Part shown: positions 1-64,000 of the stretch, in pieces
How positions within the stretch are numbered: the first letter of the stretch is position 1
Layout: every line of letters starts with the position of its first letter
Assembly: GCF_000317575.1 (NCBI RefSeq)
Contig: NC_019748.1
Coordinates: 2,299,199 to 2,363,198 of the forward strand
Direction: 5' to 3'
DNA: 64,000 nt
From: Stanieria cyanosphaera PCC 7437
GTDB lineage: Bacteria; Cyanobacteriota; Cyanobacteriia; Cyanobacteriales; Xenococcaceae
The notes under the pieces: model-generated
Seen by the model: only the letters and a program-made list of their open reading frames with translations
What the model was told of the DNA's origin: nothing
Databases searched by the model: none
Program-made: the position numbers and the translations under genes

Positions 1-1
1 G

Positions 2-244
2 ACAAAGAAATTGCGTCAAACGGAAATTGCTTTTCCTGCTTCAACTGATCTAGAAAGTTTACAACAAGTTTTAAGCGGTTTTTTAGGAGGTAATACTCCA
101 GATCAAATCAATCAGGGATTAAAACAAGTTTATTTTCGTAAAATGGATCAGCATTTATTTACAGTTGGTAACTTAAAAGGAATCATTCAACGTAATCAAC
201 AGAAGCGTATTTATATTGGAGTTTGGGAAGCAGATTTTCATTAG
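2..244 (+). CDS. 3' end of a hypothetical protein; the gene likely begins upstream of the window
   Basis: Open frame runs from the window edge to the stop at 244; I recognise no domain. Confidence 0.3.
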   Translation, partial: TKKLRQTEIAFPASTDLESLQQVLSGFLGGNTPDQINQGLKQVYFRKMDQHLFTVGNLKGIIQRNQQKRIYIGVWEADFH

Positions 245-254
245 ATTGGTTGGA

Positions 255-1196
255 TCAAAGTTTTTCTTGGACAAACTGGCTGAGTTTTTCGGTAACTAAA
301 GCATTGCCTTGGGGACTTAGATGAATATGATCGCGGTATAAAAATTCTGGTTGAGGAAAATCTTGAAAAATTGGTAAAAAATCAAGATAAATCAAGTTTT
401 CAGTTTTAGCAAAATCTTGAAGCCTTTTTCTAGCTTCTTTTTCGTAATCTCGCTGTTCCTTTTCCTTCGTTTCTCTCAGTAAAGGTGTCATTGCCACGAT
501 AAACTGAGTATTTTGCTCGGTAGCTAAGATTTTAATTTCTTTAATTGCTGTTAAAATTTTACCAACGCGATCGCCTGATTCTTGTTTAATTTTTTCAAAC
601 TCAGGAATTGATTGATTTTTACCAAACTTTTGATTGTATAACTCAATTAAAGCTAAAGGCGGTTTCTGATCTGGATAATTCTTTTCTCTGCCAACAGGTA
701 AAGGAGTTGGTAGAATACCAAACAAATCATCTGTATTAATTACTAAAATTAAAATATCGGCTTCAAATAAGCCAAAACGCTGCAAATAAGCTAATTGATT
801 GCGAGGACTCCAAGAATTAGCTGAAACGTTTAATACTTCTACTGTTCGATTTTGAGCCAAATTAGTCTCGATTTGCCTTTCTAATAAAGTAGAAAGAGTT
901 TCATCTTGATCTGTCCACCAACCTCCATTAACGATTGAATCACCTAGCAACATGACACGAAAAGTGGTAGCAGGTTTATCAGACGCGATCGCTTCATTCC
1001 GCATAGAATATTGATTAATTAGTATCTGATTACCCATTCTACGTAGCTTTTGATTGGGTTTGAGCAAGTAGCCGATTTCTTCGTCGGGAATATACAAAGG
1101 AGGATTGCCTAATCCCCATAACAATCGCAAACCACTTTCGACAAGAATGACAATTCCCGTCACACTAGCAAGGATAATCAAAAAGAGCTTCATCAA
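255..1196 (-). CDS. SGNH/GDSL-family hydrolase, N-terminally membrane-anchored
   Basis: 313-aa ORF with hydrophobic N-terminus and LLGDSIVNGGWW (GDS block). Start appears to be TTG-ATG. Confidence 0.65.
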   Translation of the reverse strand: MMKLFLIILASVTGIVILVESGLRLLWGLGNPPLYIPDEEIGYLLKPNQKLRRMGNQILINQYSMRNEAIASDKPATTFRVMLLGDSIVNGGWWTDQDETLSTLLERQIETNLAQNRTVEVLNVSANSWSPRNQLAYLQRFGLFEADILILVINTDDLFGILPTPLPVGREKNYPDQKPPLALIELYNQKFGKNQSIPEFEKIKQESGDRVGKILTAIKEIKILATEQNTQFIVAMTPLLRETKEKEQRDYEKEARKRLQDFAKTENLIYLDFLPIFQDFPQPEFLYRDHIHLSPQGNALVTEKLSQFVQEKL

Positions 1197-1398
1197 GACC
1201 TACAACAATCCTAATTAATATTGACAAATTGACATCCCGATCAGGACTCCACCCTATAATATAAAGGTCAGTTAAGATAACGTCATTACGAATATCTCAT
1301 GTTTTGGAAATAAAGTTCCAAAGAGATGTTCTCTAATTAAACTCCGAGCAAACTAGTCTATTGTTTTGTAGCTTACAAGCGATCAGGAGCAATACATT

Positions 1399-1539
1399 AT
1401 GTCAGATCTAAATCGTGGAATTATGAAATTTGATGGAGCAGACAAACCAGTTGTTGTCGCCGTCTCCGCAGCTTTAATTTTTGGGAGCATTCTGGTATTG
1501 ATTGTGTGGGCAATTAATTCTGCTTACGCGATTAACTAA
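1399..1539 (+). CDS. small (46 aa) single-pass membrane protein, hypothetical
   Basis: AGGAG RBS upstream of ATG. Protein MSDLNRGIMKFDGADKPVVVAVSAALIFGSILVLIVWAINSAYAIN. Absent from the ORF track, presumably below its length cutoff. Confidence 0.35.
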   Translation: MSDLNRGIMKFDGADKPVVVAVSAALIFGSILVLIVWAINSAYAIN

Positions 1540-1606
1540 AAAATTTTTCATTTTTAGGAAAAAAATAGAAAAAGGTATGCTACTATAAACAACTGTGACA
1601 CAAAAA

Positions 1607-1691
1607 GGGTCGATGCCCGAGTGGTTAATGGGGGCGGACTGTAAATCCGCTGGCTACGCCTACGCTGGTTCAAATCCAGCTCGGCCCACCA
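1607..1691 (+). tRNA. tRNA-Tyr (anticodon GTA), class II long variable arm, encoded CCA
   Basis: Acceptor GGGTCGA pairs with TCGGCCC. Anticodon loop cuGUAaa. T-loop GGTTCAAATCC. Ends ACCA. Confidence 0.9.
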
Positions 1692-1719
1692 AAATTAATT
1701 TAAACAAGTTAATAAAATT

Positions 1720-1791
1720 GCCCTCGTAACTCAGGGGTAGAGTACCTCCTTGGTAAGGAGGAAGCCACGGGTTCAAATCCCGTCGAGGGCT
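1720..1791 (+). tRNA. tRNA-Thr (anticodon GGT)
   Basis: Acceptor GCCCTCG pairs with CGAGGGC. Anticodon loop ttGGTaa. T-loop GGTTCAAATCC. Confidence 0.9.
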
Positions 1792-1849
1792 TCTTGTTGT
1801 AAAAATACTTAATAACTTAATAAGTAATAATATAGACGTCTAATTATTC

Positions 1850-1965
1850 ACGGCTCTTAAAAGGAGGGGCTGTCGCCTGTGGTTTCCCAGGCGTAGAGCA
1901 ACGCCCCGTTGCCGAGTCGCCCGTTGCGCTAGGGTAAACCGCGTAGGCTTGCGGGCTGCCCGTGT
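1850..1965 (-). other. GC-rich, probably structured non-coding element; possible IS200/605-like end remnant or sRNA
   Basis: About 65% GC island in an AT-rich background, lying 3' of the GH57 gene. It shares the exact 17-mer CGACTCGGCAACGGGGC (1903-1919, minus strand) with the region upstream of tnpB (57951-57967). Confidence 0.3.
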
Positions 1966-1983
1966 TTTGTATCAAATAATTAT

Positions 1984-3465
1984 TTATTTCAATAATGCCT
2001 CTCCACGTCGATATAATTCCCTGGCATAATCTGTCCAAGTTCCTTGTCCCCAATAACGGAAACAACTAGTTTCGACTAGCATGACATACAACAAAGCTTC
2101 CAAATATTCGGAACTTTGAGTAATAGAAGCATTTTGGGCAACTAAAGCATCATATTTTTGATGAAACATGGCACTGAGTTGATTCATTGGTTCGAGAACA
2201 TTTTCGTAACCTCTTACCCAACTAAGATCGTTTGTCCAAGATGCCCCATCCATGTGAAATTGATGATCAGTTTCGTTTAAGTCCTGAATTGTTTTGGTTA
2301 CTGCTTCTGGAGTTGCTTGATTAGGAGCTACTCTTTGCCAAATTTTATGTTGTCCGACAGCTTGACAGGTAGGATAATCTTCTTCTTTGACTCCTGCTGC
2401 TTCTAACAATTCAATGTATTCTGTCCCATTAAAACCAACCACATCACTATTACTATCTTTAATTTGATACCAAACAGGTTGAAAATCACGGGCATATTCA
2501 TTCATCATTACACCGCCATTTTCGCCGTCAGCAATTTGAGTAACACAAGCAGGAACAGTGTGATTACCGAGTTGCTGTTTACCTCTGCCTTTAGCTTCGT
2601 GGTAAGGTTGCATTTGAGCGACTAATTTAGTGTCTGAACCTTGGGTTTTAATTAAAGCAGTAATACTAATAGTTTCCCCGTGAGAATTACGCGCAATTAA
2701 ACAATTAGGAACATACTTATCATCGTGCCATAGTCCCGAACCATCTAACCTTTCTACCGAATGTTCTTGTACCATTAACCAACGATAACCACATTCTTTA
2801 AGAGCTTTGATGTATTCAAACAGAGTATCAGGATGATTAGGAAGATGCATTTCTGGAAGAGAAAAACCTTTTACCCGTTTGAGGGCATCAAAACCAAACA
2901 CGGCAGCAAAATAATGTTGCCAAGCTTGAATCTGAAGTTTGATGTCAGGAATAGGAGTCGAGGGAACTACGGCATGACTCCACATAGTTCCTAAAAATTC
3001 TACATAGGGTTGATAATTTGGATCGCAGGCAATTTTTTTAAGGTTGTCAAGAACATCATTACGTCCCATTTGATGTAAACCCCAAAGAAGATTACCAGAA
3101 TAGTCCAGCATAATCCGAGGATTGCAACCATGATTAACTAATTCAGGAATCCAATCTCCCATGCGACTATAACACCAAGCAAAGACACCAGCATTATGAT
3201 TATCACCTTCTCCTTGATGTTCAAACATATATTGGAGATTACTAATTAATTCTCCATTTGCCCCTGCGGGAATAGTGGGTTGGTGCATATGAAGAGCGCA
3301 GGCAAACCCAGCTTTAATTTGATCCAAGTTTAAATTTGTTTGGGGTAAAAAAATAGGTTCGTTGTGATTTACTATCTGTTCAATTTCTGCTTCCCAACCA
3401 CAGATATTAGGTAATCCTGATCTTGTTACTTCTAAAACTTTGACAGACTGTGCTGCTGCAATCAT
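1984..3465 (-). CDS. glycoside hydrolase family 57 (alpha-amylase/alpha-glucanotransferase-like)
   Basis: 493 aa with an HMHQP motif and overall GH57 N-terminal catalytic-domain pattern. Confidence 0.8.
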   Translation of the reverse strand: MIAAAQSVKVLEVTRSGLPNICGWEAEIEQIVNHNEPIFLPQTNLNLDQIKAGFACALHMHQPTIPAGANGELISNLQYMFEHQGEGDNHNAGVFAWCYSRMGDWIPELVNHGCNPRIMLDYSGNLLWGLHQMGRNDVLDNLKKIACDPNYQPYVEFLGTMWSHAVVPSTPIPDIKLQIQAWQHYFAAVFGFDALKRVKGFSLPEMHLPNHPDTLFEYIKALKECGYRWLMVQEHSVERLDGSGLWHDDKYVPNCLIARNSHGETISITALIKTQGSDTKLVAQMQPYHEAKGRGKQQLGNHTVPACVTQIADGENGGVMMNEYARDFQPVWYQIKDSNSDVVGFNGTEYIELLEAAGVKEEDYPTCQAVGQHKIWQRVAPNQATPEAVTKTIQDLNETDHQFHMDGASWTNDLSWVRGYENVLEPMNQLSAMFHQKYDALVAQNASITQSSEYLEALLYVMLVETSCFRYWGQGTWTDYARELYRRGEALLK

Positions 3466-3673
3466 GATATTTTCCTTTATACTTACTGTTTGATGGATAA
3501 CTTTTCCTCACACCAACAGCGAAACTGATCCAGTCCGATGATAAATAACAATACTGCTGAAAATAACTTAAGATTTAATTAAAATTAGCTATTTTCATAA
3601 CGATGAAGTACAGTCAAGACTTTGGCATTTGTTGATGGTTAATTATTCATCATCGATCGCTCATAACTGATAA

Positions 3674-4540
3674 ATGATAACTGATAACTGCATTATGTCT
3701 TCTCCTCCGATTCAATGGTATCCCGGTCATATTGCTAAAGCGGAAAAACAACTCCAAGAACAACTCAAACGAGTTGATGTTGTCTTAGAAGTTTTGGATG
3801 CAAGGATTCCTGTTGCTTCCCATCATCCCCAAGTAGCTGATTGGATTGGTGAGAAACCAAGAATATTAGTCTTAAATCGGGTTGATATGATTCCCAACGA
3901 AACTAAACAAGAATGGATCACCTGGTTTAAAGAGCGAAGAGAAAAACCCTATTGGACTAACGCTAAAGCGGGAAAAGGAATTAAAGCAGTTAAATATGCT
4001 GCTCAAGATGCAGGGGCTGCTATGAATCAACGCCGACGCGATCGCGGTATGCGTCCTCGTGCTGTACGGGCGGTAGTAATTGGTTTTCCTAATGTGGGTA
4101 AATCTGCTTTGATTAATCGTCTGGTGGGGCGTAAGGCAGTTGCTAGTGCGCGTAAAGCAGGAGTAACTCGTCAGTTGCAATGGGTGAGAATTTCCGATGA
4201 AATTGAGTTATTAGATGCACCTGGAGTGATTCCTTGGCGATTGGAAAATCAACAAGATGCGATTAAGTTAGCTATTTGTGAGGATATTGGTGAAGCTGCC
4301 TATGATAATCAACGAGTAGCTGCGGTTTTTGTGGATTTGTTGGTAGAGTTGGGTTTTGCTGAAGTATTACAATCTCGTTATCATCTCGATCCTTTGACTA
4401 TTACAGGAGAAAGTTTTATTCAAGATTTGGCAGACAAAGTTTATCAAGGAGATAAAGAAAGAGTAGCTCGCCTTTTACTGCATGATTTTCGCACAGGGGC
4501 AATGGGGCAAATACCCCTGGAATTACCAAATGAATTTTAG
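3674..4540 (+). CDS. rbgA: ribosome biogenesis GTPase A (YlqF/RbgA)
   Basis: IQWYPGHIAKA N-terminus, circularly permuted GTPase motifs, FPNVGKSALINRL. The true start is probably the internal ATG at 3695. Confidence 0.85.
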   Translation: MITDNCIMSSPPIQWYPGHIAKAEKQLQEQLKRVDVVLEVLDARIPVASHHPQVADWIGEKPRILVLNRVDMIPNETKQEWITWFKERREKPYWTNAKAGKGIKAVKYAAQDAGAAMNQRRRDRGMRPRAVRAVVIGFPNVGKSALINRLVGRKAVASARKAGVTRQLQWVRISDEIELLDAPGVIPWRLENQQDAIKLAICEDIGEAAYDNQRVAAVFVDLLVELGFAEVLQSRYHLDPLTITGESFIQDLADKVYQGDKERVARLLLHDFRTGAMGQIPLELPNEF

Positions 4541-5526
4541 TATGGTTGAGTTTTGAAAGAATTTATTGCATACGCATCTTTAATAGCTAAATTAATCATG
4601 CCATCTCCTTGATTAACCAAAGGGTTTTGATTATAACCAATCACAATGCCACTGACGCTAGCTCGAATTATCGATTTATCTTCACCAAAGGCATCAGTAA
4701 TAAAACCCAATGGTTGTTTTTTTTCTACCTGTTGACCTAAACTTACTTCACGGTGAAAAATTCCCCCACGAAAAGCTCTAATCCATTTACTTTGTCGAAT
4801 TTCGACTGAAGTAATTGGCGGTGGAAGTTGGGGAAATTGAGCCATCCCCAAATATTGCATCACTCTTAAAACTCCTGTAACTCCTACTTCAATAGCGTAA
4901 GGTTCAAAACGTAATGCTTCTCCACCCTCATAAAGTAAAACAGGAATACCTTGATTAGTAGCAGCTTGACGCAGTGAACCATCTCTGGTGATAGCGTGCA
5001 TCATAATTGGTGCATTAAAAGCTTGAGCGCAACAATAGGTTTCTGAATCTTCTAAATTAGCCCGAATCTGAGGTAAATTCATGCGATGAATAGCTGCGGT
5101 ATGGAGATCGATTCCATGAGTACTATGCTTAACAATTTCCCTCATAAATAAATTAGCCAACCGAGAAGCTAAAGAACCAGTCTCCGAACCAGGAAAAGAA
5201 CGATTTAAATCTCTTCTGTCAGGAAGATAACGAGATTGTTCAATAAAACCAAACAAATTAACGATAGGAACAGCAATCAAAGTCCCAGCTAATTTTTCTG
5301 GTTGAACTTGTTCGATTACCTGACGAATAATTTCAACTCCATTAAGTTCATCCCCATGAATAGCTGCACTCAACCATAACTTTGGCCCTGCTTGTTTACC
5401 ATTAATTACCGTAACTGGCAAAGATAACATGGTTTGAGTAGGCAAACGACTGACTGGGATATCTAGTCGACGTAATTGTCCTGGTTCAATAATTTCTTTG
5501 GCAATTTCAATTAGATTGACTTCCAA
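4537..5526 (-). CDS. succinylglutamate desuccinylase/aspartoacylase (AstE/AspA) family zinc hydrolase
   Basis: AAIHGDELNG zinc-binding motif. 329 aa. Co-directional with rimK and the retropepsin-like protease. Confidence 0.75.
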   Translation of the reverse strand: MEVNLIEIAKEIIEPGQLRRLDIPVSRLPTQTMLSLPVTVINGKQAGPKLWLSAAIHGDELNGVEIIRQVIEQVQPEKLAGTLIAVPIVNLFGFIEQSRYLPDRRDLNRSFPGSETGSLASRLANLFMREIVKHSTHGIDLHTAAIHRMNLPQIRANLEDSETYCCAQAFNAPIMMHAITRDGSLRQAATNQGIPVLLYEGGEALRFEPYAIEVGVTGVLRVMQYLGMAQFPQLPPPITSVEIRQSKWIRAFRGGIFHREVSLGQQVEKKQPLGFITDAFGEDKSIIRASVSGIVIGYNQNPLVNQGDGMINLAIKDAYAINSFKTQPY

Positions 5527-5611
5527 TTGTTTTCCTAATTAACTGGTCGTTTTTACAATAAAAACACGGCTTTTGTTAAAACCGCGCAAGAAAGTAATTT
5601 ATGATTTTACC

Positions 5612-6541
5612 TTAATATTGAATGCGATCGCGTACCCGTTTGCGAAGTTGCTCGGGATTATTGGTAGGGGAAGCATTTTTGGCAATAAAATCGATAATTT
5701 TGCCTGCGACATCCACTTCTGAAGCTGTTTCAATTCCTTCTAATCCCGGAGAAGAATTTACTTCCATTACTACCGGCCCATGATTAGAACGAAGTAGATC
5801 TACTCCTGCGACACTTAAACCCATTGCCTTAGCTGCTCTGATTGCTGTACTTTTTTCTTCAGGAGTCAATTTTACTTTTTCTGCTTGACCTCCTCGATGT
5901 AAATTAGAACGAAATTCACCTTCTGCGCTTTGCCGTTTCATAGCTGCAATGACTTTACCACCAACGACAAAACAACGTAAATCCGCACCTTTAGCTTCTT
6001 TTATATACTCTTGAACTAAAATATTGGCATCTAACCCGCGAAAAGCCTCAATTACTGATTTAGCAGCTTGATAAGTTTCAGCTAAAACTACACCAATTCC
6101 TTGAGTACCTTCTAACAACTTAATTACTAAAGGTGCGCCTCCTACAGTTTCAATCAAACCATCAATATCTTGGGTAGCATGAGCAAAGCCTGTTACTGGT
6201 AAACCAATTCCTTCCCGAGCCAGAATTTGCAGACAACGCAGTTTATCGCGAGAACGAGAAATCGCCTGAGATTCATTCATGCTAAAAACTCCCATAATCT
6301 CAAACTGTCGTACTACTGCCGTACCATAAAAGGTTTTTGACGCACCAATCCGAGGAATAATCGCATCAAAATCTTCCAAAGGTTTGCCATTATACACAAC
6401 CGATGGTCGATGGGAGGCAATATTCATGTAACAACGCAGATAATTAATCACCCGCATATCATGTCCTTGTTGATCTCCTGCTTCTTTCAGCCGTTTAGTA
6501 GAGTAGAGAGAAGGATCTTGTGACAAAATAGCTATTTTCAT
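5612..6541 (-). CDS. rimK: RimK-family ATP-grasp alpha-L-glutamate ligase
   Basis: MKIAILS... ATP-grasp fold typical of RimK, 309 aa. Confidence 0.85.
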
Positions 6542-6567
6542 TTTTTAAATTATTTTTTCTACTCTTA

Positions 6568-7053
6568 CTATTTTTCTGGATGATGATAACTTTGAAGAAA
6601 AGATTTTCCTGGATCGACTAAAAAGTGATGACGAATAGCTTGTCGACCTAATAACATCCGAAAACCCATCACATCTCGATTAGTTAAGGTTAATTCAATT
6701 TGCCATTGTTGGTCACCTAATTGTACTGTAGTCACAACTACTGGTCGAAGTTGGGCGTGTCCACCAGAATTCCTAATTTGTCGATATTCTAATAATTCTG
6801 CTTCTGTTGTCACCGTCTGTTTACTATTTCGCTGATAAGGATGGACTTGAAAACGCAACATTTGTTTCCCATCGCGTCGAAATTCTTCTACGTGAAAAGT
6901 ATGTAATGCAGAAGAGCGCGCACCTGTATCGATTTTAGCTTTGATTCGGTTGATACCTAGTTCTGGTAGAGCGATCGTTTCGCGCCAACCAATAATTGCT
7001 AGCTGTTTAAATTTAGATTCAGGAGAATATGTTTTGTTCTGTTTCACCTGCAA
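6568..7053 (-). CDS. RimK-associated retropepsin-like protease (annotated as putative ATP-dependent zinc protease; PF05618-like)
   Basis: 161 aa with KIDTGARSSALH (D-T-G aspartic-protease signature). First gene of a three-gene minus-strand unit with rimK. Confidence 0.7.
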   Translation of the reverse strand: MQVKQNKTYSPESKFKQLAIIGWRETIALPELGINRIKAKIDTGARSSALHTFHVEEFRRDGKQMLRFQVHPYQRNSKQTVTTEAELLEYRQIRNSGGHAQLRPVVVTTVQLGDQQWQIELTLTNRDVMGFRMLLGRQAIRHHFLVDPGKSFLQSYHHPEK

Positions 7054-8220
7054 TTAATTTTTGGTTGTTAGTTTTCTAGATTGAGCAAGAGTGGCTCTGG
7101 TCGAAAGTAATCCGTCACGGTTTGGTTTTTCCTATCTCTCTATCTCCCTAATTCCCTACTATTCTACGATTTTCCCAAGATAGAAACAGCCCAGGCTTTG
7201 AAGGGGCAAAGTAAATTAGCCCCACCCCCGGTCGGCTTGTACGCCCCGTCAAAAAAAACTTATTTTCTGCGGTTCTGATTAAATTGAATCATCTGTCGCT
7301 ATTATAGGAAGAAAGAGAGAATTAGTTTAACTCCTATCAGGGTCACGCGGTGTACCGAGTGACTAAATCCAAGCAAGGTTAAGCTTGCAAAGACAGAATG
7401 ACCCATACTTTGATTGTTTTTGAGCAACAATATCTGCTCAAACTATTAGTAAGCTAGAAAAATTAAGCTTTTTCTTCTTTCTCGCTTAAGAAAAATCGGC
7501 AGATTGGCTGACACCTCTTGAGTAAATTAACGGAAGATTTTCAATAACCTTATTGGATATTCTGTCAAGAAGAAAGAGGTATTAGCCTAAGAACCAATAC
7601 CTCCAAGTCCCACGAACTGTGAACTGTCAGTCAATTAGTTTTGACTGCTCAACTGACTTAGTCTCACGATATCTAATTTATCCTGAAAAGGCACAAAATT
7701 CATGTTAATCATGAGATAATTAAAATATCTTGAACAAAAAAAGTTGGGATTTGATTGTAATTTATTAATATTAAAGACTTAAAAATCATTTAGCTTGGTT
7801 CTACTAGTTGTAGTGATTAAAGGTTTAATCAAGCAATTTTTACTAATTGAAAAGAGCGTTTGGCTTGGTAATCGCTGCTTTATTTTAGGCTTGCTCGCCC
7901 TTGGCAATTAAAGCTTCTGGATGGCTAGTTCCTATTAAAATTAAACTAGAGTTAATAGTTTATTTTATTTTTATTTAAACAATAATTCCCCAAAAGCTAA
8001 AGATATTCTTAAAAAATAGTTAGTTTATAATTACTCAAGAAAACTCAAAATATTTTTTGGTTCTCATGGAGTGTAAAAAAACACTATTGAACCAAAGATT
8101 TAAGTTTGTTGAAAATTTTATTAATTAAAAATAAATATTTCCCTACATCAGTTCGATTGATTGCTAACTTCTAGTTTAATCTTCGAGTCTCGGCGAAGTT
8201 GAAATCGTGTCTACTAAAAT

Positions 8221-8850
8221 ATGAAAGCCAGTAAAACCTTAGATGCTATTGTTATTGCTCCTGAAAAAGGTGAAAAACCGACTAATTTACTTGTCATGCT
8301 TCACGGTTGGGGTGCTAATTTGCAAGATTTAGCTCCCTTAGCTCAAATGTTAAATTTACCAGGGTTTGAATATATTTTTCCTAATGCACCTTTTGCTCAT
8401 CCTCAAGTACCGGGGGGAAGAGCTTGGTATGCTTTAGAAACCAGTGAATATGATGGTTTATTAGAAAGTCGAGCAATTTTATTTGAGTGGTTACAATCCT
8501 TAGAATCTAGTACTGGAATTCCCCCAGAAAAAACGGTTTTAGCTGGTTTTTCTCAAGGAGGAGCTATGACTTTAGATTTAGGACTATCTTTTCCTTTTGC
8601 TGCTTTGTGTAGTTTAAGTGGTTATTTACATTATCATCCCCACCAACAAGATGTTTTTTTACCTCCAACTCTGATCGTACATGGTAAACAGGACCCCGTT
8701 GTTCCTCTACAAGCTGCACAAACAGCTAGAGATGAATTAGCAGCAATTGGATTAGCGATTGAATATCATGAGTTAGAAATGGGGCATGAAATTTTACCAT
8801 TAGAATTAGATTTAATTAAACAATTTATTACTGCTCAAATTAAAAATTAG
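8221..8850 (+). CDS. phospholipase/carboxylesterase family alpha/beta hydrolase
   Basis: GFSQGGAM nucleophile elbow. 209 aa. Catalytic D and H lie downstream. Confidence 0.75.
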   Translation: MKASKTLDAIVIAPEKGEKPTNLLVMLHGWGANLQDLAPLAQMLNLPGFEYIFPNAPFAHPQVPGGRAWYALETSEYDGLLESRAILFEWLQSLESSTGIPPEKTVLAGFSQGGAMTLDLGLSFPFAALCSLSGYLHYHPHQQDVFLPPTLIVHGKQDPVVPLQAAQTARDELAAIGLAIEYHELEMGHEILPLELDLIKQFITAQIKN

Positions 8851-9200
8851 TTTTCGTAAAGAATCGTTTCAAAACACAATTGTCCCACTTCAACTAAAGC
8901 ATCACTAGCAGTTTGATCGGTTTGTGAGGCTGCTGTTAATTGTTTAAATTCTTCTAGAGTATATTTCTGTTGAAACTTTTTGAGTGTACAGTCACATAAA
9001 GTTTTTGCTTCTGGTTCAAGTAATCCTTCTTGCATAGAAGTTTTAACGCAATTTTGTAAATATTCACTGATGTATTCTGGTGGATAAGTATTAGTTTGGA
9101 GTTGGGATTGATTGTCTTGAGCTACTGCTAGTAAACTATTAATATTAGCTAAAGAAAAAAAACCTAAAAAACTGACTATTAAACTTACCTTGCCTTTCAT
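8847..9200 (-). CDS. secreted hypothetical protein with signal peptide
   Basis: N-terminal hydrophobic signal followed by AVAQD. 117 aa with Cys pairs. Confidence 0.4.
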   Translation of the reverse strand: MKGKVSLIVSFLGFFSLANINSLLAVAQDNQSQLQTNTYPPEYISEYLQNCVKTSMQEGLLEPEAKTLCDCTLKKFQQKYTLEEFKQLTAASQTDQTASDALVEVGQLCFETILYEN

Positions 9201-9452
9201 TGTTTACATCTCTAGATTAACCTTAAATAGATTAGCATTAAGTTACAAATTTGTGAGTTAATTAAGTTCTTAACTTATAATCATAATTAAAAAATTTCGA
9301 GCAGATTTTTTTTACTGCCTGCTTAAAATTTAAAGTATAAATTCCTAGTTTGGGTTGAACAAGTTCCTATGCTATTGCCAAACAAAATCATGTTATAATC
9401 TCTATTTAAATTTATTTAAGTAAGTCAGCTTAATTTCCTAACTTCAAGGAAA

Positions 9453-9559
9453 ACGGAGGAACCGATTTAGGGGCATATCTCTATAGTTTAGTTAGAGAAG
9501 AACATCTCTCAGTTCTAGCCCGTCAGCTAACTTCGTCGGCATTGAGAGGAGACTGAAGG
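9453..9559 (+). promoter_or_regulatory. candidate structured cis-regulatory RNA (riboswitch-like), copy 1 of 3, in the 5' leader of the exoD/Ca-ATPase unit
   Basis: Conserved ~107-nt element ACGGAGGAACC...AUCUCUAU[loop]UAGAGA-AGAAC-AUCUCUCA-GUUCU-AGCCCGUCAGCUAAC...GAGAGGAGACUGAAGG. A TATAAT -10 box sits at ~9391. Confidence 0.5.
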
Positions 9560-9958
9560 GAAAGCATTTTTTAAGTAATGTCTCAACCTATTTCAGTGCA
9601 TCCTAATTATTTGACTTGACTCTAAGTTAAATTTCATTTTTTGTACCGATTTTGAGGCATTGCTGATGAAATTACAGGAAATTTAGTTATTAAACTTAAA
9701 CAATCTCTGAGCAAAATTTATGTTTTGTGGCATTTTGTTGTATGTAAATCTAGAAAAACTGTGAGGTTTTTTATTTTTGGCAAACTGTCGATTGTTTAAA
9801 TAAGACTTTGTATCATTAAATCATTTCAAAATATAAGAATTCTCACTTTTAAGGCGTTTTGGTCAAGAGTATTTTTATAACTATAGATTGAATGCGGTTC
9901 AATCAAGTTGTTTGAATATTTAATACCTAGCTAAAATTGCCTTATAAAAAAAACAACA

Positions 9959-10564
9959 ATGAATCTCAGATTTTCTCAAGATATTGAATCTCTTCTTCAA
10001 AGATTGTCTGATCAGCCTCTAACTCTTAGGCAAATTTTGGCAGAAACTTCAGAACGAGGATTTAGTCTAAGTTTAGGTTTGCTGGCGTTGCCTTTTCTTT
10101 TTCCTATGCCTCCAGGATTATCTACTATTTTGGGGTTGGGTTGCTTAATTTTGGCAGTCCAAATGGCAATGGGAAGAAAATCACCCTGGCTACCTAAAAA
10201 AATAGCTCGATTTGAATTTCCTCGTAAATTCAGTCTAAAACTACTGCACAATGCCAAACGAGTAAATAAATTTTTAGGAAAAGTTGTTCGTCATCGCTGG
10301 TTGTCAATTGCAGAAAGTTCTTCTGTCTGGCGAATTAATGGCTTTTGTATTGCCTGGCTAACAATTTTGCTCATGTTGCCAATTCCTTTTACTAACCCTA
10401 TTCCTGCAAGTGCAATTTTACTTTTAGCAGTGGCTACTTTAGAAGCCGATGGTTTGTTGATTTTCTTTGGCTATGGATTAACCGTATTGAATACTTTATT
10501 TTTTGGTTTTATTGGTTATGCCCTTTGGCAAGCACCTCACTTGTTACCCAATTTATTTAGATAA
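9959..10564 (+). CDS. ExoD-family (PF06055-like) membrane protein
   Basis: 201 aa with 4-5 TM segments. The LALPFLFPMPPGLSTILGLG and PWLPKKIARF pattern is typical of ExoD. Confidence 0.65.
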   Translation: MNLRFSQDIESLLQRLSDQPLTLRQILAETSERGFSLSLGLLALPFLFPMPPGLSTILGLGCLILAVQMAMGRKSPWLPKKIARFEFPRKFSLKLLHNAKRVNKFLGKVVRHRWLSIAESSSVWRINGFCIAWLTILLMLPIPFTNPIPASAILLLAVATLEADGLLIFFGYGLTVLNTLFFGFIGYALWQAPHLLPNLFR

Positions 10565-10581
10565 ACAACTAATTACCAACT

Positions 10582-13374
10582 ATGAATGTTCCTAAAACTT
10601 CCTTCGTTGCTTCTGGTTCAATTCCTGAGATTAGTAAAGATTGGCATACTTTGAACGTTGAAGAATCCTTAGCAATTCTTACCAGTGATTTTAATCAAGG
10701 ATTAACAGCGAAGCAAATTGAGCAAAGAAAGCAAGCTTTTGGTACAAATGAACTAAAAGAATCTGGCGGTCGCAGTGCTTTAGTAATTTTATGGGAACAG
10801 TTTACCAACATCATGTTAGTGATGCTGATTGCCGTGGCAATAGTATCAGCAGTTTTAGATTTTCGTCAAGGCACATTTCCTAAAGACGCAGTAGCAATTT
10901 TTGCAATTGTGATTGTCAACGGAATTTTAGGTTATTTACAGGAAAGTCGGGCAGAAAAAGCTTTAGCAGCCCTAAAACGTCTTTCTGCTCCCCAAGTGAG
11001 AGTGATTAGGCAAGGAAAAACTACTGAAATTCCTGCCAAGGATTTAGTACCAGGGGATATCATGCTGTTAGAAGCAGGAGTACAAATCGCTGCCGATGGA
11101 CGTTTGCTAGAAGCCCAAAACCTACAAGTGCGAGAATCGACTTTAACAGGAGAAGCAGAAGCAGTCCTTAAACAAGCTGATGTTATTTTACCTCATGATA
11201 GTTCTTTAGGCGATCGCATTAATCTAGTTTTTCAGGGAACGGAAGTAGTTTTAGGCAGAGCTAAAGTAATTGTTACCAAAACAGGGATGGACACGGAAAT
11301 CGGTCATATCGCTGCTATGATACAGAGTGTAGAAACCGAACCGACTCCTCTACAACAAAGAATGACTCAACTGGGAAATGTCTTGGTAAGTAGTTCTTTG
11401 GGTTTGGTTGCTATAGTGGTGATTGGTGGTGTATTACGAACAGGATGGCAGTTTTTTGAACAATTGTTGGAAGTGTCGTTAAGTATGGCAGTTGCCGTTG
11501 TTCCAGAAGGATTACCTGCGGTAGTGACAGTTACCTTAGCCATTGGTACTCAAAAAATGGTGCGTCGCCATGCTTTAATCCGTAAACTACCAGCAGTAGA
11601 AACTTTGGGTTCGGTAACTACGATTTGTTCCGATAAAACTGGAACTTTGACTCAAAATAAAATGGTAGTGCAGAAAGTTGAGACAGGTTCTTATCACTTT
11701 AACGTAACAGGAGAAGGTTATAACCCTGTAGGAGAATTTTTAAGTAAGCAGCATCAGCAACTGCAAACCGAACCAGAAGTTCAACAACTAATGCTTGCTT
11801 GTGTAGCGTGTAACGATGCTCTACTACAACAGAAAAAAACCCCCAAACAAACAGAATGGCATATTTTAGGAGATCCAACTGAAGGCGCGTTACTCGCTTT
11901 AGCTGGAAAAGCAGGAATTTTTAAAGAAAATCTAGACAGTAAAATGCCTCGGATGGGAGAGTTTCCTTTTTCTTCTGAAAGAAAACGGATGTCTGTGATT
12001 GTTGATAACGGAGACGGAACAAGCTCTTACTCCATGTTCACCAAAGGTTCACCAGAATTAATTTTAGAATGTTGCGATCGCATTTTGCTTAAAGACCAGT
12101 TAGTTCCAATTACTGCTGAACAAAGACAGCACATTCTAACTGAAAATGACGGCATGGCAAGTAATGGTTTAAGGGTACTGGGTTTTGCTTACAAACCTCT
12201 AAGCAGTGTTCCCGACGCAGAAGATCAAGAAAATACTGAACGGGAATTAGTTTGGTTAGGTTTAATTGGAATGCTTGATGCACCTCGTCCCGAAGTTAAA
12301 GAAGCTGTCAAACGTTGTCGAAGTGCAGGAATTCGTCCTGTGATGATTACAGGAGATCATCAATTAACTGCTATGGCGATCGCATCGGAACTAGGTATTG
12401 CTAGTCCCTACGAGCAGGTATTGACAGGACAAAGATTACAGGCAATGTCTGACTTGGAATTAGAAGAAGCGGTCGATCAAGTAAGTGTGTATGCTCGTGT
12501 TTCTCCAGAACATAAACTTCGGATTGTTAAAGCACTTCAAAAACGAGGTAAGTTTGTCGCCATGACAGGGGATGGAGTCAATGATGCACCAGCCCTGAAA
12601 CAAGCTGATATCGGTATTGCCATGGGTATTACAGGAACAGATGTCAGCAAAGAAGCCAGCGATATGATTTTGTTGGATGATAATTTTGCTACGATTGTGG
12701 CTGCGACGGAAGAAGGCAGAGTAGTTTACGATAATATTCGTCGTTTTATTAAATATATTTTGGGCAGTAATATTGGTGAAGTTTTAACGATTGCTGCTGC
12801 ACCTTTGATTGGTTTAGGTGGTGTGCCACTCTCTCCTTTACAAATTCTCTGGATGAACCTAGTTACTGATGGTTTACCTGCGCTGGCATTAGCAGTAGAA
12901 CCCGCCGAACCCAACGTGATGAAACGCCCACCCTATAGTCCCAGAGAAAGTATTTTTGCTCGTGGTTTAGGACTTTATATGGTCAGAATTGGGATTATTT
13001 TTGCCATTCTTGCGATCGCACTGATGGTTTGGGCTTATAATCACGCTCAAGCTGATGGTAATCCAGAACGCTGGAAAACTATGGTTTTTACAACTTTATG
13101 TTTAGCACAAATGGGTCACGCCCTGGCAATTCGTTCTGATACCCAATTGACTATTCAAATCAATCCTTTTTCTAATCCCTATGTTTTAGGAGCAGTTACT
13201 TTAACTACCATCTTACAACTACTTCTAATCTACGTTGAACCGTTACGTAATTTCTTTAATACTCATTGGTTGAGTCCTACAGAATTAGGAATTTGTGTCG
13301 GTTTTAGTCTGTTGATGTTTGTTTGGATTGAATTTGAAAAGATTGTTTTACGTTTGTTGAAAAAGCGAGGCTAA
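10582..13374 (+). CDS. P-type (P2-type, PacL/SERCA-PMCA-like) Ca2+-transporting ATPase
   Basis: 930 aa with DKTGTLT phosphorylation motif, [28 protein letters not shown], and 10 TM segments. Confidence 0.9.
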
Positions 13375-13454
13375 ATCAATTGAATCTAAGTTTTTATTTC
13401 TGCCCTCTGCCTTTTGACAATAATTTATGTTCACAAATCAAATAGGATTGCTAT

Positions 13455-13934
13455 ATGAAAATAGTGCTTTGTCTATTGATTTCAGTAATGCTTATCTTAG
13501 GATATGGACTTCAGCCAGTGGAGGCTAAACCAGTCCAAACCGATGCAGTACTAGTCTGTTATTCTGGAGGTCAAGAAATTGTCCGCAAAACTGTTGTGGA
13601 AGGTCCTTTTGCCGATGAATACAAATTTGCTCATGAAGTTAAAGTTATTGATGAGCAAGGAGAACATCAATTAAATTTTGCTGGTGGACTATGTATGATT
13701 GATCGTGGTGCAGTTGCGCTAAAAAGCCAGCCCAAACTAAGCGATCGCCTTAGCTGTTATTCTGGAGGTAAAAAGGTGATTGATTTTGAAGTTTATGGTC
13801 GAGAAACAACTGTTGATGAATATCTAGAAGGAAGAACTTTTGTAGCCAAAGCTCGTGGCAAAGCCTTTAATTATGATTCTCTTCATCAATATTTAGTTTT
13901 TGGTGGGGGCGCGTGTTTGGGAGAAGAAACCTAG
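13455..13934 (+). CDS. secreted hypothetical protein with an internal duplication
   Basis: Signal peptide. Two CYSGG(Q/K)(E/K)(I/V) repeat units. Confidence 0.45.
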   Translation: MKIVLCLLISVMLILGYGLQPVEAKPVQTDAVLVCYSGGQEIVRKTVVEGPFADEYKFAHEVKVIDEQGEHQLNFAGGLCMIDRGAVALKSQPKLSDRLSCYSGGKKVIDFEVYGRETTVDEYLEGRTFVAKARGKAFNYDSLHQYLVFGGGACLGEET

Positions 13935-14042
13935 AAAAAAAAATAAGTAGCAAATTTGACTACCCGTTTTGAAAAAATGTGTTAAACTTCTGTTTAAATC
14001 TAGAGTAAGTTAGCCTAATCCTTGCTTAATAAAATAAGCAAG

Positions 14043-14150
14043 AGCGGGGGAACCAAATTCGGGGCGTATCTCTATCGATGTAAATAGAGAAGGACATCTC
14101 TCAGTCCTAGCCCGTCAGCTAACCTCGTCGGCTTTGAGAGGAGACTGAAC
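14043..14150 (+). promoter_or_regulatory. candidate structured cis-regulatory RNA (riboswitch-like), copy 2 of 3
   Basis: Same element as copy 1, with hairpin loop CGAUGUAA. Lies ~150 nt upstream of the small ORF at 14299. Confidence 0.5.
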
Positions 14151-14298
14151 AGATAGCACTATAATTGCTGTTTTCAGTATCCTTGGCTGCTAAATACTCT
14201 CTACATTAAGCTGTCTCGGGGTTCTGAAAATTATCTCAATTGGGATAATTCTAAATGATACCTAGGATAGCCTAGCTAGTCATTAGGAGAATCAGTAT

Positions 14299-14535
14299 AT
14301 GTTTAACATTGGCGATCGCGTTCGACATAAAGCAACTGGCGAAGTAGGTACAGTCATCGGTTATGGACATCAGTTTGTTAATGATTTTTACTTGACCACC
14401 ATCATAGTTAGATTATTGAATTCTACAGTAACCGAATCAGTAGTAGAAGATTTATATACTGAATGGCTTGGTTGGCAGAATGATACTCCACCAAAAGCCG
14501 AGCGAAATCTATCTAATTGCTTATATGCAGCCTAA
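14299..14535 (+). CDS. small hypothetical protein (78 aa) downstream of RNA element copy 2
   Basis: GDRVRHKATGEVGTV motif (DUF-like SH3/KOW-type beta motif). RBS GGAGAA upstream. Confidence 0.4.
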   Translation: MFNIGDRVRHKATGEVGTVIGYGHQFVNDFYLTTIIVRLLNSTVTESVVEDLYTEWLGWQNDTPPKAERNLSNCLYAA

Positions 14536-14584
14536 AAAGTTGCAAATATAATACGTTGATAACAAGCCTAATTCTGAAACAGAA

Positions 14585-14692
14585 ACGGGGGAACCAAATT
14601 GGGGGCTAATCTCTATAGTTATCAGTAGAGAAGGACATCTCTCAGTCCTAGCCCGTCAGCTAACCTCGTCGGCTTTGGGAGGAAACTGAAGG
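14585..14692 (+). promoter_or_regulatory. candidate structured cis-regulatory RNA (riboswitch-like), copy 3 of 3, in the 5' leader of the ABC transporter operon
   Basis: Same element. A TATAAT at 14547-14552 sits ~30 nt upstream, and the permease start codon ~85 nt downstream. Confidence 0.5.
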
Positions 14693-14775
14693 AAAATCTT
14701 TTAACAAATTATCCTCATCAGTATTCCTTAATTGTACTGGTTGAATCTATATTTTAACTAATGGGGGTAATATAA

Positions 14776-15609
14776 ATGAATTTATCAACCCTTGCTGTAG
14801 CGGGGCAAGTGGCTTGGGGACGTATCAAGCCAGTAGTTGTTCGAGACACTGTTTTACTACCAGCAGCAGGATTTTTAGGATTAATTGCTGTTTGGTGGGT
14901 GATCGCTTTATTTCGACCTGAATTAATGCCCACACCTCCACAAGCATTGATGGAGAATTTAGATTATATTTTTCATCCATTTTATCGTAGAGGACCAGGA
15001 GATCTTGGTCTTGGTTGGTTATTACTAGCTAGTTTACGACGCGTTATTATCGGTTTTTTAATTGGGGCTGCGGTAGCTATTCCTGTAGGATTTTTAATTG
15101 GGATGTCGAGAAGCGCAATGTTAGCGATCAATCCCCTAATTCAAGTTCTCAAACCCGTATCACCGTTGGCGTGGTTACCGATTGCCCTAGCTATTTTTAA
15201 TATTGCCGATCCTTCTGCTATTTTTGTTATTTTTATTACTTCCTTATGGTCAACTATTATTAATACTGCTCTAGGAGTATCTAGCGTCCCAAAAGAATAT
15301 CAAGACGTAGGACAAATGCTAGAGATGCCAGCCTGGAAAAAAATTGTCAAAATTATTCTGCCTGCTAGCCTACCTTATATTTTTACGGGCTTACGGATTA
15401 GTTTGGGGATTGCTTGGTTAGTAATCGTGGCAGTAGAAATGCTCACAGGTGGAATTGGCATTGGCTTTTTTGTCTGGGATGAATGGAGTCGTCTCAATCT
15501 TAGTTCGGTGTTTTTGGCTGTATTTGTAATTGGTATAACTGGCTTGATCCTTGACTACCTTTTGGGATTAATCCAAATCTGGGTAACCCATCGTCCTGCT
15601 AGTTCTTAG
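14776..15609 (+). CDS. ABC transporter permease, NrtB/CmpB/CynB (nitrate/sulfonate/bicarbonate/cyanate) family
   Basis: 277 aa with 6 TM segments and the EAA-like loop of binding-protein-dependent permeases. Confidence 0.85.
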   Translation: MNLSTLAVAGQVAWGRIKPVVVRDTVLLPAAGFLGLIAVWWVIALFRPELMPTPPQALMENLDYIFHPFYRRGPGDLGLGWLLLASLRRVIIGFLIGAAVAIPVGFLIGMSRSAMLAINPLIQVLKPVSPLAWLPIALAIFNIADPSAIFVIFITSLWSTIINTALGVSSVPKEYQDVGQMLEMPAWKKIVKIILPASLPYIFTGLRISLGIAWLVIVAVEMLTGGIGIGFFVWDEWSRLNLSSVFLAVFVIGITGLILDYLLGLIQIWVTHRPASS

Positions 15610-15647
15610 TTACTAGAATCAGTCAAGAGATAATTTGGAGTATTGAG

Positions 15648-17048
15648 ATGAATCAAAAACTAAAACGTAGAGCCTTTTTACAAGGCTTATCCGCAACTGC
15701 GTCGATGATGGCAATTTCTGGTTGTGCTATTAGTGGCAGTAAAGCTCCCAAAGTTTTAACCGAGGAAGCTTTAGCAGTTGAACCAATCGTCAAACCTGAA
15801 AGTTTAGAAAAACCCAATCTAACTATTGGTTATGTTCCTGTTAACGACTGCGCTCCCTTTGCTATAGCTTGGGAGAAAGGTTTTTTTCGCAAGTATGGCT
15901 TGAATGTAACTTTAAGTCGCGAATCAAGTTGGGCAAATTCTCGTGATGGCGTAATTTTTGGTCGCCTCGATGCTTCTCCTGTAGTTTCTGGGGCAGTGAT
16001 GAATGCTAGAGCGGGTGCTGAAGGCGCGCGTCATGCTCCTTTATGTGCTGCCATGACTATTCACCGTCACGGTAACGCCATGACTATGAGTAAAGAGTTA
16101 TGGGATGCAGGTATTCGTCCCTGGCAAGATTATCAAGGAGATTTGGAGCAATTTGGCAGCGATTTTGCTGGTTATTTTCAAAAAGCTCCCGAACAAAAGC
16201 GAGTTTGGGCTGTAGTACTGAGTTCTGCTATTTATGAATACTTTGCCCGTTATCTAGTAGCAGCTACTGGATTAAATCCTGACGAAATGTTTCGCATTAT
16301 TATTACTCCTCCACCCCAGATGGTTACGAATATGCGGATCGGAGCGATGCAAGCTTATATGGTGGCAGAACCTTGGAATACTCGTGCTATTTCAGGCAAT
16401 GAGGGTATTGGGTTTACTTTTGCTCAAGGAAGAGAACTTTGGCGAGGACATCCCGATCGCCTTTTGGCAGTGATGGAATCTTTTATTAACGAGAATCCTA
16501 AAACTTATCGTTCTTTAGTCAAGGCGATGATCGAAGCTTGCCAATATTGCAGTAAACCAGAAAATCTCGAAGAAGTAGCCCAAATTATCTCCGAGCGTTC
16601 TTTTACTGGGGCAAAACCTGAATTAACTAGAGCGGGAATTGTTGGTGATTATAACTATGGTGGTTTTGATGATCAGAAGCGGATTGTTAAAAGTCTAGAC
16701 ACCACTCTCTTCTTCGATCTTCCTGCTGAAGTTTCGAGTATTCCTAACGATCATTCCACCTTTTTATGGCAGTCACACAATCTTTGGTTGATGACTCAAT
16801 CGACACGTTGGCAACAAATTCGTCAATTTCCCAAGAATGCTGATCAAATTGCGCGGATAGCTTGGCGAACGGATTTATATCGAGAGATTGCTGGAGAAAT
16901 GGGCATAAAATGCCCGACAGAAGATTATAAAGTTGAGCCAGCCGAAACATTTATCGACAATAAAGCTTTCGATCCTAGCGATCCAGTTGGTTATCTCAAT
17001 AGTTTTAAGATTAGGGCGAATGCACCTGGTTTATTTTTTATGTCGTAA
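15648..17048 (+). CDS. ABC transporter substrate-binding lipoprotein, NrtA/CmpA/CynA family (Tat signal)
   Basis: RRAFLQG twin-arginine motif plus SGCA lipobox. Blocks IGYVPVNDCAPFAIAWEKGFF, SSWANSRDG and FDPSDPVGYL resemble CmpA/NrtA. Confidence 0.85.
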   Translation: MNQKLKRRAFLQGLSATASMMAISGCAISGSKAPKVLTEEALAVEPIVKPESLEKPNLTIGYVPVNDCAPFAIAWEKGFFRKYGLNVTLSRESSWANSRDGVIFGRLDASPVVSGAVMNARAGAEGARHAPLCAAMTIHRHGNAMTMSKELWDAGIRPWQDYQGDLEQFGSDFAGYFQKAPEQKRVWAVVLSSAIYEYFARYLVAATGLNPDEMFRIIITPPPQMVTNMRIGAMQAYMVAEPWNTRAISGNEGIGFTFAQGRELWRGHPDRLLAVMESFINENPKTYRSLVKAMIEACQYCSKPENLEEVAQIISERSFTGAKPELTRAGIVGDYNYGGFDDQKRIVKSLDTTLFFDLPAEVSSIPNDHSTFLWQSHNLWLMTQSTRWQQIRQFPKNADQIARIAWRTDLYREIAGEMGIKCPTEDYKVEPAETFIDNKAFDPSDPVGYLNSFKIRANAPGLFFMS

Positions 17049-17090
17049 ATTTTTTGTTGAAAAATATTTTAATTTTTAAAGGAGTTAACT

Positions 17091-17915
17091 ATGTTTTATT
17101 CCAGCACTTTTACTAGTAATACCTCTACTAATTACAATTCAGAAGAATTTTTAGTGATTGAAAATCTAGTTAAATCTTTTCCTCAACCTGATGGTAGTCG
17201 GACGGTAATTCTTGATGGAATTAATTTAACGATTGGTGCAGAAGAATATATTTCCGTAATTGGTCACTCTGGTTGCGGTAAATCGACTTTATTGAGAATA
17301 ATTGCTGGTTTAGATAAACCAACCTCTGGAATGGTAACTCTAGAAGGAAAAGAAATTCGTAAGCCTGGTGCAGAAAGGATGATGGTTTTTCAAAGCTATG
17401 CCCTACTACCTTGGCTAACTGTACGAGAAAATATTCGTTTGGCAGTAGATGAAGTCTTAAAAAAAGCTACGCGTGCCGAAAAAGTCAGTTTAGTTAACGA
17501 GCATATTGCAATGGTTAATTTAACTGCTGCTGCCGATAAATATCCTGATGAACTTTCTGGGGGGATGAAACAAAGGGTAGGAATTGCCCGTGCTTTGATT
17601 ACTCGCCCGAAAATGTTACTGATGGATGAACCATTTGGAGCATTAGACGCTTTAACTAAAAGGAAACTGCAAGCACAAGTACTAGAAATTTGGGAAAATC
17701 ATCGACAAGCAGTCATGATGATCACCCACGATGTAGACGAAGCAATTTATATGTCCGATCGCATTATTTTAATGACTAATGGTCCGGAAGCAAAAATTGG
17801 AGAAATTATTACTGTACCTTTTGACCATCCCCGCGATCGCGCCTCGCTACAAAATTCTCAAGAATATTATGAGATTAGAAAAAAAGCTTTAGATTTTCTG
17901 GAACACTATAGTTAA
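17091..17915 (+). CDS. ABC transporter ATP-binding protein (NrtD/CmpD/CynD-like, short form)
   Basis: Walker A GHSGCGKST, signature LSGGMKQRV, Walker B LLMDEPFGALD. Confidence 0.9.
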   Translation: MFYSSTFTSNTSTNYNSEEFLVIENLVKSFPQPDGSRTVILDGINLTIGAEEYISVIGHSGCGKSTLLRIIAGLDKPTSGMVTLEGKEIRKPGAERMMVFQSYALLPWLTVRENIRLAVDEVLKKATRAEKVSLVNEHIAMVNLTAAADKYPDELSGGMKQRVGIARALITRPKMLLMDEPFGALDALTKRKLQAQVLEIWENHRQAVMMITHDVDEAIYMSDRIILMTNGPEAKIGEIITVPFDHPRDRASLQNSQEYYEIRKKALDFLEHYS

Positions 17916-17941
17916 TTGTGGGCAATTAATGGTAAAAACAA

Positions 17942-18394
17942 GTGACCAAAATGAGCGAACAAGATCCTTTTGACTTAAATCGTTTCATCAACACACAAAA
18001 CCAAGTTTTCGACCGCGTTTTGGCAGAGTTAAAAAATGGTCGCAAGCGATCGCATTGGATGTGGTACACATTTCCTCAGCTTGACGGATTAGCTCAAAGT
18101 ACAACTTCAAAATATTACGCCATAAAAAGCCCCGAAGAAGCGATCGCCTATCTTAATCATCCAGTTTTAGGAGCGAGAATTTTGGAATGTGCAAATACGA
18201 TTGTTGCCATTGAAGGAAAAACAGTTTCAGAAATCTTTGGTTATCCTGATGATCTCAAACTTAAATCGTCTATGACATTATTTTCTGAAGTTTCCGCAGA
18301 GCCTATATTTATTCGTGTCCTTGATCGGTATTTTCATGGCGATCGAGATGATAGAACACTTCAACTATTAAAAAAGCTCAAAAATACAAAATAA
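17942..18394 (+). CDS. DUF1810-family protein
   Basis: LNRFINTQN...GRKRSHWMWYTFPQ pattern characteristic of DUF1810. Confidence 0.65.
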   Translation: MTKMSEQDPFDLNRFINTQNQVFDRVLAELKNGRKRSHWMWYTFPQLDGLAQSTTSKYYAIKSPEEAIAYLNHPVLGARILECANTIVAIEGKTVSEIFGYPDDLKLKSSMTLFSEVSAEPIFIRVLDRYFHGDRDDRTLQLLKKLKNTK

Positions 18395-18856
18395 TTTGCT
18401 CTTATTTTTTTACTGAGTGATCGATTGAAGCGTAAATCATGGGATAGTGTTGTTGCCAGCGATCGCAACTAGCGCACTCAACAATAACGCCATTAATTCA
18501 ATTACAGTTAAAGTCCCAAAACGCATCTGTCGTTTTAATAAAGACTTATGTTGCAGAGGCCAGACACAGACTAAAAGCTCCGAAAGCTAAAGCTACAATC
18601 ATTCCTGTAAGTCGGTCTTCATGATAGAACCAAGCAACGATGGGAGCGAGTAAAATTGTGGCACTAATTAAGAAGGTATTGATTTTTAGCGATCGCTCAA
18701 TTGGCTCAAATTCTTCAGTCTCGATCAAATTTAGATGCTTTATTTGGTTCTTATGATGATGATAAGAAGGAAGCACAAAGAATTTAAACTTGAGCAAAAA
18801 AATCGATCTTGCTGTTTGAAACAAGACCGACAATTAATTAAAAATCTTTATTCAAT

Positions 18857-19459
18857 CTAATTAGCAGGAGGATTAGAAGCCGAAGGACGACGATTAATAA
18901 CTTGGTCGATTAAACCATATTCTTTTGATTCTTCAGCAGACATAAAGAAGTCTCTTTCGGTATCTTCTTCAATTTTTGACAGAGGCTGTCCTGTATGATC
19001 GGCAAGATGTTGATTTAATTTTTGTTTGAGATAGAGAATTTCTTTTGCCTGAATTTCAATATCTGTAGCCTGTCCTTGTGCGCCACCTAAAGGTTGGTGA
19101 ATCATGATTCTCGAATTGGGTAAACTCATGCGCTTACCTTTGGCACCTGCACTTAGTAAAAATGCACCCATTGAAGCAGCTAACCCAATACAAATTGTAC
19201 AGACATCAGGACGAATTTGATTCATGGTATCAAACATTCCCATGCCAGCAGAAACCGAACCACCAGGAGAATTAATATAAAGATAAATGTCTTTTTCTGG
19301 GTCTTCGGCTTCTAAAAAGAGTAACTGCGCAACTATTAAGTTGGCGATATCGTCATCAACTTGCTGTCCGAGAAAGACAATTCTTTCACGCAACAGACGA
19401 GAATAAATATCAAAAGCGCGTTCGCCACGACCAGAACTTTCAATAACTGTAGGAATCAT
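18857..19459 (-). CDS. clpP: ATP-dependent Clp protease proteolytic subunit
   Basis: [20 protein letters not shown] and catalytic Ser/His context. The track ORF extends to 19564 and overlaps gmk. The likely start is the ATG at 19457-19459, giving 200 aa. Confidence 0.85.
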
Positions 19460-19532
19460 GAAGTTTTTTTTATTGCGGTTTGTTTTGATTGTAACTAAAT
19501 CAGTTCCCAGTAGAGACGTTGCTTCGCACCCT

Positions 19533-20108
19533 TCAGGAACATGAAACGTCTGTACACTCTTCAAAAATTAGCTGTTCAACTTTTTGAATTGTAGCCTTAA
19601 GATCGTCATTGACTAGACAATGCTTAAACTCATTTTGGGCTGCTATTTCTTCTTTTGCTCTACTTAAACGACGAATAATAGCTTCTTCTGAATCTGTTCC
19701 GCGTTTTCTAATTCTTTGTTCCAATTCTTGCAAAGAAGGAGGCAAAATAAAAATACGTTGGGCAGCAGGAAAAATTTTTGCGATCGCTCTAGCTCCTAGC
19801 AATTCAATTTCTAACAGAACCAATTTACCAAGCTGGATTTGCTCTTCTACTTTTACTTTAGGAGTACCGTAATAATTACCTGCATACTCCGCCCATTCTA
19901 GTAGTTCTCCTCGATGTATCATCGCCTCAAATTGAGACTGATTAACAAAGTAATAATCTTTGCCATCGATTTCCCCAAGGCGGGGTTTTCTGGTTGTAGT
20001 TGAAATTGAGAGATAAATCTCAGGGTGTCGTTGGAGGAGCGATCGCACAATTGTTCCTTTGCCGACACCACTAGGACCTGTAATGACAATGAGTTTTCCT
20101 GCTACCAT
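19533..20108 (-). CDS. gmk: guanylate kinase
   Basis: P-loop GPSGVGKGT. 191 aa. Confidence 0.9.
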
Positions 20109-20111
20109 TTT

Positions 20112-20378
20112 TTAATTGCTATTAGCTTGGGTGTCCTTACTACCCACAAAGCGGTGTGCTACAGTTTCTGGCTGAATTGCTGATAATACCACATGAGAAG
20201 AATCAGTGATAATTACTGCCCGAGTTCGACGACCATAAGTAGCATCTACTAATTGTCCTCGTTCTCTCGCTTCAGTAATAATCCGCTTAATTGGTGCAGA
20301 CTCAGGACTGACAATAGCAATAATTCGATTAGCCGAGACTATATTTCCGAAACCAATATTGATTAATTGTATATCCAT
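20112..20378 (-). CDS. remA: DUF370/RemA-family protein (commonly upstream of gmk)
   Basis: 88 aa with [19 protein letters not shown] pattern. Lies 3 bp upstream of gmk. Confidence 0.7.
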
Positions 20379-20606
20379 AATTTTGAACTGCCATTAACTG
20401 TAATGAAGGCAATTGAGAAAATATAATCATAATGTTATAGATAAAAATCCAGCTTTACAAGCTTAAAAGTCATATAAACAATGATATTTAACTAATTTTT
20501 AGCTTTTTTTCAGTTTTTCTTACTACCGCCTTAAGTACAATCTTTTACCAACGCCAGCAAACTCAATGCTTGAACCTGTTAAATTGCTAATGATTGATTT
20601 TTTTGA

Positions 20607-22343
20607 TTGATTATTATGCAACCTGTAGACTATACCACCTTAATAGCTGTTAGCAGCGATCTTAAAAGTAATTGGTTACCAGCGAGGATCGAACAAGTTT
20701 ATCAACGCGATCGCTATACAATTAATCTTGCTCTCCGTAATCTTAAAACTAGAAAATGGTTGACTATTGGTTGGCATCCTCAAGCAGCAAGAATTTGTCT
20801 TGGTTCTCCTCCTCCTCGTGTTCCTGATACCTTTACCTTTAGCGATCAATTACGACATCAACTCAATGGTTTGGCTTTGATTGAAATTGTTAATCTTGCA
20901 CCTTGGGAAAGAGTCTTAGATTTGCAATTTGCTCAACGTCCTGGAGAAGAACCTTTATGGCATTTATATGTCGAGATTATGGGTAAATATAGTAACGTCA
21001 TTCTAGTTGATGCTAGTGGACAAATTGTAACGGCTGCTCATCAAGTTAATGCTAACCAATCTAGTCTGCGTCAAATTCAAACGGGACAACCTTATCAAAT
21101 ACCACCACCTTTAACGGGAACGATACCTAAATTGCAAGAATCGAAGTCAAGTTGGCAAGCTAGAGTAAGTTTAATTCCTGGTAAACTCCAACGACAGTTA
21201 CTTAATTCTTATCGAGGTTTAAGTCCTAAAGTTGCTTCCGAAATAATTGCAGCAGCGGAATTGTCTCCAGAACAAACAACGGAAAGTTTACACTCTTCTG
21301 ATTGGCAACAGTTATTTAGATATTGGCAAAAGTGGTTACAAACTTTAGCTACTTCTGCTTTTAAACCTGCTTGGTTTCAAGATGGTTACACTGTTCTTGG
21401 TTGGCAAGATTTAGCAACTGCCGATAATATTCATCATATTTTAGACAAATATTATACTCAGGAGTTAGAAAAACAAGAATTTCAGCAGATTAAACACCAA
21501 TTAAGCCAGAAAATCACTAATCTTCTCAAAAAACTTCAACAAAAAGCAGATATATTTCGTCAACGTCTCGAACAATCGGATCGTTCTGAAGAATATCGTT
21601 CCCAAGCTGATTTATTGATGGCGCATCTTCAGCAATGGCAACCTGGAATGAAGTCGATTACTTTGGCAGATTTTGCTACAGGTGAACCAGTTAAAATTCC
21701 TCTTAATCCAGAAAAAAATGCCGTTCAAAATGCTCAATCTCTCTATAAAAACCATCAGAAACTCAAACGAGCAAAAACTACTGTTCAACCCTTGTTAGAA
21801 GCTGTGGAGTCAGAAATTAACTATTTACAACAAGTTCAAACTGCTCTGAATCAAATAGAAAATTATCAAAACTCTGCCGATCTTCAAACCCTAACTGAAA
21901 TACGTGAAGAACTTATTCAACAAGAGTATTTACAAACAGAACGACAACCAAACCGTTCAGTCGATCAAGATTCCCAACCCTATCGTTATACAACACCTTC
22001 GGGTTTTGAATTATGGGTAGGTAGAAATAATCGTCAAAACGAACAATTGACGTTCCGTATAGCTGGAGATTATGATCTGTGGTTTCACACTCAAGAAATT
22101 CCTGGTAGTCATGTTTTACTGCGACTTCAACCAGGTGCAGTACCCGATCAAGCTGATTTACAATTTTCTGCTGATTTAGCTGCTTATCATAGTCAAGCAA
22201 GAGAAAGCGAACAAGTTCCAGTCGTTTATACTGAACCCAAAAACGTCTACAAACCAAAAGGAGCGAAACCTGGAATGGCAATCTACAAGCGGGAAACAGT
22301 GATTTGGGGTCGTCCGCAACAAAGTAAAAAACTTTTAGTATAA
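20607..22343 (+). CDS. NFACT-family protein (FbpA/RqcH-like, ribosome quality control)
   Basis: 578 aa with NFACT-N, coiled-coil middle and NFACT-R (GSHVLLR) architecture. Confidence 0.7.
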   Translation: MIIMQPVDYTTLIAVSSDLKSNWLPARIEQVYQRDRYTINLALRNLKTRKWLTIGWHPQAARICLGSPPPRVPDTFTFSDQLRHQLNGLALIEIVNLAPWERVLDLQFAQRPGEEPLWHLYVEIMGKYSNVILVDASGQIVTAAHQVNANQSSLRQIQTGQPYQIPPPLTGTIPKLQESKSSWQARVSLIPGKLQRQLLNSYRGLSPKVASEIIAAAELSPEQTTESLHSSDWQQLFRYWQKWLQTLATSAFKPAWFQDGYTVLGWQDLATADNIHHILDKYYTQELEKQEFQQIKHQLSQKITNLLKKLQQKADIFRQRLEQSDRSEEYRSQADLLMAHLQQWQPGMKSITLADFATGEPVKIPLNPEKNAVQNAQSLYKNHQKLKRAKTTVQPLLEAVESEINYLQQVQTALNQIENYQNSADLQTLTEIREELIQQEYLQTERQPNRSVDQDSQPYRYTTPSGFELWVGRNNRQNEQLTFRIAGDYDLWFHTQEIPGSHVLLRLQPGAVPDQADLQFSADLAAYHSQARESEQVPVVYTEPKNVYKPKGAKPGMAIYKRETVIWGRPQQSKKLLV

Positions 22344-22582
22344 CAAATTTGACAGAGTTACCTTTAATTTTTATTTACAATTTATCGTATCTACTGTTAC
22401 AATTCTTATTAGGAAATTTCAATAGTTGCCAATCGAAAGGAACGCGCAGCTAGGATTTCTCCAGGATTATACGACAACAACAACAATTTAAAAGCCAGCG
22501 ACGCGATCGCTGGTATTTTTTTGATTGCTTTATTAGTAATTAGTAATTACTAACTGATAAACGCTATAAATTAATTTAATCT

Positions 22583-24976
22583 TTAATAAGGCCAAATCCA
22601 GTCGCGAATTTCTGGCAGATCTTCTCCGTATTTAGTGACGTAATGCTTATGTTCAATTAATTTGTCGCGAATTTCTTGCTTAACATAGGCAGCAGTATAA
22701 CCCAAATGAGAAACGCGATCAATCACATCTGCAACCAAGTGGAAACGATCTAAATCGTTAAGTACCACCATATCAAAGGGAGTTGTAGTAGTTCCCTCTT
22801 CTTTGTATCCTCGAACATGAAGATTTTTGTGATTGGTACGGCGATATGTTAAACGATGAATTAACCAAGGATAACCATGATAGGCAAAAATAATCGGTTT
22901 GTCGGTAGTAAAGATCGAGTCAAAATCTTTGTCTGATAAACCGTGAGGATGTTCAGTTTCAGGTTGTAGAGTCATCAAGTCAACCACATTGATTACCCTA
23001 ACTTTTAATTGAGGGAAATACTGACGCAATAAATCTACCGCAGCTAGAGTTTCTAAAGTTGGCACATCTCCTGCACAAGCCATCACAACATCAGGTTCAC
23101 TACCTTTATCGTTACTTGCCCATTCCCAAATACCTATACCAGCAGTACAGTGTTTAATGGCTGCATCCAGATCCAAATATTGTAATTCTGGTTGTTTTCC
23201 TGCCACAATCACATTGACGTAGTTACGACTCCGCAAACAATGATCGGTAACAGATAATAAAGTATTGGCATCAGGGGGAAGATAGACGCGGATAATTTCT
23301 GATTTTTTATTAACTACGTGGTCGATAAAACCTGGATCTTGATGAGAAAAACCGTTATGATCTTGTCGCCAGACGTGAGAGGTTAGCAGATAATTTAAAG
23401 AGGCAATTGGTCTACGCCAGGGAATTTCTTGACTGGTAGTTTTTAACCATTTGGCGTGTTGGTTAAACATTGAATCAATAATATGAATGAATGCTTCGTA
23501 ACAAGAAAAGAAGCCGTGACGACCAGTTAATAAGTAGCCTTCCAACCATCCCTGACAAGTATGTTCACTCAAAATTTCCATCACTCTTCCTTGAGAAGAA
23601 AGATGAATATCTTCAGGAATTATTTCTGCTGTCCAAACTCTTTCGGTGACTTCAAAGACTGAACTAAGGCGATTGGAAGCGGTTTCATCAGGTCCCATCA
23701 AACGAAAGTTTCGAGGATTAAGTTTGATGACATCTCGCAGAAAATTACCCATCTGACGAACTGATTCCGCCGTAATTTTACCTGGTTGATTGACTTCAAC
23801 TGCATAATTCCTAAAATCTGGCATTTTTAAGGCTTTTAACAAAATACCGCCATTAGCATGGGGATTATCTCCCATTCTTCTAGTACCTTTGGGGGCAAGT
23901 TCAGCAAGTTCAGGGAGAAAAGTTCCGTTTTCGTCAAAGAGTTCTTCTGGTTTGTAACTCTTCATCCAATCTTCTAACAGTTTGATGTGGTCTGGATTAC
24001 CTGCTAAATCGGCAAAAGGCACTTGATGCGATCGCCATGAACCTTCGGTTTTTTTGCCATCTACTTCTTTTGGTCCTGTCCAACCTTTGGGACTACGTAA
24101 AACAATCATCGGCCATTGTCGACGTTTGGTAAAACCATTTTGACGGGCATCGGTTTGAATTTCTTTAATTTCGGCAATAACTGTGTCTAGTGTCTTTGCC
24201 ATCAAGTTGTGCATATCGGCAGGATCTGAACCTTCGACAAAATAAGGTTTGTAACCATAGCCAATCAAGAGGCTTTCTAATTCTTCATGACTAAGACGGG
24301 CTAAAACAGTAGGATTGGCAATTTTATAACCATTAAGGTGCAAAATCGGTAAAACAGCCCCATCAATAACGGGATTAAGAAATTTATTGGAATGCCAACT
24401 AGCAGCTAATGCCCCAGTTTCAGCCTCACCATCTCCAACAACAGTTGCGACGATTAAATCAGGGTTATCAAAAGCAGCCCCATAAGCGTGAGAAAGGGCA
24501 TAACCTAATTCTCCTCCTTCATGAATCGATCCAGGTGTTTCAGGGGCAACATGACTAGGAATACCACCAGGAAAGGAAAACTGTTTGAAGAGTTTTTTCA
24601 TTCCTGCTTCATCTTGAGCAATGTTGGGGTAGTATTCGCTGTAAGTTCCTTCTAAATAAGTATTGGCTACCAAACCTGGCCCACCATGACCGGGACCTGC
24701 AATATAGATTACATTCAAATCTTGGGCTTTAATTACGCGATTGAGATGAATGTAAATAAAGTTTAACCCTGGTGTTGTTCCCCAATGTCCTAATAATCTT
24801 GGTTTAATATGTTCTAGTTTTAAGGGTTCTTTGAGTAAAGGATTATCGTAAAGATAAATTTGTCCTACGGAAAGATAGTTAGCTGCGCGCCAATAAGCAT
24901 TAATTTTTTGAATTTCTTCGGGATTTAAATAATCTTTTGCCGAAGCAAAAGTTGGTTTAGTTGGTGTGAATGTCAT
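22583..24976 (-). CDS. xfp: xylulose-5-phosphate/fructose-6-phosphate phosphoketolase
   Basis: 797 aa with the N-terminal signature ...GHWGTTPG... and ThDP-binding region. Confidence 0.9.
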
Positions 24977-25732
24977 GATTAATTACTCCTACAATTAATT
25001 TTGTTGATTTTGTAGTTTCAAGCTGAATCTCGCCATAAATATTTTCTTAGGGGAAGTTTGAAAATTTTAGGTTGTAGAGTTTTCCTCAATTTTGGTCATA
25101 AAATTAGTTTGGATTTGATTAAATGGTCAATTCAACCTAAAAAAAGCTGTCTTACTATGACGTGATGTTAATTAAATCTGCTCTGCTTGGCAGCGAGCCA
25201 ATCTGATCGCGACTAAGAAACTAAACTCTCGCTTAGGGCATCAACTTTACCAAGACCGCAATTTTTTTTCTTAAATATTTTGATTAATTTTCATTGATAT
25301 ATTTCAATGAATATTGCTGAACTTCAATTTATTTTTTTGTTCATTATAACTATATAATTCAAATAATATAATTAAGCCTTGAGAATTTACTAATTATATT
25401 TATTATTTTTGTTTATTTGTTTAATAGATTACTTTTTTTAGCTAATTCATCTCAGCTAAACATCTATCAACAGTTGTATTTTTTAAACTATCTTAAACGA
25501 GCAATAATCGTAAATTAAACAAATATTAATTTCAAAAAAATACTTAACTAATTTTACTTCAAGGTAGTTCAGATATATTTTAATTATTTTGATTGCTCAA
25601 AGTAGATTAAAAATTTTAAAATCAGGTTAAATTACCAAAAAACAAGTCTAGTCTTTACATAGATAATTTATTTAGGTTAATTGATAACTACACAGCGATC
25701 GCAAAAAACATTAACATCCAAACTTAACTAAT

Positions 25733-26728
25733 TTAAAAATGTTTAATTTCATTAGGACAAGATTTTCCTTGCTCAAAATCGGTGATATTAGCTAAAGTAG
25801 TATCAGCAATATTTTCTAGGGCATTTTTAGTGAAAAAAGCTTGATGTCCAGTAATAATTACATTAGGAAAAGTTAATAATCTTTGAAAAGTATCATCTTG
25901 AATAACTTCATTAGACAAATCTTCAAAAAAAAGATTTTCTTCTTGTTCGTAAACATCTAAAGCTAAATAAGCAATTTTTTGAGACTTTAAACCATCAATA
26001 ATTGTTTCTGTATCAATTAATCCTCCGCGACTAGTATTAATTAACATTACTCCTGATTTCATCTTTGTAATTGCTTCTTGATTAATGAGATGATAAGTTT
26101 CAGGAGTAAGAGGACAATGCAAAGAAATAATATTAGCTTGAGCAAATAACTCGTCTAAAGATACATATTGGGCATATTTTTGAGCAAATTCTTGATCGGG
26201 ATATAGATCGTAAGCCAAAATTTTACAACCAAATCCTGTTAAAATCTGACCAACAATTCTCCCAATTTTTCCTGTTCCTATAATTCCTACAGTACAACCA
26301 TGAAGATCAAAACCTAACAATCCATTTAACGAAAAATTACCTTCTCGAACTCGATTGTAAGCTCGATGAATCTGACGATTAAGAGTCAACATTAGTGCAA
26401 TAGTATGTTCGGCAACTGCATAAGGAGAATAAGCAGGAACTCTAACTACACCAATTCCAAATTCTTGTGCTGCTTTGAGATTTACATTATTAAAACCAGC
26501 ACAACGTAAAGCAATTAAGCGAGTTTTTCCTTGAGCTAAAATTTCTATAGTTTTACGATTAATTAAATCATTTACAAACACGCAAACTACGGGAAAATCT
26601 GAAGCTAAAGTAGCAGATTGAGGATTCAAAGCAAATTCAAAAAATTGTAAATTATGTCCATATTTTTCATTACTAGAATTAAAAAAGCTTTGATCGTAAG
26701 CTTTAGTATTAAAAACTGCTACTTTCAT
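25733..26728 (-). CDS. ldhA: D-isomer-specific 2-hydroxyacid dehydrogenase (D-lactate dehydrogenase-like)
   Basis: NAD-binding GxGxxGx(17)D (GTGKIGRIVGQIL). 331 aa. Confidence 0.8.
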   Translation of the reverse strand: MKVAVFNTKAYDQSFFNSSNEKYGHNLQFFEFALNPQSATLASDFPVVCVFVNDLINRKTIEILAQGKTRLIALRCAGFNNVNLKAAQEFGIGVVRVPAYSPYAVAEHTIALMLTLNRQIHRAYNRVREGNFSLNGLLGFDLHGCTVGIIGTGKIGRIVGQILTGFGCKILAYDLYPDQEFAQKYAQYVSLDELFAQANIISLHCPLTPETYHLINQEAITKMKSGVMLINTSRGGLIDTETIIDGLKSQKIAYLALDVYEQEENLFFEDLSNEVIQDDTFQRLLTFPNVIITGHQAFFTKNALENIADTTLANITDFEQGKSCPNEIKHF

Positions 26729-26778
26729 GATAATTTCTTAAATAATTGGTTTTAATTAATAATAATTTTATTGAATAT

Positions 26779-27663
26779 TTAAAAAGAAGACGATATTAAT
26801 AAAGCTATTCCAAAAATTAAACCACTAAACAAAAACATTTTATATAAATTTTTTAATTTAGTTTCAAACTTTTGATGAGATTCTCTTAATTGAATTAACT
26901 GCATTCTCATCATCTTTTGTTCTTGAAAGTTATTAGAGTCTAATCCTTGATTTTCAAGATATTTTTTGAGATTAGACCATTCATCTTCCATTTGCCTAAC
27001 AACTTTCTGTTGAAATATTTTTAATCCTTGTTCTACTTCTTGTTTAATTCCATTTAAACTTACTCTTGTTTCTAACTGTAAATCGTTTCTTATTTGTTTA
27101 GCTTCTTGATCTATATGCTCGGTAAGTTTTTTCCAAATATCGTTATACTCTAACTCTAAAGCTTGTTTAAATTCTTGCTTAATTTCCTCAAAATGATAAA
27201 TTAAATTTTGTTCTAAAATCTTAAGGTTTTTTTCAGAAGAAACGTGTTGAGTTAAATTAGGAAAAATTTTTTCATGTAATCCTGGTCCTAATTGCAAATA
27301 ACCTTGATAAATTGAACGAATAACATTAGCTAATTCTTGAGCAGGAGTAGTTTTAAGTACATATCCTCTAGCTCCAAATTGTAATGCTTTGTAGATATAT
27401 TCTTGATTATCATGACTACTTAAAACTATAACTTTAGTATCAGGAAAACGTTGAGTAAGAATTTCGGTAGTTGTTAATCCATCTATTCCTGGCATTTCCA
27501 AATCGATCAGTGCGACATCAGGACGCAACTTTTCTACTTCTGCAATAGCTTTCATTCCATCATCAACACTAATAATAATTTCAAGATCTTTCTCCTCTCT
27601 CAGATAAACTTCAAGAGCTTGTCTAATCAAATTCTGGTCATCTGCCACCAGTAATCGAATCAT
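26779..27663 (-). CDS. response regulator: REC domain plus long coiled-coil plus C-terminal transmembrane anchor, with no DNA-binding domain
   Basis: REC with DD..D..K pattern (VADDQ, LIDLEMPGIDG, VLSS, K at YVLK). The C-terminal ~25 residues are hydrophobic (LFSGLIFGIALLISSSF). Confidence 0.7.
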   Translation of the reverse strand: MIRLLVADDQNLIRQALEVYLREEKDLEIIISVDDGMKAIAEVEKLRPDVALIDLEMPGIDGLTTTEILTQRFPDTKVIVLSSHDNQEYIYKALQFGARGYVLKTTPAQELANVIRSIYQGYLQLGPGLHEKIFPNLTQHVSSEKNLKILEQNLIYHFEEIKQEFKQALELEYNDIWKKLTEHIDQEAKQIRNDLQLETRVSLNGIKQEVEQGLKIFQQKVVRQMEDEWSNLKKYLENQGLDSNNFQEQKMMRMQLIQLRESHQKFETKLKNLYKMFLFSGLIFGIALLISSSF

Positions 27664-28017
27664 GAGAATATCCTAATTCGGTAAAAATCGATTTTTTCGG
27701 TTAGTTTAGTAGAATTAAGCCAAAAATCCACTATCTCTAAAAGAATACCAGCAATACCAATTATCTGATATATAATTTTGAAATATTTTACCTAGATATT
27801 TGTATTTGAGTCTATTTTTTTTTAAATATTTAAAGTTATCAGCCAATTTTCTCTTGTTTTTATAGCTTGACTAAGTTATTTTTTATGTTTTTCAGAACAA
27901 GCGATCGCTGTTATTATAATTAAGGTTTTTCAGAGTTAAACAAGAGAGGATTTTGCTCGTTATATATTTTCTTCTCAATTTTTTCCCGATCATTATTTAC
28001 TTTACCTAAGCATAGCT

Positions 28018-28296
28018 GTGGAAAAACAAACCTATATTATTTTAGATGCTATTGAGGTAAGTAAAATGTTGATTCCTTTGTTAATTTCCTTTAGTTTAGG
28101 AATAGTTGCGTTAACAATTCAAGCTCAACTTACTGAAGAAATTGAGGCTTTAGGTGCGGGGTTAGTAGCGGGAATTTGCTTGTTTCTTAGTTTAGTGTTT
28201 GCTCCCTTATTTATTAAACTTTTAATTCTCATGACAATTTTAGCTACTAATAAAAGAATTTTCGCTAGTTCTGCCGATCTAGACCTCTTAAATTAG
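28018..28296 (+). CDS. hypothetical small membrane protein (GTG start in the track; uncertain)
   Basis: Two predicted TM helices. No RBS. Weak. Confidence 0.2.
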   Translation: MEKQTYIILDAIEVSKMLIPLLISFSLGIVALTIQAQLTEEIEALGAGLVAGICLFLSLVFAPLFIKLLILMTILATNKRIFASSADLDLLN

Positions 28297-28339
28297 GACG
28301 TTTTATAACCTTTCTCGCTCTTGGTGAGGTACACCATTA

Positions 28340-28361
28340 CCAGTTACTAATTACTAATTAC
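28340..28361. repeat. (TAATTAC)n heptamer tandem repeat, ~3 units
   Basis: cagTTACTAATTACTAATTACTAATTA directly abutting MITE-like copy A. Confidence 0.8.
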
Positions 28362-28474
28362 TAATTATGAGGAATGAATAATCAACCATTAACATAAGCG
28401 AAGCGCATTATCGTAGGTCTCAATGCTCAACCAGGAAAATAAACTGTATCTCATTAATCTGAGAACCGCTATAT
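28362..28474 (+). mobile_element. MITE-like small repeat, copy A (family of 3 in this window)
   Basis: Shares its 5' end TAATTATGAGG(A/G)ATGAATAAT and 3' end AACTGTATCTCATTAATCTGAGAACCGCTATAT with the reverse complement of 53614..53737. Imperfect terminal inverted repeats ATTATGAG / CTCATTAAT. Confidence 0.55.
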
Positions 28475-28686
28475 CAATTAAACCAAATAAATTTAGTATT
28501 GAATAACAATTGTTTTAACTTATCTTTTTTCTGATTAATCAAAAACTAAAGCTTAGAAATAATCCTTTACGTAATATTTCTGTATTAAGAAAAGTACAAA
28601 AGCATGGCGATTACTGTTTCTTTGTAATTAAGATGGACTTACAATCAAGCGAGGTTTCTATTTCATAAGCTGAGAATATTAAACCA

Positions 28687-29034
28687 ATGAATTATCTCCT
28701 CCTGGTTGTTGCCATCCTTTCCATTACTATTGGGATTTTTGTTGGTGCATTGATAGTATGGTTTATTTACTTTTGGCGACGACGACAAATTGTAGATAGT
28801 TTAATTAAACCTGAAGATATAGTAGGTCTTTATGGCACGGTAGAAATTCCTTTTGATAGTGGCAGTAGAGGAAAAGTGCGAGTTAATCTTAAAGGATCGA
28901 TGTTGGATTTATTTGCTGTAACCGATGAAACCAGGCATTTCAATTTCGGCGATCGCGTTTTTATTATTCAAATGAAAGAAAATAAAGTCTGGGTAGTAGG
29001 AGAAGACTCGATTACAGTGATCAGTGACCAGTGA
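28687..29034 (+). CDS. NfeD-like (YuaF-type) membrane protein, flotillin partner
   Basis: N-terminal TM segment then an OB-fold-like region (GLYGTVEIPFDSGSRGKVRV). Lies immediately upstream of a flotillin gene. The last codons (VISDQ*) are supplied by the heptamer array. Confidence 0.65.
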   Translation: MNYLLLVVAILSITIGIFVGALIVWFIYFWRRRQIVDSLIKPEDIVGLYGTVEIPFDSGSRGKVRVNLKGSMLDLFAVTDETRHFNFGDRVFIIQMKENKVWVVGEDSITVISDQ

Positions 29035-29379
29035 CCAGTTATCAGTTATCAGTTATCAGTTATCAGTGACCAGTTATCAGTGACCAGTGACCAGTTATCA
29101 GTTATCAGTGACCAGTGACCAGTGACCAGTTATCAGTTATCAGTGACCAGTTATCAGTTATCAGTGACCAGTGACCAGTTATCAGTTATCAGTTATCAGT
29201 GACCAGTGACCAGTTATCAGTTATCAGTGACCAGTGACCAGTGACCAGTTATCAGTTATCAGTGACCAGTTATCAGTTATCAGTGACCAGTTATCAGTGA
29301 CCAGTTATCAGTTATCAGTGACCAGTGACCAGTTATCAGTTATCAGTTATCAGTGACCAGTTATCAGTTATCAGTGACT
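29015..29379. repeat. heptanucleotide tandem repeat array (CAGTGAC / CAGTTAT units, ~52 copies), STRR-like
   Basis: Perfect 7-bp periodicity over ~365 bp mixing two unit types. Then degenerates (CATCACT/CATCGCT). Confidence 0.95.
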
Positions 29380-29429
29380 ATTCATCACTCATCGCTTATC
29401 ACTCATCATTAAAATCTATAAATACAATT

Positions 29430-30773
29430 ATGGAATTACAAAATAATTTTCAAATTACAAAAGAACAAGAAGTAATTGTCTCTCAAGTACCTCAAGTTCA
29501 AGTGCAAAAAAGTAGTGCTAACAGCCTAATTTATACTAGTTTGCCTTTAGCTTTGGGTATCTTTGGCACAATTATTTTAATTTGGTTTCTCAACTCTTTT
29601 TTATGTATTTGTAAACCCAATGAAGTAGTAGTGCTTTCAGGCAGAAAAAGAAAAACCAGTGAGGGACAAGAAATTGGTTATCGGGTGTTAACTGGTGGTA
29701 GAGGTATTCGCATCCCGATTTTAGAAACGATTAAACGCATTGATGTCACGACGATGCCCGTACCCGTTAAAGTGACTAATGCCTATGCTAAAGGAGGAAC
29801 GCCTCTCAATATTCAAGCGATCGCGAATGTTAAAATTTCTAGTAATCCCAAGGTAGTCGGTAATGCTATTGAAAGATTTTTGGATCAAAATAGATCAGAA
29901 ATTGTTAGAGTAGCCAGAGAAACTTTAGAAGGTAATCTGCGAGGAGTAGTAGCAACTCTTACTCCCGAACAACTGAATGAAAACCGTTTACAATTTTCTG
30001 AACGCATCGCTTCTGATGTGAGTCGGGATCTGGTTAAGTTGGGTTTGCAACTAGATACTTTAAAAATTCAAAACATTTCCGATGATGTCGATTATCTTAA
30101 CTCTCTTGGTCGTCGACAAATTGCTTTAGTGATCAAAGAAGCAGAAATTGCCGAATCTAATGCCGTCAGTGAAGCCGAACAAATCGAAGCACAATGTGAA
30201 GAACAGGCATCCGTAGCTAAAACCCAAAATCGGATCGTAGTTCAAGATAAAGAAAACGAACTGCGGAAAATTAAAGCAGAATTAGACCAGAAAGCCCGTT
30301 CCGAAGAAGAACGAACCATTGCAGCAGCCCAAGAAGCCACTGCTAAAGCACAACAAAAACTACAAGCAGTCAGGGCGCAATTAGAACGCCTTCGTTTAGA
30401 AGCCGAACAAGTCTTACCTGCCGAAGCACAAAAACAAGCCAAAGAATTAATTGCTAGAGGAAACGCAGCAGGATTAAAAGAAAATACCGAAGCTTATGCT
30501 TTAGTCAATGAAATGTTATCGCAAGTATGGCAATCAACTGGTAAAGATGCCAAAGAATTATTCCTAATTCAACAACTAGAAACTGTTTTGCAAGAAGCCG
30601 TACAAATACCAGGCAAACTTAACTTAGAAAAAGTCAATGTGATTGATAACGGAGACGGAAAAGCGATCGCAAGTTTAGTTAAAGTCTATCCCGAAATTGT
30701 GGTGGAATTCCTCAACAGTGTCAACAAAACTCTTGGTATTGATGTCATTGGTACACTTAATCCACCAAAGTAG
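29430..30773 (+). CDS. flotillin-family SPFH/band-7 protein (FloT/YuaG-like), paralog 1
   Basis: N-terminal membrane hairpin, SPFH domain (ICKPNEVVVLSGRK...), C-terminal coiled coil. The track start at 29325 translates the heptamer array, so the start ATG at 29430 (MELQNNF) is preferred. Confidence 0.85.
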   Translation: MELQNNFQITKEQEVIVSQVPQVQVQKSSANSLIYTSLPLALGIFGTIILIWFLNSFLCICKPNEVVVLSGRKRKTSEGQEIGYRVLTGGRGIRIPILETIKRIDVTTMPVPVKVTNAYAKGGTPLNIQAIANVKISSNPKVVGNAIERFLDQNRSEIVRVARETLEGNLRGVVATLTPEQLNENRLQFSERIASDVSRDLVKLGLQLDTLKIQNISDDVDYLNSLGRRQIALVIKEAEIAESNAVSEAEQIEAQCEEQASVAKTQNRIVVQDKENELRKIKAELDQKARSEEERTIAAAQEATAKAQQKLQAVRAQLERLRLEAEQVLPAEAQKQAKELIARGNAAGLKENTEAYALVNEMLSQVWQSTGKDAKELFLIQQLETVLQEAVQIPGKLNLEKVNVIDNGDGKAIASLVKVYPEIVVEFLNSVNKTLGIDVIGTLNPPK

Positions 30774-30823
30774 AAGTAGTTCATGAATTAACCCTACTAC
30801 AGAAATTTTTCCCAGGAAAGATA

Positions 30824-31255
30824 GTGATGACTTACGACATAGATAAAGAATACGATTTGTGGTCACAAGAACAAGCTGATTCCCTACGAAATCGCGCCTT
30901 CGATCAATTAGACATTGACAATTTAATTGAGGAATTAGAAGCCTTGGTAAGAGGAGAAAAAAGTCCTGTAGAGAGTTTGGTTTATCAAATATTGCTGCAT
31001 TTATTACTGATTAATTATTGGCACGAAGAATCACAATGGAATCGTAACTATTGGGCATCAGAAATTACAGGTTTTAGACTGCAACTAAACAACAAATTAA
31101 CCACAAATTTAAAAAATCATGTTTTAAATAGGCTTGATTATTTATATCAAAAAGCCCATAAGGCAGCTATTAATAAAACTAAAAGTAGCATCAAAAGCGC
31201 TCTCGGCAAAGCCGAGGCGCGTACGCGATCGCTTTCCTTCAGAATGTATCTATAA
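30824..31255 (+). CDS. DUF29-family protein
   Basis: YDLWSQEQADSLRNRAFDQLDIDNLIEELE pattern typical of cyanobacterial DUF29. Confidence 0.65.
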   Translation: MMTYDIDKEYDLWSQEQADSLRNRAFDQLDIDNLIEELEALVRGEKSPVESLVYQILLHLLLINYWHEESQWNRNYWASEITGFRLQLNNKLTTNLKNHVLNRLDYLYQKAHKAAINKTKSSIKSALGKAEARTRSLSFRMYL

Positions 31256-31358
31256 TTTTGAAAATCTGATCGATGACAATTTTTTTTGGCAACAATTTTG
31301 ATTAACCAAAATCAATCAAAGTTCCTAAGAAAGTCTACTATTTAAAATTAATAAAACT

Positions 31359-32642
31359 ATGGAAATTATTACCCTTTTACTTGCAATTTTTGGTTTAGGT
31401 ACAGGTGCTGGCTGGTTTGTGATCCGCAATCTTTATTACATTTGTCAGCCTAGTGAAATTTTAATCTTTGCTGGTACTAAAACTCGCAACAGTGAAGGCA
31501 AAGAAGTAGGATATCGTCTCGTTAAAGGTGGTAGTAGTATCAAAATCCCCATGCTGGAAGAAGCTTTCCGTATGGATTTAACTAATATGATTATTGAACT
31601 TAAAGTAGCTAATGCTTATTCTAAAGGCGGAATTCCTCTCAAAGTAGAAGGAGTTGCTAATATTAAAATTGCTGGTGAAGAACCCACTATTCATAATGCG
31701 ATTGAACGTTTACTCGGCAAAAGTCGTAAAGAAATTGAACAATTAGCCAAAGAAACCTTAGAAGGTAATCTACGCGGTGTATTAGCAAGTCTTACTCCCG
31801 AACAAGTCAACGAAGATAAAATTGCCTTTGCTAAAAGTCTCCTTGACGAAGCCGAAGACGATTTAGAAAAATTAGGTTTGGTATTAGATAACTTGCAAAT
31901 TCAAAATATTTCTGATGATGTTAGTTACCTCAATTCCATTGGGCGCAAACAACAAGCCGAATTATTAAGAGATGCCCGTATTGCTGAAGCTACCGCCAAA
32001 GCCGAATCTACCATTAAATCATCGGAAAATAAAAAAATCACTTCTCTGCGACAAATTGGTAGAGATTTAGAAATTGCCAAAGCAGAAGCTGAAAAAAGAA
32101 TTAGAGATGCTATTACCAAACGAGAAGCCTTAGTCGCCGAAGCAGAAGCCGAAGTAATTGCCGAAATTGCTAAAGCAGAAGCCGAACTTGCCGTACAAAC
32201 CGAAAGAATTAAACAAGTACAACAACAGTTACAAGCCGATGTTGTCGCCCCTGCCGAGGCACAATGTAAACAAGCGATCGCTAAAGCTAAAGGTGATGCA
32301 GCGAGTATTATAGAAGATGGGAAAGCCCAAGCAGAAGGAACAAAACGCCTCGCCGAGTCTTGGCAAGCAGCAGGAAACAATGCTAGAGAAATTTTCCTCT
32401 TTCAAAAACTCGAAACCCTGATCAAGATGATGGCTGCGGGTGTACCAGAAGTAGAGGTTGAAAGCGTTACTGTAGTTAACGGTAAAGATGGTAATACTGC
32501 GACAAAGTTAGCTGCTTTTATGGAACAATTGCGTCAGACAACAGGTATAGATGCAGCACAAATTGCCCACAATTTATCAAACAACAACTCGTCGATTAAA
32601 AAGATCGAAACTAAAATAGAACCACAAAAACTTGATGATTAA
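31359..32642 (+). CDS. flotillin-family SPFH/band-7 protein, paralog 2
   Basis: Same architecture as paralog 1 plus C-terminal EA repeats (AEAEAEVIAEIAKAEAELA). Confidence 0.85.
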   Translation: MEIITLLLAIFGLGTGAGWFVIRNLYYICQPSEILIFAGTKTRNSEGKEVGYRLVKGGSSIKIPMLEEAFRMDLTNMIIELKVANAYSKGGIPLKVEGVANIKIAGEEPTIHNAIERLLGKSRKEIEQLAKETLEGNLRGVLASLTPEQVNEDKIAFAKSLLDEAEDDLEKLGLVLDNLQIQNISDDVSYLNSIGRKQQAELLRDARIAEATAKAESTIKSSENKKITSLRQIGRDLEIAKAEAEKRIRDAITKREALVAEAEAEVIAEIAKAEAELAVQTERIKQVQQQLQADVVAPAEAQCKQAIAKAKGDAASIIEDGKAQAEGTKRLAESWQAAGNNAREIFLFQKLETLIKMMAAGVPEVEVESVTVVNGKDGNTATKLAAFMEQLRQTTGIDAAQIAHNLSNNNSSIKKIETKIEPQKLDD

Positions 32643-32699
32643 AAATTCTTTGACATAGAAAAGTTATCTCCTGAAAAGCATTAAACTTCTCTTAATCTT

Positions 32700-32760
32700 G
32701 CGCGATCGCCTACGCGATCGCATAAATAAATTTATTATTTTTATTTTTTATATGCACCAA
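32700..32760. terminator. probable bidirectional terminator formed by tandem HIP1 palindromes
   Basis: GCGCGATCGC-CTAC-GCGATCGC hairpin followed by a T-rich tract, between convergent genes. Confidence 0.4.
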
Positions 32761-33193
32761 TTCCTAAAGCACATGCTTTTGGCTCAGTACAAGAATACAT
32801 TTCTACTTCAACTTTATAAGCATCAGTTGTTTTTGGTTTTAATTTAACTACTGCTTGGGGACTATCACTTTGATCTATTGTTACTTCTTGACCTTTACTA
32901 TTTAAGACAACCAAATCTACATCACTACATTTTGGTTTGCTACATACAGCAACAAAACCATAGTTTTTATTAGCCTGTAAACGGAACGTTTTACTAAACA
33001 CGCCTCCTTCGGCTGCTTGACCAATGATAGGGGCTTTTGGTCTGATATAACCTGCTAATTGTTTACTAGCAGTTCTGTCTATCATTCTAGTTAATATCTT
33101 TTCACTATTAGGATTTAAATCTGCTAAAGCGATACTAGTTGGCATTAATGCTGCCATAACTGATACAGATATCAATAAAGCTTTTGTTTTCAT
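32741..33193 (-). CDS. secreted hypothetical protein
   Basis: Signal peptide (MKTKALLISVSVMAALMPTSIALA). 150 aa. Confidence 0.45.
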   Translation of the reverse strand: MKTKALLISVSVMAALMPTSIALADLNPNSEKILTRMIDRTASKQLAGYIRPKAPIIGQAAEGGVFSKTFRLQANKNYGFVAVCSKPKCSDVDLVVLNSKGQEVTIDQSDSPQAVVKLKPKTTDAYKVEVEMYSCTEPKACALGIGAYKK

Positions 33194-33223
33194 TCAAATT
33201 CTCCTCATTAATTTTGTAGCGAT

Positions 33224-33499
33224 TTATAGTTCTTCTGCTGGTAAAACTATTTGACCGCCTTCTATCGTAATTACATCAGCAGCTTTAGCACTAACACTGC
33301 CAATTCCTTCAACATCAATCAAACAATCACTACTACATACAGTTTTTGTTTCTCCTGATGCTATTTCTATAGTATTTTTTTGTTCACCTTCGGTAGTAGT
33401 AATTTGATACGATTGAGTATCTTTATTGACCAAATCTGTTGCCAAAACACTGTTAGAACCTATTAGTAAAATACCTAAGGTCAAAATAAATTTAGACAT
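33224..33499 (-). CDS. secreted small hypothetical protein
   Basis: Signal peptide ending LATD. 91 aa. Confidence 0.4.
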   Translation of the reverse strand: MSKFILTLGILLIGSNSVLATDLVNKDTQSYQITTTEGEQKNTIEIASGETKTVCSSDCLIDVEGIGSVSAKAADVITIEGGQIVLPAEEL

Positions 33500-33826
33500 T
33501 TTCTGGAAAAATAGTGAAATATTTTTTATTAATAATTAGATTATCAGTTTAAAGTTATTGTAAATTTATACTTAATTATTATTTAAATTTTGTATCAAAA
33601 GTGTAAAAAAAAAGCAGGTTTTTCTATTATTTGAATATTTTTGAAATTTAGTAATCAATATATTTATCCACTTATAAAACTCTCATTTTTGTTTAATCAT
33701 TATCTCATTGTGATTAACAAATATTTTTCAGTCAAAAAATATCTTGTAATTTTAAAACTTAACTAGTGGGATGCTCGTCACGCGCAGGCAAGGGGCTGTG
33801 ACTCAAATTCTTTGAGTCTGAGTTTT

Positions 33827-34669
33827 TTAAGGCAGGGTATTGTTCACAAGCTCTTCTAATAACTGCGATCGCTGTACAAAAGATTTATTCTTAATCCGTC
33901 GTTGTACTCGCTCTGGTATTCCATAACCGTGAACAATATGACCTTGACCGGCTAAAACAATAATTTGATAATTAGGGTTAGCTTGATAAAATTGTGCGAT
34001 CGCATCAGCCATAGTTTCATCCCAAAGTACCTGGGCAGCGAAAAAATTATCAAAACCATCACTATTACCATGTCCGTTGTGAGCATGATTGCTATAAATA
34101 TTTTGTAGCATTTGCCGATAAGCTTGATTATCTAGATCAATTTCTGCTACAGGTGGAATATAACGAAAATCTTCTCCTGATAGACTTTCTAAACCTTGAC
34201 TAGCAACTTTACGAGTAATTTCTGTGGGAGTATTTAAAGCAATAATTGGTAAATTATGTCTCTTGGCAAAACGTAAAATGGGGGCATAGTATTCCCAGTC
34301 AAAACCCCAACGCTGATCGTATTCTGTTTCTTCTCTTAATTGGGTTTCGCTGATTTCCCCTGCTAAATAACGATCTAAAACAGGTTGAAAGGGACGCTGA
34401 AACATTTCTAAAGCGATCGCTATTCGCTGATTTTGTTGATAAAGTGCAGTAATAATTTCTAATTGTGCTTGATGTTCGGCAAGGCTATCGTGATTTTCAC
34501 CAAGATAAACGACATCTGCTTGAGCTAATTGAGCTAAAATATCTTTTTTGGTTACAATCGCTTGTTTTTCAGAAGCAATAGCTGGTTGAATTAAATTTAT
34601 TGGAAAACTCCAGCACAATACCAAGCCTAAAGATAAGGCACATAATTTAATTAACGGTTTAATGATCAT
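33827..34669 (-). CDS. ChaN-family (PF04187, Tiki/TraB-like) lipoprotein
   Basis: DVVYLGENHDSLAEHQAQLEII motif region. 280 aa with N-terminal signal. Confidence 0.6.
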   Translation of the reverse strand: MIIKPLIKLCALSLGLVLCWSFPINLIQPAIASEKQAIVTKKDILAQLAQADVVYLGENHDSLAEHQAQLEIITALYQQNQRIAIALEMFQRPFQPVLDRYLAGEISETQLREETEYDQRWGFDWEYYAPILRFAKRHNLPIIALNTPTEITRKVASQGLESLSGEDFRYIPPVAEIDLDNQAYRQMLQNIYSNHAHNGHGNSDGFDNFFAAQVLWDETMADAIAQFYQANPNYQIIVLAGQGHIVHGYGIPERVQRRIKNKSFVQRSQLLEELVNNTLP

Positions 34670-34786
34670 TAAAGGCAGAAGGCAGGTATTAGTTGTACCT
34701 CATGAATTTTAGCAACGCTATAGCTGATAGTTAGTTGCTACTTTTTACTTGTTACTTTTTACTTAATCTTTGGTAACTGATCACTG

Positions 34787-35485
34787 TTAAACGCCAACAG
34801 CAAAACTAGCCAAAACACCTTCAAACAAAGCCTTGCCATCAGTTATCCCAATCGCTGCATCGGCTGCCCTTTCTGGATGAGGCATCATGCCTAAAACATT
34901 TCCTTGTTGGTTAATAATGCCAGCAATGTTGTCTAAAGAACCATTCGGATTACTATCTTGGTTGACTTCTCCTGTCGCACTACAATACCTAAATAAAACT
35001 TGACCGTTATCTTCTAAAGTTTTTAAAGTATCACTATCAGCAAAATAACGTCCTTCACCATGAGCGATCGGTAAAGTAATTACTTGTCCTGAAGTATAAT
35101 TACTAGTCCAAGGTAAATCACTTCTTTCGACTTTCATCGGGACGCGATCGCAAATAAAATGTAAATCACGATTGCGAATTAATGCCCCTGGTAATAAACC
35201 TACTTCTGTTAAAATTTGAAAGCCATTACAAATACCTAAAACTAGCTTACCTGCTTGGGCGTGTTCGATCACACTTTTGATCGCAGGAGAAAACCGAGCG
35301 ATCGCACCACAGCGAAGATAATCACCATAGCTAAAACCACCAGGTATAACTACCAAATCTAGAGCAGATAAATCTGTATCCTGATGCCAAATCATTCGAG
35401 TTGCAACATTTAATAAACCTTCAGTAACCGTAGCGACATCGCGATCGCAATTTGAACCGGGAAAGACAATGATACCGACTTTCAT
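34787..35485 (-). CDS. purQ: phosphoribosylformylglycinamidine synthase subunit PurQ (glutaminase)
   Basis: [16 protein letters not shown], catalytic Cys in GICNGFQ, and H/E pair. Confidence 0.9.
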
Positions 35486-35492
35486 TTTTTTC

Positions 35493-35759
35493 CTAAACAG
35501 TAGCTAATTGAGTTAGCTCGAAACGATAATTTTCAATTACGGGATTGGCAAGCAAGCGATCGCACATTTGATCTAATTGAACTTTTGCTTGTGCTTCATC
35601 GGTAGCAGTCAAATTTAGTTCAATATACTTTCCAATTCTGACATCTTCAACTCCTTGATATCCCAATTGCTTCAATCCTGATGCAACTGCTGTACCTGCT
35701 GGATCAAGTACAGAAGGACGAAGAGTAACATAAATACGAGCGTGATATTGATTAGCCAT
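35493..35759 (-). CDS. purS: phosphoribosylformylglycinamidine synthase subunit PurS
   Basis: 88 aa. Lies directly upstream of purQ. Confidence 0.85.
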
Positions 35760-36060
35760 CTAATTTTTACCGATGATTATGATCTTTTGCACCTTTTTGA
35801 TTGTAGAACCAGATCGAGTTTTTTTTGTTAAATCTGGAGCAATTTAGTCTCAAGATAAGATGTAAATTTTGAACTATTACTATTTCACTTTTTTCAAATT
35901 AGAATTTACCAAAAAATCTACATCTTACTCCAATAGAGCAGAAGTTTTTTATTCTCTCCTACTCCGAATGTAAACTGATAAATGTACAGACGTTTCGCTT
36001 GATCGTCTCTAACTGATAACTAGCAAATCAAAAAACATCATTTAACAACTACAGGATAAT

Positions 36061-36939
36061 ATGGGTAATACGATTTGGGAGTTAGATTTTTACTCTCGTC
36101 CAATTTTAGATGAAGAAAATAAAAAAGTTTGGGAAGTACTTATTTGCGAAAGTCTGACTGATCCAGAGCGATCGCCAGATGAGATTTTTCGTTACTCTCA
36201 ATACTGCTCTAGTAAAACGGTTAATTCGCTTTGGTTACGGGAAGCGATTGAAAAGGCAATTGCGATCGCGGGTATCACTCCCAAAAAAATCCGCTTTTTC
36301 CGCCGTCAAATGAATAATATGATTACCAAAGCTTGTGAAGATGCAGGAATTGCTGCTGCACCTAGTAGTCGTACCTATGCTCTCAATCATTGGTTAGCTA
36401 CCAGAATGAAGGAAGTATATCCTCAAGAACCAGGCTATGATCAAAAAACCGCTAGTTCTATTTCTGTTCAGTATCCTGATTTAAATGCTATTCCTTTACC
36501 AGACGCAGTTAGAGGCGATCGCGGTGATAAATGGGCATTTGTTAGTTTGGAAGCTTCTGCTTTTGCAGAAATGAATGAATGGGAAATTGGTTTTAAAGAA
36601 GCTTTTCCTTTATCTTTGCTTAATCTCAGTTCAGAAACACAAATTCCTGGATTAATTATTTTCTCTCCTCGTGCTACACTTTTAGCAGCGTGGTTGTCTG
36701 GGTTAGAAATGGGTTTTTTACATCTAGAAAGCGATCCACGTCCCAGAATTTGCTTGAACACAGGGTTGAGTGATAGTTGGGTTTTGGTTAATTTAACCAC
36801 TCCTTCAACCTTAACCGAAGCCAAAGAATTTGAACTAGCTAAACAAAAAGCACAAGGAGTTCATTTCCTAGCCATTCAATCTTCGACAGAATCTGAAAGT
36901 TTTGCTGGATTTTGGTTGTTATTAGCCAATAAATCTTAA
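36061..36939 (+). CDS. Tab2/DUF1092-family RNA-binding protein
   Basis: N-terminal IWELDFYSRPILDE block. 292 aa. Confidence 0.65.
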   Translation: MGNTIWELDFYSRPILDEENKKVWEVLICESLTDPERSPDEIFRYSQYCSSKTVNSLWLREAIEKAIAIAGITPKKIRFFRRQMNNMITKACEDAGIAAAPSSRTYALNHWLATRMKEVYPQEPGYDQKTASSISVQYPDLNAIPLPDAVRGDRGDKWAFVSLEASAFAEMNEWEIGFKEAFPLSLLNLSSETQIPGLIIFSPRATLLAAWLSGLEMGFLHLESDPRPRICLNTGLSDSWVLVNLTTPSTLTEAKEFELAKQKAQGVHFLAIQSSTESESFAGFWLLLANKS

Positions 36940-37072
36940 TTTATCGGATCAAAAATCCATAATTATTTTCTCCCTTGTTCCTCTTGTTGATGACGACTTC
37001 TGTGCAGAAGTAAAATGTTATGTCTCTACTGCCTTTTGCCTCATGTCAAGATGCATACAAACTATGTAAAAC

Positions 37073-39283
37073 TTACCACTTAGGATTACTAGCAATTAAT
37101 AATTCTACTGCTTGAGTATCTAAGGGTTGAGCAAAAAGATAACCTTGGGCAAACTTACAGCCTAATTTTCTTAATTGTTCTAGTTGATAGGGAGTTTCTA
37201 CTCCTTCCGCGATCGCATCAATGCCGAGAGAATGAGCTAAGTTGATAATAGTGCGAACAATTTCGCAGTTTTCTTGATTAGCATTCATGCGACTGACAAA
37301 GGAACGGTCTATTTTTAAAGTATCTAAAGGAAAACTATGTAAATAACTAAGGGAAGAATAACCTGTACCAAAATCATCAATACTCAATTTAATATTTCTG
37401 GCTTTGATTTGAGCAAAGTTTTCCATGATGGTTTCTTTTTCTTCCATTAAAGTACTTTCAGTTATTTCGAGTTTGAGAAAATTACTGTCTAACTCGGTAT
37501 CTTTCAAAATTCGCTCTACAATCGTAATTAAACTTGGTTGTTTGATTTGTTGACTCGCAAGATTAACACTAATGTGATATTGAGAAGCGTTGGAAAATTT
37601 TAATTGCCAAGCACGAAGTTGACGACAAGCTTCGTTTAAAACCCATTCTCCGATCAAGACAATTAATCCTGTATCTTCAGCAATTTTAATGAATTCCCTT
37701 GGTGAAACTAAACCTCGTTCGGGATCTTGCCAACGTATTAAAGCTTCAAAACCAACAATATCGCCCGTCGCAAGAGCAATAATTGGCTGATAATGCAGTA
37801 TAAATTGTTGACGTGCTAAAGCAAAGCGCAGATCTGTTTCTAATTGAGATAAATATAAAGTTTGGGCATACATTTCGCGATCAAAGAGTGCATAACGTCC
37901 TTTGCCTGACTCTTTGGCTTGATACATGGCAATATCTGCATTTCTAATTAACTCGATACTATTTTGATAATGACGAGAACTAATAACAATGCCAATACTG
38001 GCAGCAGTAAAAGCAGTATGAGTGCCTAAATTAATCGGTAAAGTTAATTTTTTGAGTATCCGTTCGGCAATGATCGTAACATCTGCAATTTCTCGAATTT
38101 CATCTAAAAGAATAGTAAATTCATCTCCACCGAGACGAGCAACAGTATCGACACTACGACAACATTCTTTTAATAAATGACCAACTTTAACAAGTAGTTG
38201 ATCTCCTACAGAATGTCCCAAACTATCATTGATAATTTTAAAGCGATCGAGGTCGATATATAATACGGCAAACAAATAATCTGGATTTCTTTTGCTTCGT
38301 TCTAAAGCTTTATCCAGATGCTCCATTAATAAAGTACGATTTGGTAACCCTGTTAAAGTATCGTGTAAAGCATTATAAATTAATTGCTCTTGAGCTTTCT
38401 TTTGATCAGTAATATCAATGCTAATTCCATCAATGCGAATCGCTGTACTATTACTATCATAAATAGAACGACTACGAGTATTTAACCAACGTAATTCACC
38501 ATTAGGACGAACAATTCTATACTCTAATTCAAGATTACTAGAAAAAGGAAAAACTGACAAAGATTGTTTAACTTGCTTGCGATCCTCTGGATGAATTACT
38601 TCTAACCACAAATCAGGTTGATTAACAAATTCGGTAACTGTTCGCTCATAAACTTTTTCTACAGCAGCATTGAGATATATTAAATTAAAATTCTCGACAT
38701 TAGCTGACCAAACTACTTCTTCTAAAGAGTTAAGAATATTTTCTAATTTGCACTCACTATCTTTTAATAATTGCTGTGTTTGCTGATGTTGAGCAATTTC
38801 CTGATGCAGCTTATCAATAACATTTTCCAACTCGATAGTACGCTGGTGCACTTTTTGTTCTAAATTTTTATTTAACTGACTAATCTCTGCTTTAGCTGCT
38901 TGCAATTCTAATTGATGTTTAATTCGAGCAATAATTTCGTCAGCTTGAAAAGGCTTGGTAACATAGTCTACTCCTCCTACAGAAAAAGCTCTAACTTTGT
39001 CAAAAGCATCGTCTAAGGCACTTAAAAAAATAACTGGAATATCACGAGTTTGCTGTTTAGCTTTAAGTTGTTGACAGACTTCATAACCATTAAGATTTGG
39101 CATTAATACATCAAGCAAAATTAACTCTGGACGATGATATTCAAGTTGTTTAATTGCCATTTCACCATCTATAGCAACAGCTACATTAAATCCTGCTTGA
39201 ATTAAAGTTTCCGAAAGTATTTTTAGATTATTGGAATTATCGTCTATGATCAAAATACTCTGAGTAACTAAAGTTCCAGTCAT
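37073..39283 (-). CDS. response regulator with REC-PAS-GGDEF-EAL architecture (c-di-GMP turnover)
   Basis: REC N-terminus, GGDEF (RLGGDEFTILL) and EAL (EALIRW, DDFGTGYSSL) motifs. Confidence 0.85.
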   Translation of the reverse strand: MTGTLVTQSILIIDDNSNNLKILSETLIQAGFNVAVAIDGEMAIKQLEYHRPELILLDVLMPNLNGYEVCQQLKAKQQTRDIPVIFLSALDDAFDKVRAFSVGGVDYVTKPFQADEIIARIKHQLELQAAKAEISQLNKNLEQKVHQRTIELENVIDKLHQEIAQHQQTQQLLKDSECKLENILNSLEEVVWSANVENFNLIYLNAAVEKVYERTVTEFVNQPDLWLEVIHPEDRKQVKQSLSVFPFSSNLELEYRIVRPNGELRWLNTRSRSIYDSNSTAIRIDGISIDITDQKKAQEQLIYNALHDTLTGLPNRTLLMEHLDKALERSKRNPDYLFAVLYIDLDRFKIINDSLGHSVGDQLLVKVGHLLKECCRSVDTVARLGGDEFTILLDEIREIADVTIIAERILKKLTLPINLGTHTAFTAASIGIVISSRHYQNSIELIRNADIAMYQAKESGKGRYALFDREMYAQTLYLSQLETDLRFALARQQFILHYQPIIALATGDIVGFEALIRWQDPERGLVSPREFIKIAEDTGLIVLIGEWVLNEACRQLRAWQLKFSNASQYHISVNLASQQIKQPSLITIVERILKDTELDSNFLKLEITESTLMEEKETIMENFAQIKARNIKLSIDDFGTGYSSLSYLHSFPLDTLKIDRSFVSRMNANQENCEIVRTIINLAHSLGIDAIAEGVETPYQLEQLRKLGCKFAQGYLFAQPLDTQAVELLIASNPKW

Positions 39284-39787
39284 TATTTATTGCCTCAATT
39301 TAAGAAAATAAATCTAGTTTTTAATTAAATTTAGTAAACTTTTTTTTGATAAAATCTTCAATTAGATACTGATTTAAGCTATTAATTTATGTTGCCCAAC
39401 AAACCAAAAGTTAGTTTTTTTAATGTTTTTGATAAAAGAAATTATCTTTAAATTTGTTACAAGATTTTAGAGAAATCAAACAAGTTGCTTCGTACAAAAT
39501 TGATGTTTTGATTTGGTTCATTAATTAAGAAAATTTAGTTACCATTACGGTTTTAGCTCATCAAATCTTAGATTCAATGAGTAATTTCTGGGAAATTGTG
39601 AAGAGGGATTCAAATAAAACTTATTTAAGTATTAATTCTGAGTTTTGCCAGCTAATTTTAAGATGAGCGGTTTTGCTCGTTATTGTAGTTTAAACTAACT
39701 GAAACAGTAGGGCAAAAAATAAAGAAAAATAAAAAGAGCAACAAAATACAAACTCTCTCTGCTGTCAATCAACCTATTTTAAGATAG

Positions 39788-40879
39788 TTAAACTAAAGTT
39801 AAAGGTAAAGTGACAGTAAAGATAGTTCCTACATTTATTTGACTTTGAAAATTAATTGTACCGCCATACAAATCAATACATTGTTTAACAATAGCTAAAC
39901 CTAAACCAGTGCCAGGAATATCCCCCACATTACTAGCACGATGGAAAGAATTAAATAACTGTTTTTGGTCTTTTTGAGGAATACCAATTCCTTGATCTTT
40001 GATCTCAAAAATTATTTTTTCGGGTTGATAAATCAATTGAAGTTCGATGGTACTTCCTTTAGGGGAATATTTGATCGCATTAGTTAACAAATTAATTAAA
40101 ATATGAGTTAGTAATTTTTGATCTACCAAAACTTTTGGCTCAAAATTTTCTTCTGCTACTAAAAAATTAATAATATGACTACTACCAGCACCAAGTTGTA
40201 TCTCATGAACTAAAACACTACAAAATTTACTTAAATCTAGCGGGATGGGGTTAAATGTTTGTTTAGTTAATTCACCTTTACTTAAAAGTAAAACATCATT
40301 TAAAGTACCTGTCATATTTTTAACAGTAGTAATAATTCGATTAAAGAAATCTTGTTGGCGTTCTTCAGAATATTTACTACTATTTTGCATTAGCAACTGT
40401 GCATAACCTGAAATTAAGTTGAGAGGATTACGTAATTCATGAGAAGCTATAGAAATAAAACGAGTTTTTAGTTTATTAAGTTCTTGCAAATTTTGATTAG
40501 CTAGTTGTAATTGCAAAGATAACTGCCTTCTTTGTAAAAGCATTTCTACCCGTGCAGTTAATTCCATTTTTTCAATGGGAGAAATAATTAATTCATCAAT
40601 ACTTTTCCATAAATGTCTAGTAAGTATGCTTACATCTTGACGAGATGTCATTAACAAAAATGGTAAAAAAACCGGCTCTTGAGCTTTTTTAGTTTTTAAT
40701 ACCCAGTGATTTAGTTTATCTAATGCTCGACCATCAAGAATACAAATATCAAAAGAAAAGCTTGATTGAAATAATTCTGTATCCGAATTAGGAGAAAAAA
40801 CTTCGTAATTTTTTCCCAACCATATAGATAATAAACGTCGATTCTCTTTGTGTTCAAGGAGTAATAAAATCTTACTCAT
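39788..40879 (-). CDS. hybrid histidine kinase (N-terminal REC-like domain, HisKA, HATPase_c)
   Basis: H-box SIASHELRNPL. G-boxes DQGIGIP and GTGLGLAIV. Confidence 0.8.
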   Translation of the reverse strand: MSKILLLLEHKENRRLLSIWLGKNYEVFSPNSDTELFQSSFSFDICILDGRALDKLNHWVLKTKKAQEPVFLPFLLMTSRQDVSILTRHLWKSIDELIISPIEKMELTARVEMLLQRRQLSLQLQLANQNLQELNKLKTRFISIASHELRNPLNLISGYAQLLMQNSSKYSEERQQDFFNRIITTVKNMTGTLNDVLLLSKGELTKQTFNPIPLDLSKFCSVLVHEIQLGAGSSHIINFLVAEENFEPKVLVDQKLLTHILINLLTNAIKYSPKGSTIELQLIYQPEKIIFEIKDQGIGIPQKDQKQLFNSFHRASNVGDIPGTGLGLAIVKQCIDLYGGTINFQSQINVGTIFTVTLPLTLV

Positions 40880-40881
40880 AT

Positions 40882-41247
40882 TTAATCTTTCAAAAAACTT
40901 TTGATTAAACCGAGAAATTGTTTAATTGCCAAGGGTTTAATTAACATACTTCTTGCACCATGAGCCAGACTTGCTTGTTGAATTACAGTATTTTGTCGAG
41001 GCGAAATTACGAGAAAAGGAATTTGGCGATTTTTGATTTGTTCACAACGTTCCCAAATACTACTTTTAAAACCAGTAAGATCTAATAAAACTAATTGAAT
41101 TTTTAATGATTGATTTAAAATTTGATCTAATTCTTCTAAACTGTTGGCACTAATAGTTTGATATCCTTCTTTTTCCAAAAATTTATTAAGTAATTTTAGA
41201 TTATGATGATTAGTATCTACGGTTAAAATTAACTGTTTTTCACTCAT
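40882..41247 (-). CDS. single-domain response regulator (REC only)
   Basis: 121 aa. LVLLDLTG phospho-acceptor Asp region. Overlaps the kaiC-like stop by 4 nt. Confidence 0.7.
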   Translation of the reverse strand: MSEKQLILTVDTNHHNLKLLNKFLEKEGYQTISANSLEELDQILNQSLKIQLVLLDLTGFKSSIWERCEQIKNRQIPFLVISPRQNTVIQQASLAHGARSMLIKPLAIKQFLGLIKSFLKD

Positions 41248-42695
41248 TTTAGATGATCATTGTCAGTTTCCCATTCTGGTGTACCACTGAGAATTTTGCG
41301 TAGTTTAGTAAGTGGTTTGCCAACTTTGATACCATAACGAGTTATTTCTATTTCTCGTAAGGTTTTTTCAAAATCAGAGAGGCGTTTTTTCAGAACTCCG
41401 ATCGCTTTACGCATTTCTCCATTAATTTCTAGATAGCGTAAAAAAACAATATTATCTGCAATATAACTAATACCTACATCAGTAGCACGAAAATTTCCAG
41501 TAATTTCTTCTATTTCATTGACTAAAATTACTGTCACTCCCATATTTTGCAAATATTTACAAACACTGTGGAGACTACGGACTAAATTTTCACCACGCAT
41601 AGCAACGCGATAACCAGAGACACTATCAATCATAACGATTTGAGCTTGCTTGGTTTCAACTTCATGACGAATTAAATTAGCAAATTCATCAGAACTTAAC
41701 AGCAATGGTTCAATCGGTACTACTGATAAAGTACCGCGATCAAGCATAGCATGGACAGGAATATTGACTGCTTCTGAACGAATCAATAAGTTTTCTGTAG
41801 CTTCTTCAAAAGTATAAATTACTGATCGTTCTCCTCTTCCTGCTGCTTCTTTCATAAATTGCAATCCCAGAGTAGTTTTACCTACCCCTGTTGGCCCTGT
41901 CAAAATAGTAACAGTACTTCGTTCCAAGCCACCATGAAGCAGTTCATCTAATTCTGGCACACCAGACGCGATCGCGTTTTGAGTAAATTCTCTGCGATGA
42001 CTTTCTGGTTGCAAACGTGGAGAAATTTTCATTCCTTGAGCGGTTAAACGAACTGAATGTAAACCACTAAGATAGTCTGAACCACGAAATTTACTAACTC
42101 TGATAGTTCTACCTTCGAGGGTATTGTCGAGATGAATCACACCATCACTCATAAATTGTAAGTCGTCATCTGGCGCAGATTCACTTCCTTCGGAAGTAAA
42201 GAGTACTGTAGCACCTGATTCGAGCAAAAAACGCAGGAAAGAAAGAACTTGCTTACGAAATTGAAAATCATCGGTTGCTAAATAGCGAAACTGAGTCATA
42301 GCATCGAGAAAAACTCGCTGAGGTTTAAGATTTTCGATGCATTCAATTAATTTCTCTGTAGTTGGTTCGCGTTCTACTTCGGCTGGAGAAAATAAATCGT
42401 AAGTTTGGATTTCTGTAAAAAATTCGGAAGAAGGACTCAGATCTAAAAAATGAATACCATCCATCTTTAAACCAATCGCTGTTCCATTAGCTTTGATTTG
42501 TTCTGCTGGTTCGCCAAAAGTAACGTAAAGACTATCTTTATTTTCAACAAAACCTTGAGCCAAAAAATGTAATCCTAAAGTTGTTTTGCCACTACCAGGA
42601 CCACCTCTGATAAGATAAGCTCTACTAGGAACGAATCCTCCCTTAAGTATTTCGTCAAAACCGACTATTCCAGTAGAAATTCGTTTAAAATTCAT
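41244..42695 (-). CDS. KaiC-like double RecA-domain ATPase (circadian clock protein KaiC paralog)
   Basis: Two Walker A motifs (GGPGSGKTT, GPTGVGKTT). ISTGIVGFDEIL N-terminal block typical of KaiC. Confidence 0.8.
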   Translation of the reverse strand: MNFKRISTGIVGFDEILKGGFVPSRAYLIRGGPGSGKTTLGLHFLAQGFVENKDSLYVTFGEPAEQIKANGTAIGLKMDGIHFLDLSPSSEFFTEIQTYDLFSPAEVEREPTTEKLIECIENLKPQRVFLDAMTQFRYLATDDFQFRKQVLSFLRFLLESGATVLFTSEGSESAPDDDLQFMSDGVIHLDNTLEGRTIRVSKFRGSDYLSGLHSVRLTAQGMKISPRLQPESHRREFTQNAIASGVPELDELLHGGLERSTVTILTGPTGVGKTTLGLQFMKEAAGRGERSVIYTFEEATENLLIRSEAVNIPVHAMLDRGTLSVVPIEPLLLSSDEFANLIRHEVETKQAQIVMIDSVSGYRVAMRGENLVRSLHSVCKYLQNMGVTVILVNEIEEITGNFRATDVGISYIADNIVFLRYLEINGEMRKAIGVLKKRLSDFEKTLREIEITRYGIKVGKPLTKLRKILSGTPEWETDNDHLK

Positions 42696-42908
42696 GCTTA
42701 GGCTGATTTTTGTTGGTTGAAAGAAATTTGAGCAGGTTAAGATCGAATAATAATTAACAGTCTAATTTTATAACTAGTTCACTGAAAAAAAATAACTCAG
42801 TATTTTTACAGATTGAGATTGAATTATTTCATCTAACGTGCGATCGCGTTTAGCTATGAGCTTGAAAGTATTAAAATATATAATGCTCATCTCCCTTCAT
42901 TCCTAACC

Positions 42909-44822
42909 ATGACCATTTCTTCTGCTGTAGAATTTCAAGACGCTTTTGATGTGATCGTCATTGGGGCCGGTCATTCTGGCTGTGAAGCTGCTTTAGCTGC
43001 TGCACGCTTGGGTTGTCGTACTTTGATGTTGACTCTTAATCTAGATAAAATCGCTTGGCAGCCTTGTAATCCTGCGGTTGGAGGACCTGCCAAATCTCAA
43101 TTAACCCACGAAGTTGATGCTTTGGGTGGAGAAATTGGCAAAATGGCAGACCGTACTTATCTGCAAAAACGTGTCCTTAATTCTTCTCGTGGTCCTGCTG
43201 TCTGGGCATTAAGGGCGCAAACCGATAAACGCGAATACGCTGCGGTAATGAAAGGGATTGTCGAAAATCAGGTCAATCTGTCGATTCGGGAGGGAATGGC
43301 GACGGATTTGGTGTTGGGGAAGAATGATGAGGTTATTGGAGTTCAAACTTACTTTGGAACTTGTTTCGCTGCTAAAGCCGTAGTTTTAACTACTGGCACT
43401 TTTTTGGGCGGACGTATCTGGGTAGGTAATAAATCAATGGAAGCAGGTAGGGCAGGAGAATTTGCAGCCATCGGTTTAACAGAAACTCTCAATCGATTTG
43501 GTTTTGAAACAGGAAGATTAAAAACAGGAACACCTGCCAGGGTAGATAAGCGTTCTGTAGACTATAGCAAAATGGAAGTTCAACCTCCAGATGAGGAGGT
43601 ACGTTGGTTTTCTTTTGACCCCGAAGCTTGGGTAGAAAAAGAACAAATGAATTGCTATCTAACTCGAACTACCGCCGAAACCCATCAAATTATTCGGGAC
43701 AATCTGCATTTATCTCCTGTTTATGGTGGTTGGGTTGATGCCAAAGGACCTCGTTACTGTCCTAGCATCGAAGACAAAATTGTGCGTTTTGCGGATAAGG
43801 AAAGCCATCAAATTTTTATCGAACCTGAAGGTAGAGATATTCCTGAACTTTATATTCAAGGATTTTCGACTGGTTTACCTGAAAATTTGCAATTGGCAAT
43901 GCTCAGAAGTCTTCCTGGTCTAGAAAAATGCGTCATGCTGCGTCCTGCTTACGCTGTGGAATACGATTATTTACCTGCGACTCAGTGTTATGCAACTTTG
44001 ATGACCAAAAAAATTGAGGGGTTATTTTCCGCCGGTCAAATCAATGGAACTACTGGTTATGAAGAAGCAGCAGCCCAAGGTATCGTTGCAGGAATCAATG
44101 CAGCTAGGTTTGCACGGGGACAGGAGATGATTGTTTTTCCTCGGGAAGAAAGTTATCTGGGTACACTAATTGACGATCTCTGTACCAAAGATTTACGCGA
44201 ACCCTATCGAATGCTGACTAGTCGTTCTGAATATCGCTTAATCTTGCGTTCCGATAATGCTGACCGCCGTTTAACTCCTAGGGGGCGAGAAATTGGTTTA
44301 ATTGACGATCGCCGTTGGCAATTATTCTGTGATAAACAAGCCAAAATTGCAGCAGAAAAAGAACGACTATTTGAAACCAGAATCAAAGAAAGAGATGAAG
44401 TTGGTATTGCGATCGCAGCAGTTACGGAACAAAAAATTAAAGGTTCAATTACTTTAGCGGATCTTTTGCGTCGTCCTGGTTTTCATTATCAACATTTAGA
44501 ACAATACGATTTAGGAAATCCTCAATTAAATCTCATCGAAAAAGAAGGCGCAGAAATAGATATTAAATACTCTGGTTACATCAAACGTCAGCAAATTCAA
44601 ATTGACCAAATTGTTCGCTATAGCAATCGCAAATTATCTTCAGAAATTGATTATATGAAGATTGAAACCTTATCAATGGAAGCCAGAGAAAAATTAACCA
44701 AAGTTAGACCTTTAACTATTGGTCAAGCCTCTAGAATTGGCGGAGTAAATCCTGCCGATATCAACGCATTATTAGTTTATTTGGAAACAAAAGAACGAGT
44801 AAAAGCAACAGTTATCAGTTAG
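42909..44822 (+). CDS. mnmG: tRNA uridine 5-carboxymethylaminomethyl modification enzyme MnmG (GidA)
   Basis: 637 aa. FAD-binding [22 protein letters not shown] and GGEIGK motifs. Confidence 0.9.
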
Positions 44823-44900
44823 TAATTATGAGGGATGAATAATTAACCTCACCGAAGGTGCGCGTAGCGACCAACTATCAACAATCAAGCATTAACAATC
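44823..44900 (+). mobile_element. MITE-like small repeat, partial/diverged copy B
   Basis: TAATTATGAGGGATGAATAATTAACCTCACCGAAGGTGCGCGTAGCGACCAAC is near-identical to the reverse complement of 53680-53737. Begins at the mnmG stop codon. Confidence 0.5.
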
Positions 44901-44939
44901 AACAAAAGTTTTGAATGTATCTAAGTTGAAATAAGCTCA

Positions 44940-46973
44940 TTAACGATCTTCAAATTGATTAAATTTCCTACTCCGAGGTTTATCGAGGTTAATTTCACGT
45001 AAAGGAAGCTCTCTTTCTATCACAGGAGGTCTTAATCTTTCCTGCCAATTTTTGATTTGAGATTGAGCTTCTGAATAAGCAACTGTTCCCGAAGGAATGG
45101 TTTGTGCGATCGCGATCGCTTCTTCTAAAGCATAACTAGACTTGGTATAAGCTAAATCCAGTATTTGATTTGCCCAACCATTAATAATTTGTTGCGTTTG
45201 ACTGTAAGCATTAGTAGCAGAAGAAACTTGTTGAGCTAGGTTAATCGCTTTAACTAAAGCTTCTGGAGTACCTATATCAGCAAGATCATAGGCTTCTCTT
45301 AAATAATTATCTGCTTGAATTTCCTGTCGCCACAAAGCTACTTTTTCTTGTGCTTGTTGATATAACGCTCTACCTGGTCTAATTCTTTCTGCTGCTCTAA
45401 TTGCCTCACTATAATTTCTTGTTCCAGCTAGAGTGAGAGCCTGATCGAGAAACGGTCGGTCTTCTTCGCGTTCAATATTAGCTTGCCAATTTTGGATATT
45501 TCTTTGTGCTTCTGAATAAAGAGGACTATTAGAAGTAATCAAACTTGCTTCAGCAATTGCCTGTTTCCAAGCACTAAGGTTGCTGCCAATTGCTAGTTGA
45601 TTGGCTCGATCTAAAACAGGTTGGTCTTCAATAATTCTAATTTCTCGTCGCCAACTATTGATTTGTTGTTGTGCTTGTTGATAACGAGGATTGGTTGAAG
45701 CAACTAAACTAGCTTCAGCGATCGCAGCATTATAATCTTTAATTTGACCACCTAAAGCTAAATTCTTGGCTTCTTCTAAATGTTTAACCGCTTCAATTTC
45801 TAATTTCCAGCGACTAATTAATTTTTGTCCGCGCTGATATAAGGGACTATTTGGTTTTAAGTTTTGTAATTCTAAAATTCCTTCTTCTAAACCAAATACA
45901 GTATCCAAGCTAGCACTTGAACCAGCACCAGCCAACAGATTCCAATCTTCAATTTGTTTTTCTAATTTTAGACTCTTAGGAATTCTACTGGTAACTTGAA
46001 GTATTTCCTGCCATTTTTCTTGGTCAATTGATTGGTCGATATATTTAAGCAACTGATTTTTTGCATCTGCTCTTAAATCTTGAGCATCTTGATAAGCATA
46101 GCTACTAGTTTCAATCGCTTCAACTTTTTCTAGTGCTGCCAAAATATTGTCTAAACCACCACGACGAAACTGATCGTAAGCACGGTCTAAAGTTGACCTT
46201 TCTTCTTGAGCTACATTAATTTTATTAATCGCTTCTTGATACTTGGTAGTTGCCCAATATTGATTGTTAATGTCCGTTAATTTTACCGCCCAACTAAAAG
46301 CTTGATTCCAATTAGAATCACGCAGTTGTTTTTCCACTTCAGCGTAATTTTGTTCTGCTGCTTGCCAAATTGCATTCCACTGACTAATTTTATCTTCTGC
46401 TAACTGACGCGCTTTAAATTGACTAGGAATTTTTTGAGCAATTTGTTCTGCTGTTTTCAATTCACCTTGCTGAAACTTTTCTTCTGCGATCGCTAGAATA
46501 TCTGTAGTCCATTTTTCTACATTGCGGTCGATCTCAGCACGAAGCGGATGTGAAGCTGGTAAAACCCGAACCAGAGCGATCGCTTGTAATAAATTATCAA
46601 CTGTTTGTTCTTCGGCAGCAATTTGAGCGCAATACAAACGAACTGAAGCAGAAGCTACTGGCCAAAAAACTTTAGAACAGGTTTGAGTTTTCGGTAATTT
46701 GAGTAGCAAAGAGGTAGCAGTAAAACCAATACCTCCCGAAATCAGCACCAAGACAATACCCCAGAATTGCCAAGCTTGCCACCAAGAAAATTGTCTCGAT
46801 TTTTCGATTTGCATTGACTCAAATTCCTCACGATTGCGACTATTGACAGAAGTAGTTGGGGAAATAGTATTTTGAGCAAAGTTTCTAAGTGCAGAAGATT
46901 GCTGTGGTTTTTCAGATAAATCTGATTGTTTCCAAGCACCATTTAAACTTTGGTTGTCTCGCTCAAGGGTCAT
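44940..46973 (-). CDS. membrane-anchored hypothetical protein with ~50-aa internal repeats
   Basis: One TM helix near residue 70. At least 6 repeats of Y(S/Q)xAQxxIxxWxxxI(R/E). Confidence 0.5.
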   Translation of the reverse strand: MTLERDNQSLNGAWKQSDLSEKPQQSSALRNFAQNTISPTTSVNSRNREEFESMQIEKSRQFSWWQAWQFWGIVLVLISGGIGFTATSLLLKLPKTQTCSKVFWPVASASVRLYCAQIAAEEQTVDNLLQAIALVRVLPASHPLRAEIDRNVEKWTTDILAIAEEKFQQGELKTAEQIAQKIPSQFKARQLAEDKISQWNAIWQAAEQNYAEVEKQLRDSNWNQAFSWAVKLTDINNQYWATTKYQEAINKINVAQEERSTLDRAYDQFRRGGLDNILAALEKVEAIETSSYAYQDAQDLRADAKNQLLKYIDQSIDQEKWQEILQVTSRIPKSLKLEKQIEDWNLLAGAGSSASLDTVFGLEEGILELQNLKPNSPLYQRGQKLISRWKLEIEAVKHLEEAKNLALGGQIKDYNAAIAEASLVASTNPRYQQAQQQINSWRREIRIIEDQPVLDRANQLAIGSNLSAWKQAIAEASLITSNSPLYSEAQRNIQNWQANIEREEDRPFLDQALTLAGTRNYSEAIRAAERIRPGRALYQQAQEKVALWRQEIQADNYLREAYDLADIGTPEALVKAINLAQQVSSATNAYSQTQQIINGWANQILDLAYTKSSYALEEAIAIAQTIPSGTVAYSEAQSQIKNWQERLRPPVIERELPLREINLDKPRSRKFNQFEDR

Positions 46974-47129
46974 AACATACCTAACCTTAATTTTCCAACT
47001 ACTTCTTAACTTCCACAGAGAATCAATAGAATTGTATTACATCATATCATTGGTTTTTTCTCAGTAAAATTACTTGTTGTTTTTAATTTGCTCAAAGTTC
47101 AATTTAACCTTTAAATTTGGTTGTTTAGT

Positions 47130-48029
47130 TCAAAACGATTCAGTTTTTAAATCTTCAATTAATTGAATTAATTCTTCCTTACTCGCTTGATAAACTTCTC
47201 CACAAAATTGACAAGTTGCTTCTGCTCCTTCGTCTTTTTCAATCATGTCTTGTAATTCTGCTTCTCCTAGCATTTTTAAAGCACCTAAAACACGATTAAA
47301 AGAACAACTACAATCAAAACGTACCATTTGAATTTCTGGCAGAATTGATAAGCCTAAATCTCCTAGTAAATCGTCCAGAATTTCTGTCAAAGTTTTACCT
47401 TGTTTCAGTAAAGGAGTAAAGCCTTTTAGTTGACTTACACGAGCTTCTAATAAAGCGACTAAAGATTCATCACGAGCAGCTTTGGGCAACACTTGTAATA
47501 ATAAACCTCCGGCAGCCGTAACTCCTTGCGCTCCAACAAACACTCCTACTAGTAAAGCAGAAGGGGTTTGTTCTGAATTAATTAAATAATTAGCCACATC
47601 ATCGCCTACTTCTCCTGAGACTAACTCAACCGTACTAGAGTAAGGATAACCATAACCCACATCTCTAACCACATAGAGATAACCTTCATTACCGACTGCT
47701 CTACCTACATCTAATTTACCGATCGCATTTGGAGGTAGTTCTATACTAGGATTACCAACATAACCCCTTACTGTGCCATCTAAACCAGCATCAACTAACA
47801 ATCCTCCCAAAGGACCATTACCTTTGATCCTCAGATTTACTCGTGAGCCTTCACGCTTCATACTAGAAGCAAGTAATAAACCAGAAGACATTGCTCTTCC
47901 TAAAGCTGCGGTAGCGACATAAGAAAGCTGATGTTTTGCCCTTGCTTCTTCCGTTAAACGAGTGGTAATGACCCCTACGGCTCTAATACCATTATCGGCT
48001 GCGGTTGCTCTAATCAATTGGTCTGCCAT
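47130..48029 (-). CDS. hslO: Hsp33 redox-regulated chaperone
   Basis: C-terminal CxC...CxxC zinc centre (CSCSF...CQFCGEVY). 299 aa. Confidence 0.85.
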   Translation of the reverse strand: MADQLIRATAADNGIRAVGVITTRLTEEARAKHQLSYVATAALGRAMSSGLLLASSMKREGSRVNLRIKGNGPLGGLLVDAGLDGTVRGYVGNPSIELPPNAIGKLDVGRAVGNEGYLYVVRDVGYGYPYSSTVELVSGEVGDDVANYLINSEQTPSALLVGVFVGAQGVTAAGGLLLQVLPKAARDESLVALLEARVSQLKGFTPLLKQGKTLTEILDDLLGDLGLSILPEIQMVRFDCSCSFNRVLGALKMLGEAELQDMIEKDEGAEATCQFCGEVYQASKEELIQLIEDLKTESF

Positions 48030-48170
48030 TTAATTCCCTAAAATTTTACTTTTGAACTGAGAGTGAGTTTGTCTGATCGATATCTAGTTTTTTATTTTTT
48101 ATCTTTAACTTAAAATAAAATTTCTATCTATAATTGTGCTAATCAAAATCAATCAAGGAGACTTTATAAT

Positions 48171-48335
48171 ATGAAACTCAATTCCATCAAAGTTATGACT
48201 CTTGGGTTAGTTTTAGGCTTAACTACTCTTTTGGGTGCTTGTGAGCAAACCACTAACACTCCTACTGATGGTGGTACTGCTGCTCCTGAAGGTGGTGCAG
48301 GAACTACTGAACCTGCTCCTGCTGAAGGACAATAA
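48171..48335 (+). CDS. small lipoprotein (54 aa), hypothetical
   Basis: AGGAG RBS. Signal plus lipobox LLGAC. Low-complexity T/G/A/P-rich tail. Absent from the ORF track. Confidence 0.4.
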   Translation: MKLNSIKVMTLGLVLGLTTLLGACEQTTNTPTDGGTAAPEGGAGTTEPAPAEGQ

Positions 48336-48380
48336 AACTTAATTATTTAATTTTGATTGTTTTAAGGCAATCACACTTGT

Positions 48381-48968
48381 TTGTTGAGAAAACTTTTTCT
48401 CAACTTTCTGCCTGGTTCGTTCCAAGCACTACTCTCAACACATTTTGTCATGAAGTATAATCGACTAACTTTGTCTACTTTGTTAGCTGTTGGCTTTTCT
48501 TGTACAACAGTCTTCTTTTCGAGTTTCCAACCAAGCTATAGTCAAGATACAGTACCTCAAACCCCAATTGATTCTAATTCGGAGACAGAAAAAGAGGTCA
48601 GCCAACAAGAACTACAAAAATTTGCTCAAGCTTACCAAGAAGTTCAAAAAATTCAAAAAAGCTCCGAAGTTAAAATGGTTCAAGCTGTTGAAGGAGAAGG
48701 TTTAAGTCCAGAAAGATTTATCGAAATTAGCAAATCACAGCCAAATTCTGAATCTGACAATAATACTACAAATGTCAGTACCGAAGAACAACAAAGTTTT
48801 GAAAACGCTAAAGCAAAAATAATTGAAATCAGACAAACAACTGAGTCTGATATGACTCAAGCTATCAACAAACAAGGATTAGAAATTCCTCGTTTTAATG
48901 AAATTTTAACAGCTTTACAACAAGATTCTCAACTTCGCGAGCAATTTCAACAAATGATGGTTAATTAA
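48381..48968 (+). CDS. secreted DUF4168-like protein
   Basis: Signal peptide. Repeated (Q/E)ELQKFAQAYQEVQKI-type helices. The start may be the internal MKYNRL. Confidence 0.45.
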   Translation: MLRKLFLNFLPGSFQALLSTHFVMKYNRLTLSTLLAVGFSCTTVFFSSFQPSYSQDTVPQTPIDSNSETEKEVSQQELQKFAQAYQEVQKIQKSSEVKMVQAVEGEGLSPERFIEISKSQPNSESDNNTTNVSTEEQQSFENAKAKIIEIRQTTESDMTQAINKQGLEIPRFNEILTALQQDSQLREQFQQMMVN

Positions 48969-48987
48969 CTGATAATTATCATTTTTT

Positions 48988-49062
48988 AGATGCGCTTCCG
49001 TCCTCGTAGGTTCGACTAAGTTGTTAGAGCCAACCGAGGGCGGGAATGTGTTTTTGCTTTAT
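48988..49062 (+). terminator. probable rho-independent terminator or structured 3' element
   Basis: 9-bp GC-rich stem CCGUCCUCG/CGAGGGCGG with a nested GGUU/AACC pair, followed by GUGUUUUUGCUUU. Confidence 0.45.
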
Positions 49063-49238
49063 CGAAAATTAGAGAAGATTTTCTTTGAATCCTTAGAATT
49101 AATATTCTTGATCTAAGATCAAAAAAATTACTGTGACTAAACCTCAATGCTTAAGTTTTTATACTTATTTTATGGGAACGAGTCGCACACTAAGATTTTA
49201 TATAGTAGTTATTTATAATAATCTAACTAAATTGATTA

Positions 49239-50432
49239 ATGGTTCCTCGCCAAAGCATAATTGAAATATTTTCAACTTTTATTCAATTTGATTTTGACCG
49301 CTTTAATCATTGGGCGACCGACCCCCGCTTGCGTCGCAACATGAAACGACATCTTGAGCAAGCCTCCTCGAAAGAAATTTCGGAAAACTTTTGGGCTATT
49401 TACTGGCATAAGTCATGGCAAAATGAGCCTACGGGTTTAGCAAGAGAACATCTGTCTGCTTACCTGCAAGAAGTTTGTTTTTGGTCTACTAATAAAACGA
49501 TGACTGGCTTTACTAGTAGCCAATATACAATTTCTGATTGTTTTCAAGTTGCGATCGCTGGTATTGATAAAGTTCTCAAAGGTTTTAATCCTAAACAAGG
49601 TTACAATCTCAAAAATTACGCCGGTATTACTTTTAGTAATCTGATTCGGGAGTTACTTAGACAGAAACAAGAGGTTGATATTTGTTCTGATTGGGCTTTA
49701 TTACGGAAACTCAGTCAAAAAAGATTGGAAGAATCTCTCAAAAATGCAGGATTAACTAAAGATACAATTGCTAGTTACGTTTTGGCTTGGAATTGTCTCA
49801 AAACTCTTTACGTTCCTAATCAAGCGACCCCAACTCGTCGATTGTCTAAACCAGACCAACAAACTTGGGAACAGATTGTTAAACTGTATCAACAAGAAAG
49901 TAAAGTTCAATTACCTAACGCTACAGAAGTAGTTAATGCTGAAATTTTAGAAAAATGGTTGACAGCTTGTGTCAAGTCTGCACGTGCTTATTTATATCCG
50001 ACGGTAACTTCAATTAATTTACCTCGTTCAGGCGAAGGTTCGGGAGAAATAATTGATAATCTGCCTGGGCAAATAGATGACTCGCTACTGACAGAAATGA
50101 TTGTTGAAGAAGAACAAGCTGACCGTAATCAACAACAATCTCAAATCAATGGAGTTTTAATCACAGCTTTGCAAAAGTTGGATGCCGATGAACAGAAATT
50201 GTTAGAACTGTACTACGCTCGCTCAATGACTCAAACTGAGATGGCAAAAGAGCTTAATACGCAACAATATAATGTATCGCGCAAATTATCAAGAGCTAGA
50301 AAAACATTACTCAAATCCCTCGCACAATGGAGTAAAGATACTCTGCATATCTCCCTCACCTCGGACGTACTCAATGGCATAAGCACACTTTTAGAAGAAT
50401 GGTTAGCTGGTCACTACAGCACATATAGTTAA
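49239..50432 (+). CDS. sigma-70 region-4 (HTH) domain protein, sigma-factor-like, paired with DUF1822
   Basis: C-terminal LLELYYARSMTQTEMAKELNTQQYNVSRKLSRARKTL resembles sigma region 4.2. Confidence 0.55.
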   Translation: MVPRQSIIEIFSTFIQFDFDRFNHWATDPRLRRNMKRHLEQASSKEISENFWAIYWHKSWQNEPTGLAREHLSAYLQEVCFWSTNKTMTGFTSSQYTISDCFQVAIAGIDKVLKGFNPKQGYNLKNYAGITFSNLIRELLRQKQEVDICSDWALLRKLSQKRLEESLKNAGLTKDTIASYVLAWNCLKTLYVPNQATPTRRLSKPDQQTWEQIVKLYQQESKVQLPNATEVVNAEILEKWLTACVKSARAYLYPTVTSINLPRSGEGSGEIIDNLPGQIDDSLLTEMIVEEEQADRNQQQSQINGVLITALQKLDADEQKLLELYYARSMTQTEMAKELNTQQYNVSRKLSRARKTLLKSLAQWSKDTLHISLTSDVLNGISTLLEEWLAGHYSTYS

Positions 50433-50457
50433 GAAACACACCTGGAGGAATGCCAAA

Positions 50458-51633
50458 ATGTCCGATTTAGCTCTTTTTAACCCAACTGATTTAGTTTTAG
50501 AATTTTCTGACAAAATTAAACAAGAAGCCTGGCGAGATAGTCAAGCTGCTGCTACTCCTACTAGTCGTTGGCAAGTATATCTGAATCAAGTTGCCCTTAG
50601 TGCTGTCTTGCCTTGGTTAAGAGAAGAACAAACTCGTGCTGTTAAAGTTGCTAGTCAAGCTTCTTTAGCTAGTATTTGGGAAGTAGTTAATGGTACTAGT
50701 CTAGCTGTCGGTGATCACAAATTAGTAATTATTCCTAGTGAAGCTGATGACTTAAGCGAAATAAGAGTTCCTCAAGAATGGGTTGATCTTCCTCAATGGA
50801 CAGGAGATTATTATTTAGCCGTACAAGTAAACCTTGATGATAACTACGTTAGAGTTTGGGGTTATACAACTCATCAAAAATTAAAAACAGTAGGTCAATA
50901 TCAAGCAAGCGATCGCACCTATAGTTTAACAGAAGATCATTTAATTACTGACCTTGATGTTCTCTTACTAGCTTGGGAACTTTGTCCTGAAGAAGTTACT
51001 CAAGTAGAAGTTGCAGCTTTACCAGCTATGTCTGCTACTCAAGCCAATAACCTGATTCAACGTCTCGGTAATGTAGATATTTTATTACCTAGAATGGCAA
51101 TTCCTTTTCAATTTTGGGCTGCCTTAATCAAACCAGAAAGTTGGAGAAAACGTTTAGTTCAACAACGTCGTGGTTTACCTGTGAAAGGTTCAGTTGTTGA
51201 GTGGTTAAAAACAGAAGTAGCTAATGTCGTTGAAGAATTCGGTTGGAGACAAGTAGAATTTCAACCTAGTATGGTAGGTGCTAGAGGTGCAAACAATGTA
51301 ATTGATGAATTTGATGCTCCTTCAGAAATAGCTTTAGCTAAACAATTAACAATTGCTAATCAACCTTATGAACTAAAAATTATCCCTTTAGATCTTGAAG
51401 ATGGTTTATGGCGGTTTGAATTGCGTAGTTTAGCTCTTGGGGGTTTAATTCCTGCCGGTACAATTTTACGATTGCTCACAGAAGATTTAGAAGCTTTTGA
51501 AGGTAATGAAGATATAGCTACTACTGCTGTAGAAGAACTTGCTTTAGAAGTAGGTTTAGAGGCAGGTGAAGGTTTAGTTTGGCAAGTTATACCCACCCCC
51601 GAAAATTATGAACCAGAAATTCTTAAATTTTAA
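50458..51633 (+). CDS. DUF1822-family protein
   Basis: 391 aa. The pattern matches cyanobacterial DUF1822. The start codon is 26 nt after the sigma-like gene. Confidence 0.65.
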   Translation: MSDLALFNPTDLVLEFSDKIKQEAWRDSQAAATPTSRWQVYLNQVALSAVLPWLREEQTRAVKVASQASLASIWEVVNGTSLAVGDHKLVIIPSEADDLSEIRVPQEWVDLPQWTGDYYLAVQVNLDDNYVRVWGYTTHQKLKTVGQYQASDRTYSLTEDHLITDLDVLLLAWELCPEEVTQVEVAALPAMSATQANNLIQRLGNVDILLPRMAIPFQFWAALIKPESWRKRLVQQRRGLPVKGSVVEWLKTEVANVVEEFGWRQVEFQPSMVGARGANNVIDEFDAPSEIALAKQLTIANQPYELKIIPLDLEDGLWRFELRSLALGGLIPAGTILRLLTEDLEAFEGNEDIATTAVEELALEVGLEAGEGLVWQVIPTPENYEPEILKF

Positions 51634-51996
51634 TTTCAGGTGCGATAAGTTTTTAATTCAATGGCAGCTTATTGCACCCTCTCTCAATTTCAAATTTAGT
51701 TTTTTGTAGAGAAGTATTTTAAATTTGATGAAAGATTAAATTAGAATTATTGTTAATCAAATCAAGTTTATTTTTATAATTATAGTTATATGAAATAGAA
51801 AAAAGAATGCTACACATTAATCCCCACGTCGCCGAGTCTTTTTCTATCCTCCTCAACCATTCGTAGCAAACATTTAAGTATTTCATATTAGTATTTAAGT
51901 CAATTTGATAGATAAATTTCTAATGATAATTAATAGAGGTATAGCAATGCCATACCCCTAAATTGACGCTTTTCCTATTCTTTTGAATCAATCAAA

Positions 51997-52410
51997 TTAA
52001 GCAACTCTACCTTCAGTAGGGCCAGAAATTGCTTTCCAACCGGCTAATCCGCCTTGAAGACGAGAAACATTTTCAAAACCTGCTGAAACAAATTGCTCGA
52101 CTGCTGATTGTGCTTGTTCGTCATTATCGCCATAAATATAAAGTTCACGACGAGTAGAAAGACTATTCATCAATCTACCTAAAGTTTCTTCAGAGTCGAT
52201 TGGTACAGCACCCAAAATTCGTTCGGTATTAAAAGAATCGCGGTCGCGAGCATCCGCAATAGTAAATGCTGGTTCTCCCCAATCTAATCTTTCTTTTAAT
52301 GCTTGTGCGCTTGATACTGGTTTTTGTTGTTCTGGAGCAGTAGGAAGAACGTTTGCTAGATTGTCTTTAGTTTCTAAGATGCGTTTTGCTTCTGCTTTGG
52401 GTTCTGACAT
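51997..52410 (-). CDS. rhodanese-like domain protein with catalytic Cys replaced by Asp (probably inactive)
   Basis: LYIYGDNDEQAQSA occupies the CxxGxR active-site loop position. 137 aa. Confidence 0.6.
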   Translation of the reverse strand: MSEPKAEAKRILETKDNLANVLPTAPEQQKPVSSAQALKERLDWGEPAFTIADARDRDSFNTERILGAVPIDSEETLGRLMNSLSTRRELYIYGDNDEQAQSAVEQFVSAGFENVSRLQGGLAGWKAISGPTEGRVA

Positions 52411-52850
52411 GACAATAATTTTTCTTTAATTAACTTTGTTATTGTTCATTAAGACAAAAAAAATTTTAGAAAAACTCCATCAAAAGCAATACTTTGAAAC
52501 TGCTCCCACTAAAATTAGAAAAGTTATTAATTGATCTCTAGCTTGGAGTAAAGGAAATAATCGAGATCTAGCAATTCTAAAATTGATGAGGTACAGATTT
52601 AATTTTTTTAAGGCCCGACTCAGAAGTTAAGTTTACCTAGTAAATTAAGAAACGGTATATTTAACTAAGTAATAATCAACTCACAAAAATAATTAAAGTT
52701 TTGAAAATATCAGGATTTTGTTTTAAATCAAGCTAAAAATTAGTAATATTAACTACTTAAAGAATAGTTATGATTGTCCTAAATGATTTACATACGATAA
52801 TATTTCCTATTAAGCCTTGGACTAGAAAGTTTCTAAAATAGAGAGGTAGT

Positions 52851-53534
52851 TTGATGAAAATTCTCGTAGTTGAAGATGACGAGCGTATTAGTGATGCGAT
52901 CGCGGAATATCTTTCAGATCAGCATTATGCCGTAGAGACAGCTTATGATGGTCAGTCTGCGTGGGAACTTTTAGATGTATTTACTTACGATCTCGTTTTG
53001 CTTGATGTAATGCTTCCCCAAATGGATGGAATTACTCTTTGTCGTAAACTGAGAACTAAAGGTCACGAAACTCCTATTTTGATGCTCACAGCCAAAGACA
53101 CTCTAAATAATAAAATAGAAGGTTTAGATGCTGGTGCTGACGATTACTTAGTTAAACCCTTTGAATTACCAGAATTATCCGCTCGCATTCGTGCTTTATT
53201 GCGCCGAGGTGGTTCTAGTACTCCTCCTGTTCTTACTTGGGGAGAATTACGTTTAGACCCCAGTACTTGTGAAGTTTTTTATCACGAAGAATTGCTTCCC
53301 TTGAGTCCGAAAGAATATAAACTTTTGGAATTCTTTTTACGTAATGGCAGAAGAGTATTTAGTCGCGCTCAGATTCTAGAACATCTGTGGCCGTTTGAAC
53401 AAGTACCAGAAGAGGCAACTGTCAAAGCTCATATTCGAGGTTTAAGACAAAAACTCGAATCAGCAGGCGCTCCCCACGATCTGATTGAAACTGTTTATGG
53501 TTTGGGTTATCGACTTAAAGAACAACCAGAATAA
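52851..53534 (+). CDS. OmpR-family response regulator (REC plus winged-helix)
   Basis: MKILVVEDDERI, LLDVMLPQMDG, and C-terminal trans_reg_C (VYGLGYRL). Confidence 0.9.
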   Translation: MMKILVVEDDERISDAIAEYLSDQHYAVETAYDGQSAWELLDVFTYDLVLLDVMLPQMDGITLCRKLRTKGHETPILMLTAKDTLNNKIEGLDAGADDYLVKPFELPELSARIRALLRRGGSSTPPVLTWGELRLDPSTCEVFYHEELLPLSPKEYKLLEFFLRNGRRVFSRAQILEHLWPFEQVPEEATVKAHIRGLRQKLESAGAPHDLIETVYGLGYRLKEQPE

Positions 53535-53613
53535 AAAACGAAACGAAACAATTTAGCAGAAAAAAAAGTCGTTTATTTTTTAGCCCTGCTTGTAAAGAGG
53601 TTATTCACCAATA

Positions 53614-53737
53614 ATATAGCGGTTCTCAGATTAATGAGATACAGTTAATTTCCTTGGTTGAGCGTTAATAGTTGATGGTTGATGGTTGGTCGCTATGCGC
53701 ACCTTCGGTGAGGTTAATTATTCATCCCTCATAATTA
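53614..53737 (-). mobile_element. MITE-like small repeat, copy C (full length, minus orientation)
   Basis: Its reverse complement matches copy A at both ends and copy B over the 5' half. Confidence 0.55.
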
Positions 53738-53782
53738 GTAATTAGTAATTAGTAATTAGTAACTGATAACTGATAATTGTTT
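53735..53782. repeat. heptamer tandem repeats (TAATTAG)x4 followed by (TAACTGA)x2
   Basis: Seen directly in sequence, abutting MITE-like copy C. Confidence 0.85.
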
Positions 53783-53857
53783 TAGGTGTAGAGGATAGCT
53801 GATGACAATAAAAGATCAATTTGTTTAGGTAATTGAAAGCTTACTTTCATTAAATTA

Positions 53858-55210
53858 TTGGCTATGTTTCAAAGTTTACGTTGGCGACTGCTTCTTTCTT
53901 ACTTAACAGTAATGGCAGCAATTTTAAGTGTATTTGGCATGGGTGTTTATGTATTTTTTAGTCGCAATCTCTACCGTCAGTTAGACAAAAAATTATTAAC
54001 CTTAGCTCAATCTGCTGCTCCCGCTTTTACCGAAGTAGAAAAAACAGGTAGTAGTTATCTCAATCAGGTAGATAAAGTTCCTTGGCGAGATATTTTTAAC
54101 CGCGATAAACAAAGTTTAGAATGGTTTGATGCCAAAGGTAATTTGTTGGGAAGTAAAGGGTTTATTCAATTAGAACTTCCTCCTGTGACTGGCGCAGCTA
54201 ATCTTCAACACAGAAAAACAAAATTTCCTGTTCGTGCTTATACTATTTCAGTTTTTAAAGATGGTTCTAGTCCTGATCAGCCTTCTTTAGAAGGTTATAT
54301 TAGAGCTAGTCAGTCAATTGAAGAAATTGAAGCCGTTCAAATTCAACTTTTTTGGGTATTAATTTTTGGCGGATTGATGACTCTAATTTTGATCGGTTTA
54401 GGTGGTTTTTGGTTAGCTCAAAAAGCAATCGAACCAATTGAAGAAAGTTTTCAAAAACTTAAACAATTTACTGCTGACGCATCCCATGAATTACGAGGGC
54501 CTTTAACTGCGATCAAAGCTTCTGTCGATGTGATGCAATCTCATCCCGAACGAATCCATCCTAAAGATGCTAAAAAAATTACTGCGATCGCTAGTGCTAC
54601 TACTCAAATGAGTCATTTAATTGAAGATTTGCTGTTTTTAGCCCGAACAGATAAGGCAGTAGTTATTCCTGACCGCGAGAAAAAACCTGTTTTGCTTAAT
54701 ACCATTCTTCAAAATATTATTACTCTGCTTGAACCTTTCGCCCAAAATAAAGATATAGCTTTAAAAGCTGATTTTTTATTAGAAGTATTAGTATTAGGCG
54801 ACCAATCTCAACTTACTCGTCTTTTTTCTAATTTAGTTGAAAATGCACTGCAATACACTCCTGCTGGAGGAGAAGTTAGGATTCATCTTCACAAACAAAA
54901 CCGTTATGTAGTTGTGAGTGTTAAAGATACAGGAATTGGAATTGCACCAGATCAAATTCCGTTTGTCTTTGACCGCTTTTGGCGTGCTGATAAAGCTCGT
55001 TCTCGTCGTGAAGGAGGTACTGGTTTAGGATTAGCTATTGCCACTGCGATCGCGAAAAGTCATGGCGGAAAAATTACAGTCAGCAGTGAACTAGATGTGG
55101 GCAGTTGTTTTCAAGTGCGAATTCCGATGTTAATAGTTAGTGGCGCAACTAAACCAGAAAAAAAGGTATTGCAAAAACAGCCTTTGATTGAGGCTGAAAC
55201 AACTGATTGA
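53858..55210 (+). CDS. sensor histidine kinase (2 TM, HAMP-like, HisKA, HATPase_c), partner of the OmpR regulator
   Basis: H-box FTADASHELRGPLTAI. N-box LVENALQYT. G-boxes DTGIGI and GTGLGLAIA. Confidence 0.85.
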   Translation: MAMFQSLRWRLLLSYLTVMAAILSVFGMGVYVFFSRNLYRQLDKKLLTLAQSAAPAFTEVEKTGSSYLNQVDKVPWRDIFNRDKQSLEWFDAKGNLLGSKGFIQLELPPVTGAANLQHRKTKFPVRAYTISVFKDGSSPDQPSLEGYIRASQSIEEIEAVQIQLFWVLIFGGLMTLILIGLGGFWLAQKAIEPIEESFQKLKQFTADASHELRGPLTAIKASVDVMQSHPERIHPKDAKKITAIASATTQMSHLIEDLLFLARTDKAVVIPDREKKPVLLNTILQNIITLLEPFAQNKDIALKADFLLEVLVLGDQSQLTRLFSNLVENALQYTPAGGEVRIHLHKQNRYVVVSVKDTGIGIAPDQIPFVFDRFWRADKARSRREGGTGLGLAIATAIAKSHGGKITVSSELDVGSCFQVRIPMLIVSGATKPEKKVLQKQPLIEAETTD

Positions 55211-55233
55211 TAACTTTTTTGATTTTAGTCAGA

Positions 55234-55443
55234 TTAAACTTTAGTTGCCCGATTGGCAGTATTTCTTTCGAGATCACGGACTTTTTTGCCACGCCAAAAT
55301 AAACGGATCGGTGTACCAGAAAAACCCAATTGTTCACGGAATTGTCGGTCGATATAACGATGATAGCCTTCATTAAAACGCTTTGGATCGTTGACAAATA
55401 GAGCGATCGCAGGAGGTTGAGAACTAACCTGTTTAAATACCAA
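55234..55443 (-). pseudogene. der: 3'-terminal remnant of der (engA) GTPase gene, encoding only the C-terminal ~65 aa
   Basis: [11 protein letters not shown]...[28 protein letters not shown] matches the conserved C-terminal KH-like tail of EngA/Der. An in-frame stop lies two codons upstream of a TTG pseudo-start. No GTPase domains follow. Confidence 0.65.
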
Positions 55444-55675
55444 TGGCTAGAAATCAATGCTTATGAGAGCTATTCTGCTTTAGTTAAAGCTGTAGAAAAC
55501 ATCCTTATAAACTTTGGGACAAAATATACAATTAAATTTTGCGTAGGTACTTATTGGTAACTAACAGCTAAAATCATTAATTGAAAGCAATAAAAATCTT
55601 TCTATGGAATGATGTTAAATTTCATGGATTAATGCAAGGTAAAATGATATACAAAATATTAACAAGCAGGTCAAT

Positions 55676-55822
55676 ATGAAAACAACCTCACGTCAAACTT
55701 CTGAGTTAAATCCTCGTGAAAATATGACTCCATCTACAAAAACAACCTTGACTGGTTTACTAGTCATAGCTCCTCTATTTTTGATTCTTCTTGGTTTTTT
55801 TACTGGTTTTCTTAATATCTAA
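55676..55822 (+). CDS. small (48 aa) single-TM hypothetical protein
   Basis: MKTTSRQTSELNPRENMTPSTKTTLTGLLVIAPLFLILLGFFTGFLNI. Absent from the track. Weak. Confidence 0.25.
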   Translation: MKTTSRQTSELNPRENMTPSTKTTLTGLLVIAPLFLILLGFFTGFLNI

Positions 55823-56013
55823 TCTAAGTTGACATTCCCACGACTTTGTTTCTAACATCGCTCAAGTCGATGGGATTTTTTCAACAAATAGCCTTCTCTT
55901 TTCCCAAACATAACGTTAACAGAATAAGTCTCGTAGTATGGTGGGCGGTCATAAATTCGTCTACCATTTTTAGTTCGTTTTTACCAGGGAGTAGTCACCA
56001 CTCTAAATAAACA

Positions 56014-56991
56014 ATGCAAACTAATCAACAACTGCCTCTACCTATTATGGGTTGCGGAACATGGGCGTGGGGAAATCGACTGCTGTGGGGATACGAGCAA
56101 AGTATGGACGAACAATTACAGCAAGTCTTTAATCTTTGTGTGGAAAATGGCGTAACTTTATTTGATACAGGAGATTCCTATGGTACAGGTAGACTGAATG
56201 GTCGTAGTGAAATCTTATTAGGTAAATTTTCCCAGGAATATATAGGCAAAAACCAAGCCAATATTTGTTTAGCAACTAAACTCGCTCCTTATCCCTGGCG
56301 ATTAACTAGAGGTGCAATGGTAGCTGCGGGCAAAGCTTCTGCTAAACGACTAGGTAGAATTGATCTAGTTCAAATGCACTGGTCGACGGCAAATTATTTT
56401 CCTTGGCAAGAGTGGCAATTATTAGATGGTTTGGCAGAGCTTTACGAACAAGGATTAGTTAAAGGTGTCGGTTTATCCAATTATGGCCCGAAAAGACTTA
56501 AACAAGTTTATCAAAAATTTCATAACCGCAACATTCCCATTACTACTTTACAAGTTCAATATTCTCTACTCTCTACCTATCCCGTTACTGAATTAGGAGT
56601 CAAAGAGGTTTGTGATGAATTAGGAATAAAACTCATTGCTTATAGTCCTCTAGCATTAGGATTTTTAACAGGAAAATATTCAGAAAAAGATAATTTACCT
56701 ACAGGATTGCGGAGATTAGTCGGTAAACAAATTCTATCAGGAGCGCGATCGCTTTTGAATTGTTTAGCAGCAATTGCCCAATCTAAAAACAAAACTATGT
56801 CCCAAGTGGCTATTAACTGGTGTATTTGTAAAGGAACTATTCCCATTCCTGGCGCAAAAAGTCTTCAACAAGCACAGGAAAATATTGGTGCGCTTGGTTG
56901 GTTTTTGGATGCTGGTGAAGTCGAGGAATTAGATAAAGCTGCGGCGAGTGTGGATAAAGCGATGGTACAAAATATTTTTCAGAGTAACTGA
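56014..56991 (+). CDS. aldo/keto reductase family oxidoreductase
   Basis: GCGTWAWG N-terminus, and catalytic D/Y/K/H pattern in the DTGDSYG region. Confidence 0.85.
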   Translation: MQTNQQLPLPIMGCGTWAWGNRLLWGYEQSMDEQLQQVFNLCVENGVTLFDTGDSYGTGRLNGRSEILLGKFSQEYIGKNQANICLATKLAPYPWRLTRGAMVAAGKASAKRLGRIDLVQMHWSTANYFPWQEWQLLDGLAELYEQGLVKGVGLSNYGPKRLKQVYQKFHNRNIPITTLQVQYSLLSTYPVTELGVKEVCDELGIKLIAYSPLALGFLTGKYSEKDNLPTGLRRLVGKQILSGARSLLNCLAAIAQSKNKTMSQVAINWCICKGTIPIPGAKSLQQAQENIGALGWFLDAGEVEELDKAAASVDKAMVQNIFQSN

Positions 56992-57300
56992 CATCCTCAT
57001 AGCCAACAAACATGACAACAAATAAAATTTCTGATCGACAGCCAGAAAAAAAGCCAGTTACAAATAATCCCCTTGCAGAAATTGCTGGTAAATTTGGTGG
57101 AAAGTTTTGGCAACAGACACAAGAAGAAATTCAACGCTCTAGAGAAAAAGATAAGAAAGAATTAGAAACACTGTTGGATATATTTCATTGACGTTAAAGA
57201 ATTAGATAGTGCTGTTGCTAAGGTGGATAATTTTCTAACCCCTAACCTTAAAAATGTGCATTTATGCTATTATGTACAAAATAGACAGTAAATTTGAGAA

Positions 57301-57564
57301 ATGAAAAGCTACACCTTGACACAAACTCGAAATCAACACGGTGAAGTTTTTGATCAAGCTACAGTCGAACCAGTGCTAGTAACTAAGCAAAAACGACCTA
57401 GCCATGTCATTCTCTCAGCAAAAACTTATCAGCAACTCATAAATAGACTCGAAGAATTAGAAGATTTAAATTTAGGTTCATCAGCAGAAACCGCACTAAG
57501 CCAATCTTCAATGATGGGAAGTGAAGAATTTACGGCTATTTTAGAGAAACTAGCTAATGGCTAA
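57301..57564 (+). CDS. type II antitoxin, Phd/YefM family
   Basis: 87 aa. Overlaps the toxin start by 8 nt. Confidence 0.75.
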   Translation: MKSYTLTQTRNQHGEVFDQATVEPVLVTKQKRPSHVILSAKTYQQLINRLEELEDLNLGSSAETALSQSSMMGSEEFTAILEKLANG

Positions 57565-57838
57565 ACTCGATGGATTAAAAAGAGTTTTAGATTTCTTACA
57601 AGGCTTACAACCCAAGATTGCTGCTCAAATTGCCAAAAAAATCTTATCTCTAAATGTTGACCCTTTACCGACTGATAGTAAACAGTTGAAAGGATATCCT
57701 GGTTTTTATCGGGTAGATAGTGGTGAATATCGCATCGTTTATCGATTTAAATCAAAAGAGGATTTAGTAGAAATAATTTTAGTCGGTAAACGAAATGACG
57801 ATGAAGTCTATAAAAAACTAGAGCGTTTACTGGAGTAA
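57557..57838 (+). CDS. type II toxin, RelE/ParE family
   Basis: 93 aa. GYPGFYRVDSGEYRIVYRF core. C-terminal LVGKRND. Confidence 0.75.
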   Translation: MAKLDGLKRVLDFLQGLQPKIAAQIAKKILSLNVDPLPTDSKQLKGYPGFYRVDSGEYRIVYRFKSKEDLVEIILVGKRNDDEVYKKLERLLE

Positions 57839-58019
57839 TTGCCTTGCTATTTTCTTTTTCAATTATCCCCATCGCGATCGCCTAGTGGCAAGCTTTACAG
57901 AAAAAACGGGATGTTTGAAAGCCAACTAGCTTTAGCCGTTGGATCAAAAACGACTCGGCAACGGGGCTGTGGCTTGAAACTATGTTATCATTAATTACGT
58001 AGTTGGTCGATTACGCAAA

Positions 58020-59237
58020 ATGTTTGTTTTAGAGTACAAGCTTAGAGGAAAAGAATCTCAATACCGAGCAATAGACGAAGCTATTCGTACAGTTCAATTC
58101 GTGCGAAATAAATGTCTTCGTTATTGGGAAGACAACAAAGGCATAGGACAAAAGGATATTTATCGATACACGACAGTGCTTAGAAATGAATTTGATTTTG
58201 TCAAAGACCTTAACTCTACTGCTTGTCAACAAGCTTGCGAACGTACTTGGACTTCTATTCTTAAGTTTTATACTAACTGCAAGCAAAATATTCCAGGCAA
58301 AAAGGGCTACCCCAAATACTCAAAACGTACTCGTTCAGTTGAATTTAAAAAGTCAGGTTGGAAATTAAACCGAGACACCAAAAGAATCACTTTCACTGAT
58401 GGTAAAAACATTGGTGAATTAAAACTAATTGGGAGTCGAGATTTATTGTATTTCCAAGAATGGCAAATTCAACGAGTACGAATAATCAGGAGAGCCGATG
58501 GCTATTTCGTTCAGTTAATGCTTAAACTCGACCCTAGAGATATTACGTTACAGCTAGAACCTACTAAAAAATGTGTAGCAATAGATGTTGGTTTAAAATA
58601 TTTCTATTGTGATAGTAACAATGAAACAGTTGAGTGTCCTAAATACTATAGGAAAGCAGAAAAAAGATTAAATAAACTGAACAGAAGAAAAAGCAGGAAG
58701 TTTAAAAAGAATCAAAAACAGTCCAAGAATTACATTAAAGCTAGGAACAAATACGCCAAGGCTCATTTAAAAGTAACTAGGCAGCGAGAAGAGTTTGCTA
58801 AAGAAAAAGCACTCCGTTTAATACAGTCAAACGACTTAATTGCCTACGAAGATTTAAAGGTTAAAAACCTTGTGCGGAATAAAAAACTAGCTAAAAGTAT
58901 TAATGACGCTGCATGGTCACAATTAAGAAAGTGGATTGAGTATTTTGGTTTGAAGTATGGCAGACTAACAATTGCCGTACCTCCGCACTACACCACGTCA
59001 GACTGTCCTGGGTGTGGTAAAAGAGTTAAAAAATCTCTTTCTACTCGTACTCATGTATGTGATTGCGGTATACCAGTACTAGACCGAGACTACGCAGCCT
59101 CATTGTGCATTCTCCAAAAAGCTACGATAGGGCATATCGGAAGTTGGTCTAATGAGATATTAGACCTAAACGCTTGGGGAGACACAACCTCTATTCTGGT
59201 TGGTAGTAATACCTGCCAAAGTAAGTTGAGTCAGTGA
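58020..59237 (+). CDS. tnpB: IS200/IS605-family TnpB (OrfB, RNA-guided nuclease ancestor); no tnpA adjacent
   Basis: 405 aa with OrfB_IS605 N-terminus, RuvC-like core, and C-terminal zinc finger CPGCG...CDCG. Confidence 0.9.
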   Translation: MFVLEYKLRGKESQYRAIDEAIRTVQFVRNKCLRYWEDNKGIGQKDIYRYTTVLRNEFDFVKDLNSTACQQACERTWTSILKFYTNCKQNIPGKKGYPKYSKRTRSVEFKKSGWKLNRDTKRITFTDGKNIGELKLIGSRDLLYFQEWQIQRVRIIRRADGYFVQLMLKLDPRDITLQLEPTKKCVAIDVGLKYFYCDSNNETVECPKYYRKAEKRLNKLNRRKSRKFKKNQKQSKNYIKARNKYAKAHLKVTRQREEFAKEKALRLIQSNDLIAYEDLKVKNLVRNKKLAKSINDAAWSQLRKWIEYFGLKYGRLTIAVPPHYTTSDCPGCGKRVKKSLSTRTHVCDCGIPVLDRDYAASLCILQKATIGHIGSWSNEILDLNAWGDTTSILVGSNTCQSKLSQ

Positions 59238-59295
59238 ACCAAGAATCCCACGAACTTTATTCGTGCGGAGTGTCAACTAAGCGCAAATATTAATA
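59150..59295 (+). ncRNA. probable omega-RNA / right-end (RE) region of the TnpB element
   Basis: Overlaps the tnpB 3' end and continues into the hairpin CCCACGAA-CTTTA-TTCGTGCGG at 59249-59272. Extent is estimated. Confidence 0.35.
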
Positions 59296-59398
59296 AAAAA
59301 GTTTATTTTATTTAATTAAATTAAATCCTAATCAAGGAAAATTGGTAAAATCACAGGAAATCTGAATGTTTAAAAAGTTTCTCTGAGCAAGTTAAAAA

Positions 59399-62281
59399 AT
59401 GAATAAAGCTTTCTCTTCTCTTTTCCAGGTTAGTTTTTTTTCCTGCTGTTTGTTAATTGCAAATAATCCTGTGACGGCACAATCAATTAGTTCTGATGGT
59501 ACACTTCCCACACCTACAGAAATAACTCCGACAGCTACGGGAGTTGAAATTAACGGAGGAACAACTAGGGGAGGGAATTTATTTCATAGTTTCAAAGACT
59601 TTTCTGTACCAACTGGCAGCGAGGCTTTTTTTAACAATGCATCTGATGTAGTTAATATTCTCAATCGCGTTACAGGGGGGAATATTTCTTCAATTGATGG
59701 GTTATTAAGAGCGTCGGGTAGTGCGAATTTATTTTTAATCAATCCTGCGGGGATTGTTTTTGGTGAAGGTGCAAGTTTAGATATTGGTGGTTCGTTTTAT
59801 GGAAGTACTGCTGATAGTATTTTGTTTCCCGATGGCGTAGAGTTTAGTGCGACGGATACGCAGGCAGAACCGATTTTAACGATTAATGCGCCGATTGGGT
59901 TGGGTTTTCGTAATGAACCTGGGGATATTGTTAATCGTTCTAACTTTGGTTTAACTGAAACAGTGCTTGATGAAACTGTTAATCCAGCTTTGGCAGGAGT
60001 TGAGTTTACTATTCTCAATTCAGTTGGATTAGAAGTTAATCCTGGTAAAACTATAGCTTTAATTGGAGGTAACGTTTTCCTAGAAAATGCTGGAGGAATA
60101 ACTGCACCAGGAGGAAGAGTCGAATTAGGAGGATTATCTGAAGCGGGAACAATTACGATTAATAATGATGGTAGTTTAACTTTTCCTGATGTAATTGCTA
60201 GAGCAAATGTATCATTAACGGGACAATCAAGAGTAAATGTTGCTGCTGATGGTGGTGGATTTATTAATGTTAATGCTCGTAATTTAAGTTTATTAGAGCA
60301 AAGTGAATTATATGCAGGTATAGCTGAAGATAGCGGTTTTCCTACTGCACAAGCAGGAGATATTACGATTAATGCTACTGATTCAGTTCAGTTAGTTGGA
60401 AGTGGTGGAATTGTTGATAGTAATCCCTATCTATTACAGTTTAATGACTACGATACTGCAATTCGTAATTTAGTCGGATTACGTCCAGGTCTAGAGAGCG
60501 ATCGCAATTTAGATAGAAATCCTAAAGCTAATAGTACTGCGATAGGGAATGCAGGGTCAATTTTTATTAATACTAATTTATTACAAATTAGCGCTCGCGC
60601 TGGGGTAATTGCTAAAACTTATGGACAAGGTAATACAGGCAATATCAAAGTTCAAGCTAATGAAATTCAGCTTAATGGAGGAGACTTTCTCAACCAAGTA
60701 ATCAAAGGGATAGGTAATGCTGGAAATATAGATATTGAGACATCATCATTATCTGCTCAAAATTTAGCTTTTATTATTTCAAATACTTCTGGAAAGGGTA
60801 ATGCAGGCAACGTTACTATTAAAGCTGATGAACAAGTTTATTTTGATGGGAGTAATGATACTAATTTTGGTATAACTCAGTTAAATGTTCAGGTACAAGA
60901 GGAAGCAGAAGGAAACGGAGGCAATATTCAAATTGATACTGGTAATTTTGTGCTTAAAGGTGGTGCAAGAATTTTTGCTGATACTGCTGGAAAGGGTAAT
61001 GCAGGAAATGTTGTTATAAATGCTGATAATCAAGTAACACTCGAAGGAGTAGGCGAAAGAAAAAGCGAAATATTTAGTACAGTAAGCAACTCTGCTCAAG
61101 GAAATGCAGGAGATATCATTATCAATACTCAAACATTAGATATTAACAATGGTTCAATATTTTCTTATACTGCTGGGAATGGTAACGCAGGAAATATTAA
61201 GATTAATGCTACTGAACAATTTTCTTTAGATGGTAGTAATGATCCTGATAATCAAATAACTCAGTTAAATGTTCAGGTGCAAGAGAGTGCAAAAGGAAAT
61301 GGAGGCAATATTGAGATTGATACAGATAATTTATCTCTTACAGGTAATTCTTTAATATTAGGTGATACTGTTGGGGATGGCAATGCAGGAAATATTTTGA
61401 TTAATGCTAATAATCAAGTGGCACTAGAAGAAAAAAGTGAAATTGTTATTAATGTTGGTAAATCTAGTCAAGGTAATTCTGGCAATCTAGAAATTAATAC
61501 CAATTTTTTGTCTCTTAATGATGCCAAATTATTAGCCGAAACAACATCAGATTCAAGTGGTAATATTATTCTCAATATTGATGAAAATTTGACTATACAA
61601 AACAACAGTCTGATCTCTGCACGAGCTTTAAATAATGCCGACGGGGGCAATATAAATATTGATACTGATTTTATTGTCGCTTTCCCTAATCAAAACAACG
61701 ATATCATTGCCGATGCTCAACAAGGAAGTGGTGGCAAGATCACAATTAACGCTCAATCTGTTTTTGGTATCGAAGAACGTCCTTTAAATCCCATTACTAA
61801 CGATATCAATGCTAGTTCTGCACTGGGCGCACAATTTGATGGAATTGTTGAAATTATCACTCCTGATGTCGATCCTTTTCAAGAAACCTCGGAAACACCA
61901 GAAAATATTGTTGAACCAGATCAAGTAGTTGCTGGAGTCTGCGATGCTACTCAAACAGCACAAGATATCCTCGCTGGTAGAACTAATTCTTTTGTAGTTA
62001 AAGGAAAAGGTGGTATTCCGCCTACACCTGTTGAACCAATTCCTGCTGAAAACTTGGTTATCAATGGTCAATCTGTAGTACCAAATGCTCAGGTGCAGGG
62101 GAGAAGAGAAGTAGACGAGAAAGCTTTACAAGAACAATATCCACCGATTATGACATCTCAAGGTGCGATTTATCCTGCACGGGGAATAGTAAAAAATCCT
62201 GATGGTACAGTGATTTTGACTCGCTATCCTACCGATAATACTCAACGTGTTCCTAATAATTCTTCTAATTGTGGTGTTTAA
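59399..62281 (+). CDS. large exoprotein with N-terminal TPS/haemagglutination-activity domain (TpsA-like) and beta-helical GNAGN repeats
   Basis: Signal peptide, then LINPAGIVFGEGASLD (NPNGI-type motif). About 12 repeats of GxGNAGN(I/V). 960 aa. Confidence 0.75.
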   Translation: MNKAFSSLFQVSFFSCCLLIANNPVTAQSISSDGTLPTPTEITPTATGVEINGGTTRGGNLFHSFKDFSVPTGSEAFFNNASDVVNILNRVTGGNISSIDGLLRASGSANLFLINPAGIVFGEGASLDIGGSFYGSTADSILFPDGVEFSATDTQAEPILTINAPIGLGFRNEPGDIVNRSNFGLTETVLDETVNPALAGVEFTILNSVGLEVNPGKTIALIGGNVFLENAGGITAPGGRVELGGLSEAGTITINNDGSLTFPDVIARANVSLTGQSRVNVAADGGGFINVNARNLSLLEQSELYAGIAEDSGFPTAQAGDITINATDSVQLVGSGGIVDSNPYLLQFNDYDTAIRNLVGLRPGLESDRNLDRNPKANSTAIGNAGSIFINTNLLQISARAGVIAKTYGQGNTGNIKVQANEIQLNGGDFLNQVIKGIGNAGNIDIETSSLSAQNLAFIISNTSGKGNAGNVTIKADEQVYFDGSNDTNFGITQLNVQVQEEAEGNGGNIQIDTGNFVLKGGARIFADTAGKGNAGNVVINADNQVTLEGVGERKSEIFSTVSNSAQGNAGDIIINTQTLDINNGSIFSYTAGNGNAGNIKINATEQFSLDGSNDPDNQITQLNVQVQESAKGNGGNIEIDTDNLSLTGNSLILGDTVGDGNAGNILINANNQVALEEKSEIVINVGKSSQGNSGNLEINTNFLSLNDAKLLAETTSDSSGNIILNIDENLTIQNNSLISARALNNADGGNINIDTDFIVAFPNQNNDIIADAQQGSGGKITINAQSVFGIEERPLNPITNDINASSALGAQFDGIVEIITPDVDPFQETSETPENIVEPDQVVAGVCDATQTAQDILAGRTNSFVVKGKGGIPPTPVEPIPAENLVINGQSVVPNAQVQGRREVDEKALQEQYPPIMTSQGAIYPARGIVKNPDGTVILTRYPTDNTQRVPNNSSNCGV

Positions 62282-62357
62282 CCTCAAAAAATTCTCAAAA
62301 TGCCATGACAATCTCAATTAAACTTGACTAAGTTTTGATACTTTTTAGAAGTACAAA

Positions 62358-63452
62358 TTGTCAGTGAAATTTATGTCTCAACCTGTACTTTATCTTGCAA
62401 TTACCAGTCATGGTTTTGGTCATGCTGTTCGTACCGCTTCTGTCGCAGCAGCAGTTCAAAAACTTTGTCCTGAAATTCGCCTCATTTTTGCTACAGTTGC
62501 ACCCAAATGGTTATTGCAGTCTTATGTAGAAGGGGATTTTGATTATCATCCCCGTGTATTTGATGTGGGAGTAATTCAAAGCGATAGTTTGACAATGGAT
62601 AAATCAGCAACTTTAGCCAAAATGCAAGCTATCAAACAACAACAAACGGAAATTATTAAGGAAGAAGTTGATTTTATCCGACAAAACGAGGTTAGTTTAA
62701 TTTTAGCTGATATTCCACCTTTAGCTACTGCGATCGCACAAGCTGCGGATATTCCCTGTTGGATGATGAGTAATTTTGGTTGGGATTTAATCTATCGGAA
62801 TTGGGGAGAACCCTTTCAAGAAATTGTAACTTGGATTGAATCTTGTTACCAAAAATGCGATCGCACTTTTCGTCTTCCTCTTCATGAACCAATGAGTGCT
62901 TTTCCTAATATCATTGATGTGGGTTTAACTGGAGGAACACCTCGTTATACTTCGGAACAATTACAAGCTCAATTTAATCTTAAAACTTCTGTAGAAAAAA
63001 CTATTTTACTTACTTTTGGCGGGTTAGGATTACAAGCTATTCCGTATCAAAATTTATCTCAATTTTCTGATTGGCAATTTATTACTTTTGACCGACAAGC
63101 ACCAGACTTACCAAACCTAATTAAAATTACAGATAATCACTATCGTCCAGTTGATTTTATGCCGATTTGTGGCAGAGTAATTTCTAAACCAGGCTATAGT
63201 ACTTTTGCTGAAGCTTTACGTTTAGAAACACCAATTGTATCTTTAACCCGTCAAGATTTTGCCGAAGCTTCTTTTTTGCTTGAAGGAATTACTAATTATT
63301 CCCAGCATCAAATTATAACTCCCGAGCAATTTTGGCAAGGAAATTGGGAATTTCTGAGACAACCGCTGTTATCTCCTCGTTTAAGTTCTACTTTAGCTAA
63401 AGATGGTACAGAAACTATTGCTAAAGAGGTAATTAAATCTTTGTCAAACTAA
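62358..63452 (+). CDS. GT-B-fold glycosyltransferase (GT1/GT28-like)
   Basis: N-terminal ITSHGFGHAVRT Gly-rich loop. C-terminal KPGYSTFAEALRLETPIV resembles the donor-binding region. Confidence 0.45.
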   Translation: MSVKFMSQPVLYLAITSHGFGHAVRTASVAAAVQKLCPEIRLIFATVAPKWLLQSYVEGDFDYHPRVFDVGVIQSDSLTMDKSATLAKMQAIKQQQTEIIKEEVDFIRQNEVSLILADIPPLATAIAQAADIPCWMMSNFGWDLIYRNWGEPFQEIVTWIESCYQKCDRTFRLPLHEPMSAFPNIIDVGLTGGTPRYTSEQLQAQFNLKTSVEKTILLTFGGLGLQAIPYQNLSQFSDWQFITFDRQAPDLPNLIKITDNHYRPVDFMPICGRVISKPGYSTFAEALRLETPIVSLTRQDFAEASFLLEGITNYSQHQIITPEQFWQGNWEFLRQPLLSPRLSSTLAKDGTETIAKEVIKSLSN

Positions 63453-63978
63453 AGGAATTAATCATTTTTTTAGCAGTATCTAAAAATTTAGAATATTTAG
63501 CTCGTTCTGCTGTATAAGTCACGATATAAATTTTATCATTTTTAATAGTAAAAGTTTCCATCTGACGGAGATTTATACCATTTTCAATTCTCGAATAAAG
63601 TAAAGAACGAGCAGGTAGTTGAGCTAGTTTAGTTTTTTGTTGACTATAAATAGATAAAGTAGCATCTTTATTGCTCGCTAAACTATCAGTAATTCTTTCA
63701 CTATATTCATCTAAAGTACTTAAATCTTCAGTTAATTCCTCCACCGTAACTGAAACTTTTTCTTGAAATATATCTGCTTCAGATTCTAAAGGAGAATAAA
63801 AAACAACTACTTCTCCAGTGATAGGGTCTTCTAATTCTTCAAATGACCAATTTTCTGGATATCTGATCTCAAGATTATATTGATTATTAATATATAAAGC
63901 AAAATTTCTATACAAATTTTTTTCAAGACCAGCAAATAAAAGTAATAATGCTCCTATAAAAGGCAAAATTAATAACAT
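63433..63978 (-). CDS. hypothetical N-terminally membrane-anchored protein
   Basis: 181 aa with N-terminal TM helix. No motif recognised. Confidence 0.35.
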   Translation of the reverse strand: MLLILPFIGALLLLFAGLEKNLYRNFALYINNQYNLEIRYPENWSFEELEDPITGEVVVFYSPLESEADIFQEKVSVTVEELTEDLSTLDEYSERITDSLASNKDATLSIYSQQKTKLAQLPARSLLYSRIENGINLRQMETFTIKNDKIYIVTYTAERAKYSKFLDTAKKMINSFSLTKI

Positions 63979-64000
63979 CCAAACTAAAATTTTTTTCCAA

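Follow-up and report, generated by a model that had tools for sequence, protein, structure and literature searches.

Three members of the c-di-AMP (ydaO/yuaA) riboswitch class in transport-gene leaders of Stanieria cyanosphaera PCC 7437, with a putative, mainly translational OFF switch

The analysed window, a 64,000-nucleotide stretch of the Stanieria cyanosphaera PCC 7437 genome, contains three similar leader elements on the + strand, to which all features described here belong. They share a 22-nt core, CCCGTCAGCTAACYTCGTCGGC, that occurs exactly three times (at 9519, 14111 and 14652; chance expectation 0), and they form repeat family D1 (114 nt), with members at 9444-9557, 14036-14149 and 14577-14690. 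Mean column identity in the three-way alignment is 86%; between copies 2 and 3 the identity is 88%. Core count, repeat family and alignment agree with an earlier note that placed three such elements here, and the downstream genes it named are borne out: exoD with a P-type ATPase after copy 1, an ORF of 78 aa after copy 2 and an ABC operon of Nrt/Cmp-like type after copy 3. All three copies stand inside 5.3 kb, and copies 2 and 3 follow one another in series before the ABC operon.

The copy 1 aptamer spans 9417-9556, about 24 nt downstream of an extended -10-like box read in the sequence, TGTTATAAT (9391-9399). Its P1 stem joins 9427-9430 to 9538-9541, its pseudoknot pairs CUCUC (9506-9510) with GAGAG (9544-9548), and an outer helix pairs AGUC (9423-9426) with GACU (9551-9554). 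The 3' tail GGAGACUGA (9548-9556), the proposed switching sequence, is kept in 100 cyanobacterial copies and forms a computed duplex of -11.4 kcal/mol with the anti-tail box UCAGUGCAUCC (9593-9603). An anti-SD strand, AGUAAUGUCUCAA (9574-9586), is a 13-bp complement (-17.9 kcal/mol) of the SD region of a short uORF at 9652-9664, and both strand and box are kept in loci L081, L083 and L085. The SD region UUGAGGCAUUGCU and the six-codon uORF, MKLQEI*, together cover 9652-9686 (AUG 9666, UAG 9684-9686); four loci keep SD, AUG and the place of the stop, with different codons in between. The leader also carries an apparent remnant of a permease-type start region. Next come exoD (9959-10564; PF06055, E 2.5e-59) and a P-type IIA cation ATPase (10582-13374; P-type ATPase domains), whose closest solved relative is the Listeria Ca2+-ATPase LMCA1 (612 bits). 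A riboswitch before this uORF-exoD-P-type ATPase unit is found only in the closest relatives of Stanieria.

Copy 2 (14002-14148) follows a weaker -10-like box, TGTTAAACT (13980-13988), again read in the sequence. Its P1 is formed by 14012-14015/14130-14133, its pseudoknot by 14098-14102 with 14136-14140, and its tail lies at 14140-14148. The anti-tail box UCAGUAUCC (14174-14182) is conserved in L002 and L004-L007, and the MFE fold joins it to the tail if the latter is free to pair (duplex energy -13.0 kcal/mol). An SD, AGGAG (14285-14289), precedes the 78-aa ORF (14299-14535), which is 100% identical to Sta7437_2061 of the same strain and matches nothing in Pfam or NCBIfam; a search for homologues found just five.

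A TATAAT -10-like box (14547-14552), read in the sequence, lies 12 nt past the stop of this ORF, and no terminator-like site separates the ORF from copy 3. The copy 3 aptamer (14555-14689) has its P1 at 14565-14568/14671-14674, its pseudoknot at 14639-14643 with 14677-14681 and its tail, GGAAACUGA, at 14681-14689. The anti-SD AUUAUCCUCAU (14708-14718) is the 3' strand of hairpin H1 and an 11-bp complement (-15.6 kcal/mol) of 14761-14771; it adjoins the anti-tail box UCAGUAUUCC (14718-14727). The ribosome-binding region AUGGGGGUAAU and the AUG at 14776 (together 14761-14778) open an operon of an NtrB-like permease (14776-15609; TIGR01183, 231.6 bits), an NrtA/CmpA-family binding protein (NMT1_2, 15648-17048; PF13379, E 2.8e-66) and an NtrCD-like ATPase (17091-17915; TIGR01184, 356.7 bits). 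Each copy thus appears to sit behind its own promoter-like -10 box. These boxes, pointed out earlier, are present in the sequence, but a consensus promoter scan does not call them because they are without a -35 element.

Searches with cmscan assign all three elements to Rfam family RF00379. Copies 1, 2 and 3 score 73.5 bits (E 3.6e-15), 79.6 bits (E 7e-17) and 89.2 bits (E 1.5e-19) against a gathering score of 38, each match is full-length (model 1-134/134), and no other Rfam family matches the three elements at E <= 1. The core blocks CGgGGGAaCC, GGGG and CCCGuCAGCUAACCuCG (Rfam upper-case consensus) are present in 3/3 copies, and the consensus segment UGAAU reads CAUAU, CGUAU or CUAAU. Judged by sequence, the elements fall within the known c-di-AMP (ydaO/yuaA) riboswitch class as ordinary members, a membership regarded as established. 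They do not form a novel class; aptamer fold, putative ligand and class are already known. The earlier note had found no known class, and the Rfam search that it had itself named as decisive returns RF00379 in every copy. Its comparison set comprised ykkC, yybP-ykoY, M-box and glutamine, with ydaO omitted. The copies stand at the places it gave, but their 5' ends by Rfam lie 30-40 nt earlier (9417, 14002 and 14555); P1 and the first hairpin are the parts absent from those boundaries.

Comparative analysis establishes the aptamer fold, including its pseudoknot. P1 (AGCC...GGCU) closes a multi-helix aptamer of 27 nested pairs, with one non-standard pair each in copies 1 and 2. The homologue check proposed in the earlier note gives covariation: across 100 cyanobacterial copies, in an alignment whose nested part is fitted to the RF00379 model, 94.1% of cells are paired (slid controls, 39-54%), and both partners have changed in 28 of the 36 pairs. 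The pseudoknot, which is not included in the search model, joins the loop CUCUC (the AUCUCUCA loop) to the 3' tail GAGAG; it is 97.8% paired among 99 distinct sequences, with compensatory changes at 3/5 pairs. Copy 3 has GGGAG as its pseudoknot strand and keeps the pairing via a G-U pair. Around the pseudoknot strand lies an outer helix of just 4 bp, AGUC/GACU, which is 85% paired; in copy 3 (AACA/AACU) it is unpaired at one position.

Both compensatory hairpins described earlier can be seen in the alignment and the pair counts: UCUCUA/UAGAGA keeps a constant stem around a loop that varies between copies, and the adjacent GGAC/GUCC becomes GAAC/GUUC. The comparison does not support the suggested alternative in which UAGAGAAGG pairs with the AUCUCUCA loop: in the family pseudoknot the partner of this loop is the 3' tail GAGAG, and the mutually exclusive folds named on that basis are not the switch.

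Genome comparisons establish the conserved placement of these riboswitches. Orthologues of the ABC operon, with 70-87% identity, occur in 80 cyanobacterial genomes, and a riboswitch lies upstream of the orthologous binding-protein gene in 77/80 loci, nearly always directly before the permease gene and with a conserved spacer to its AUG, mostly of 79-95 nt. All 104 riboswitch matches (three in the window and 101 in 160 related loci) have gene-strand orientation. Genes downstream of them encode the ABC importer, P-type ATPase, CitMHS/ArsB transporters, a GT4 glycosyltransferase and Usp proteins, and each of the three leader types is conserved separately in other genomes. Published passages already link cyanobacterial c-di-AMP riboswitches to osmoprotectant synthesis and transport (PMC5986932, PMC4284465, citing Nelson 2013), and one has been verified in Synechocystis (PMC10117731). 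The association with an ABC operon is likewise published for Synechococcus PCC 7002, where the leader 5' of the operon is expressed and the genes are silent (PMC12789804).

What is new, in silico only, is a predicted conserved, terminator-free expression platform. RNAalifold on 53 leaders predicts a tail/anti-tail helix around H1, which is 94.7% paired versus 35-55% in slid controls; its observed number of double changes is reached by 0/500 shuffles. When the bound and free states are modelled by thermodynamic folding of truncated RNAs, a crude proxy, ribosome-binding-site accessibility with the tail available is higher in 43/53 leaders and lower in none, a modest effect (0.45 versus 0.35, Wilcoxon p 8e-10) restricted to positions -15 to -1. 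Additionally, computed binding of the anti-SD segment is stronger to the ribosome-binding site of the same leader than to those of other species (-12.4 versus -10.1 kcal/mol, permutation p 2e-4). In copy 3, the unpaired probability of the ribosome-binding region is 0.48 with the tail and 0.36 without it. The same truncated-RNA proxy gives no accessibility change in copy 1 (0.21 versus 0.21) or copy 2 (0.39 versus 0.42). The anti-SD:SD helix of copy 1 is present in both modelled states, so kinetic folding would be required there. Two further candidate elements, hairpin H2 and an SD mini-hairpin, find no support in covariation.

These models suggest a genetic OFF switch that would act mainly on translation. 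Without ligand, the aptamer 3' tail (GGAGACUGA) would pair with the conserved downstream box (UCAGUGUUCC), and this helix would stack on H1 and lock away the H1 3' strand, the anti-SD, so that translation can start. With c-di-AMP bound, the pseudoknot GAGAG:CUCUC and the outer helix GACU:AGUC would keep the tail in the aptamer. This would cost the composite hairpin about 9 bp and release the anti-SD strand to cover SD and AUG. Untranslated mRNA would be degraded, which is proposed as the reason why leader RNA is present and the genes are silent. The mechanism is a good fit for copy 3; copies 1 and 2 have the same elements, and for them the output step is tentative. As a whole, the explanation of three independent c-di-AMP riboswitches with such an inferred, mainly translational OFF switch is very probably correct.

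The main alternative is that the c-di-AMP riboswitches control transcription instead of translation, through premature termination or attenuation like that of the Bacillus subtilis ydaO/kimA leader. Descriptions of the family call it a genetic OFF switch, and the PCC 7002 leader RNA that accumulates while the ABC genes are without reads fits attenuation equally well (PMC12789804). Yet no terminator-like site, defined as a GC-rich stem with a U tract, occurs in 9557-9958, 14149-14298 or 14690-14775, and so none separates any of the three aptamers from the next start codon. Nor do U tracts follow the conserved permease-type platform helices; the platform strand changes in step with the ribosome-binding site of the same genome, and the effect in the model is limited to -15 to -1. 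Copy 1 favours attenuation in two further respects: it lies 400 nt from exoD, beyond direct masking of the exoD start, and weak A/U-rich hairpin and U-run motifs are readable in this spacer (~9760-9785). On balance, attenuation is considered rather unlikely, if clearly the strongest of the alternatives.

A new riboswitch class is far less credible. Membership of RF00379 means that the ligands suggested earlier, Ca2+, Mn2+, bicarbonate, nitrate and guanidine, are not indicated. In favour of this reading, an ABC transporter of Nrt/Cmp-like type and a pump resembling Ca2+-ATPases are encoded downstream, and ligand-specificity variants of a known fold have precedents in other riboswitch families. 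Against it, each copy matches RF00379 over the full model and scores about twice the gathering threshold, the blocks CGGGGGAACC, GGGG and CCCGUCAGCUAACCUCG are intact, no other family matches at E <= 1, and published cyanobacterial copies are assigned to c-di-AMP, which makes this reading very improbable. A dispersed repeat (REP, MITE or recently duplicated leader) without regulatory RNA function, which the crowding of three copies into 5.3 kb, the similarity of copies 2 and 3 and the permease-type remnant in copy 1 might recall, is refuted by strand bias (104/104) and strong, abundant compensatory covariation, with just three copies in 64 kb, all in gene-strand leaders, and each leader type separately conserved elsewhere; its probability is negligible, and the earlier description of a selected structured RNA in transport-gene leaders, not a REP or MITE, holds.

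The three c-di-AMP riboswitches share with the RF00379 class P1, six further helices, the pseudoknot between hairpin loop and 3' tail, the core blocks, a position before ion or osmolyte transport genes and an expected OFF logic. The outer helix AGUC/GACU is not in the Rfam consensus. Unlike the Bacillus-type platform with its intrinsic terminator, the Stanieria leaders are predicted to use a tail/anti-tail/anti-SD relay that is apparently translational. The Synechococcus PCC 7002 riboswitch belongs to the same family and phylum, precedes several ABC transporter genes and is OFF-like in RNA-seq (PMC12789804). That of Synechocystis slr0753 precedes a putative chloride efflux transporter (PMC10117731), and copies in the related loci precede CitMHS/ArsB-type transporters. 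Compared with both, Stanieria has three copies in 5.3 kb, one of them before uORF-exoD-P-type ATPase. The guanidine-I (ykkC) element of cyanobacteria is likewise a leader element before a nitrate/sulfonate/bicarbonate-family ABC transporter, a similar setting that led to its consideration in the earlier note; it has no match here at E <= 1, and fold and core belong to RF00379.

Collectively, these features raise the tentative idea, rated at somewhat below an even chance, of a cyanobacterial sub-type with a terminator-free tail/anti-tail/anti-SD translation relay that was duplicated in the Stanieria lineage to gate the uORF-exoD-pump unit. In such a sub-type, the tail of the bound state would be secured by the pseudoknot together with an outer helix specific to the lineage. 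If the proposed switch is true, its novelty would lie in the output mechanism and the regulon only, and c-di-AMP would be tied to the export of Ca2+ or other cations.

By sequence and structural match, the three + strand RNA elements upstream of exoD and a P-type ATPase gene (copy 1), a 78-aa ORF (copy 2) and an ABC operon (copy 3) are known c-di-AMP riboswitches (RF00379) in a known kind of context. All score well above the family's gathering score of 38: copy 1 at 9417-9556 (+, 73.5 bits, E 3.6e-15), copy 2 at 14002-14148 (+, 79.6 bits, E 7e-17) and copy 3 at 14555-14689 (+, 89.2 bits, E 1.5e-19). The earlier note had reported a riboswitch candidate of no assignable class and had itself counted a significant match to a known Rfam family against novelty. 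These matches overturn that assignment, while its reading of the elements as structured riboswitch RNA and its description of the downstream genes both stand. This correction is the main value of the analysis, since the supposedly unassignable riboswitch is a textbook RF00379 element, caught at once by a routine Rfam scan. At a permissive E <= 1, no other Rfam families appear in the window beyond two tRNAs. tRNA-Tyr(GTA) at 1607-1691 adjoins tRNA-Thr(GGT) at 1720-1791, both on the + strand.

The presence of three similar copies is confirmed in several ways. The 64-kb window contains the 22-nt core CCCGTCAGCTAACYTCGTCGGC exactly three times (at 9519, 14111 and 14652), always on the + strand, and 0 of 100 shuffles gave a match. 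A repeat finder returns a single 114-nt family at 9444-9557, 14036-14149 and 14577-14690, and the three-way alignment has a mean column identity of 86%. The extents first proposed cover the 3' ~105 nt of each aptamer but miss P1 (AGCC...GGCU) and the first, variable hairpin. Likewise, the shared blocks ACGGRGGAACC..GGGGC (5') and CCCGUCAGCUAACYUCGUCGGC (3') are conserved, but as the core of a known family, and the two compensatory hairpins correspond to two of that family's helices. The suggested alternative pairing of the AUCUCUCA loop with UAGAGAAGG gives way to the family pseudoknot, in which the loop pairs instead with the 3' tail GAGAG. Elsewhere in the window, a tandem array of the heptamer CAGTTAT (29015-29378, ~52 copies) has a higher-order 56-nt period and resembles the short tandem heptamer repeats of cyanobacterial genomes.

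Comparative evidence bears out the fold. A covariance model built from the three window copies with the Rfam-derived structure yields 100 matches in the window and 80 orthologous cyanobacterial loci, all on the gene strand. In the aptamer alignment, standard pairs fill 94.1% of cells, compared with 39-54% when partners are slid, a figure biased towards structure in the nested helices because these were fitted to the model; both-sided changes occur in 28 of the 36 aptamer pairs. The pseudoknot and an outer helix are absent from the model and so provide fair tests. The pseudoknot is 97.8% paired in the same alignment. The outer helix consists of four base pairs between AGUC 5' of P1 and GACU beyond the pseudoknot strand; over 99 distinct cyanobacterial copies it is 85% paired, and each of the four pairs shows compensatory changes. 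Enclosing P1 and the pseudoknot strand, it joins 9423-9426 to 9551-9554 and 14008-14011 to 14143-14146 (columns 1-4 and 335-338 of alignment A3), and the Rfam consensus structure of RF00379 lacks it. Together with the platform model and the putative uORF described below, the predicted outer helix is a modest addition to a known class.

Downstream of the aptamer, the permease leaders share a regular architecture. Across the phylum, a conserved spacer, mostly 79-95 nt long, separates the aptamer from the permease AUG. From 5' to 3', these leaders contain the tail GGAGACUGA (the aptamer's 3' end), a covarying hairpin H1, the box CAUCAGUGUUCC, a hairpin H3 (GCUGGUAC...GUACCUGC), the SD and the AUG. 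Given 53 leaders, RNAalifold predicts without prompting that the tail pairs with the UCAGUGUUCC box in a helix around H1. This tail/anti-tail helix is 94.7% paired, compared with 35-55% when slid, and its double changes exceed those in all 500 shuffles; H3 is 86.6% paired with some covariation. Several other pairings fared worse. H2 (CAGUG/UACUG), considered for pairing with the anti-tail box in the bound state, is 86% paired without covariation beyond shuffles and was therefore dropped as an essential step. An SD mini-hairpin (ACUC/GAGU) was rejected at only 62% paired. The tail GACUGA was also considered as a partner for the 3' strand of the pseudoknot-donor hairpin, a pairing rejected because the tail is constant while that strand varies.

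Two further observations concern the start site. As a crude proxy for the aptamer releasing or holding the tail, each leader was folded with or without it. Retaining the tail makes the ribosome-binding site more accessible in 43 of the 53 leaders and reduces its accessibility in none (0.45 versus 0.35, Wilcoxon p 8e-10), and the difference is restricted to positions -15 to -1. In addition, for the segment comprising the H1 3' strand and the anti-tail box, the binding energy is -12.4 kcal/mol with its own ribosome-binding site, compared with -10.1 kcal/mol for those of other species (permutation p 2e-4) and -8.0 kcal/mol for shuffled sites. In copy 3, AUUAUCCUCAU (14708-14718) is an 11-bp complement of AUGGGGGUAAU (14761-14771).

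Platform pairing, accessibility and own-site binding together favour a translational OFF switch. Ligand binding would capture the tail, the composite hairpin would then weaken, and the anti-SD strand, complementary to the ribosome-binding site, would mask the start site. The proxy is unchanged for copies 1 and 2, so the mechanism is not claimed for them. Attenuation or decay at the transcript level is a live rival. A promoter/terminator scan found no terminator-like sites between each aptamer and the next start codon in the three leaders, and called no promoter at any of the three -10 boxes. The favoured translational reading suggests that in cyanobacteria, a phylum said to lack Rho, the output of these switches runs through a conserved relay acting on translation rather than through a terminator.

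The ABC operon behind copy 3 (14776-17915) encodes an NtrB-like permease, an NMT1_2 (NrtA/CmpA-family) binding protein and an NtrCD-like ATPase. The binding protein (15648-17048) carries a Tat/lipoprotein-type signal and resembles the NrtA-like C-terminal regulatory domain of NrtC/CmpC (235 bits) more than NrtA or CmpA (170 bits). Its orthologues, at 70-87% identity, are found in 80 cyanobacterial species genomes, and a riboswitch copy lies upstream of the gene in 77 of these 80 loci, nearly always directly before the permease gene; in the other three, the upstream flank is short or there is a locus-specific gap. A DUF1810 gene (17942-18394) begins 27 nt past the ATPase gene and may be co-transcribed with the operon. 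None of the 80 orthologous loci has this gene, so its membership of the conserved operon is not supported.

Copy 1 precedes a different unit. The ExoD gene (9959-10564; PF06055, E 2.5e-59) is followed after 17 nt by a 930-aa P-type IIA ATPase, whose nearest solved relative is the Listeria Ca2+-ATPase LMCA1. A riboswitch copy lies directly upstream of exoD in only 3 of 80 metagenomic ExoD loci, the closest ones (75-76% identity), each with the same ATPase after exoD; general riboswitch control of exoD is thus rejected. In ~14 loci, nearly all lacking a riboswitch, exoD adjoins this ATPase in either order, an adjacency that suggests a functional link between ExoD and the cation pump. Such neighbouring genes occur at the metagenome loci L084, L086, L091, L092 and L147-L159.

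The copy 1 leader has the tail, H1 and an anti-tail box (9593-9603), with a tail/anti-tail duplex of -11.4 kcal/mol. Its platform ends in a conserved SD and an AUG that opens a 6-codon uORF (SD region and uORF, 9652-9686), 270 nt upstream of the exoD start. In four loci (the window, L081, L083 and L085; alignment A6) the codons differ and the stop position is kept, the products being MKLQEI* in the window (9666-9686) and MKFYLN*, MRFYTG* and MVFYTN* in the others. In some other cyanobacteria the permease start region has a matching SD context (GAGGCAUUGC..AUG), which suggests that the copy 1 leader is a duplicated permease-type leader.

Copy 2 likewise has the tail, H1 and an anti-tail box (14174-14182), with a duplex of -13.0 kcal/mol. 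The product of its 78-aa ORF (14299-14535, +) matches Sta7437_2061 of Stanieria cyanosphaera PCC 7437 (order Pleurocapsales) at 100% identity. The protein has five homologues among 5.8 billion proteins, all from Stanieria or relatives; UniRef labels it 'NifZ family', and Pfam and NCBIfam searches return no matches. The leader type is kept in related Pleurocapsales loci, and in L005, L007 and L002 it is conserved with the small ORF apparently truncated. A second UCAGUA box (14291-14296), between the SD and AUG of the ORF, repeats the anti-tail box at 14174-14179 exactly; in principle, the aptamer tail could therefore pair beside the start codon. No terminator was found between the 78-aa ORF and copy 3, and transcripts reading through would therefore encounter both riboswitches, one after the other.

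In other cyanobacteria, additional c-di-AMP riboswitch copies, frequently clustered with the ABC operon, stand ahead of CitMHS/ArsB-type transporters, a GT4 glycosyltransferase and Usp-family proteins. Among these copies are L007 7802-7964, L028 6761-6977, L070 4-176, L012 6482-6662 and 12325-12486, L048 12384-12544 and L077 12323-12458. The genes behind them fit the osmoprotectant and ion functions to which cyanobacterial c-di-AMP riboswitches are linked in the literature (PMC5986932, PMC4284465, citing Nelson 2013). A verified example is reported upstream of Synechocystis slr0753 (PMC10117731). For Synechococcus PCC 7002, a RefSeq annotation places a c-di-AMP riboswitch 5' of an ABC transporter operon, and the leader is expressed while the transporter genes are silent, as expected of an OFF switch (PMC12789804); the ABC association is thus already in the literature.

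A confirmed relay or uORF would not surprise specialists. If confirmed, both would be useful for cyanobacterial riboswitch engineering and for finding the ABC transporter's substrate. The analysis assigns an Nrt/Cmp-family ABC importer to the c-di-AMP regulon in most of the sampled cyanobacterial lineages (77/80 genomes), and in Stanieria it extends this regulon by the exoD and P-type ATPase unit and a small protein.

Follow-up and report, generated by a model that had tools for sequence, protein, structure and literature searches.

Gene content of the locus

The window, a 64,000-nt stretch of DNA from Stanieria cyanosphaera PCC 7437 (NC_019748.1:2299199-2363198), carries three copies of a c-di-AMP riboswitch, all on the + strand and inside about 5.3 kb. 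The features of the locus, in order, are as follows.

9391..9399, +, possible extended -10 promoter TGTTATAAT of unit 1, read by eye
9417..9556, +, c-di-AMP riboswitch aptamer, copy 1 (ExoD leader); RF00379 73.5 bits, E 3.6e-15; our own model R1, 160 bits
9654..9686, +, GAGG Shine-Dalgarno (SD) and 6-codon mini-ORF MKLQEI (ATG 9666 to TAG 9686); similar mini-ORFs in related loci
9959..10564, +, ExoD-family membrane protein, 201 aa; PF06055, E 2.5e-59
10582..13374, +, P2A-type cation ATPase, 930 aa, 18 nt downstream of ExoD; five P2-ATPase Pfam domains
13455..13934, +, 159-aa signal-peptide protein with internal repeat, lineage-restricted; ends the first unit
14002..14148, +, c-di-AMP riboswitch aptamer, copy 2 (78-aa ORF leader); RF00379 79.6 bits, E 7e-17
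14299..14535, +, 78-aa orphan protein, Sta7437_2061, with its own riboswitch (copy 2)
14555..14689, +, c-di-AMP riboswitch aptamer, copy 3 (ABC operon leader); RF00379 89.2 bits, E 1.5e-19
14776..15609, +, NrtB-type ABC permease, 277 aa; TIGR01183 ntrB, 231.6 bits against a cut-off of 209
15648..17048, +, NrtA/CmpA-superfamily solute-binding protein (SBP), Tat-signal lipoprotein, 466 aa; NMT1_2, E 2.8e-66
17091..17915, +, NrtD-type ABC ATPase, 274 aa, the sole ATPase of the system; TIGR01184 ntrCD, 356.7 bits against 291.8
17942..18394, +, DUF1810 gene, adjacent and co-directional; PF08837, E 2e-57

A consensus promoter scan made no call at 9391..9399 and none beside any riboswitch copy. Copy 1 lies about 400 nt 5′ of ExoD, outside the region that an earlier note on this DNA had described. 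The ExoD protein matches ExoD of Stanieria cyanosphaera PCC 7437 at 100% identity and covers positions 5-179 of the 180 in PF06055 (200.1 bits against a gathering score of 23.8), a full-length match that confirms the ExoD-like membrane protein named in the earlier note. When slr1875, an ExoD homologue, and sll1581 are both lost, EPS and NaCl tolerance are reduced (PMC3566033).

The best solved relatives of the P2A ATPase are LMCA1 (612 bits), SPCA1 (590) and SERCA (532), all of which are Ca2+ pumps and share with it the P2A architecture and the DKTGT motif, here within the phosphorylation motif CSDKTGTLT. Cyanobacterial PacL presumably groups with these three as P2A kin of the window ATPase. 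The Ca2+-site residues of SERCA in M4, M5, M6 and M8 are kept, with site residues PEGLP, NIGE and NLVTD providing the PEGLP Glu in M4, Asn/Glu in M5 and Asn/Thr/Asp in M6, except for E908, the equivalent of which is Gln in the window ATPase and Arg in LMCA1. Scores against the NCBIfam equivalogs fall below the cut-off for the PMR1 type (722.9 against 798.3) and the SERCA type (670.6 against 703.4), and barely above it for the PMCA type (509.9 against 507.05). Since the protein is under the PMR1 and SERCA cut-offs, we infer Ca2+ specificity from the residues only, and predict that the ATPase is probably a Ca2+ exporter; the architecture and site residues agree with the PacL/SERCA-type Ca2+ ATPase proposed before, apart from the E908 to Gln change. 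Unlike LMCA1, SPCA1 and SERCA, its gene is joined in an operon with ExoD.

Neither the 159-aa nor the 78-aa protein has a family in Pfam or NCBIfam, and YccV/SH3-like hints for the pair were sub-threshold only. An exhaustive HMMER search of 1.84 billion representatives gave only 5 relatives of the 159-aa protein, and a homolog lies directly after the ABC ATPase in two loci (L005 and L007). The 78-aa protein has five relatives, all from Stanieria or near kin, and homologs are found downstream of a c-di-AMP riboswitch in three loci (L002, L004 and L006). The earlier note did not describe the 159-aa ORF and overlooked the 78-aa ORF behind copy 2.

The ntrB permease, ntrCD ATPase and NMT1_2 SBP of the third unit together are those of a general NitT/TauT-type ABC importer, in agreement with an earlier assignment to the nitrate/bicarbonate/cyanate family. 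The single short ATPase, without an NrtC-type extension or regulatory domain, also bears out the CynABD-like layout that had been described, and the likeness to CynABD is in this three-gene, one-short-ATPase layout only. The DUF1810 gene does follow the ABC operon; as a conserved operon member it was rejected, being present in 0/80 orthologous loci.

Identity and fold of the leader RNA

Riboswitch calls were made using Rfam cmscan, and the three copies found in the window score 73-89 bits against an RF00379 gathering score of 38 bits. By this match the repeated leader is a c-di-AMP riboswitch (ydaO/yuaA), a well-known class, and the same RNA element does precede both the ExoD/P-ATPase unit (copy 1) and the ABC unit (copy 3), as the earlier note had observed. 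Mean column identity among the three copies is 85%. The fold is supported by covariation: in an alignment of 95 distinct copies from cyanobacteria, pairing holds in 94.2% of cells and double (compensatory) changes occur at 18/26 pairs, compared with 31-53% paired in slid-partner controls. These sequences were aligned to the model itself, a procedure biased towards structure, and the paired figures are to be read accordingly. All three window copies have the pseudoknot between loop (A)UCUCUCA and tail UGAGAGG (UGGGAGG in copy 3). Over 32 leaders its pairing reaches 94.6%, with little variation, and its support is therefore mainly conservation.

The leaders of B. subtilis ydaO/kimA and ktrAB and of B. 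thuringiensis kdpFABC (PMC6488665) share with the window copies the Rfam family, helices, pseudoknot and 5′-leader placement, and their targets are likewise ion/osmolyte transporters, a P-type ATPase included. The window copies differ from them in having no canonical terminator and in carrying a cyanobacteria-specific 3′ extension (H1/H2/H3) that reaches the SD/start codon. The targets also differ, with an NrtA-like ABC importer, ExoD, a P2A pump of Ca2+ type and a small orphan protein in place of the K+ uptake systems of Bacillus.

Expression platform and mode of control

The consensus terminator scan found no canonical intrinsic terminator after any of the three copies, so the usual mechanism of this riboswitch class is not evident. 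To our knowledge, cyanobacteria lack Rho. RNAalifold on MAFFT leader alignments gave almost no platform structure because the alignments were gappy and of mixed register; platform helices were instead drawn by eye and their pairs then counted. The H1 elements in the window are:

9593..9603, +, UCAGUGCAUCC, complementary to the aptamer 3′ tail GGAGACUGA (helix H1), copy 1
14174..14182, +, UCAGUAUCC, H1 partner of the copy-2 tail, within the MFE hairpin
14718..14727, +, UCAGUAUUCC, H1 partner of the copy-3 tail

H1 pairing is found after 3/3 window copies and in 32 aligned cyanobacterial ABC-operon leaders, where more than 90% is paired, and the MFE fold of 14127-14270, which includes the copy-2 H1 hairpin, has a z-score of -3.9. 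H2 shows compensatory changes. Little covariation accompanies the sequence conservation of H1 and H3, and their pairing is therefore putative. The distance from aptamer to start codon is 72-126 nt in 62 leaders, and the permease start codon in the window is 86 nt past the end of the copy-3 aptamer. When pseudoknot residues were blocked in silico, SD accessibility was lower in 31/62 leaders and higher in 7/62, and mean unpaired probability of the SD went from 0.26 to 0.18, a weak effect among sequences that are related.

We propose that the locus consists of three separately promoted transcription units, each opening with a c-di-AMP riboswitch aptamer. Binding of c-di-AMP would stabilise the aptamer and its pseudoknot (loop CUCUCA with tail UGAGAG), and this stabilisation would turn the downstream genes OFF, leaving expression to conditions of low c-di-AMP. 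The tail GGAGACUGA would pair with UCAGU..UCC further downstream, in part through residues that also form the pseudoknot, and the platform would finish at the SD/start codon roughly 86-100 nt past the aptamer, with control acting on translation initiation. In the ExoD leader, the start codon served by the platform would be that of the 6-codon mini-ORF and not that of ExoD. We infer the OFF polarity by analogy with characterised members of the class, and the conserved 3′ extension, as modelled here, suggests control at translation initiation. The length of the start-codon platform is tightly kept and the SD stands at its end, which argues for translational coupling rather than termination.

Premature termination or attenuation as in Bacillus, where the H1/H2 hairpin and a U-rich stretch would form a non-canonical terminator with no RBS occlusion, deserves serious weight even though we lean against it. 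In copies 3 and 1 the sequence after the long H1/H2 hairpin is UCCUUAAUU or UCCUAAUUAUUU, and Nelson 2013 is cited for the view that ydaO riboswitches are genetic OFF switches (PMC12789804). OFF behaviour in vivo is reported only for PCC 7002, where the riboswitch region is transcribed and the downstream ABC genes, which we assume to be orthologous to the window operon, are silent and went undetected (PMC12789804). Loss of untranslated mRNA could equally give the PCC 7002 pattern, however, and the U-tracts in the window are short and interrupted, in addition to the lack of any terminator call in the consensus scan.

Conservation of the riboswitch associations

Of 557 genome loci, the best 80 served as the orthologous ABC loci, and these span many cyanobacterial orders. 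Among these best 80, the riboswitch accompanies the ABC operon in 78/79 assessable loci, one locus being truncated; it lies no more than 400 nt 5′ of the permease in 76/80, and in 2 further loci it is followed by a 78-aa gene and then the permease. The Rfam model recovered 18/20 of the riboswitch calls in a sample of 11 loci. For ExoD, a riboswitch is directly 5′ in 4/76 assessable loci from few lineages, and an Rfam search of five loci with no R1 match (L060, L081, L085, L087 and L089) found no riboswitch. The earlier note had asked whether orthologous operons carry the leader; the answer is strongly yes for the ABC operon and only weakly so for ExoD.

This imbalance could mean that the ABC operon is the sole ancient and true target, with the ExoD copy a recent lineage-specific duplication that rules the mini-ORF or nothing and the ExoD/P-ATPase pair outside the functional regulon. 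In keeping with this, ExoD stands with the P-ATPase but without a riboswitch in Rippkaea PCC 8801 and Coleofasciculus, and 400 nt separate aptamer and ExoD in the window. We consider this reading improbable, as copy 1 retains a score of 73.5 bits with pseudoknot and H1 partner intact, and the order of riboswitch, mini-ORF and ExoD is kept in four loci despite diverged spacers, the mini-ORF having equal length and position in L086, L088 and L090 and four codons in L083 between diverged flanks. Furthermore, ExoD, the orthologous ATPase and an ArsB-like permease recur in riboswitch-headed clusters (L099 and L130), and ExoD comes immediately after the ABC operon in four loci (L013, L041, L058 and L070).

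In other cyanobacteria, further riboswitch copies next to the ABC operon stand ahead of an ArsB/CitMHS permease, a sucrose-phosphate-synthase-like GT4 glycosyltransferase, a USP protein or the 78-aa gene. Together with the window targets, these genes look like a cyanobacterial c-di-AMP osmotic/ionic-stress regulon. Riboswitch regulons have been taken to hint at a role of c-di-AMP in osmoprotectant synthesis and transport (PMC5986932, citing Nelson 2013). The c-di-AMP riboswitch of Synechocystis controls slr0753 (PMC10117731), a putative transporter with an annotation akin to the ArsB/CitMHS permease behind the extra copies.

The link between ydaO and nrtB (K15577) has been described across 202 cyanobacterial genomes (PMC12873609), and copy 3 in the window is the same ydaO-before-nrtB association. 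The association with the ABC genes is already in the literature and the leader is a well-known c-di-AMP riboswitch, so the window is a fresh, local example of a known regulatory system and not a novel one. What sets it apart from the slr0753, PCC 7002 and ydaO-nrtB cases is the presence of three copies within 5.3 kb. We found no earlier report of the associations with ExoD/P2A-ATPase and the 78-aa gene, and the gene-association lists of Nelson 2013 and Block 2010 may include them.

Importer specificity and the common signal

The SBP is 71-95% identical across cyanobacteria and about 30-35% identical to its NrtA and NrtC-CRD paralogues. As in NrtABCD, CmpABCD and CynABD, the permease and ATPase pass the ntrB and ntrCD models, and the SBP is a Tat lipoprotein of the same fold family. 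Pocket residues were listed from PMC13287603, in which NrtA K269 corresponds to CmpC-CRD K481 and CmpA E270. The pocket comprises W95, Y196, A240 and R271, all invariant in 18 orthologues; relative to the nitrate site (Trp, His, Gly, Lys), only W95 is kept, with His replaced by Y196, Gly by A240 and Lys by R271. At the specificity position, Arg271 thus stands where NrtA has Lys269 and CmpA has Glu270. An NrtABCD nitrate transporter was rejected on the replacement of the nitrate-site His, Gly and Lys, and a CmpABCD bicarbonate transporter on Arg271 in place of Glu and on the lack of a CmpC-type subunit with a regulatory domain. The window system differs from both NrtABCD and CmpABCD in having no NrtC/CmpC regulatory-domain subunit, and from the cmp operon, which is activated by CmpR (PMC13287603), in standing under a c-di-AMP riboswitch. 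We take the SBP to be a distinct NrtA/CmpA paralogue, and its ligand is probably an anion or anionic solute and neither nitrate nor bicarbonate.

Since the leader belongs to the c-di-AMP aptamer class, the common signal, as read from the aptamers, is c-di-AMP and not Ca2+/bicarbonate; the ExoD/P-ATPase and ABC units share this class of cis-regulatory RNA and so plausibly answer one signal. We give almost no credence to the suggestion in the earlier note that the leader senses, or the units answer, a common ion or anion such as Ca2+/bicarbonate, with a CmpA-like SBP tied to the Ca2+ pump: the SBP is of the NrtA/CmpA superfamily and the ATPase is of Ca2+ type, but the RNA is a high-scoring c-di-AMP aptamer, the SBP has Arg271 for the CmpA Glu and Tyr196 for the nitrate-site His (PMC13287603) and scores higher with NrtC/CmpC regulatory domains (226-235 bits) than with CmpA (169.5 bits), and, not being CmpA-like at the specificity position, it leaves the Ca2+/bicarbonate link without basis.

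The explanation as a whole, in which three riboswitch-headed units would answer c-di-AMP under OFF control as part of an osmotic/ionic-stress regulon, is in our judgement likely correct. A bolder claim joins three parts: that this near-universal riboswitch target, with pocket residues that do not vary between orders, is an importer of new specificity for an anion or anionic osmolyte outside the range of every characterised NrtA-family member; that these riboswitches use a cyanobacteria-specific, terminator-less platform, some leaders gating a 4-6-codon mini-ORF and not a structural gene; and that the level of a Ca2+ pump in Stanieria is set by c-di-AMP, coupling it to Ca2+ signalling. That all three would hold together we regard as doubtful.

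Significance

The known picture of the c-di-AMP riboswitch class is unchanged by this locus. What it adds is c-di-AMP as the predicted signal for three adjacent operons, together with a riboswitch-ABC link that holds across cyanobacterial orders. The terminator-less platform and the mini-ORF may offer a handle on how riboswitches act in cyanobacteria, and the ExoD/Ca2+-pump unit may connect c-di-AMP with Ca2+ homeostasis and with the salt tolerance related to exopolysaccharide. The substrate of the importer would reveal which solute cyanobacteria import at low c-di-AMP.

The riboswitch copies and the genes behind them

In an Rfam cmscan of the whole window, the c-di-AMP riboswitch aptamer (RF00379, ydaO/yuaA leader; gathering score 38) was matched three times, always on the plus strand, and a -10-like element was read from the sequence just upstream of each match.

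9391-9399, plus strand: -10-like element of copy 1, TGTTATAAT
9417-9556, plus strand: riboswitch copy 1, RF00379, 73.5 bits, E 3.6e-15
13991-13999, plus strand: -10-like element of copy 2, TGTTTAAAT
14002-14148, plus strand: riboswitch copy 2, RF00379, 79.6 bits, E 7e-17
14547-14552, plus strand: -10-like element of copy 3, TATAAT
14555-14689, plus strand: riboswitch copy 3, RF00379, 89.2 bits, E 1.5e-19

With a mean column identity of 85% among the three copies, the "same RNA element" that the earlier note had placed before these genes is real, far beyond chance and of a known class. Since the -10-like elements were read by eye and none of the three was called in a promoter scan, we only infer that each copy may have a separate promoter. 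A source check found the window's ExoD 100% identical to that of Stanieria cyanosphaera PCC 7437. Two adjacent tRNA genes (1607-1688 and 1720-1791, plus strand) are unrelated to the riboswitch finding. The genes behind the copies are as follows.

9959-10564, plus strand: ExoD (PF06055, E 2.5e-59), ~400 nt after copy 1
10582-13374, plus strand: P-type ATPase, 930 aa, 18 nt after ExoD
13455-13934, plus strand: signal-peptide protein, 159 aa, after an 80-nt gap from the P-type ATPase
14299-14535, plus strand: 78-aa ORF, Sta7437_2061, behind copy 2
14776-15609, plus strand: NrtB-type permease behind copy 3 (TIGR01183, 231.6 bits, cut-off 209)
15648-17048, plus strand: NMT1_2 substrate-binding protein (SBP), 466 aa, with twin-arginine signal and lipobox Cys
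17091-17915, plus strand: NrtD-type ATPase, 274 aa, the only one (TIGR01184, 356.7 bits, cut-off 291.8)
17942-18394, plus strand: DUF1810, 3′ of the ABC genes

The three-component ABC system with one short ATPase, as first proposed, is present as a permease, an SBP and the single 274-aa NrtD-type ATPase. The DUF1810 gene that had been attached to this operon does come next after the ABC genes in the window, but is absent from all 80 of the ABC loci examined (best 80 of 557). The 78-aa ORF had gone unmentioned. Neither the 78-aa nor the 159-aa protein matched a family and very few relatives of them were found; the 159-aa secreted protein, which carries an internal repeat (CYSGG...), has only 5 detectable relatives among 1.84 billion representatives. 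Its gene travels with the riboswitch cluster, lying after the P-type ATPase in the window and after the ABC operon in Waterburya/Pleurocapsa MAGs (homologs at L005 8366-8845 and L007 7153-7635). In these two Pleurocapsales MAGs a 40-aa ORF (L005 4664-4786, L007 3565-3687) follows the first riboswitch of a tandem pair, and its opening, which resembles that of the 78-aa protein (MFNLKD...), suggests a decaying copy of the 78-aa gene that would have retained its riboswitch.

Conservation of the ABC operon and ExoD links

A profile of 18 SBP orthologues identified 557 loci in one-genome-per-species contigs, and the best 80 of these were examined; nearly all are labelled cyanobacteria, from many orders, with 71-87% identity. 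Using a covariance model built from the three window copies, we found a riboswitch no more than 400 nt upstream of the permease in 76 of these 80 loci, and in two others (L002 and L006) the order is riboswitch, homologue of the 78-aa gene, permease, so that orthologous ABC operons do carry the leader. L001 ends at a contig edge and was therefore not assessable upstream of the operon, leaving L060 as the sole assessable locus among the best 80 of 557 in which the window-based model detected no riboswitch, an absence confirmed by Rfam. The L060 contig (1-2262) is from a Pseudanabaenaceae MAG. When 11 loci were sampled, Rfam's own model agreed with 18 of the 20 window-model calls made there. The aptamer structure of 95 distinct copies is 94.2% paired, and compensatory changes occur at 18 of 26 pairs. 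The association is already published: a survey of 202 cyanobacterial genomes linked ydaO to nrtB (K15577) (PMC12873609), and in Synechococcus PCC 7002, where ABC transporter genes follow the riboswitch, the leader is transcribed but the genes are silent (PMC12789804). Two MAGs labelled Candidatus Gracilibacteria and Tatlockia (L053, L069) also bear the operon and riboswitch, at 73% SBP identity, and are probably mis-binned cyanobacterial contigs. Matches to the CyVA-1 sRNA (RF02965) occur a few kb from the operon in L012 (12542-12618) and L016 (570-646, minus strand).

The ExoD link fared differently. Our ExoD set comprised 83 distinct loci (80 on metagenome contigs, 3 in named genomes), and among the 76 with enough upstream sequence the leader stood directly upstream of ExoD in only four (L083, which is Geminocystis herdmanii, L086, L088 and L090) and not in the rest; in L099 and L130 a riboswitch lies farther upstream, at the head of a longer cluster. 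Neither the window-based model nor Rfam found a riboswitch upstream of ExoD in Rippkaea PCC 8801 (ExoD followed by the ATPase) or Coleofasciculus (ExoD, DAGK-like gene, ATPase), and for these reasons the ExoD-riboswitch link is limited to a few lineages. ExoD sits directly 3′ of the ABC operon in L013, L041, L058 and L070. Its neighbours include a YegS/DAGK-like lipid kinase in 36/83 loci and an orthologous P2A ATPase in 12/83, which suggests that the three form a functional module independent of the riboswitch. Such kinases or ATPases adjoin ExoD in many of L092-L156 and in L085 (5001-9527).

Leader architecture and proposed mode of control

A conserved 3′ extension past the Rfam model is common to the c-di-AMP riboswitch leaders of cyanobacteria; in loci L002-L080 it lies downstream of each riboswitch, and in the window it occupies the positions below.

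9548-9603, plus strand: extension of copy 1, H1 partner at 9593-9603
14140-14182, plus strand: extension of copy 2, H1 partner at 14174-14182
14681-14727, plus strand: extension of copy 3, H1 partner at 14718-14727

The predicted helix H1 joins the aptamer tail GGAGACUGA to a downstream UCAGU-N-UCC and is >90% paired in 32 aligned leaders; of the 9 pairs of H2, the hairpin inside it, 8 show compensatory changes. Most ABC leaders continue after H1/H2 with the sequence-conserved GGUACUGCUC...GUACC (H3) and then with a Shine-Dalgarno (SD) sequence ~8 nt before the start codon. In ExoD leaders the SD and start codon at the position equivalent to the ABC permease start belong instead to a mini-ORF, ~86-97 nt 3′ of the aptamer and with a strong SD (GAGG, 8-nt spacing).

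9654-9686, plus strand: window mini-ORF, GAGG 9654-9657, ATG 9666 to TAG 9686, six codons
L086 1977-2009, L088 312-344, L090 2247-2279: mini-ORFs, six codons
L083 4813-4843: mini-ORF, four codons (Geminocystis)

Length and stop position are conserved while codons and flanks have diverged, and in the window ExoD starts 270 nt beyond the mini-ORF.

The inner half of H1 and the pseudoknot draw on the same residues. In 62 leaders, with aptamer-to-start distances of 72-126 nt, blocking the pseudoknot residues in silico lowered SD accessibility in 31 and raised it in 7, and the mean unpaired probability fell from 0.26 to 0.18. Because the leader sequences are related, these shifts point only weakly to translational OFF control. 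Attenuation is a live alternative; a terminator scan found no canonical terminator 3′ of any of the three window copies. Since members of the class are described as OFF switches (Nelson 2013, as cited in PMC12789804), we propose that the genes behind the riboswitches would be expressed at low c-di-AMP.

Probable ligands and the predicted signal

For the SBP, the CmpC/NrtC C-terminal regulatory domains (CRD) give 226-235 bits, more than NrtA (170.6) and CmpA (169.5) do. Transferring the nitrate site of the CmpC-CRD (W319, H408, G452, K481; PMC13287603) through an SBP-CmpC alignment gave W95, Y196, A240 and R271, invariant in 18/18 orthologues; the Trp is kept, whereas Y196 replaces H408, A240 replaces G452 and R271 replaces K481. 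In place of the Lys, CmpA has Glu (PMC13287603) and the SBP has Arg. Because these pocket residues fit the signature of neither nitrate nor bicarbonate, the SBP is best read as a separate paralogue, and the positive charge retained by R271 suggests an anionic ligand. A Ca2+/bicarbonate bridge through a CmpA-like SBP, as had been conceived, finds no footing in a pocket with Arg in place of the CmpA-type Glu and no bicarbonate signature.

The P-type ATPase is nearest, among solved relatives, to LMCA1 (612 bits), SPCA1 (590) and SERCA (532). It keeps the SERCA motifs PEGLP (M4), N..E (M5) and N..T.D (M6), but Gln stands where SERCA has E908, and it scores below the PMR1 and SERCA equivalog cut-offs; from these residues it is likely a Ca2+ exporter. 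The earlier interpretation holds in that the units stand under one element class, but the RF00379 assignment indicates c-di-AMP, rather than Ca2+ or bicarbonate, as the predicted signal.

Proposed wider regulon

Extra riboswitch copies flank the ABC operon in other cyanobacteria. They precede a ~449-aa ArsB/CitMHS permease in L004, L007, L031, L036 and L064 (L099 has the permease too, and L075 merely a 134-aa truncated remnant of its gene behind the extra copy), a GT4 glycosyltransferase resembling sucrose-phosphate synthase in L011 and L012, a USP-domain protein in L012, L048, L059, L061, L071 and L077, and the 78-aa gene in L004. Some long leaders of extra copies contain short upstream ORFs of 16-52 codons.

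L004 5291-7405; L007 7796-9792; L031 2755-4680; L064 2624-4515: extra-copy regions
L011 409-1848; L012 2476-4106 and 8320-9328; L059 8379-9394: extra-copy regions

In Synechocystis, slr0753, which encodes a putative chloride efflux transporter, is under the control of a c-di-AMP riboswitch (PMC10117731), and combined loss of slr1875 (an ExoD homologue) and sll1581 leads to less exopolysaccharide and lower NaCl tolerance (PMC3566033); an osmotic/ionic-stress regulon fits this literature. In a search that did not take in the original ydaO papers, we found no published account of the ExoD/Ca2+-pump and 78-aa-gene associations, nor of the 3′ platform and the mini-ORF. The riboswitch-ABC association is itself already known, and the window is a local instance of a known system.

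Follow-up and report, generated by a model that had tools for sequence, protein, structure and literature searches.

Tandem heptanucleotide repeats known as STRRs were originally defined in heterocyst-forming cyanobacteria. Three STRR sequences, reportedly given by Mazel et al. in 1990, are said to be CCCCAGT (STRR1), TTGGTCA (STRR2) and CAACAGT (STRR3). STRRs also sit between hupS and hupL, where transcript stabilisation or translational coupling has been proposed as their role (PMC2670836). Intergenic direct repeats of TAACTGA are present in cyanobacteria, Beggiatoaceae and Bacteroidetes (MacGregor 2015, Front Microbiol 6:1397, PMC4679880). Fifteen cyanobacteria, among them Stanieria of the Pleurocapsales, were reported to carry such repeats, in at most 43 copies and frequently alongside other heptameric units, and the arrays of related strains show indels in 7-nt increments (PMC4679880). 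The cyanobacterial copies do not obey the rule seen in Beggiatoaceae, where the repeats are start-adjacent and forward; translational regulation was proposed, with speculation on binding of Csp-, S1- or CsrA-like proteins, and a role in rearrangement was suggested for the very long heptamer arrays of Microcystis and Gramella (PMC4679880).

According to the accounts given in two later papers (PMC4679880, PMC4692102), heptanucleotides are the most over-represented units in the LSSR-rich genomes of Mrazek, Guo & Shah 2007, cyanobacteria included, and LSSRs are mainly non-coding, with polymerase slippage as their proposed source. In Anabaena/Nostoc PCC 7120, the spacer separating pecE from pecF holds 26 tandem copies of GGGGATT (Rehm et al. 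2015, PMC4692102). The AGAT repeats in the 5′ UTR of Moraxella uspA2 are an example of a phase-variable SSR (as cited in PMC4679880).

The window analysed here, a 64-kb stretch of DNA, carries a perfect heptamer array between an nfeD-like gene and the flotillin gene floT (Table 1). The array is an extreme member of the known cyanobacterial heptamer class (STRR/LSSR, TAACTGA = CAGTTAT family), and is among the longest TAACTGA/STRR-type arrays known to us. Its unit CAGTTAT is an exact reverse complement and cyclic permutation of TAACTGA, with the shared canonical rotation AACTGAT (28 units). Like the TAACTGA repeats, the array is tandem, intergenic (344 of its 364 bp lie outside genes) and mixed, its CAGTTAT runs being broken up by CAGTGAC units. 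Unlike the published arrays, it consists of CAGTGAC in nearly half of its units, exceeds 43 copies and overlaps the 3′ end of a gene. It also differs from the Beggiatoaceae (BOGUAY) repeats in being reverse-oriented (CAGTTAT on the sense strand) and ending 52 nt from the start codon.

The likeness to STRRs extends to tandem 7-bp units that are dispersed in intergenic DNA, with several families per genome. The host, in contrast, is of a non-heterocystous Pleurocapsales/Xenococcaceae type, judging from its FloT relatives, a lineage in which heptamer repeats are little described. The canonical rotations of the two units (ACCAGTG and AACTGAT) are not those of the sequences reportedly defining STRR1–3 (ACTGGGG, AATGACC and AACAGTC). 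On the opposite strand CAGTGAC reads CTGGTCA, which a sequence-only reading of this DNA had called close to STRR2, and the two agree at 6 of 7 positions if STRR2 is TTGGTCA, as is said.

Compared with LSSRs, which are repeats of 1–11 nt units longer than chance, there is no difference in kind. CAGTKAYCAGTKAY with up to one mismatch gave 58 dimer matches in the window, where shuffles predict 0.25, and no period-7 array arose in shuffles; the nfeD-floT array is extreme in length, and its two founder units are traceable to proto-repeats in relatives. It resembles the pecE-pecF array in being long, perfect and placed between two co-oriented genes of an operon, here a putative one, but GGGGATT is G-rich and forms G-quadruplexes, whereas the units studied here have no G-runs and little structure. 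As at phase-variable SSR loci, the array adjoins gene boundaries and can change by whole units; unlike those contingency loci, it lies outside ORF bodies and not between promoter elements, and unit changes switch neither neighbour.

Array anatomy and flanking genes

The presence of about 52 heptamers in the nfeD-floT spacer, as proposed from sequence inspection, was confirmed by parsing the DNA into 7-mers and by TRF (period 7, 51.6 copies, score 407), which also reported a higher-order period of 56 bp. The array end, previously placed at 29400, was moved to 29378, where the perfect repeat stops and a decayed one follows (TRF: 29382–29408, period 7, 3.9 copies, 80% matches). The perfect array comprises 28 CAGTTAT, 23 CAGTGAC and a single CAGTGAT (unit 1), with zero indels over 364 bp. 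Of the 395 nt separating the nfeD stop from the floT start, the array takes up 344, its first 20 bp being coding. Unit positions 5 and 7 co-vary in 51 of the 52 units. With x for CAGTGAT, G for CAGTGAC and T for CAGTTAT, the units are ordered as follows:

xGGTTTTGTGGTTGGGTTGTTGGTTTGGTTGGGTTGTTGTGTTGGTTTGTTG

This order is non-random and has a block-duplication structure: a block of 14 units is present twice, 17 units apart (P ~0.02), unit-order autocorrelation reaches z ~2.8 at lags 8, 13 and 17, and the variance in run length of the unit types is low (P ~0.04). With respect to peptide coding, the array contained just one mechanical 40-aa ORF on the + strand, and stops occur in all frames of both strands.

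Table 1. Features of the nfeD-floT locus and same-family repeats elsewhere in the window
Feature	Coordinates	Strand	Basis or context
Short NfeD-like (YuaF-type) membrane protein gene, 115 aa	28687..29034	+	ORF, synteny, orthologue profiles
Perfect heptanucleotide array	29015..29378	+	52 units read as 7-mers
Array/nfeD overlap, units 1-3	29015..29034	+	last six codons (T-V-I-S-D-Q) and TGA stop
Spurious in-frame N-terminal extension of floT, 35 aa, made by the array	29325..29429	+	482-aa ORF from GTG 29325
Decayed heptamer array adjoining the perfect one	29379..29409	+	TATTCAT CACTCAT CGCTTAT CACTCAT CAT, ~4 units
A/T-rich floT leader, …AAATACAATT ahead of ATG	29419..29429	+	DNA homology with relatives restarts here
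Flotillin (SPFH/Band 7) gene floT, 447 aa	29430..30773	+	Pfam PF01145 E 4e-24; start ATG 29430
DUF29 gene between two flotillin paralogues	30824..31255	+	Pfam PF01724 E 6e-29; order kept in L119-L121
Second flotillin paralogue	31359..32642	+	Pfam PF01145 E 6e-24
CAGTTAT x4 (TAACTGA forward on +)	3663..3690	-	upstream of GTPase-like ORF
CAGTGAT CAGTTAC	34773..34786	-	directly after TAA stop of PurQ-like gene (34787-35485, -)
CAGTTAT CAGTTAG	44809..44822	+	gives TAG stop of mnmG/gidA (42909-44822)
Same-family array (TAACTGA forward on +)	53759..53779	-	beside TAATTAG x4.4 array, between response-regulator and histidine-kinase genes

The upstream gene product has an N-terminal TM helix followed by a beta-rich domain. 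A Pfam search with this protein alone gave no hit, the evidence being sub-threshold. Among its orthologues, 23 of 30 matched PF01957 NfeD (Pfam, best E 2.9e-6), and the top PDB match of the orthologue profile was B. subtilis YuaF (2k14, E 0.0087), which gives weak but consistent backing to the label nfeD assigned at first sight. In 60+ cyanobacterial loci, a gene of this NfeD-like type precedes a flotillin gene. The locus has the yuaF-floT type of NfeD-flotillin arrangement, with a short NfeD-like gene directly 5′ of an SPFH/flotillin gene containing a Band_7 domain, and the two genes likely form a putative operon. The sequence-only reading was also right that the array supplies the terminal codons and stop of nfeD. 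The ORF ends ATT ACA GTG ATC AGT GAC CAG TGA (ITVISDQ*), inside units 1–3, and within the T codon the array contributes from the second base onward. In the orthologues, the tails past the conserved ...NKVWVV motif range from 0 to ~15 residues.

FloT scored E 6e-37 against the NCBIfam FloT model NF058507, and since its 127.7 bits fall below the curated cut-off of 700, we treat this as an SPFH/flotillin-like match and make no equivalog call. Its relatives are MAGs and isolates of Xenococcaceae, Pleurocapsa, Waterburya and Hyella at ~80-97% identity, with Nostocales at ~70%. Close orthologues mostly begin at an ATGGAA that matches position 29430 and align from residue 1, and the sequence upstream of this ATGGAA shows no conservation among them; the orthologue starts and the unconserved upstream sequence bear out the view that the 35-aa extension is an artefact. 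No Shine-Dalgarno motif was present in the leader. The practical importance of the array lies mainly in annotation, as it makes a false flotillin extension and writes the last six NfeD codons.

Period-7 repeats in the window and in related loci

When tandem periods of 6–12 were tested in the window, arrays were found at period 7 only, and none in shuffles, which agrees with the STRR-like nature suggested earlier for this DNA. Besides the nfeD-floT array, the 64 kb contain at least 8 others of period 7, all intergenic or at gene ends. Short period-7-specific tandem arrays populate the intergenic DNA of this genome, as is typical of the many dispersed arrays of STRRs.

The same-family copies in the window (Table 1) hinted at an orientation rule, with three sense copies at stops and two antisense copies before starts. 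The hint was lost in pooled counts of the CAGTKAY/TAACTGA family, where the two orientations relative to the neighbouring genes numbered 9 and 8 on 5′ sides, and 5 and 6 on 3′ sides, and the rule was rejected.

A survey of cyanobacterial loci, covering 62 orthologous nfeD-floT spacers and 237 other gaps, yielded 113 period-7 arrays. The commonest unit was AACTGAT (11 of the 113). The 52-copy array is 2.4x longer than any array in the survey, and its copy number is ~10x the survey median of 4.3. The nfeD-floT spacer is not a heptamer hotspot, as there is no enrichment per gap: arrays occurred in 10 of the 62 orthologous spacers (16%) and in 47 of the 237 other gaps (20%).

Origin of the array

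In the closest relatives (~90% nt identity), the nfeD-floT spacer is 53-69 bp long. The blastn homology of the window breaks off at 29012 and resumes at 29419 against locus L001, and the corresponding positions against loci L119–L121 are 29027 and 29419; these breakpoints coincide with the array borders. Both unit types have counterparts at the same site in the relatives. CAGTGAA CAGTGAT is present at the nfeD 3′ end in L119–L121 only, and a single CAGTTAT lies ~33 nt before the floT ATG in both L001 and L119–L121. Between species, the unit numbers at this spacer are thus 52 in the window against 2+1 in the relatives. Traceability of both units to one- and two-copy proto-repeats at the same site is unusual, and gives a concrete view of the birth of an array.

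On the basis of these sequence comparisons, the array most likely grew in place from proto-repeats at the spacer. We consider it probable overall that it is a hyper-expanded heptamer repeat of the CAGTTAT family, grown in place and near-neutral, rather than a phase switch, promoter or terminator. Two proto-repeats, CAGTGA(A/T) at the nfeD end and CAGTTAT before floT, would have amplified until they met and intermixed, by slipped-strand mispairing and/or unequal recombination of single units and multi-unit blocks. The growing array would have overwritten the final few, non-conserved nfeD codons and the stop, and this would have been tolerated because CAGTGAC carries TGA, so that no frame stays open for more than three units. 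Once transcribed, the array would be a passive, untranslated 395-nt part of the putative nfeD-floT mRNA, and translation of floT would start afresh at a conserved A/U-rich leader of its own. On this account the array is probably near-neutral. Its 52-copy length and freedom from point decay might stem from youth, or else from selection or homogenisation.

The change could also have run in the opposite direction: instead of expansion in the lineage of the window, an array could have collapsed in the relatives, whose spacers would also have gained the GC-rich palindromic element that they contain. The window was searched for this element and lacks it.

Whichever the direction, length differences between close relatives in arrays of the CAGTGAC/CAGTTAT family amount to whole units. 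At another locus with an array of this family, L141 and L154 share 99.55% identity across 6.45 kb and are exactly one 7-nt unit apart (25 and 24 units). For the ChaN-PurQ spacer, the counts are 2 units in the window and 5-6 in the orthologous L001 array. No sequence from the same species was found by exact look-ups of NfeD and both FloT versions or in genome and metagenome scans; the best FloT identity was 97% in the genome scan and 92% in the metagenome scan, and the best NfeD homologue was at 92%. For the nfeD-floT array itself, we infer copy-number variation, its rate and its neutrality. If a culture exists, the two interleaved and distinguishable units would offer a natural marker for the step size and rate of slippage.

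Alternative explanations

The alternative that survives best, though we hold it to be unlikely, is that the array has a function as an RNA element between the two cistrons. Acting as a protein platform or a long imperfect duplex, it would set the NfeD:FloT ratio by way of mRNA stability, processing or the access of ribosomes, and its analogue would be the REP/BIME elements of E. coli operons. The array lies within a likely operon, and folding of its sense RNA gave an MFE of -95 kcal/mol (z -2.6 against dinucleotide shuffles), with stacks of 5-bp GUGAC:GUUAU wobble helices that the antisense RNA (z +1.2) lacks. The roles proposed for the hupS-hupL STRRs (PMC2670836) and for the TAACTGA repeats (PMC4679880) also speak for such an element.

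The fold does not depend on the order of the units, however: the observed order was no better than 300 unit permutations for the sense RNA (z -0.33), and a half-and-half arrangement of the two units would fold better. The single-stranded DNA of the array was essentially unstructured on both strands. RNA structure as the function was rejected on these grounds, the fold equalling that of unit permutations and the antisense RNA and the DNA being unstructured. An Rfam search of the array returned no family, only two sub-threshold, snoRNA-like chance hits. Further evidence against an RNA element comes from the closest relatives, which manage without an array in spacers of 53-69 nt, from the orthologous spacers, which hold unrelated heptamers or none, and from the lack of an orientation preference in the CAGTKAY/TAACTGA family. 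The reverse orientation of the array and its distance from the start codon are also unlike the BOGUAY pattern.

Still less probable, to our mind, is a selected RNA module, based on GUGAC:GUUAU pairing or on a heptamer-specific RNA- or DNA-binding protein, in which copy number would tune the ratio of NfeD to flotillin. A broader form of the idea is that repeats of period 7 only are made or kept by a dedicated mechanism and not by generic slippage. If that were true, the 52-unit array with its two markers would be a natural recorder of the step size of this mechanism.

We give little weight to the possibility that the array is a substrate for recombination or rearrangement that shuffles the flanking genes. 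Such a role has been proposed for long arrays (MacGregor 2015, PMC4679880), and same-family arrays elsewhere in the window, on both strands, would provide dispersed homology. Most of these other copies, however, are just 14-28 bp. The gene order nfeD-floT-DUF29-floT2 is unchanged in L119–L121, nfeD and floT are adjacent in 60+ loci, and in L001 synteny is lost not at the array but ~170 bp upstream of nfeD.

It is very doubtful that misassembly produced the length or the unit order of the array. Heptamer arrays do break or truncate short-read assemblies, as in L010, where an array reaches the contig end, and in L001, where a run of 100 Ns interrupts a CAGTTAT array. Against this, the nfeD-floT array keeps a strict 7-nt register throughout with an irregular but structured order of two unit types, both of its junctions are clean and homologous to relatives, and the window is contiguous over 64 kb.

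The least tenable explanation is a phase-variable contingency locus that would remodel the NfeD C-terminus or FloT translation, an idea that draws on 7 not being a multiple of 3, on the overlap with the nfeD 3′ end and on the unit-wise indels of the CAGTTAT family, and that is largely contradicted by the way the genes meet the array. The nfeD frame enters at the left border, which is fixed, and terminates in unit 3, so that the conserved domain is never lost, and floT has its own conserved leader beyond the array. A 364-bp array is far too long for a promoter spacer; no promoter elements or flanking promoter hexamers were found around it, and a scan of the + strand from 28259 to 31843, limited for promoters to sigma70-like consensus sites, gave neither a sigma70-like promoter nor an intrinsic terminator.

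The earlier proposal that slippage could modulate the nfeD C-terminus or floT by changing phase was largely refuted by simulating single-unit deletions and duplications of units 1–6. NfeD was altered only by deleting one of units 1–3, which adds 14 aa to a tail that is already variable, and every duplication, as well as all changes from unit 4 onward, was silent for NfeD. No simulated unit indel affected floT, which cannot be frame-shifted by the array because its start is 52 nt downstream. Neither a frame switch nor a promoter-spacing switch was thus found at this array.

A two-unit array between nfeD and floT

The heptanucleotide array in the spacer between nfeD and the flotillin gene floT is real. 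It is very long, is built from two units and belongs to the STRR/LSSR class of cyanobacteria; its T-unit is the published TAACTGA repeat. The array parses into 52 gap-free heptamers, with CAGTGAT as unit 1 (x) and, behind it, 23 copies of CAGTGAC (G) interspersed with 28 of CAGTTAT (T), in the order xGGTTTTGTGGTTGGGTTGTTGGTTTGGTTGGGTTGTTGTGTTGGTTTGTTG. Tandem Repeats Finder returned period 7 with 51.6 copies (score 407) and a 56-bp higher-order period, and for the dimer pattern CAGTKAYCAGTKAY the window gave 58 occurrences where 0.25 were expected. The sequence-only reading had thus described the heptamer array accurately; its start and period stand, but the perfect array ends at 29378 rather than 29400, giving way directly to four decayed units of a different heptamer.

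In 51/52 units, positions 5 and 7 vary together, showing that two founders were copied and that the units did not mutate independently. A 14-unit (98-bp) block is present twice at an offset of 17 units (P about 0.02 versus permutations), run lengths vary little (P about 0.04), and the autocorrelation peaks at lags of 8, 13 and 17 units (z about 2.7–2.8). The unit order is non-random and fits multi-unit block duplication. The lack of point decay beside a decayed neighbour suggests recent growth or ongoing homogenisation.

Coordinates of features in the window
Feature	Position	Strand	Remark
CAGTTAT x4	3663-3690	-	same family as the array
nfeD	28687-29034	+	115 aa
Two-unit array	29015-29378		52 units
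Decayed units	29379-29409		4 units of a different heptamer
floT	29430-30773	+	flotillin
DUF29 gene	30824-31255		between the two flotillin paralogues
Second flotillin gene	31359-32642		paralogue of floT
CAGTGAT CAGTTAC	34773-34786 (34773-34789 including the TAA)	-	same family; immediately after the TAA of a purQ-like gene
CAGTTAT CAGTTAG	44809-44822	+	same family; contains the mnmG/gidA TAG stop
OmpR-type response regulator	52851-53534
Three heptamer arrays	53655-53779		TGGTTGA x4.9, TAATTAG x4.4, TAACTGA x2.4
TAACTGA x2.4	53759-53779		same family; in the regulator-kinase spacer
Histidine kinase	53858-55210
TPS-domain ORF	59399-62281		960 aa; two-partner secretion

Probable origin in the nfeD-floT spacer

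At homologous loci from the most closely related genomes or metagenomes, the spacer is short. In L001, nfeD and floT are 90% and 92.6% identical to the window at the nucleotide level and the spacer is 69 bp; in L119–L121, nfeD is 91% identical, the nfeD-floT-DUF29-floT2 order is the same, and the spacer is 53 bp. DNA homology to the window is lost at 29012 (L001) or 29027 (L119–L121) and picks up at 29419, points that coincide exactly with the borders of the array. The L119–L121 spacer reads ...ATT T CAGTGAA CAGTGAT GGATAG, then GGGGCGAACTGCCGTTCGCC, then AGTA CAGTTAT TAATAAAC...ATG. Here the 3′ end of nfeD carries a pair of CAGTGA-type units and a lone CAGTTAT lies about 33 nt ahead of the floT ATG, with a small GC-rich palindromic element in between. 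The L001 spacer contains CAGTTAT but no CAGTGA dimer. The array in the window is composed almost solely of these two unit types.

We infer that proto-repeats of these two types grew at this site, through slipped-strand mispairing or unequal exchange. Expansion in place, with a near-neutral outcome, is probably the correct reading. The reverse polarity, in which the array collapsed in the relatives and the palindromic element was inserted, is a less probable alternative in this comparison of the window with its closest relatives. The element itself (TAGGGGCGAAC...GTTCGCC(C)GTAC, about 25–45 nt) lies at 5931-5975 in L001 and 4349-4375 in L119, and also in the L004, L008 and L015 spacers, in L004 inside an array of TAAGTAA heptamers. 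Its appearance is that of a miniature dispersed element, and the whole 64-kb window has no copy of it.

The nearest FloT sequences come from Xenococcaceae, Pleurocapsa, Waterburya and Hyella genomes and MAGs (78–97% identity), with Nostocales more distant (about 70%), indicating a Pleurocapsales-type, non-heterocystous host. The gene content of the window is ordinary chromosomal (phosphoketolase, mnmG, purQ-like, KaiC-like, two-component systems). The flotillin-DUF29-flotillin order is common to L119–L121; in L001 most of the DUF29 region is absent, and homology picks up again at window position 31082.

Flanking genes and tests of function

The nfeD product searched alone against Pfam gave no match. 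Among its orthologs, 23/30 matched PF01957 (NfeD), the top PDB match of the family profile was B. subtilis YuaF (2k14, E 0.0087), and in >60 cyanobacterial loci the gene immediately downstream of nfeD is a Band_7/flotillin gene, making "short NfeD-like gene upstream of floT" a fair label. The gene ends ATT ACA GTG ATC AGT GAC CAG TGA, its last six codons and stop being array sequence, as had been proposed. Ortholog tails beyond the conserved ...NKVWVV motif range from 0 to about 15 residues. The array demonstrably replaces the nfeD end harmlessly: CAGTGAC contains TGA, and any sense frame therefore ends within three G-units.

ORF callers are demonstrably misled by the array. A frame open through T-units gives a 482-aa floT ORF from GTG 29325. 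Close FloT orthologs mostly start at the ATGGAA equivalent to 29430, so this extension is an artefact, in agreement with the sequence-only reading. The array is of value mainly for annotation hygiene, for a birth that can be traced to proto-repeats, and for a possible use as a natural slippage recorder. Of the 395 nt from the nfeD stop to the floT start, 344 nt are array, making the untranslated gap about six-fold longer.

That the array acts as an RNA-level regulatory module is unlikely. The sense transcript could form stacked 5-bp GUGAC:GUUAU wobble helices (MFE −95 kcal/mol, z −2.6), but the real order had no folding advantage over 300 permutations of the units (z −0.33) and would be outfolded by a half-and-half arrangement. 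The antisense RNA and both DNA strands were essentially unstructured when folded. The + strand at 28259-31843 showed no sigma70-like promoter and no intrinsic terminator, and no Rfam family matched. Period-7 arrays showed no preference for this site (10/62 non-redundant nfeD-floT spacers versus 47/237 other gaps), their units there varied by lineage, and the CAGTKAY/TAACTGA family was unbiased in orientation with respect to the genes beside it (9:8 at their 5′ sides and 5:6 at their 3′ sides).

A role as recombination substrate is improbable. Synteny between the window and L001 is lost about 170 bp 5′ of nfeD rather than at the array. The only L001 match on that side is the 3′ end of the TPS-domain ORF (counterpart L001 4-547), indicating that synteny there is rearranged between both genomes. 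An assembly artefact is slightly less probable still. Least credible is a phase switch: in a simulation that deleted or duplicated each of units 1–6 in turn, NfeD was altered only by deletion of one of units 1–3 (tail extension from 115 to 129 aa), changes from unit 4 onward were silent for NfeD, and the floT frame was out of reach. With ortholog tails already variable, the suggestion that slippage modulates the nfeD C-terminus or floT translation is therefore unsupported.

Repeat class and lability

Scanning the window for tandem periods 4–12 gave, within 6–12, arrays for period 7 only, and none in shuffles. At least eight further short heptamer arrays were present, all intergenic or touching gene ends. 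Two housekeeping genes (purQ-like, mnmG/gidA) terminate, like nfeD, at same-family heptamers, and three arrays occupy the 323-bp regulator-kinase spacer. The STRR2 unit is reportedly TTGGTCA. On the opposite strand CAGTGAC reads CTGGTCA, which agrees with it at 6/7 positions. CAGTTAT is the reverse complement, cyclically permuted, of TAACTGA. The STRR-like nature noted earlier is borne out.

TAACTGA direct repeats have been described from marine Beggiatoaceae, from five Bacteroidetes and from 15 cyanobacteria, one of which is the Pleurocapsales member Stanieria. The cyanobacterial repeats are often interspersed with different heptamers, reach 43 copies, and differ between related strains "mostly [by] indels in 7 nt increments" (MacGregor 2015, PMC4679880). 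Long heptamer arrays in operon spacers have precedent in the Anabaena pecE-pecF spacer (26 x GGGGATT; PMC4692102) and the STRRs of hupS-hupL (PMC2670836). Among 113 period-7 arrays in the surveyed cyanobacterial loci, AACTGAT (= TAACTGA) was commonest (11/113), and copy number had a median of 4.3 and a maximum of 21.4, the latter ending at a contig edge. The repeat class is already known, and the nfeD-floT array is a length outlier. The next-longest in the survey are AAGTAGC arrays of 19–21 copies directly 3′ of floT in two Pleurocapsa-type loci (L010 6739-6888, reaching the contig end; L074 2801-2936).

A search for same-species contigs for copy-number comparison found none; the signs of lability in the repeat family are indirect and come from other loci. 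In the orthologous ChaN-PurQ spacer, the window has TGGTAAC TGATCAC, whereas L001 has TGGTAAC x2, TGGTCAC x3 and a degenerate unit: the same two unit kinds, in 2 versus 5–6 units. At L001 9971-10125, a CAGTTAT array is broken by a 100-N run (scaffold gap or masked stretch), and the corresponding spot in the window (33750-33808) is a plain 58-bp spacer; long arrays thus exist at other loci in relatives, their length hidden in short-read MAGs. Two IMG/VR contigs, L141 (at about 11051-11260 on the reverse strand) and L154 (at 3019-3214), share 99.55% identity across 6.45 kb. Their arrays, which interleave CAGTTAT and CAGTCAT, have 25 and 24 units, a difference of exactly one 7-nt unit. L141 and L154 are putative viral contigs from different metagenomes. 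Overall, 33 IMG/VR contigs carried at least 5 CAGTKAY units, about 22 of them low-GC with CAGTTAT (= TAACTGA) arrays; the presence of such arrays on DNA that is putatively viral or proviral may be relevant to the patchy, unexplained distribution of TAACTGA repeats.
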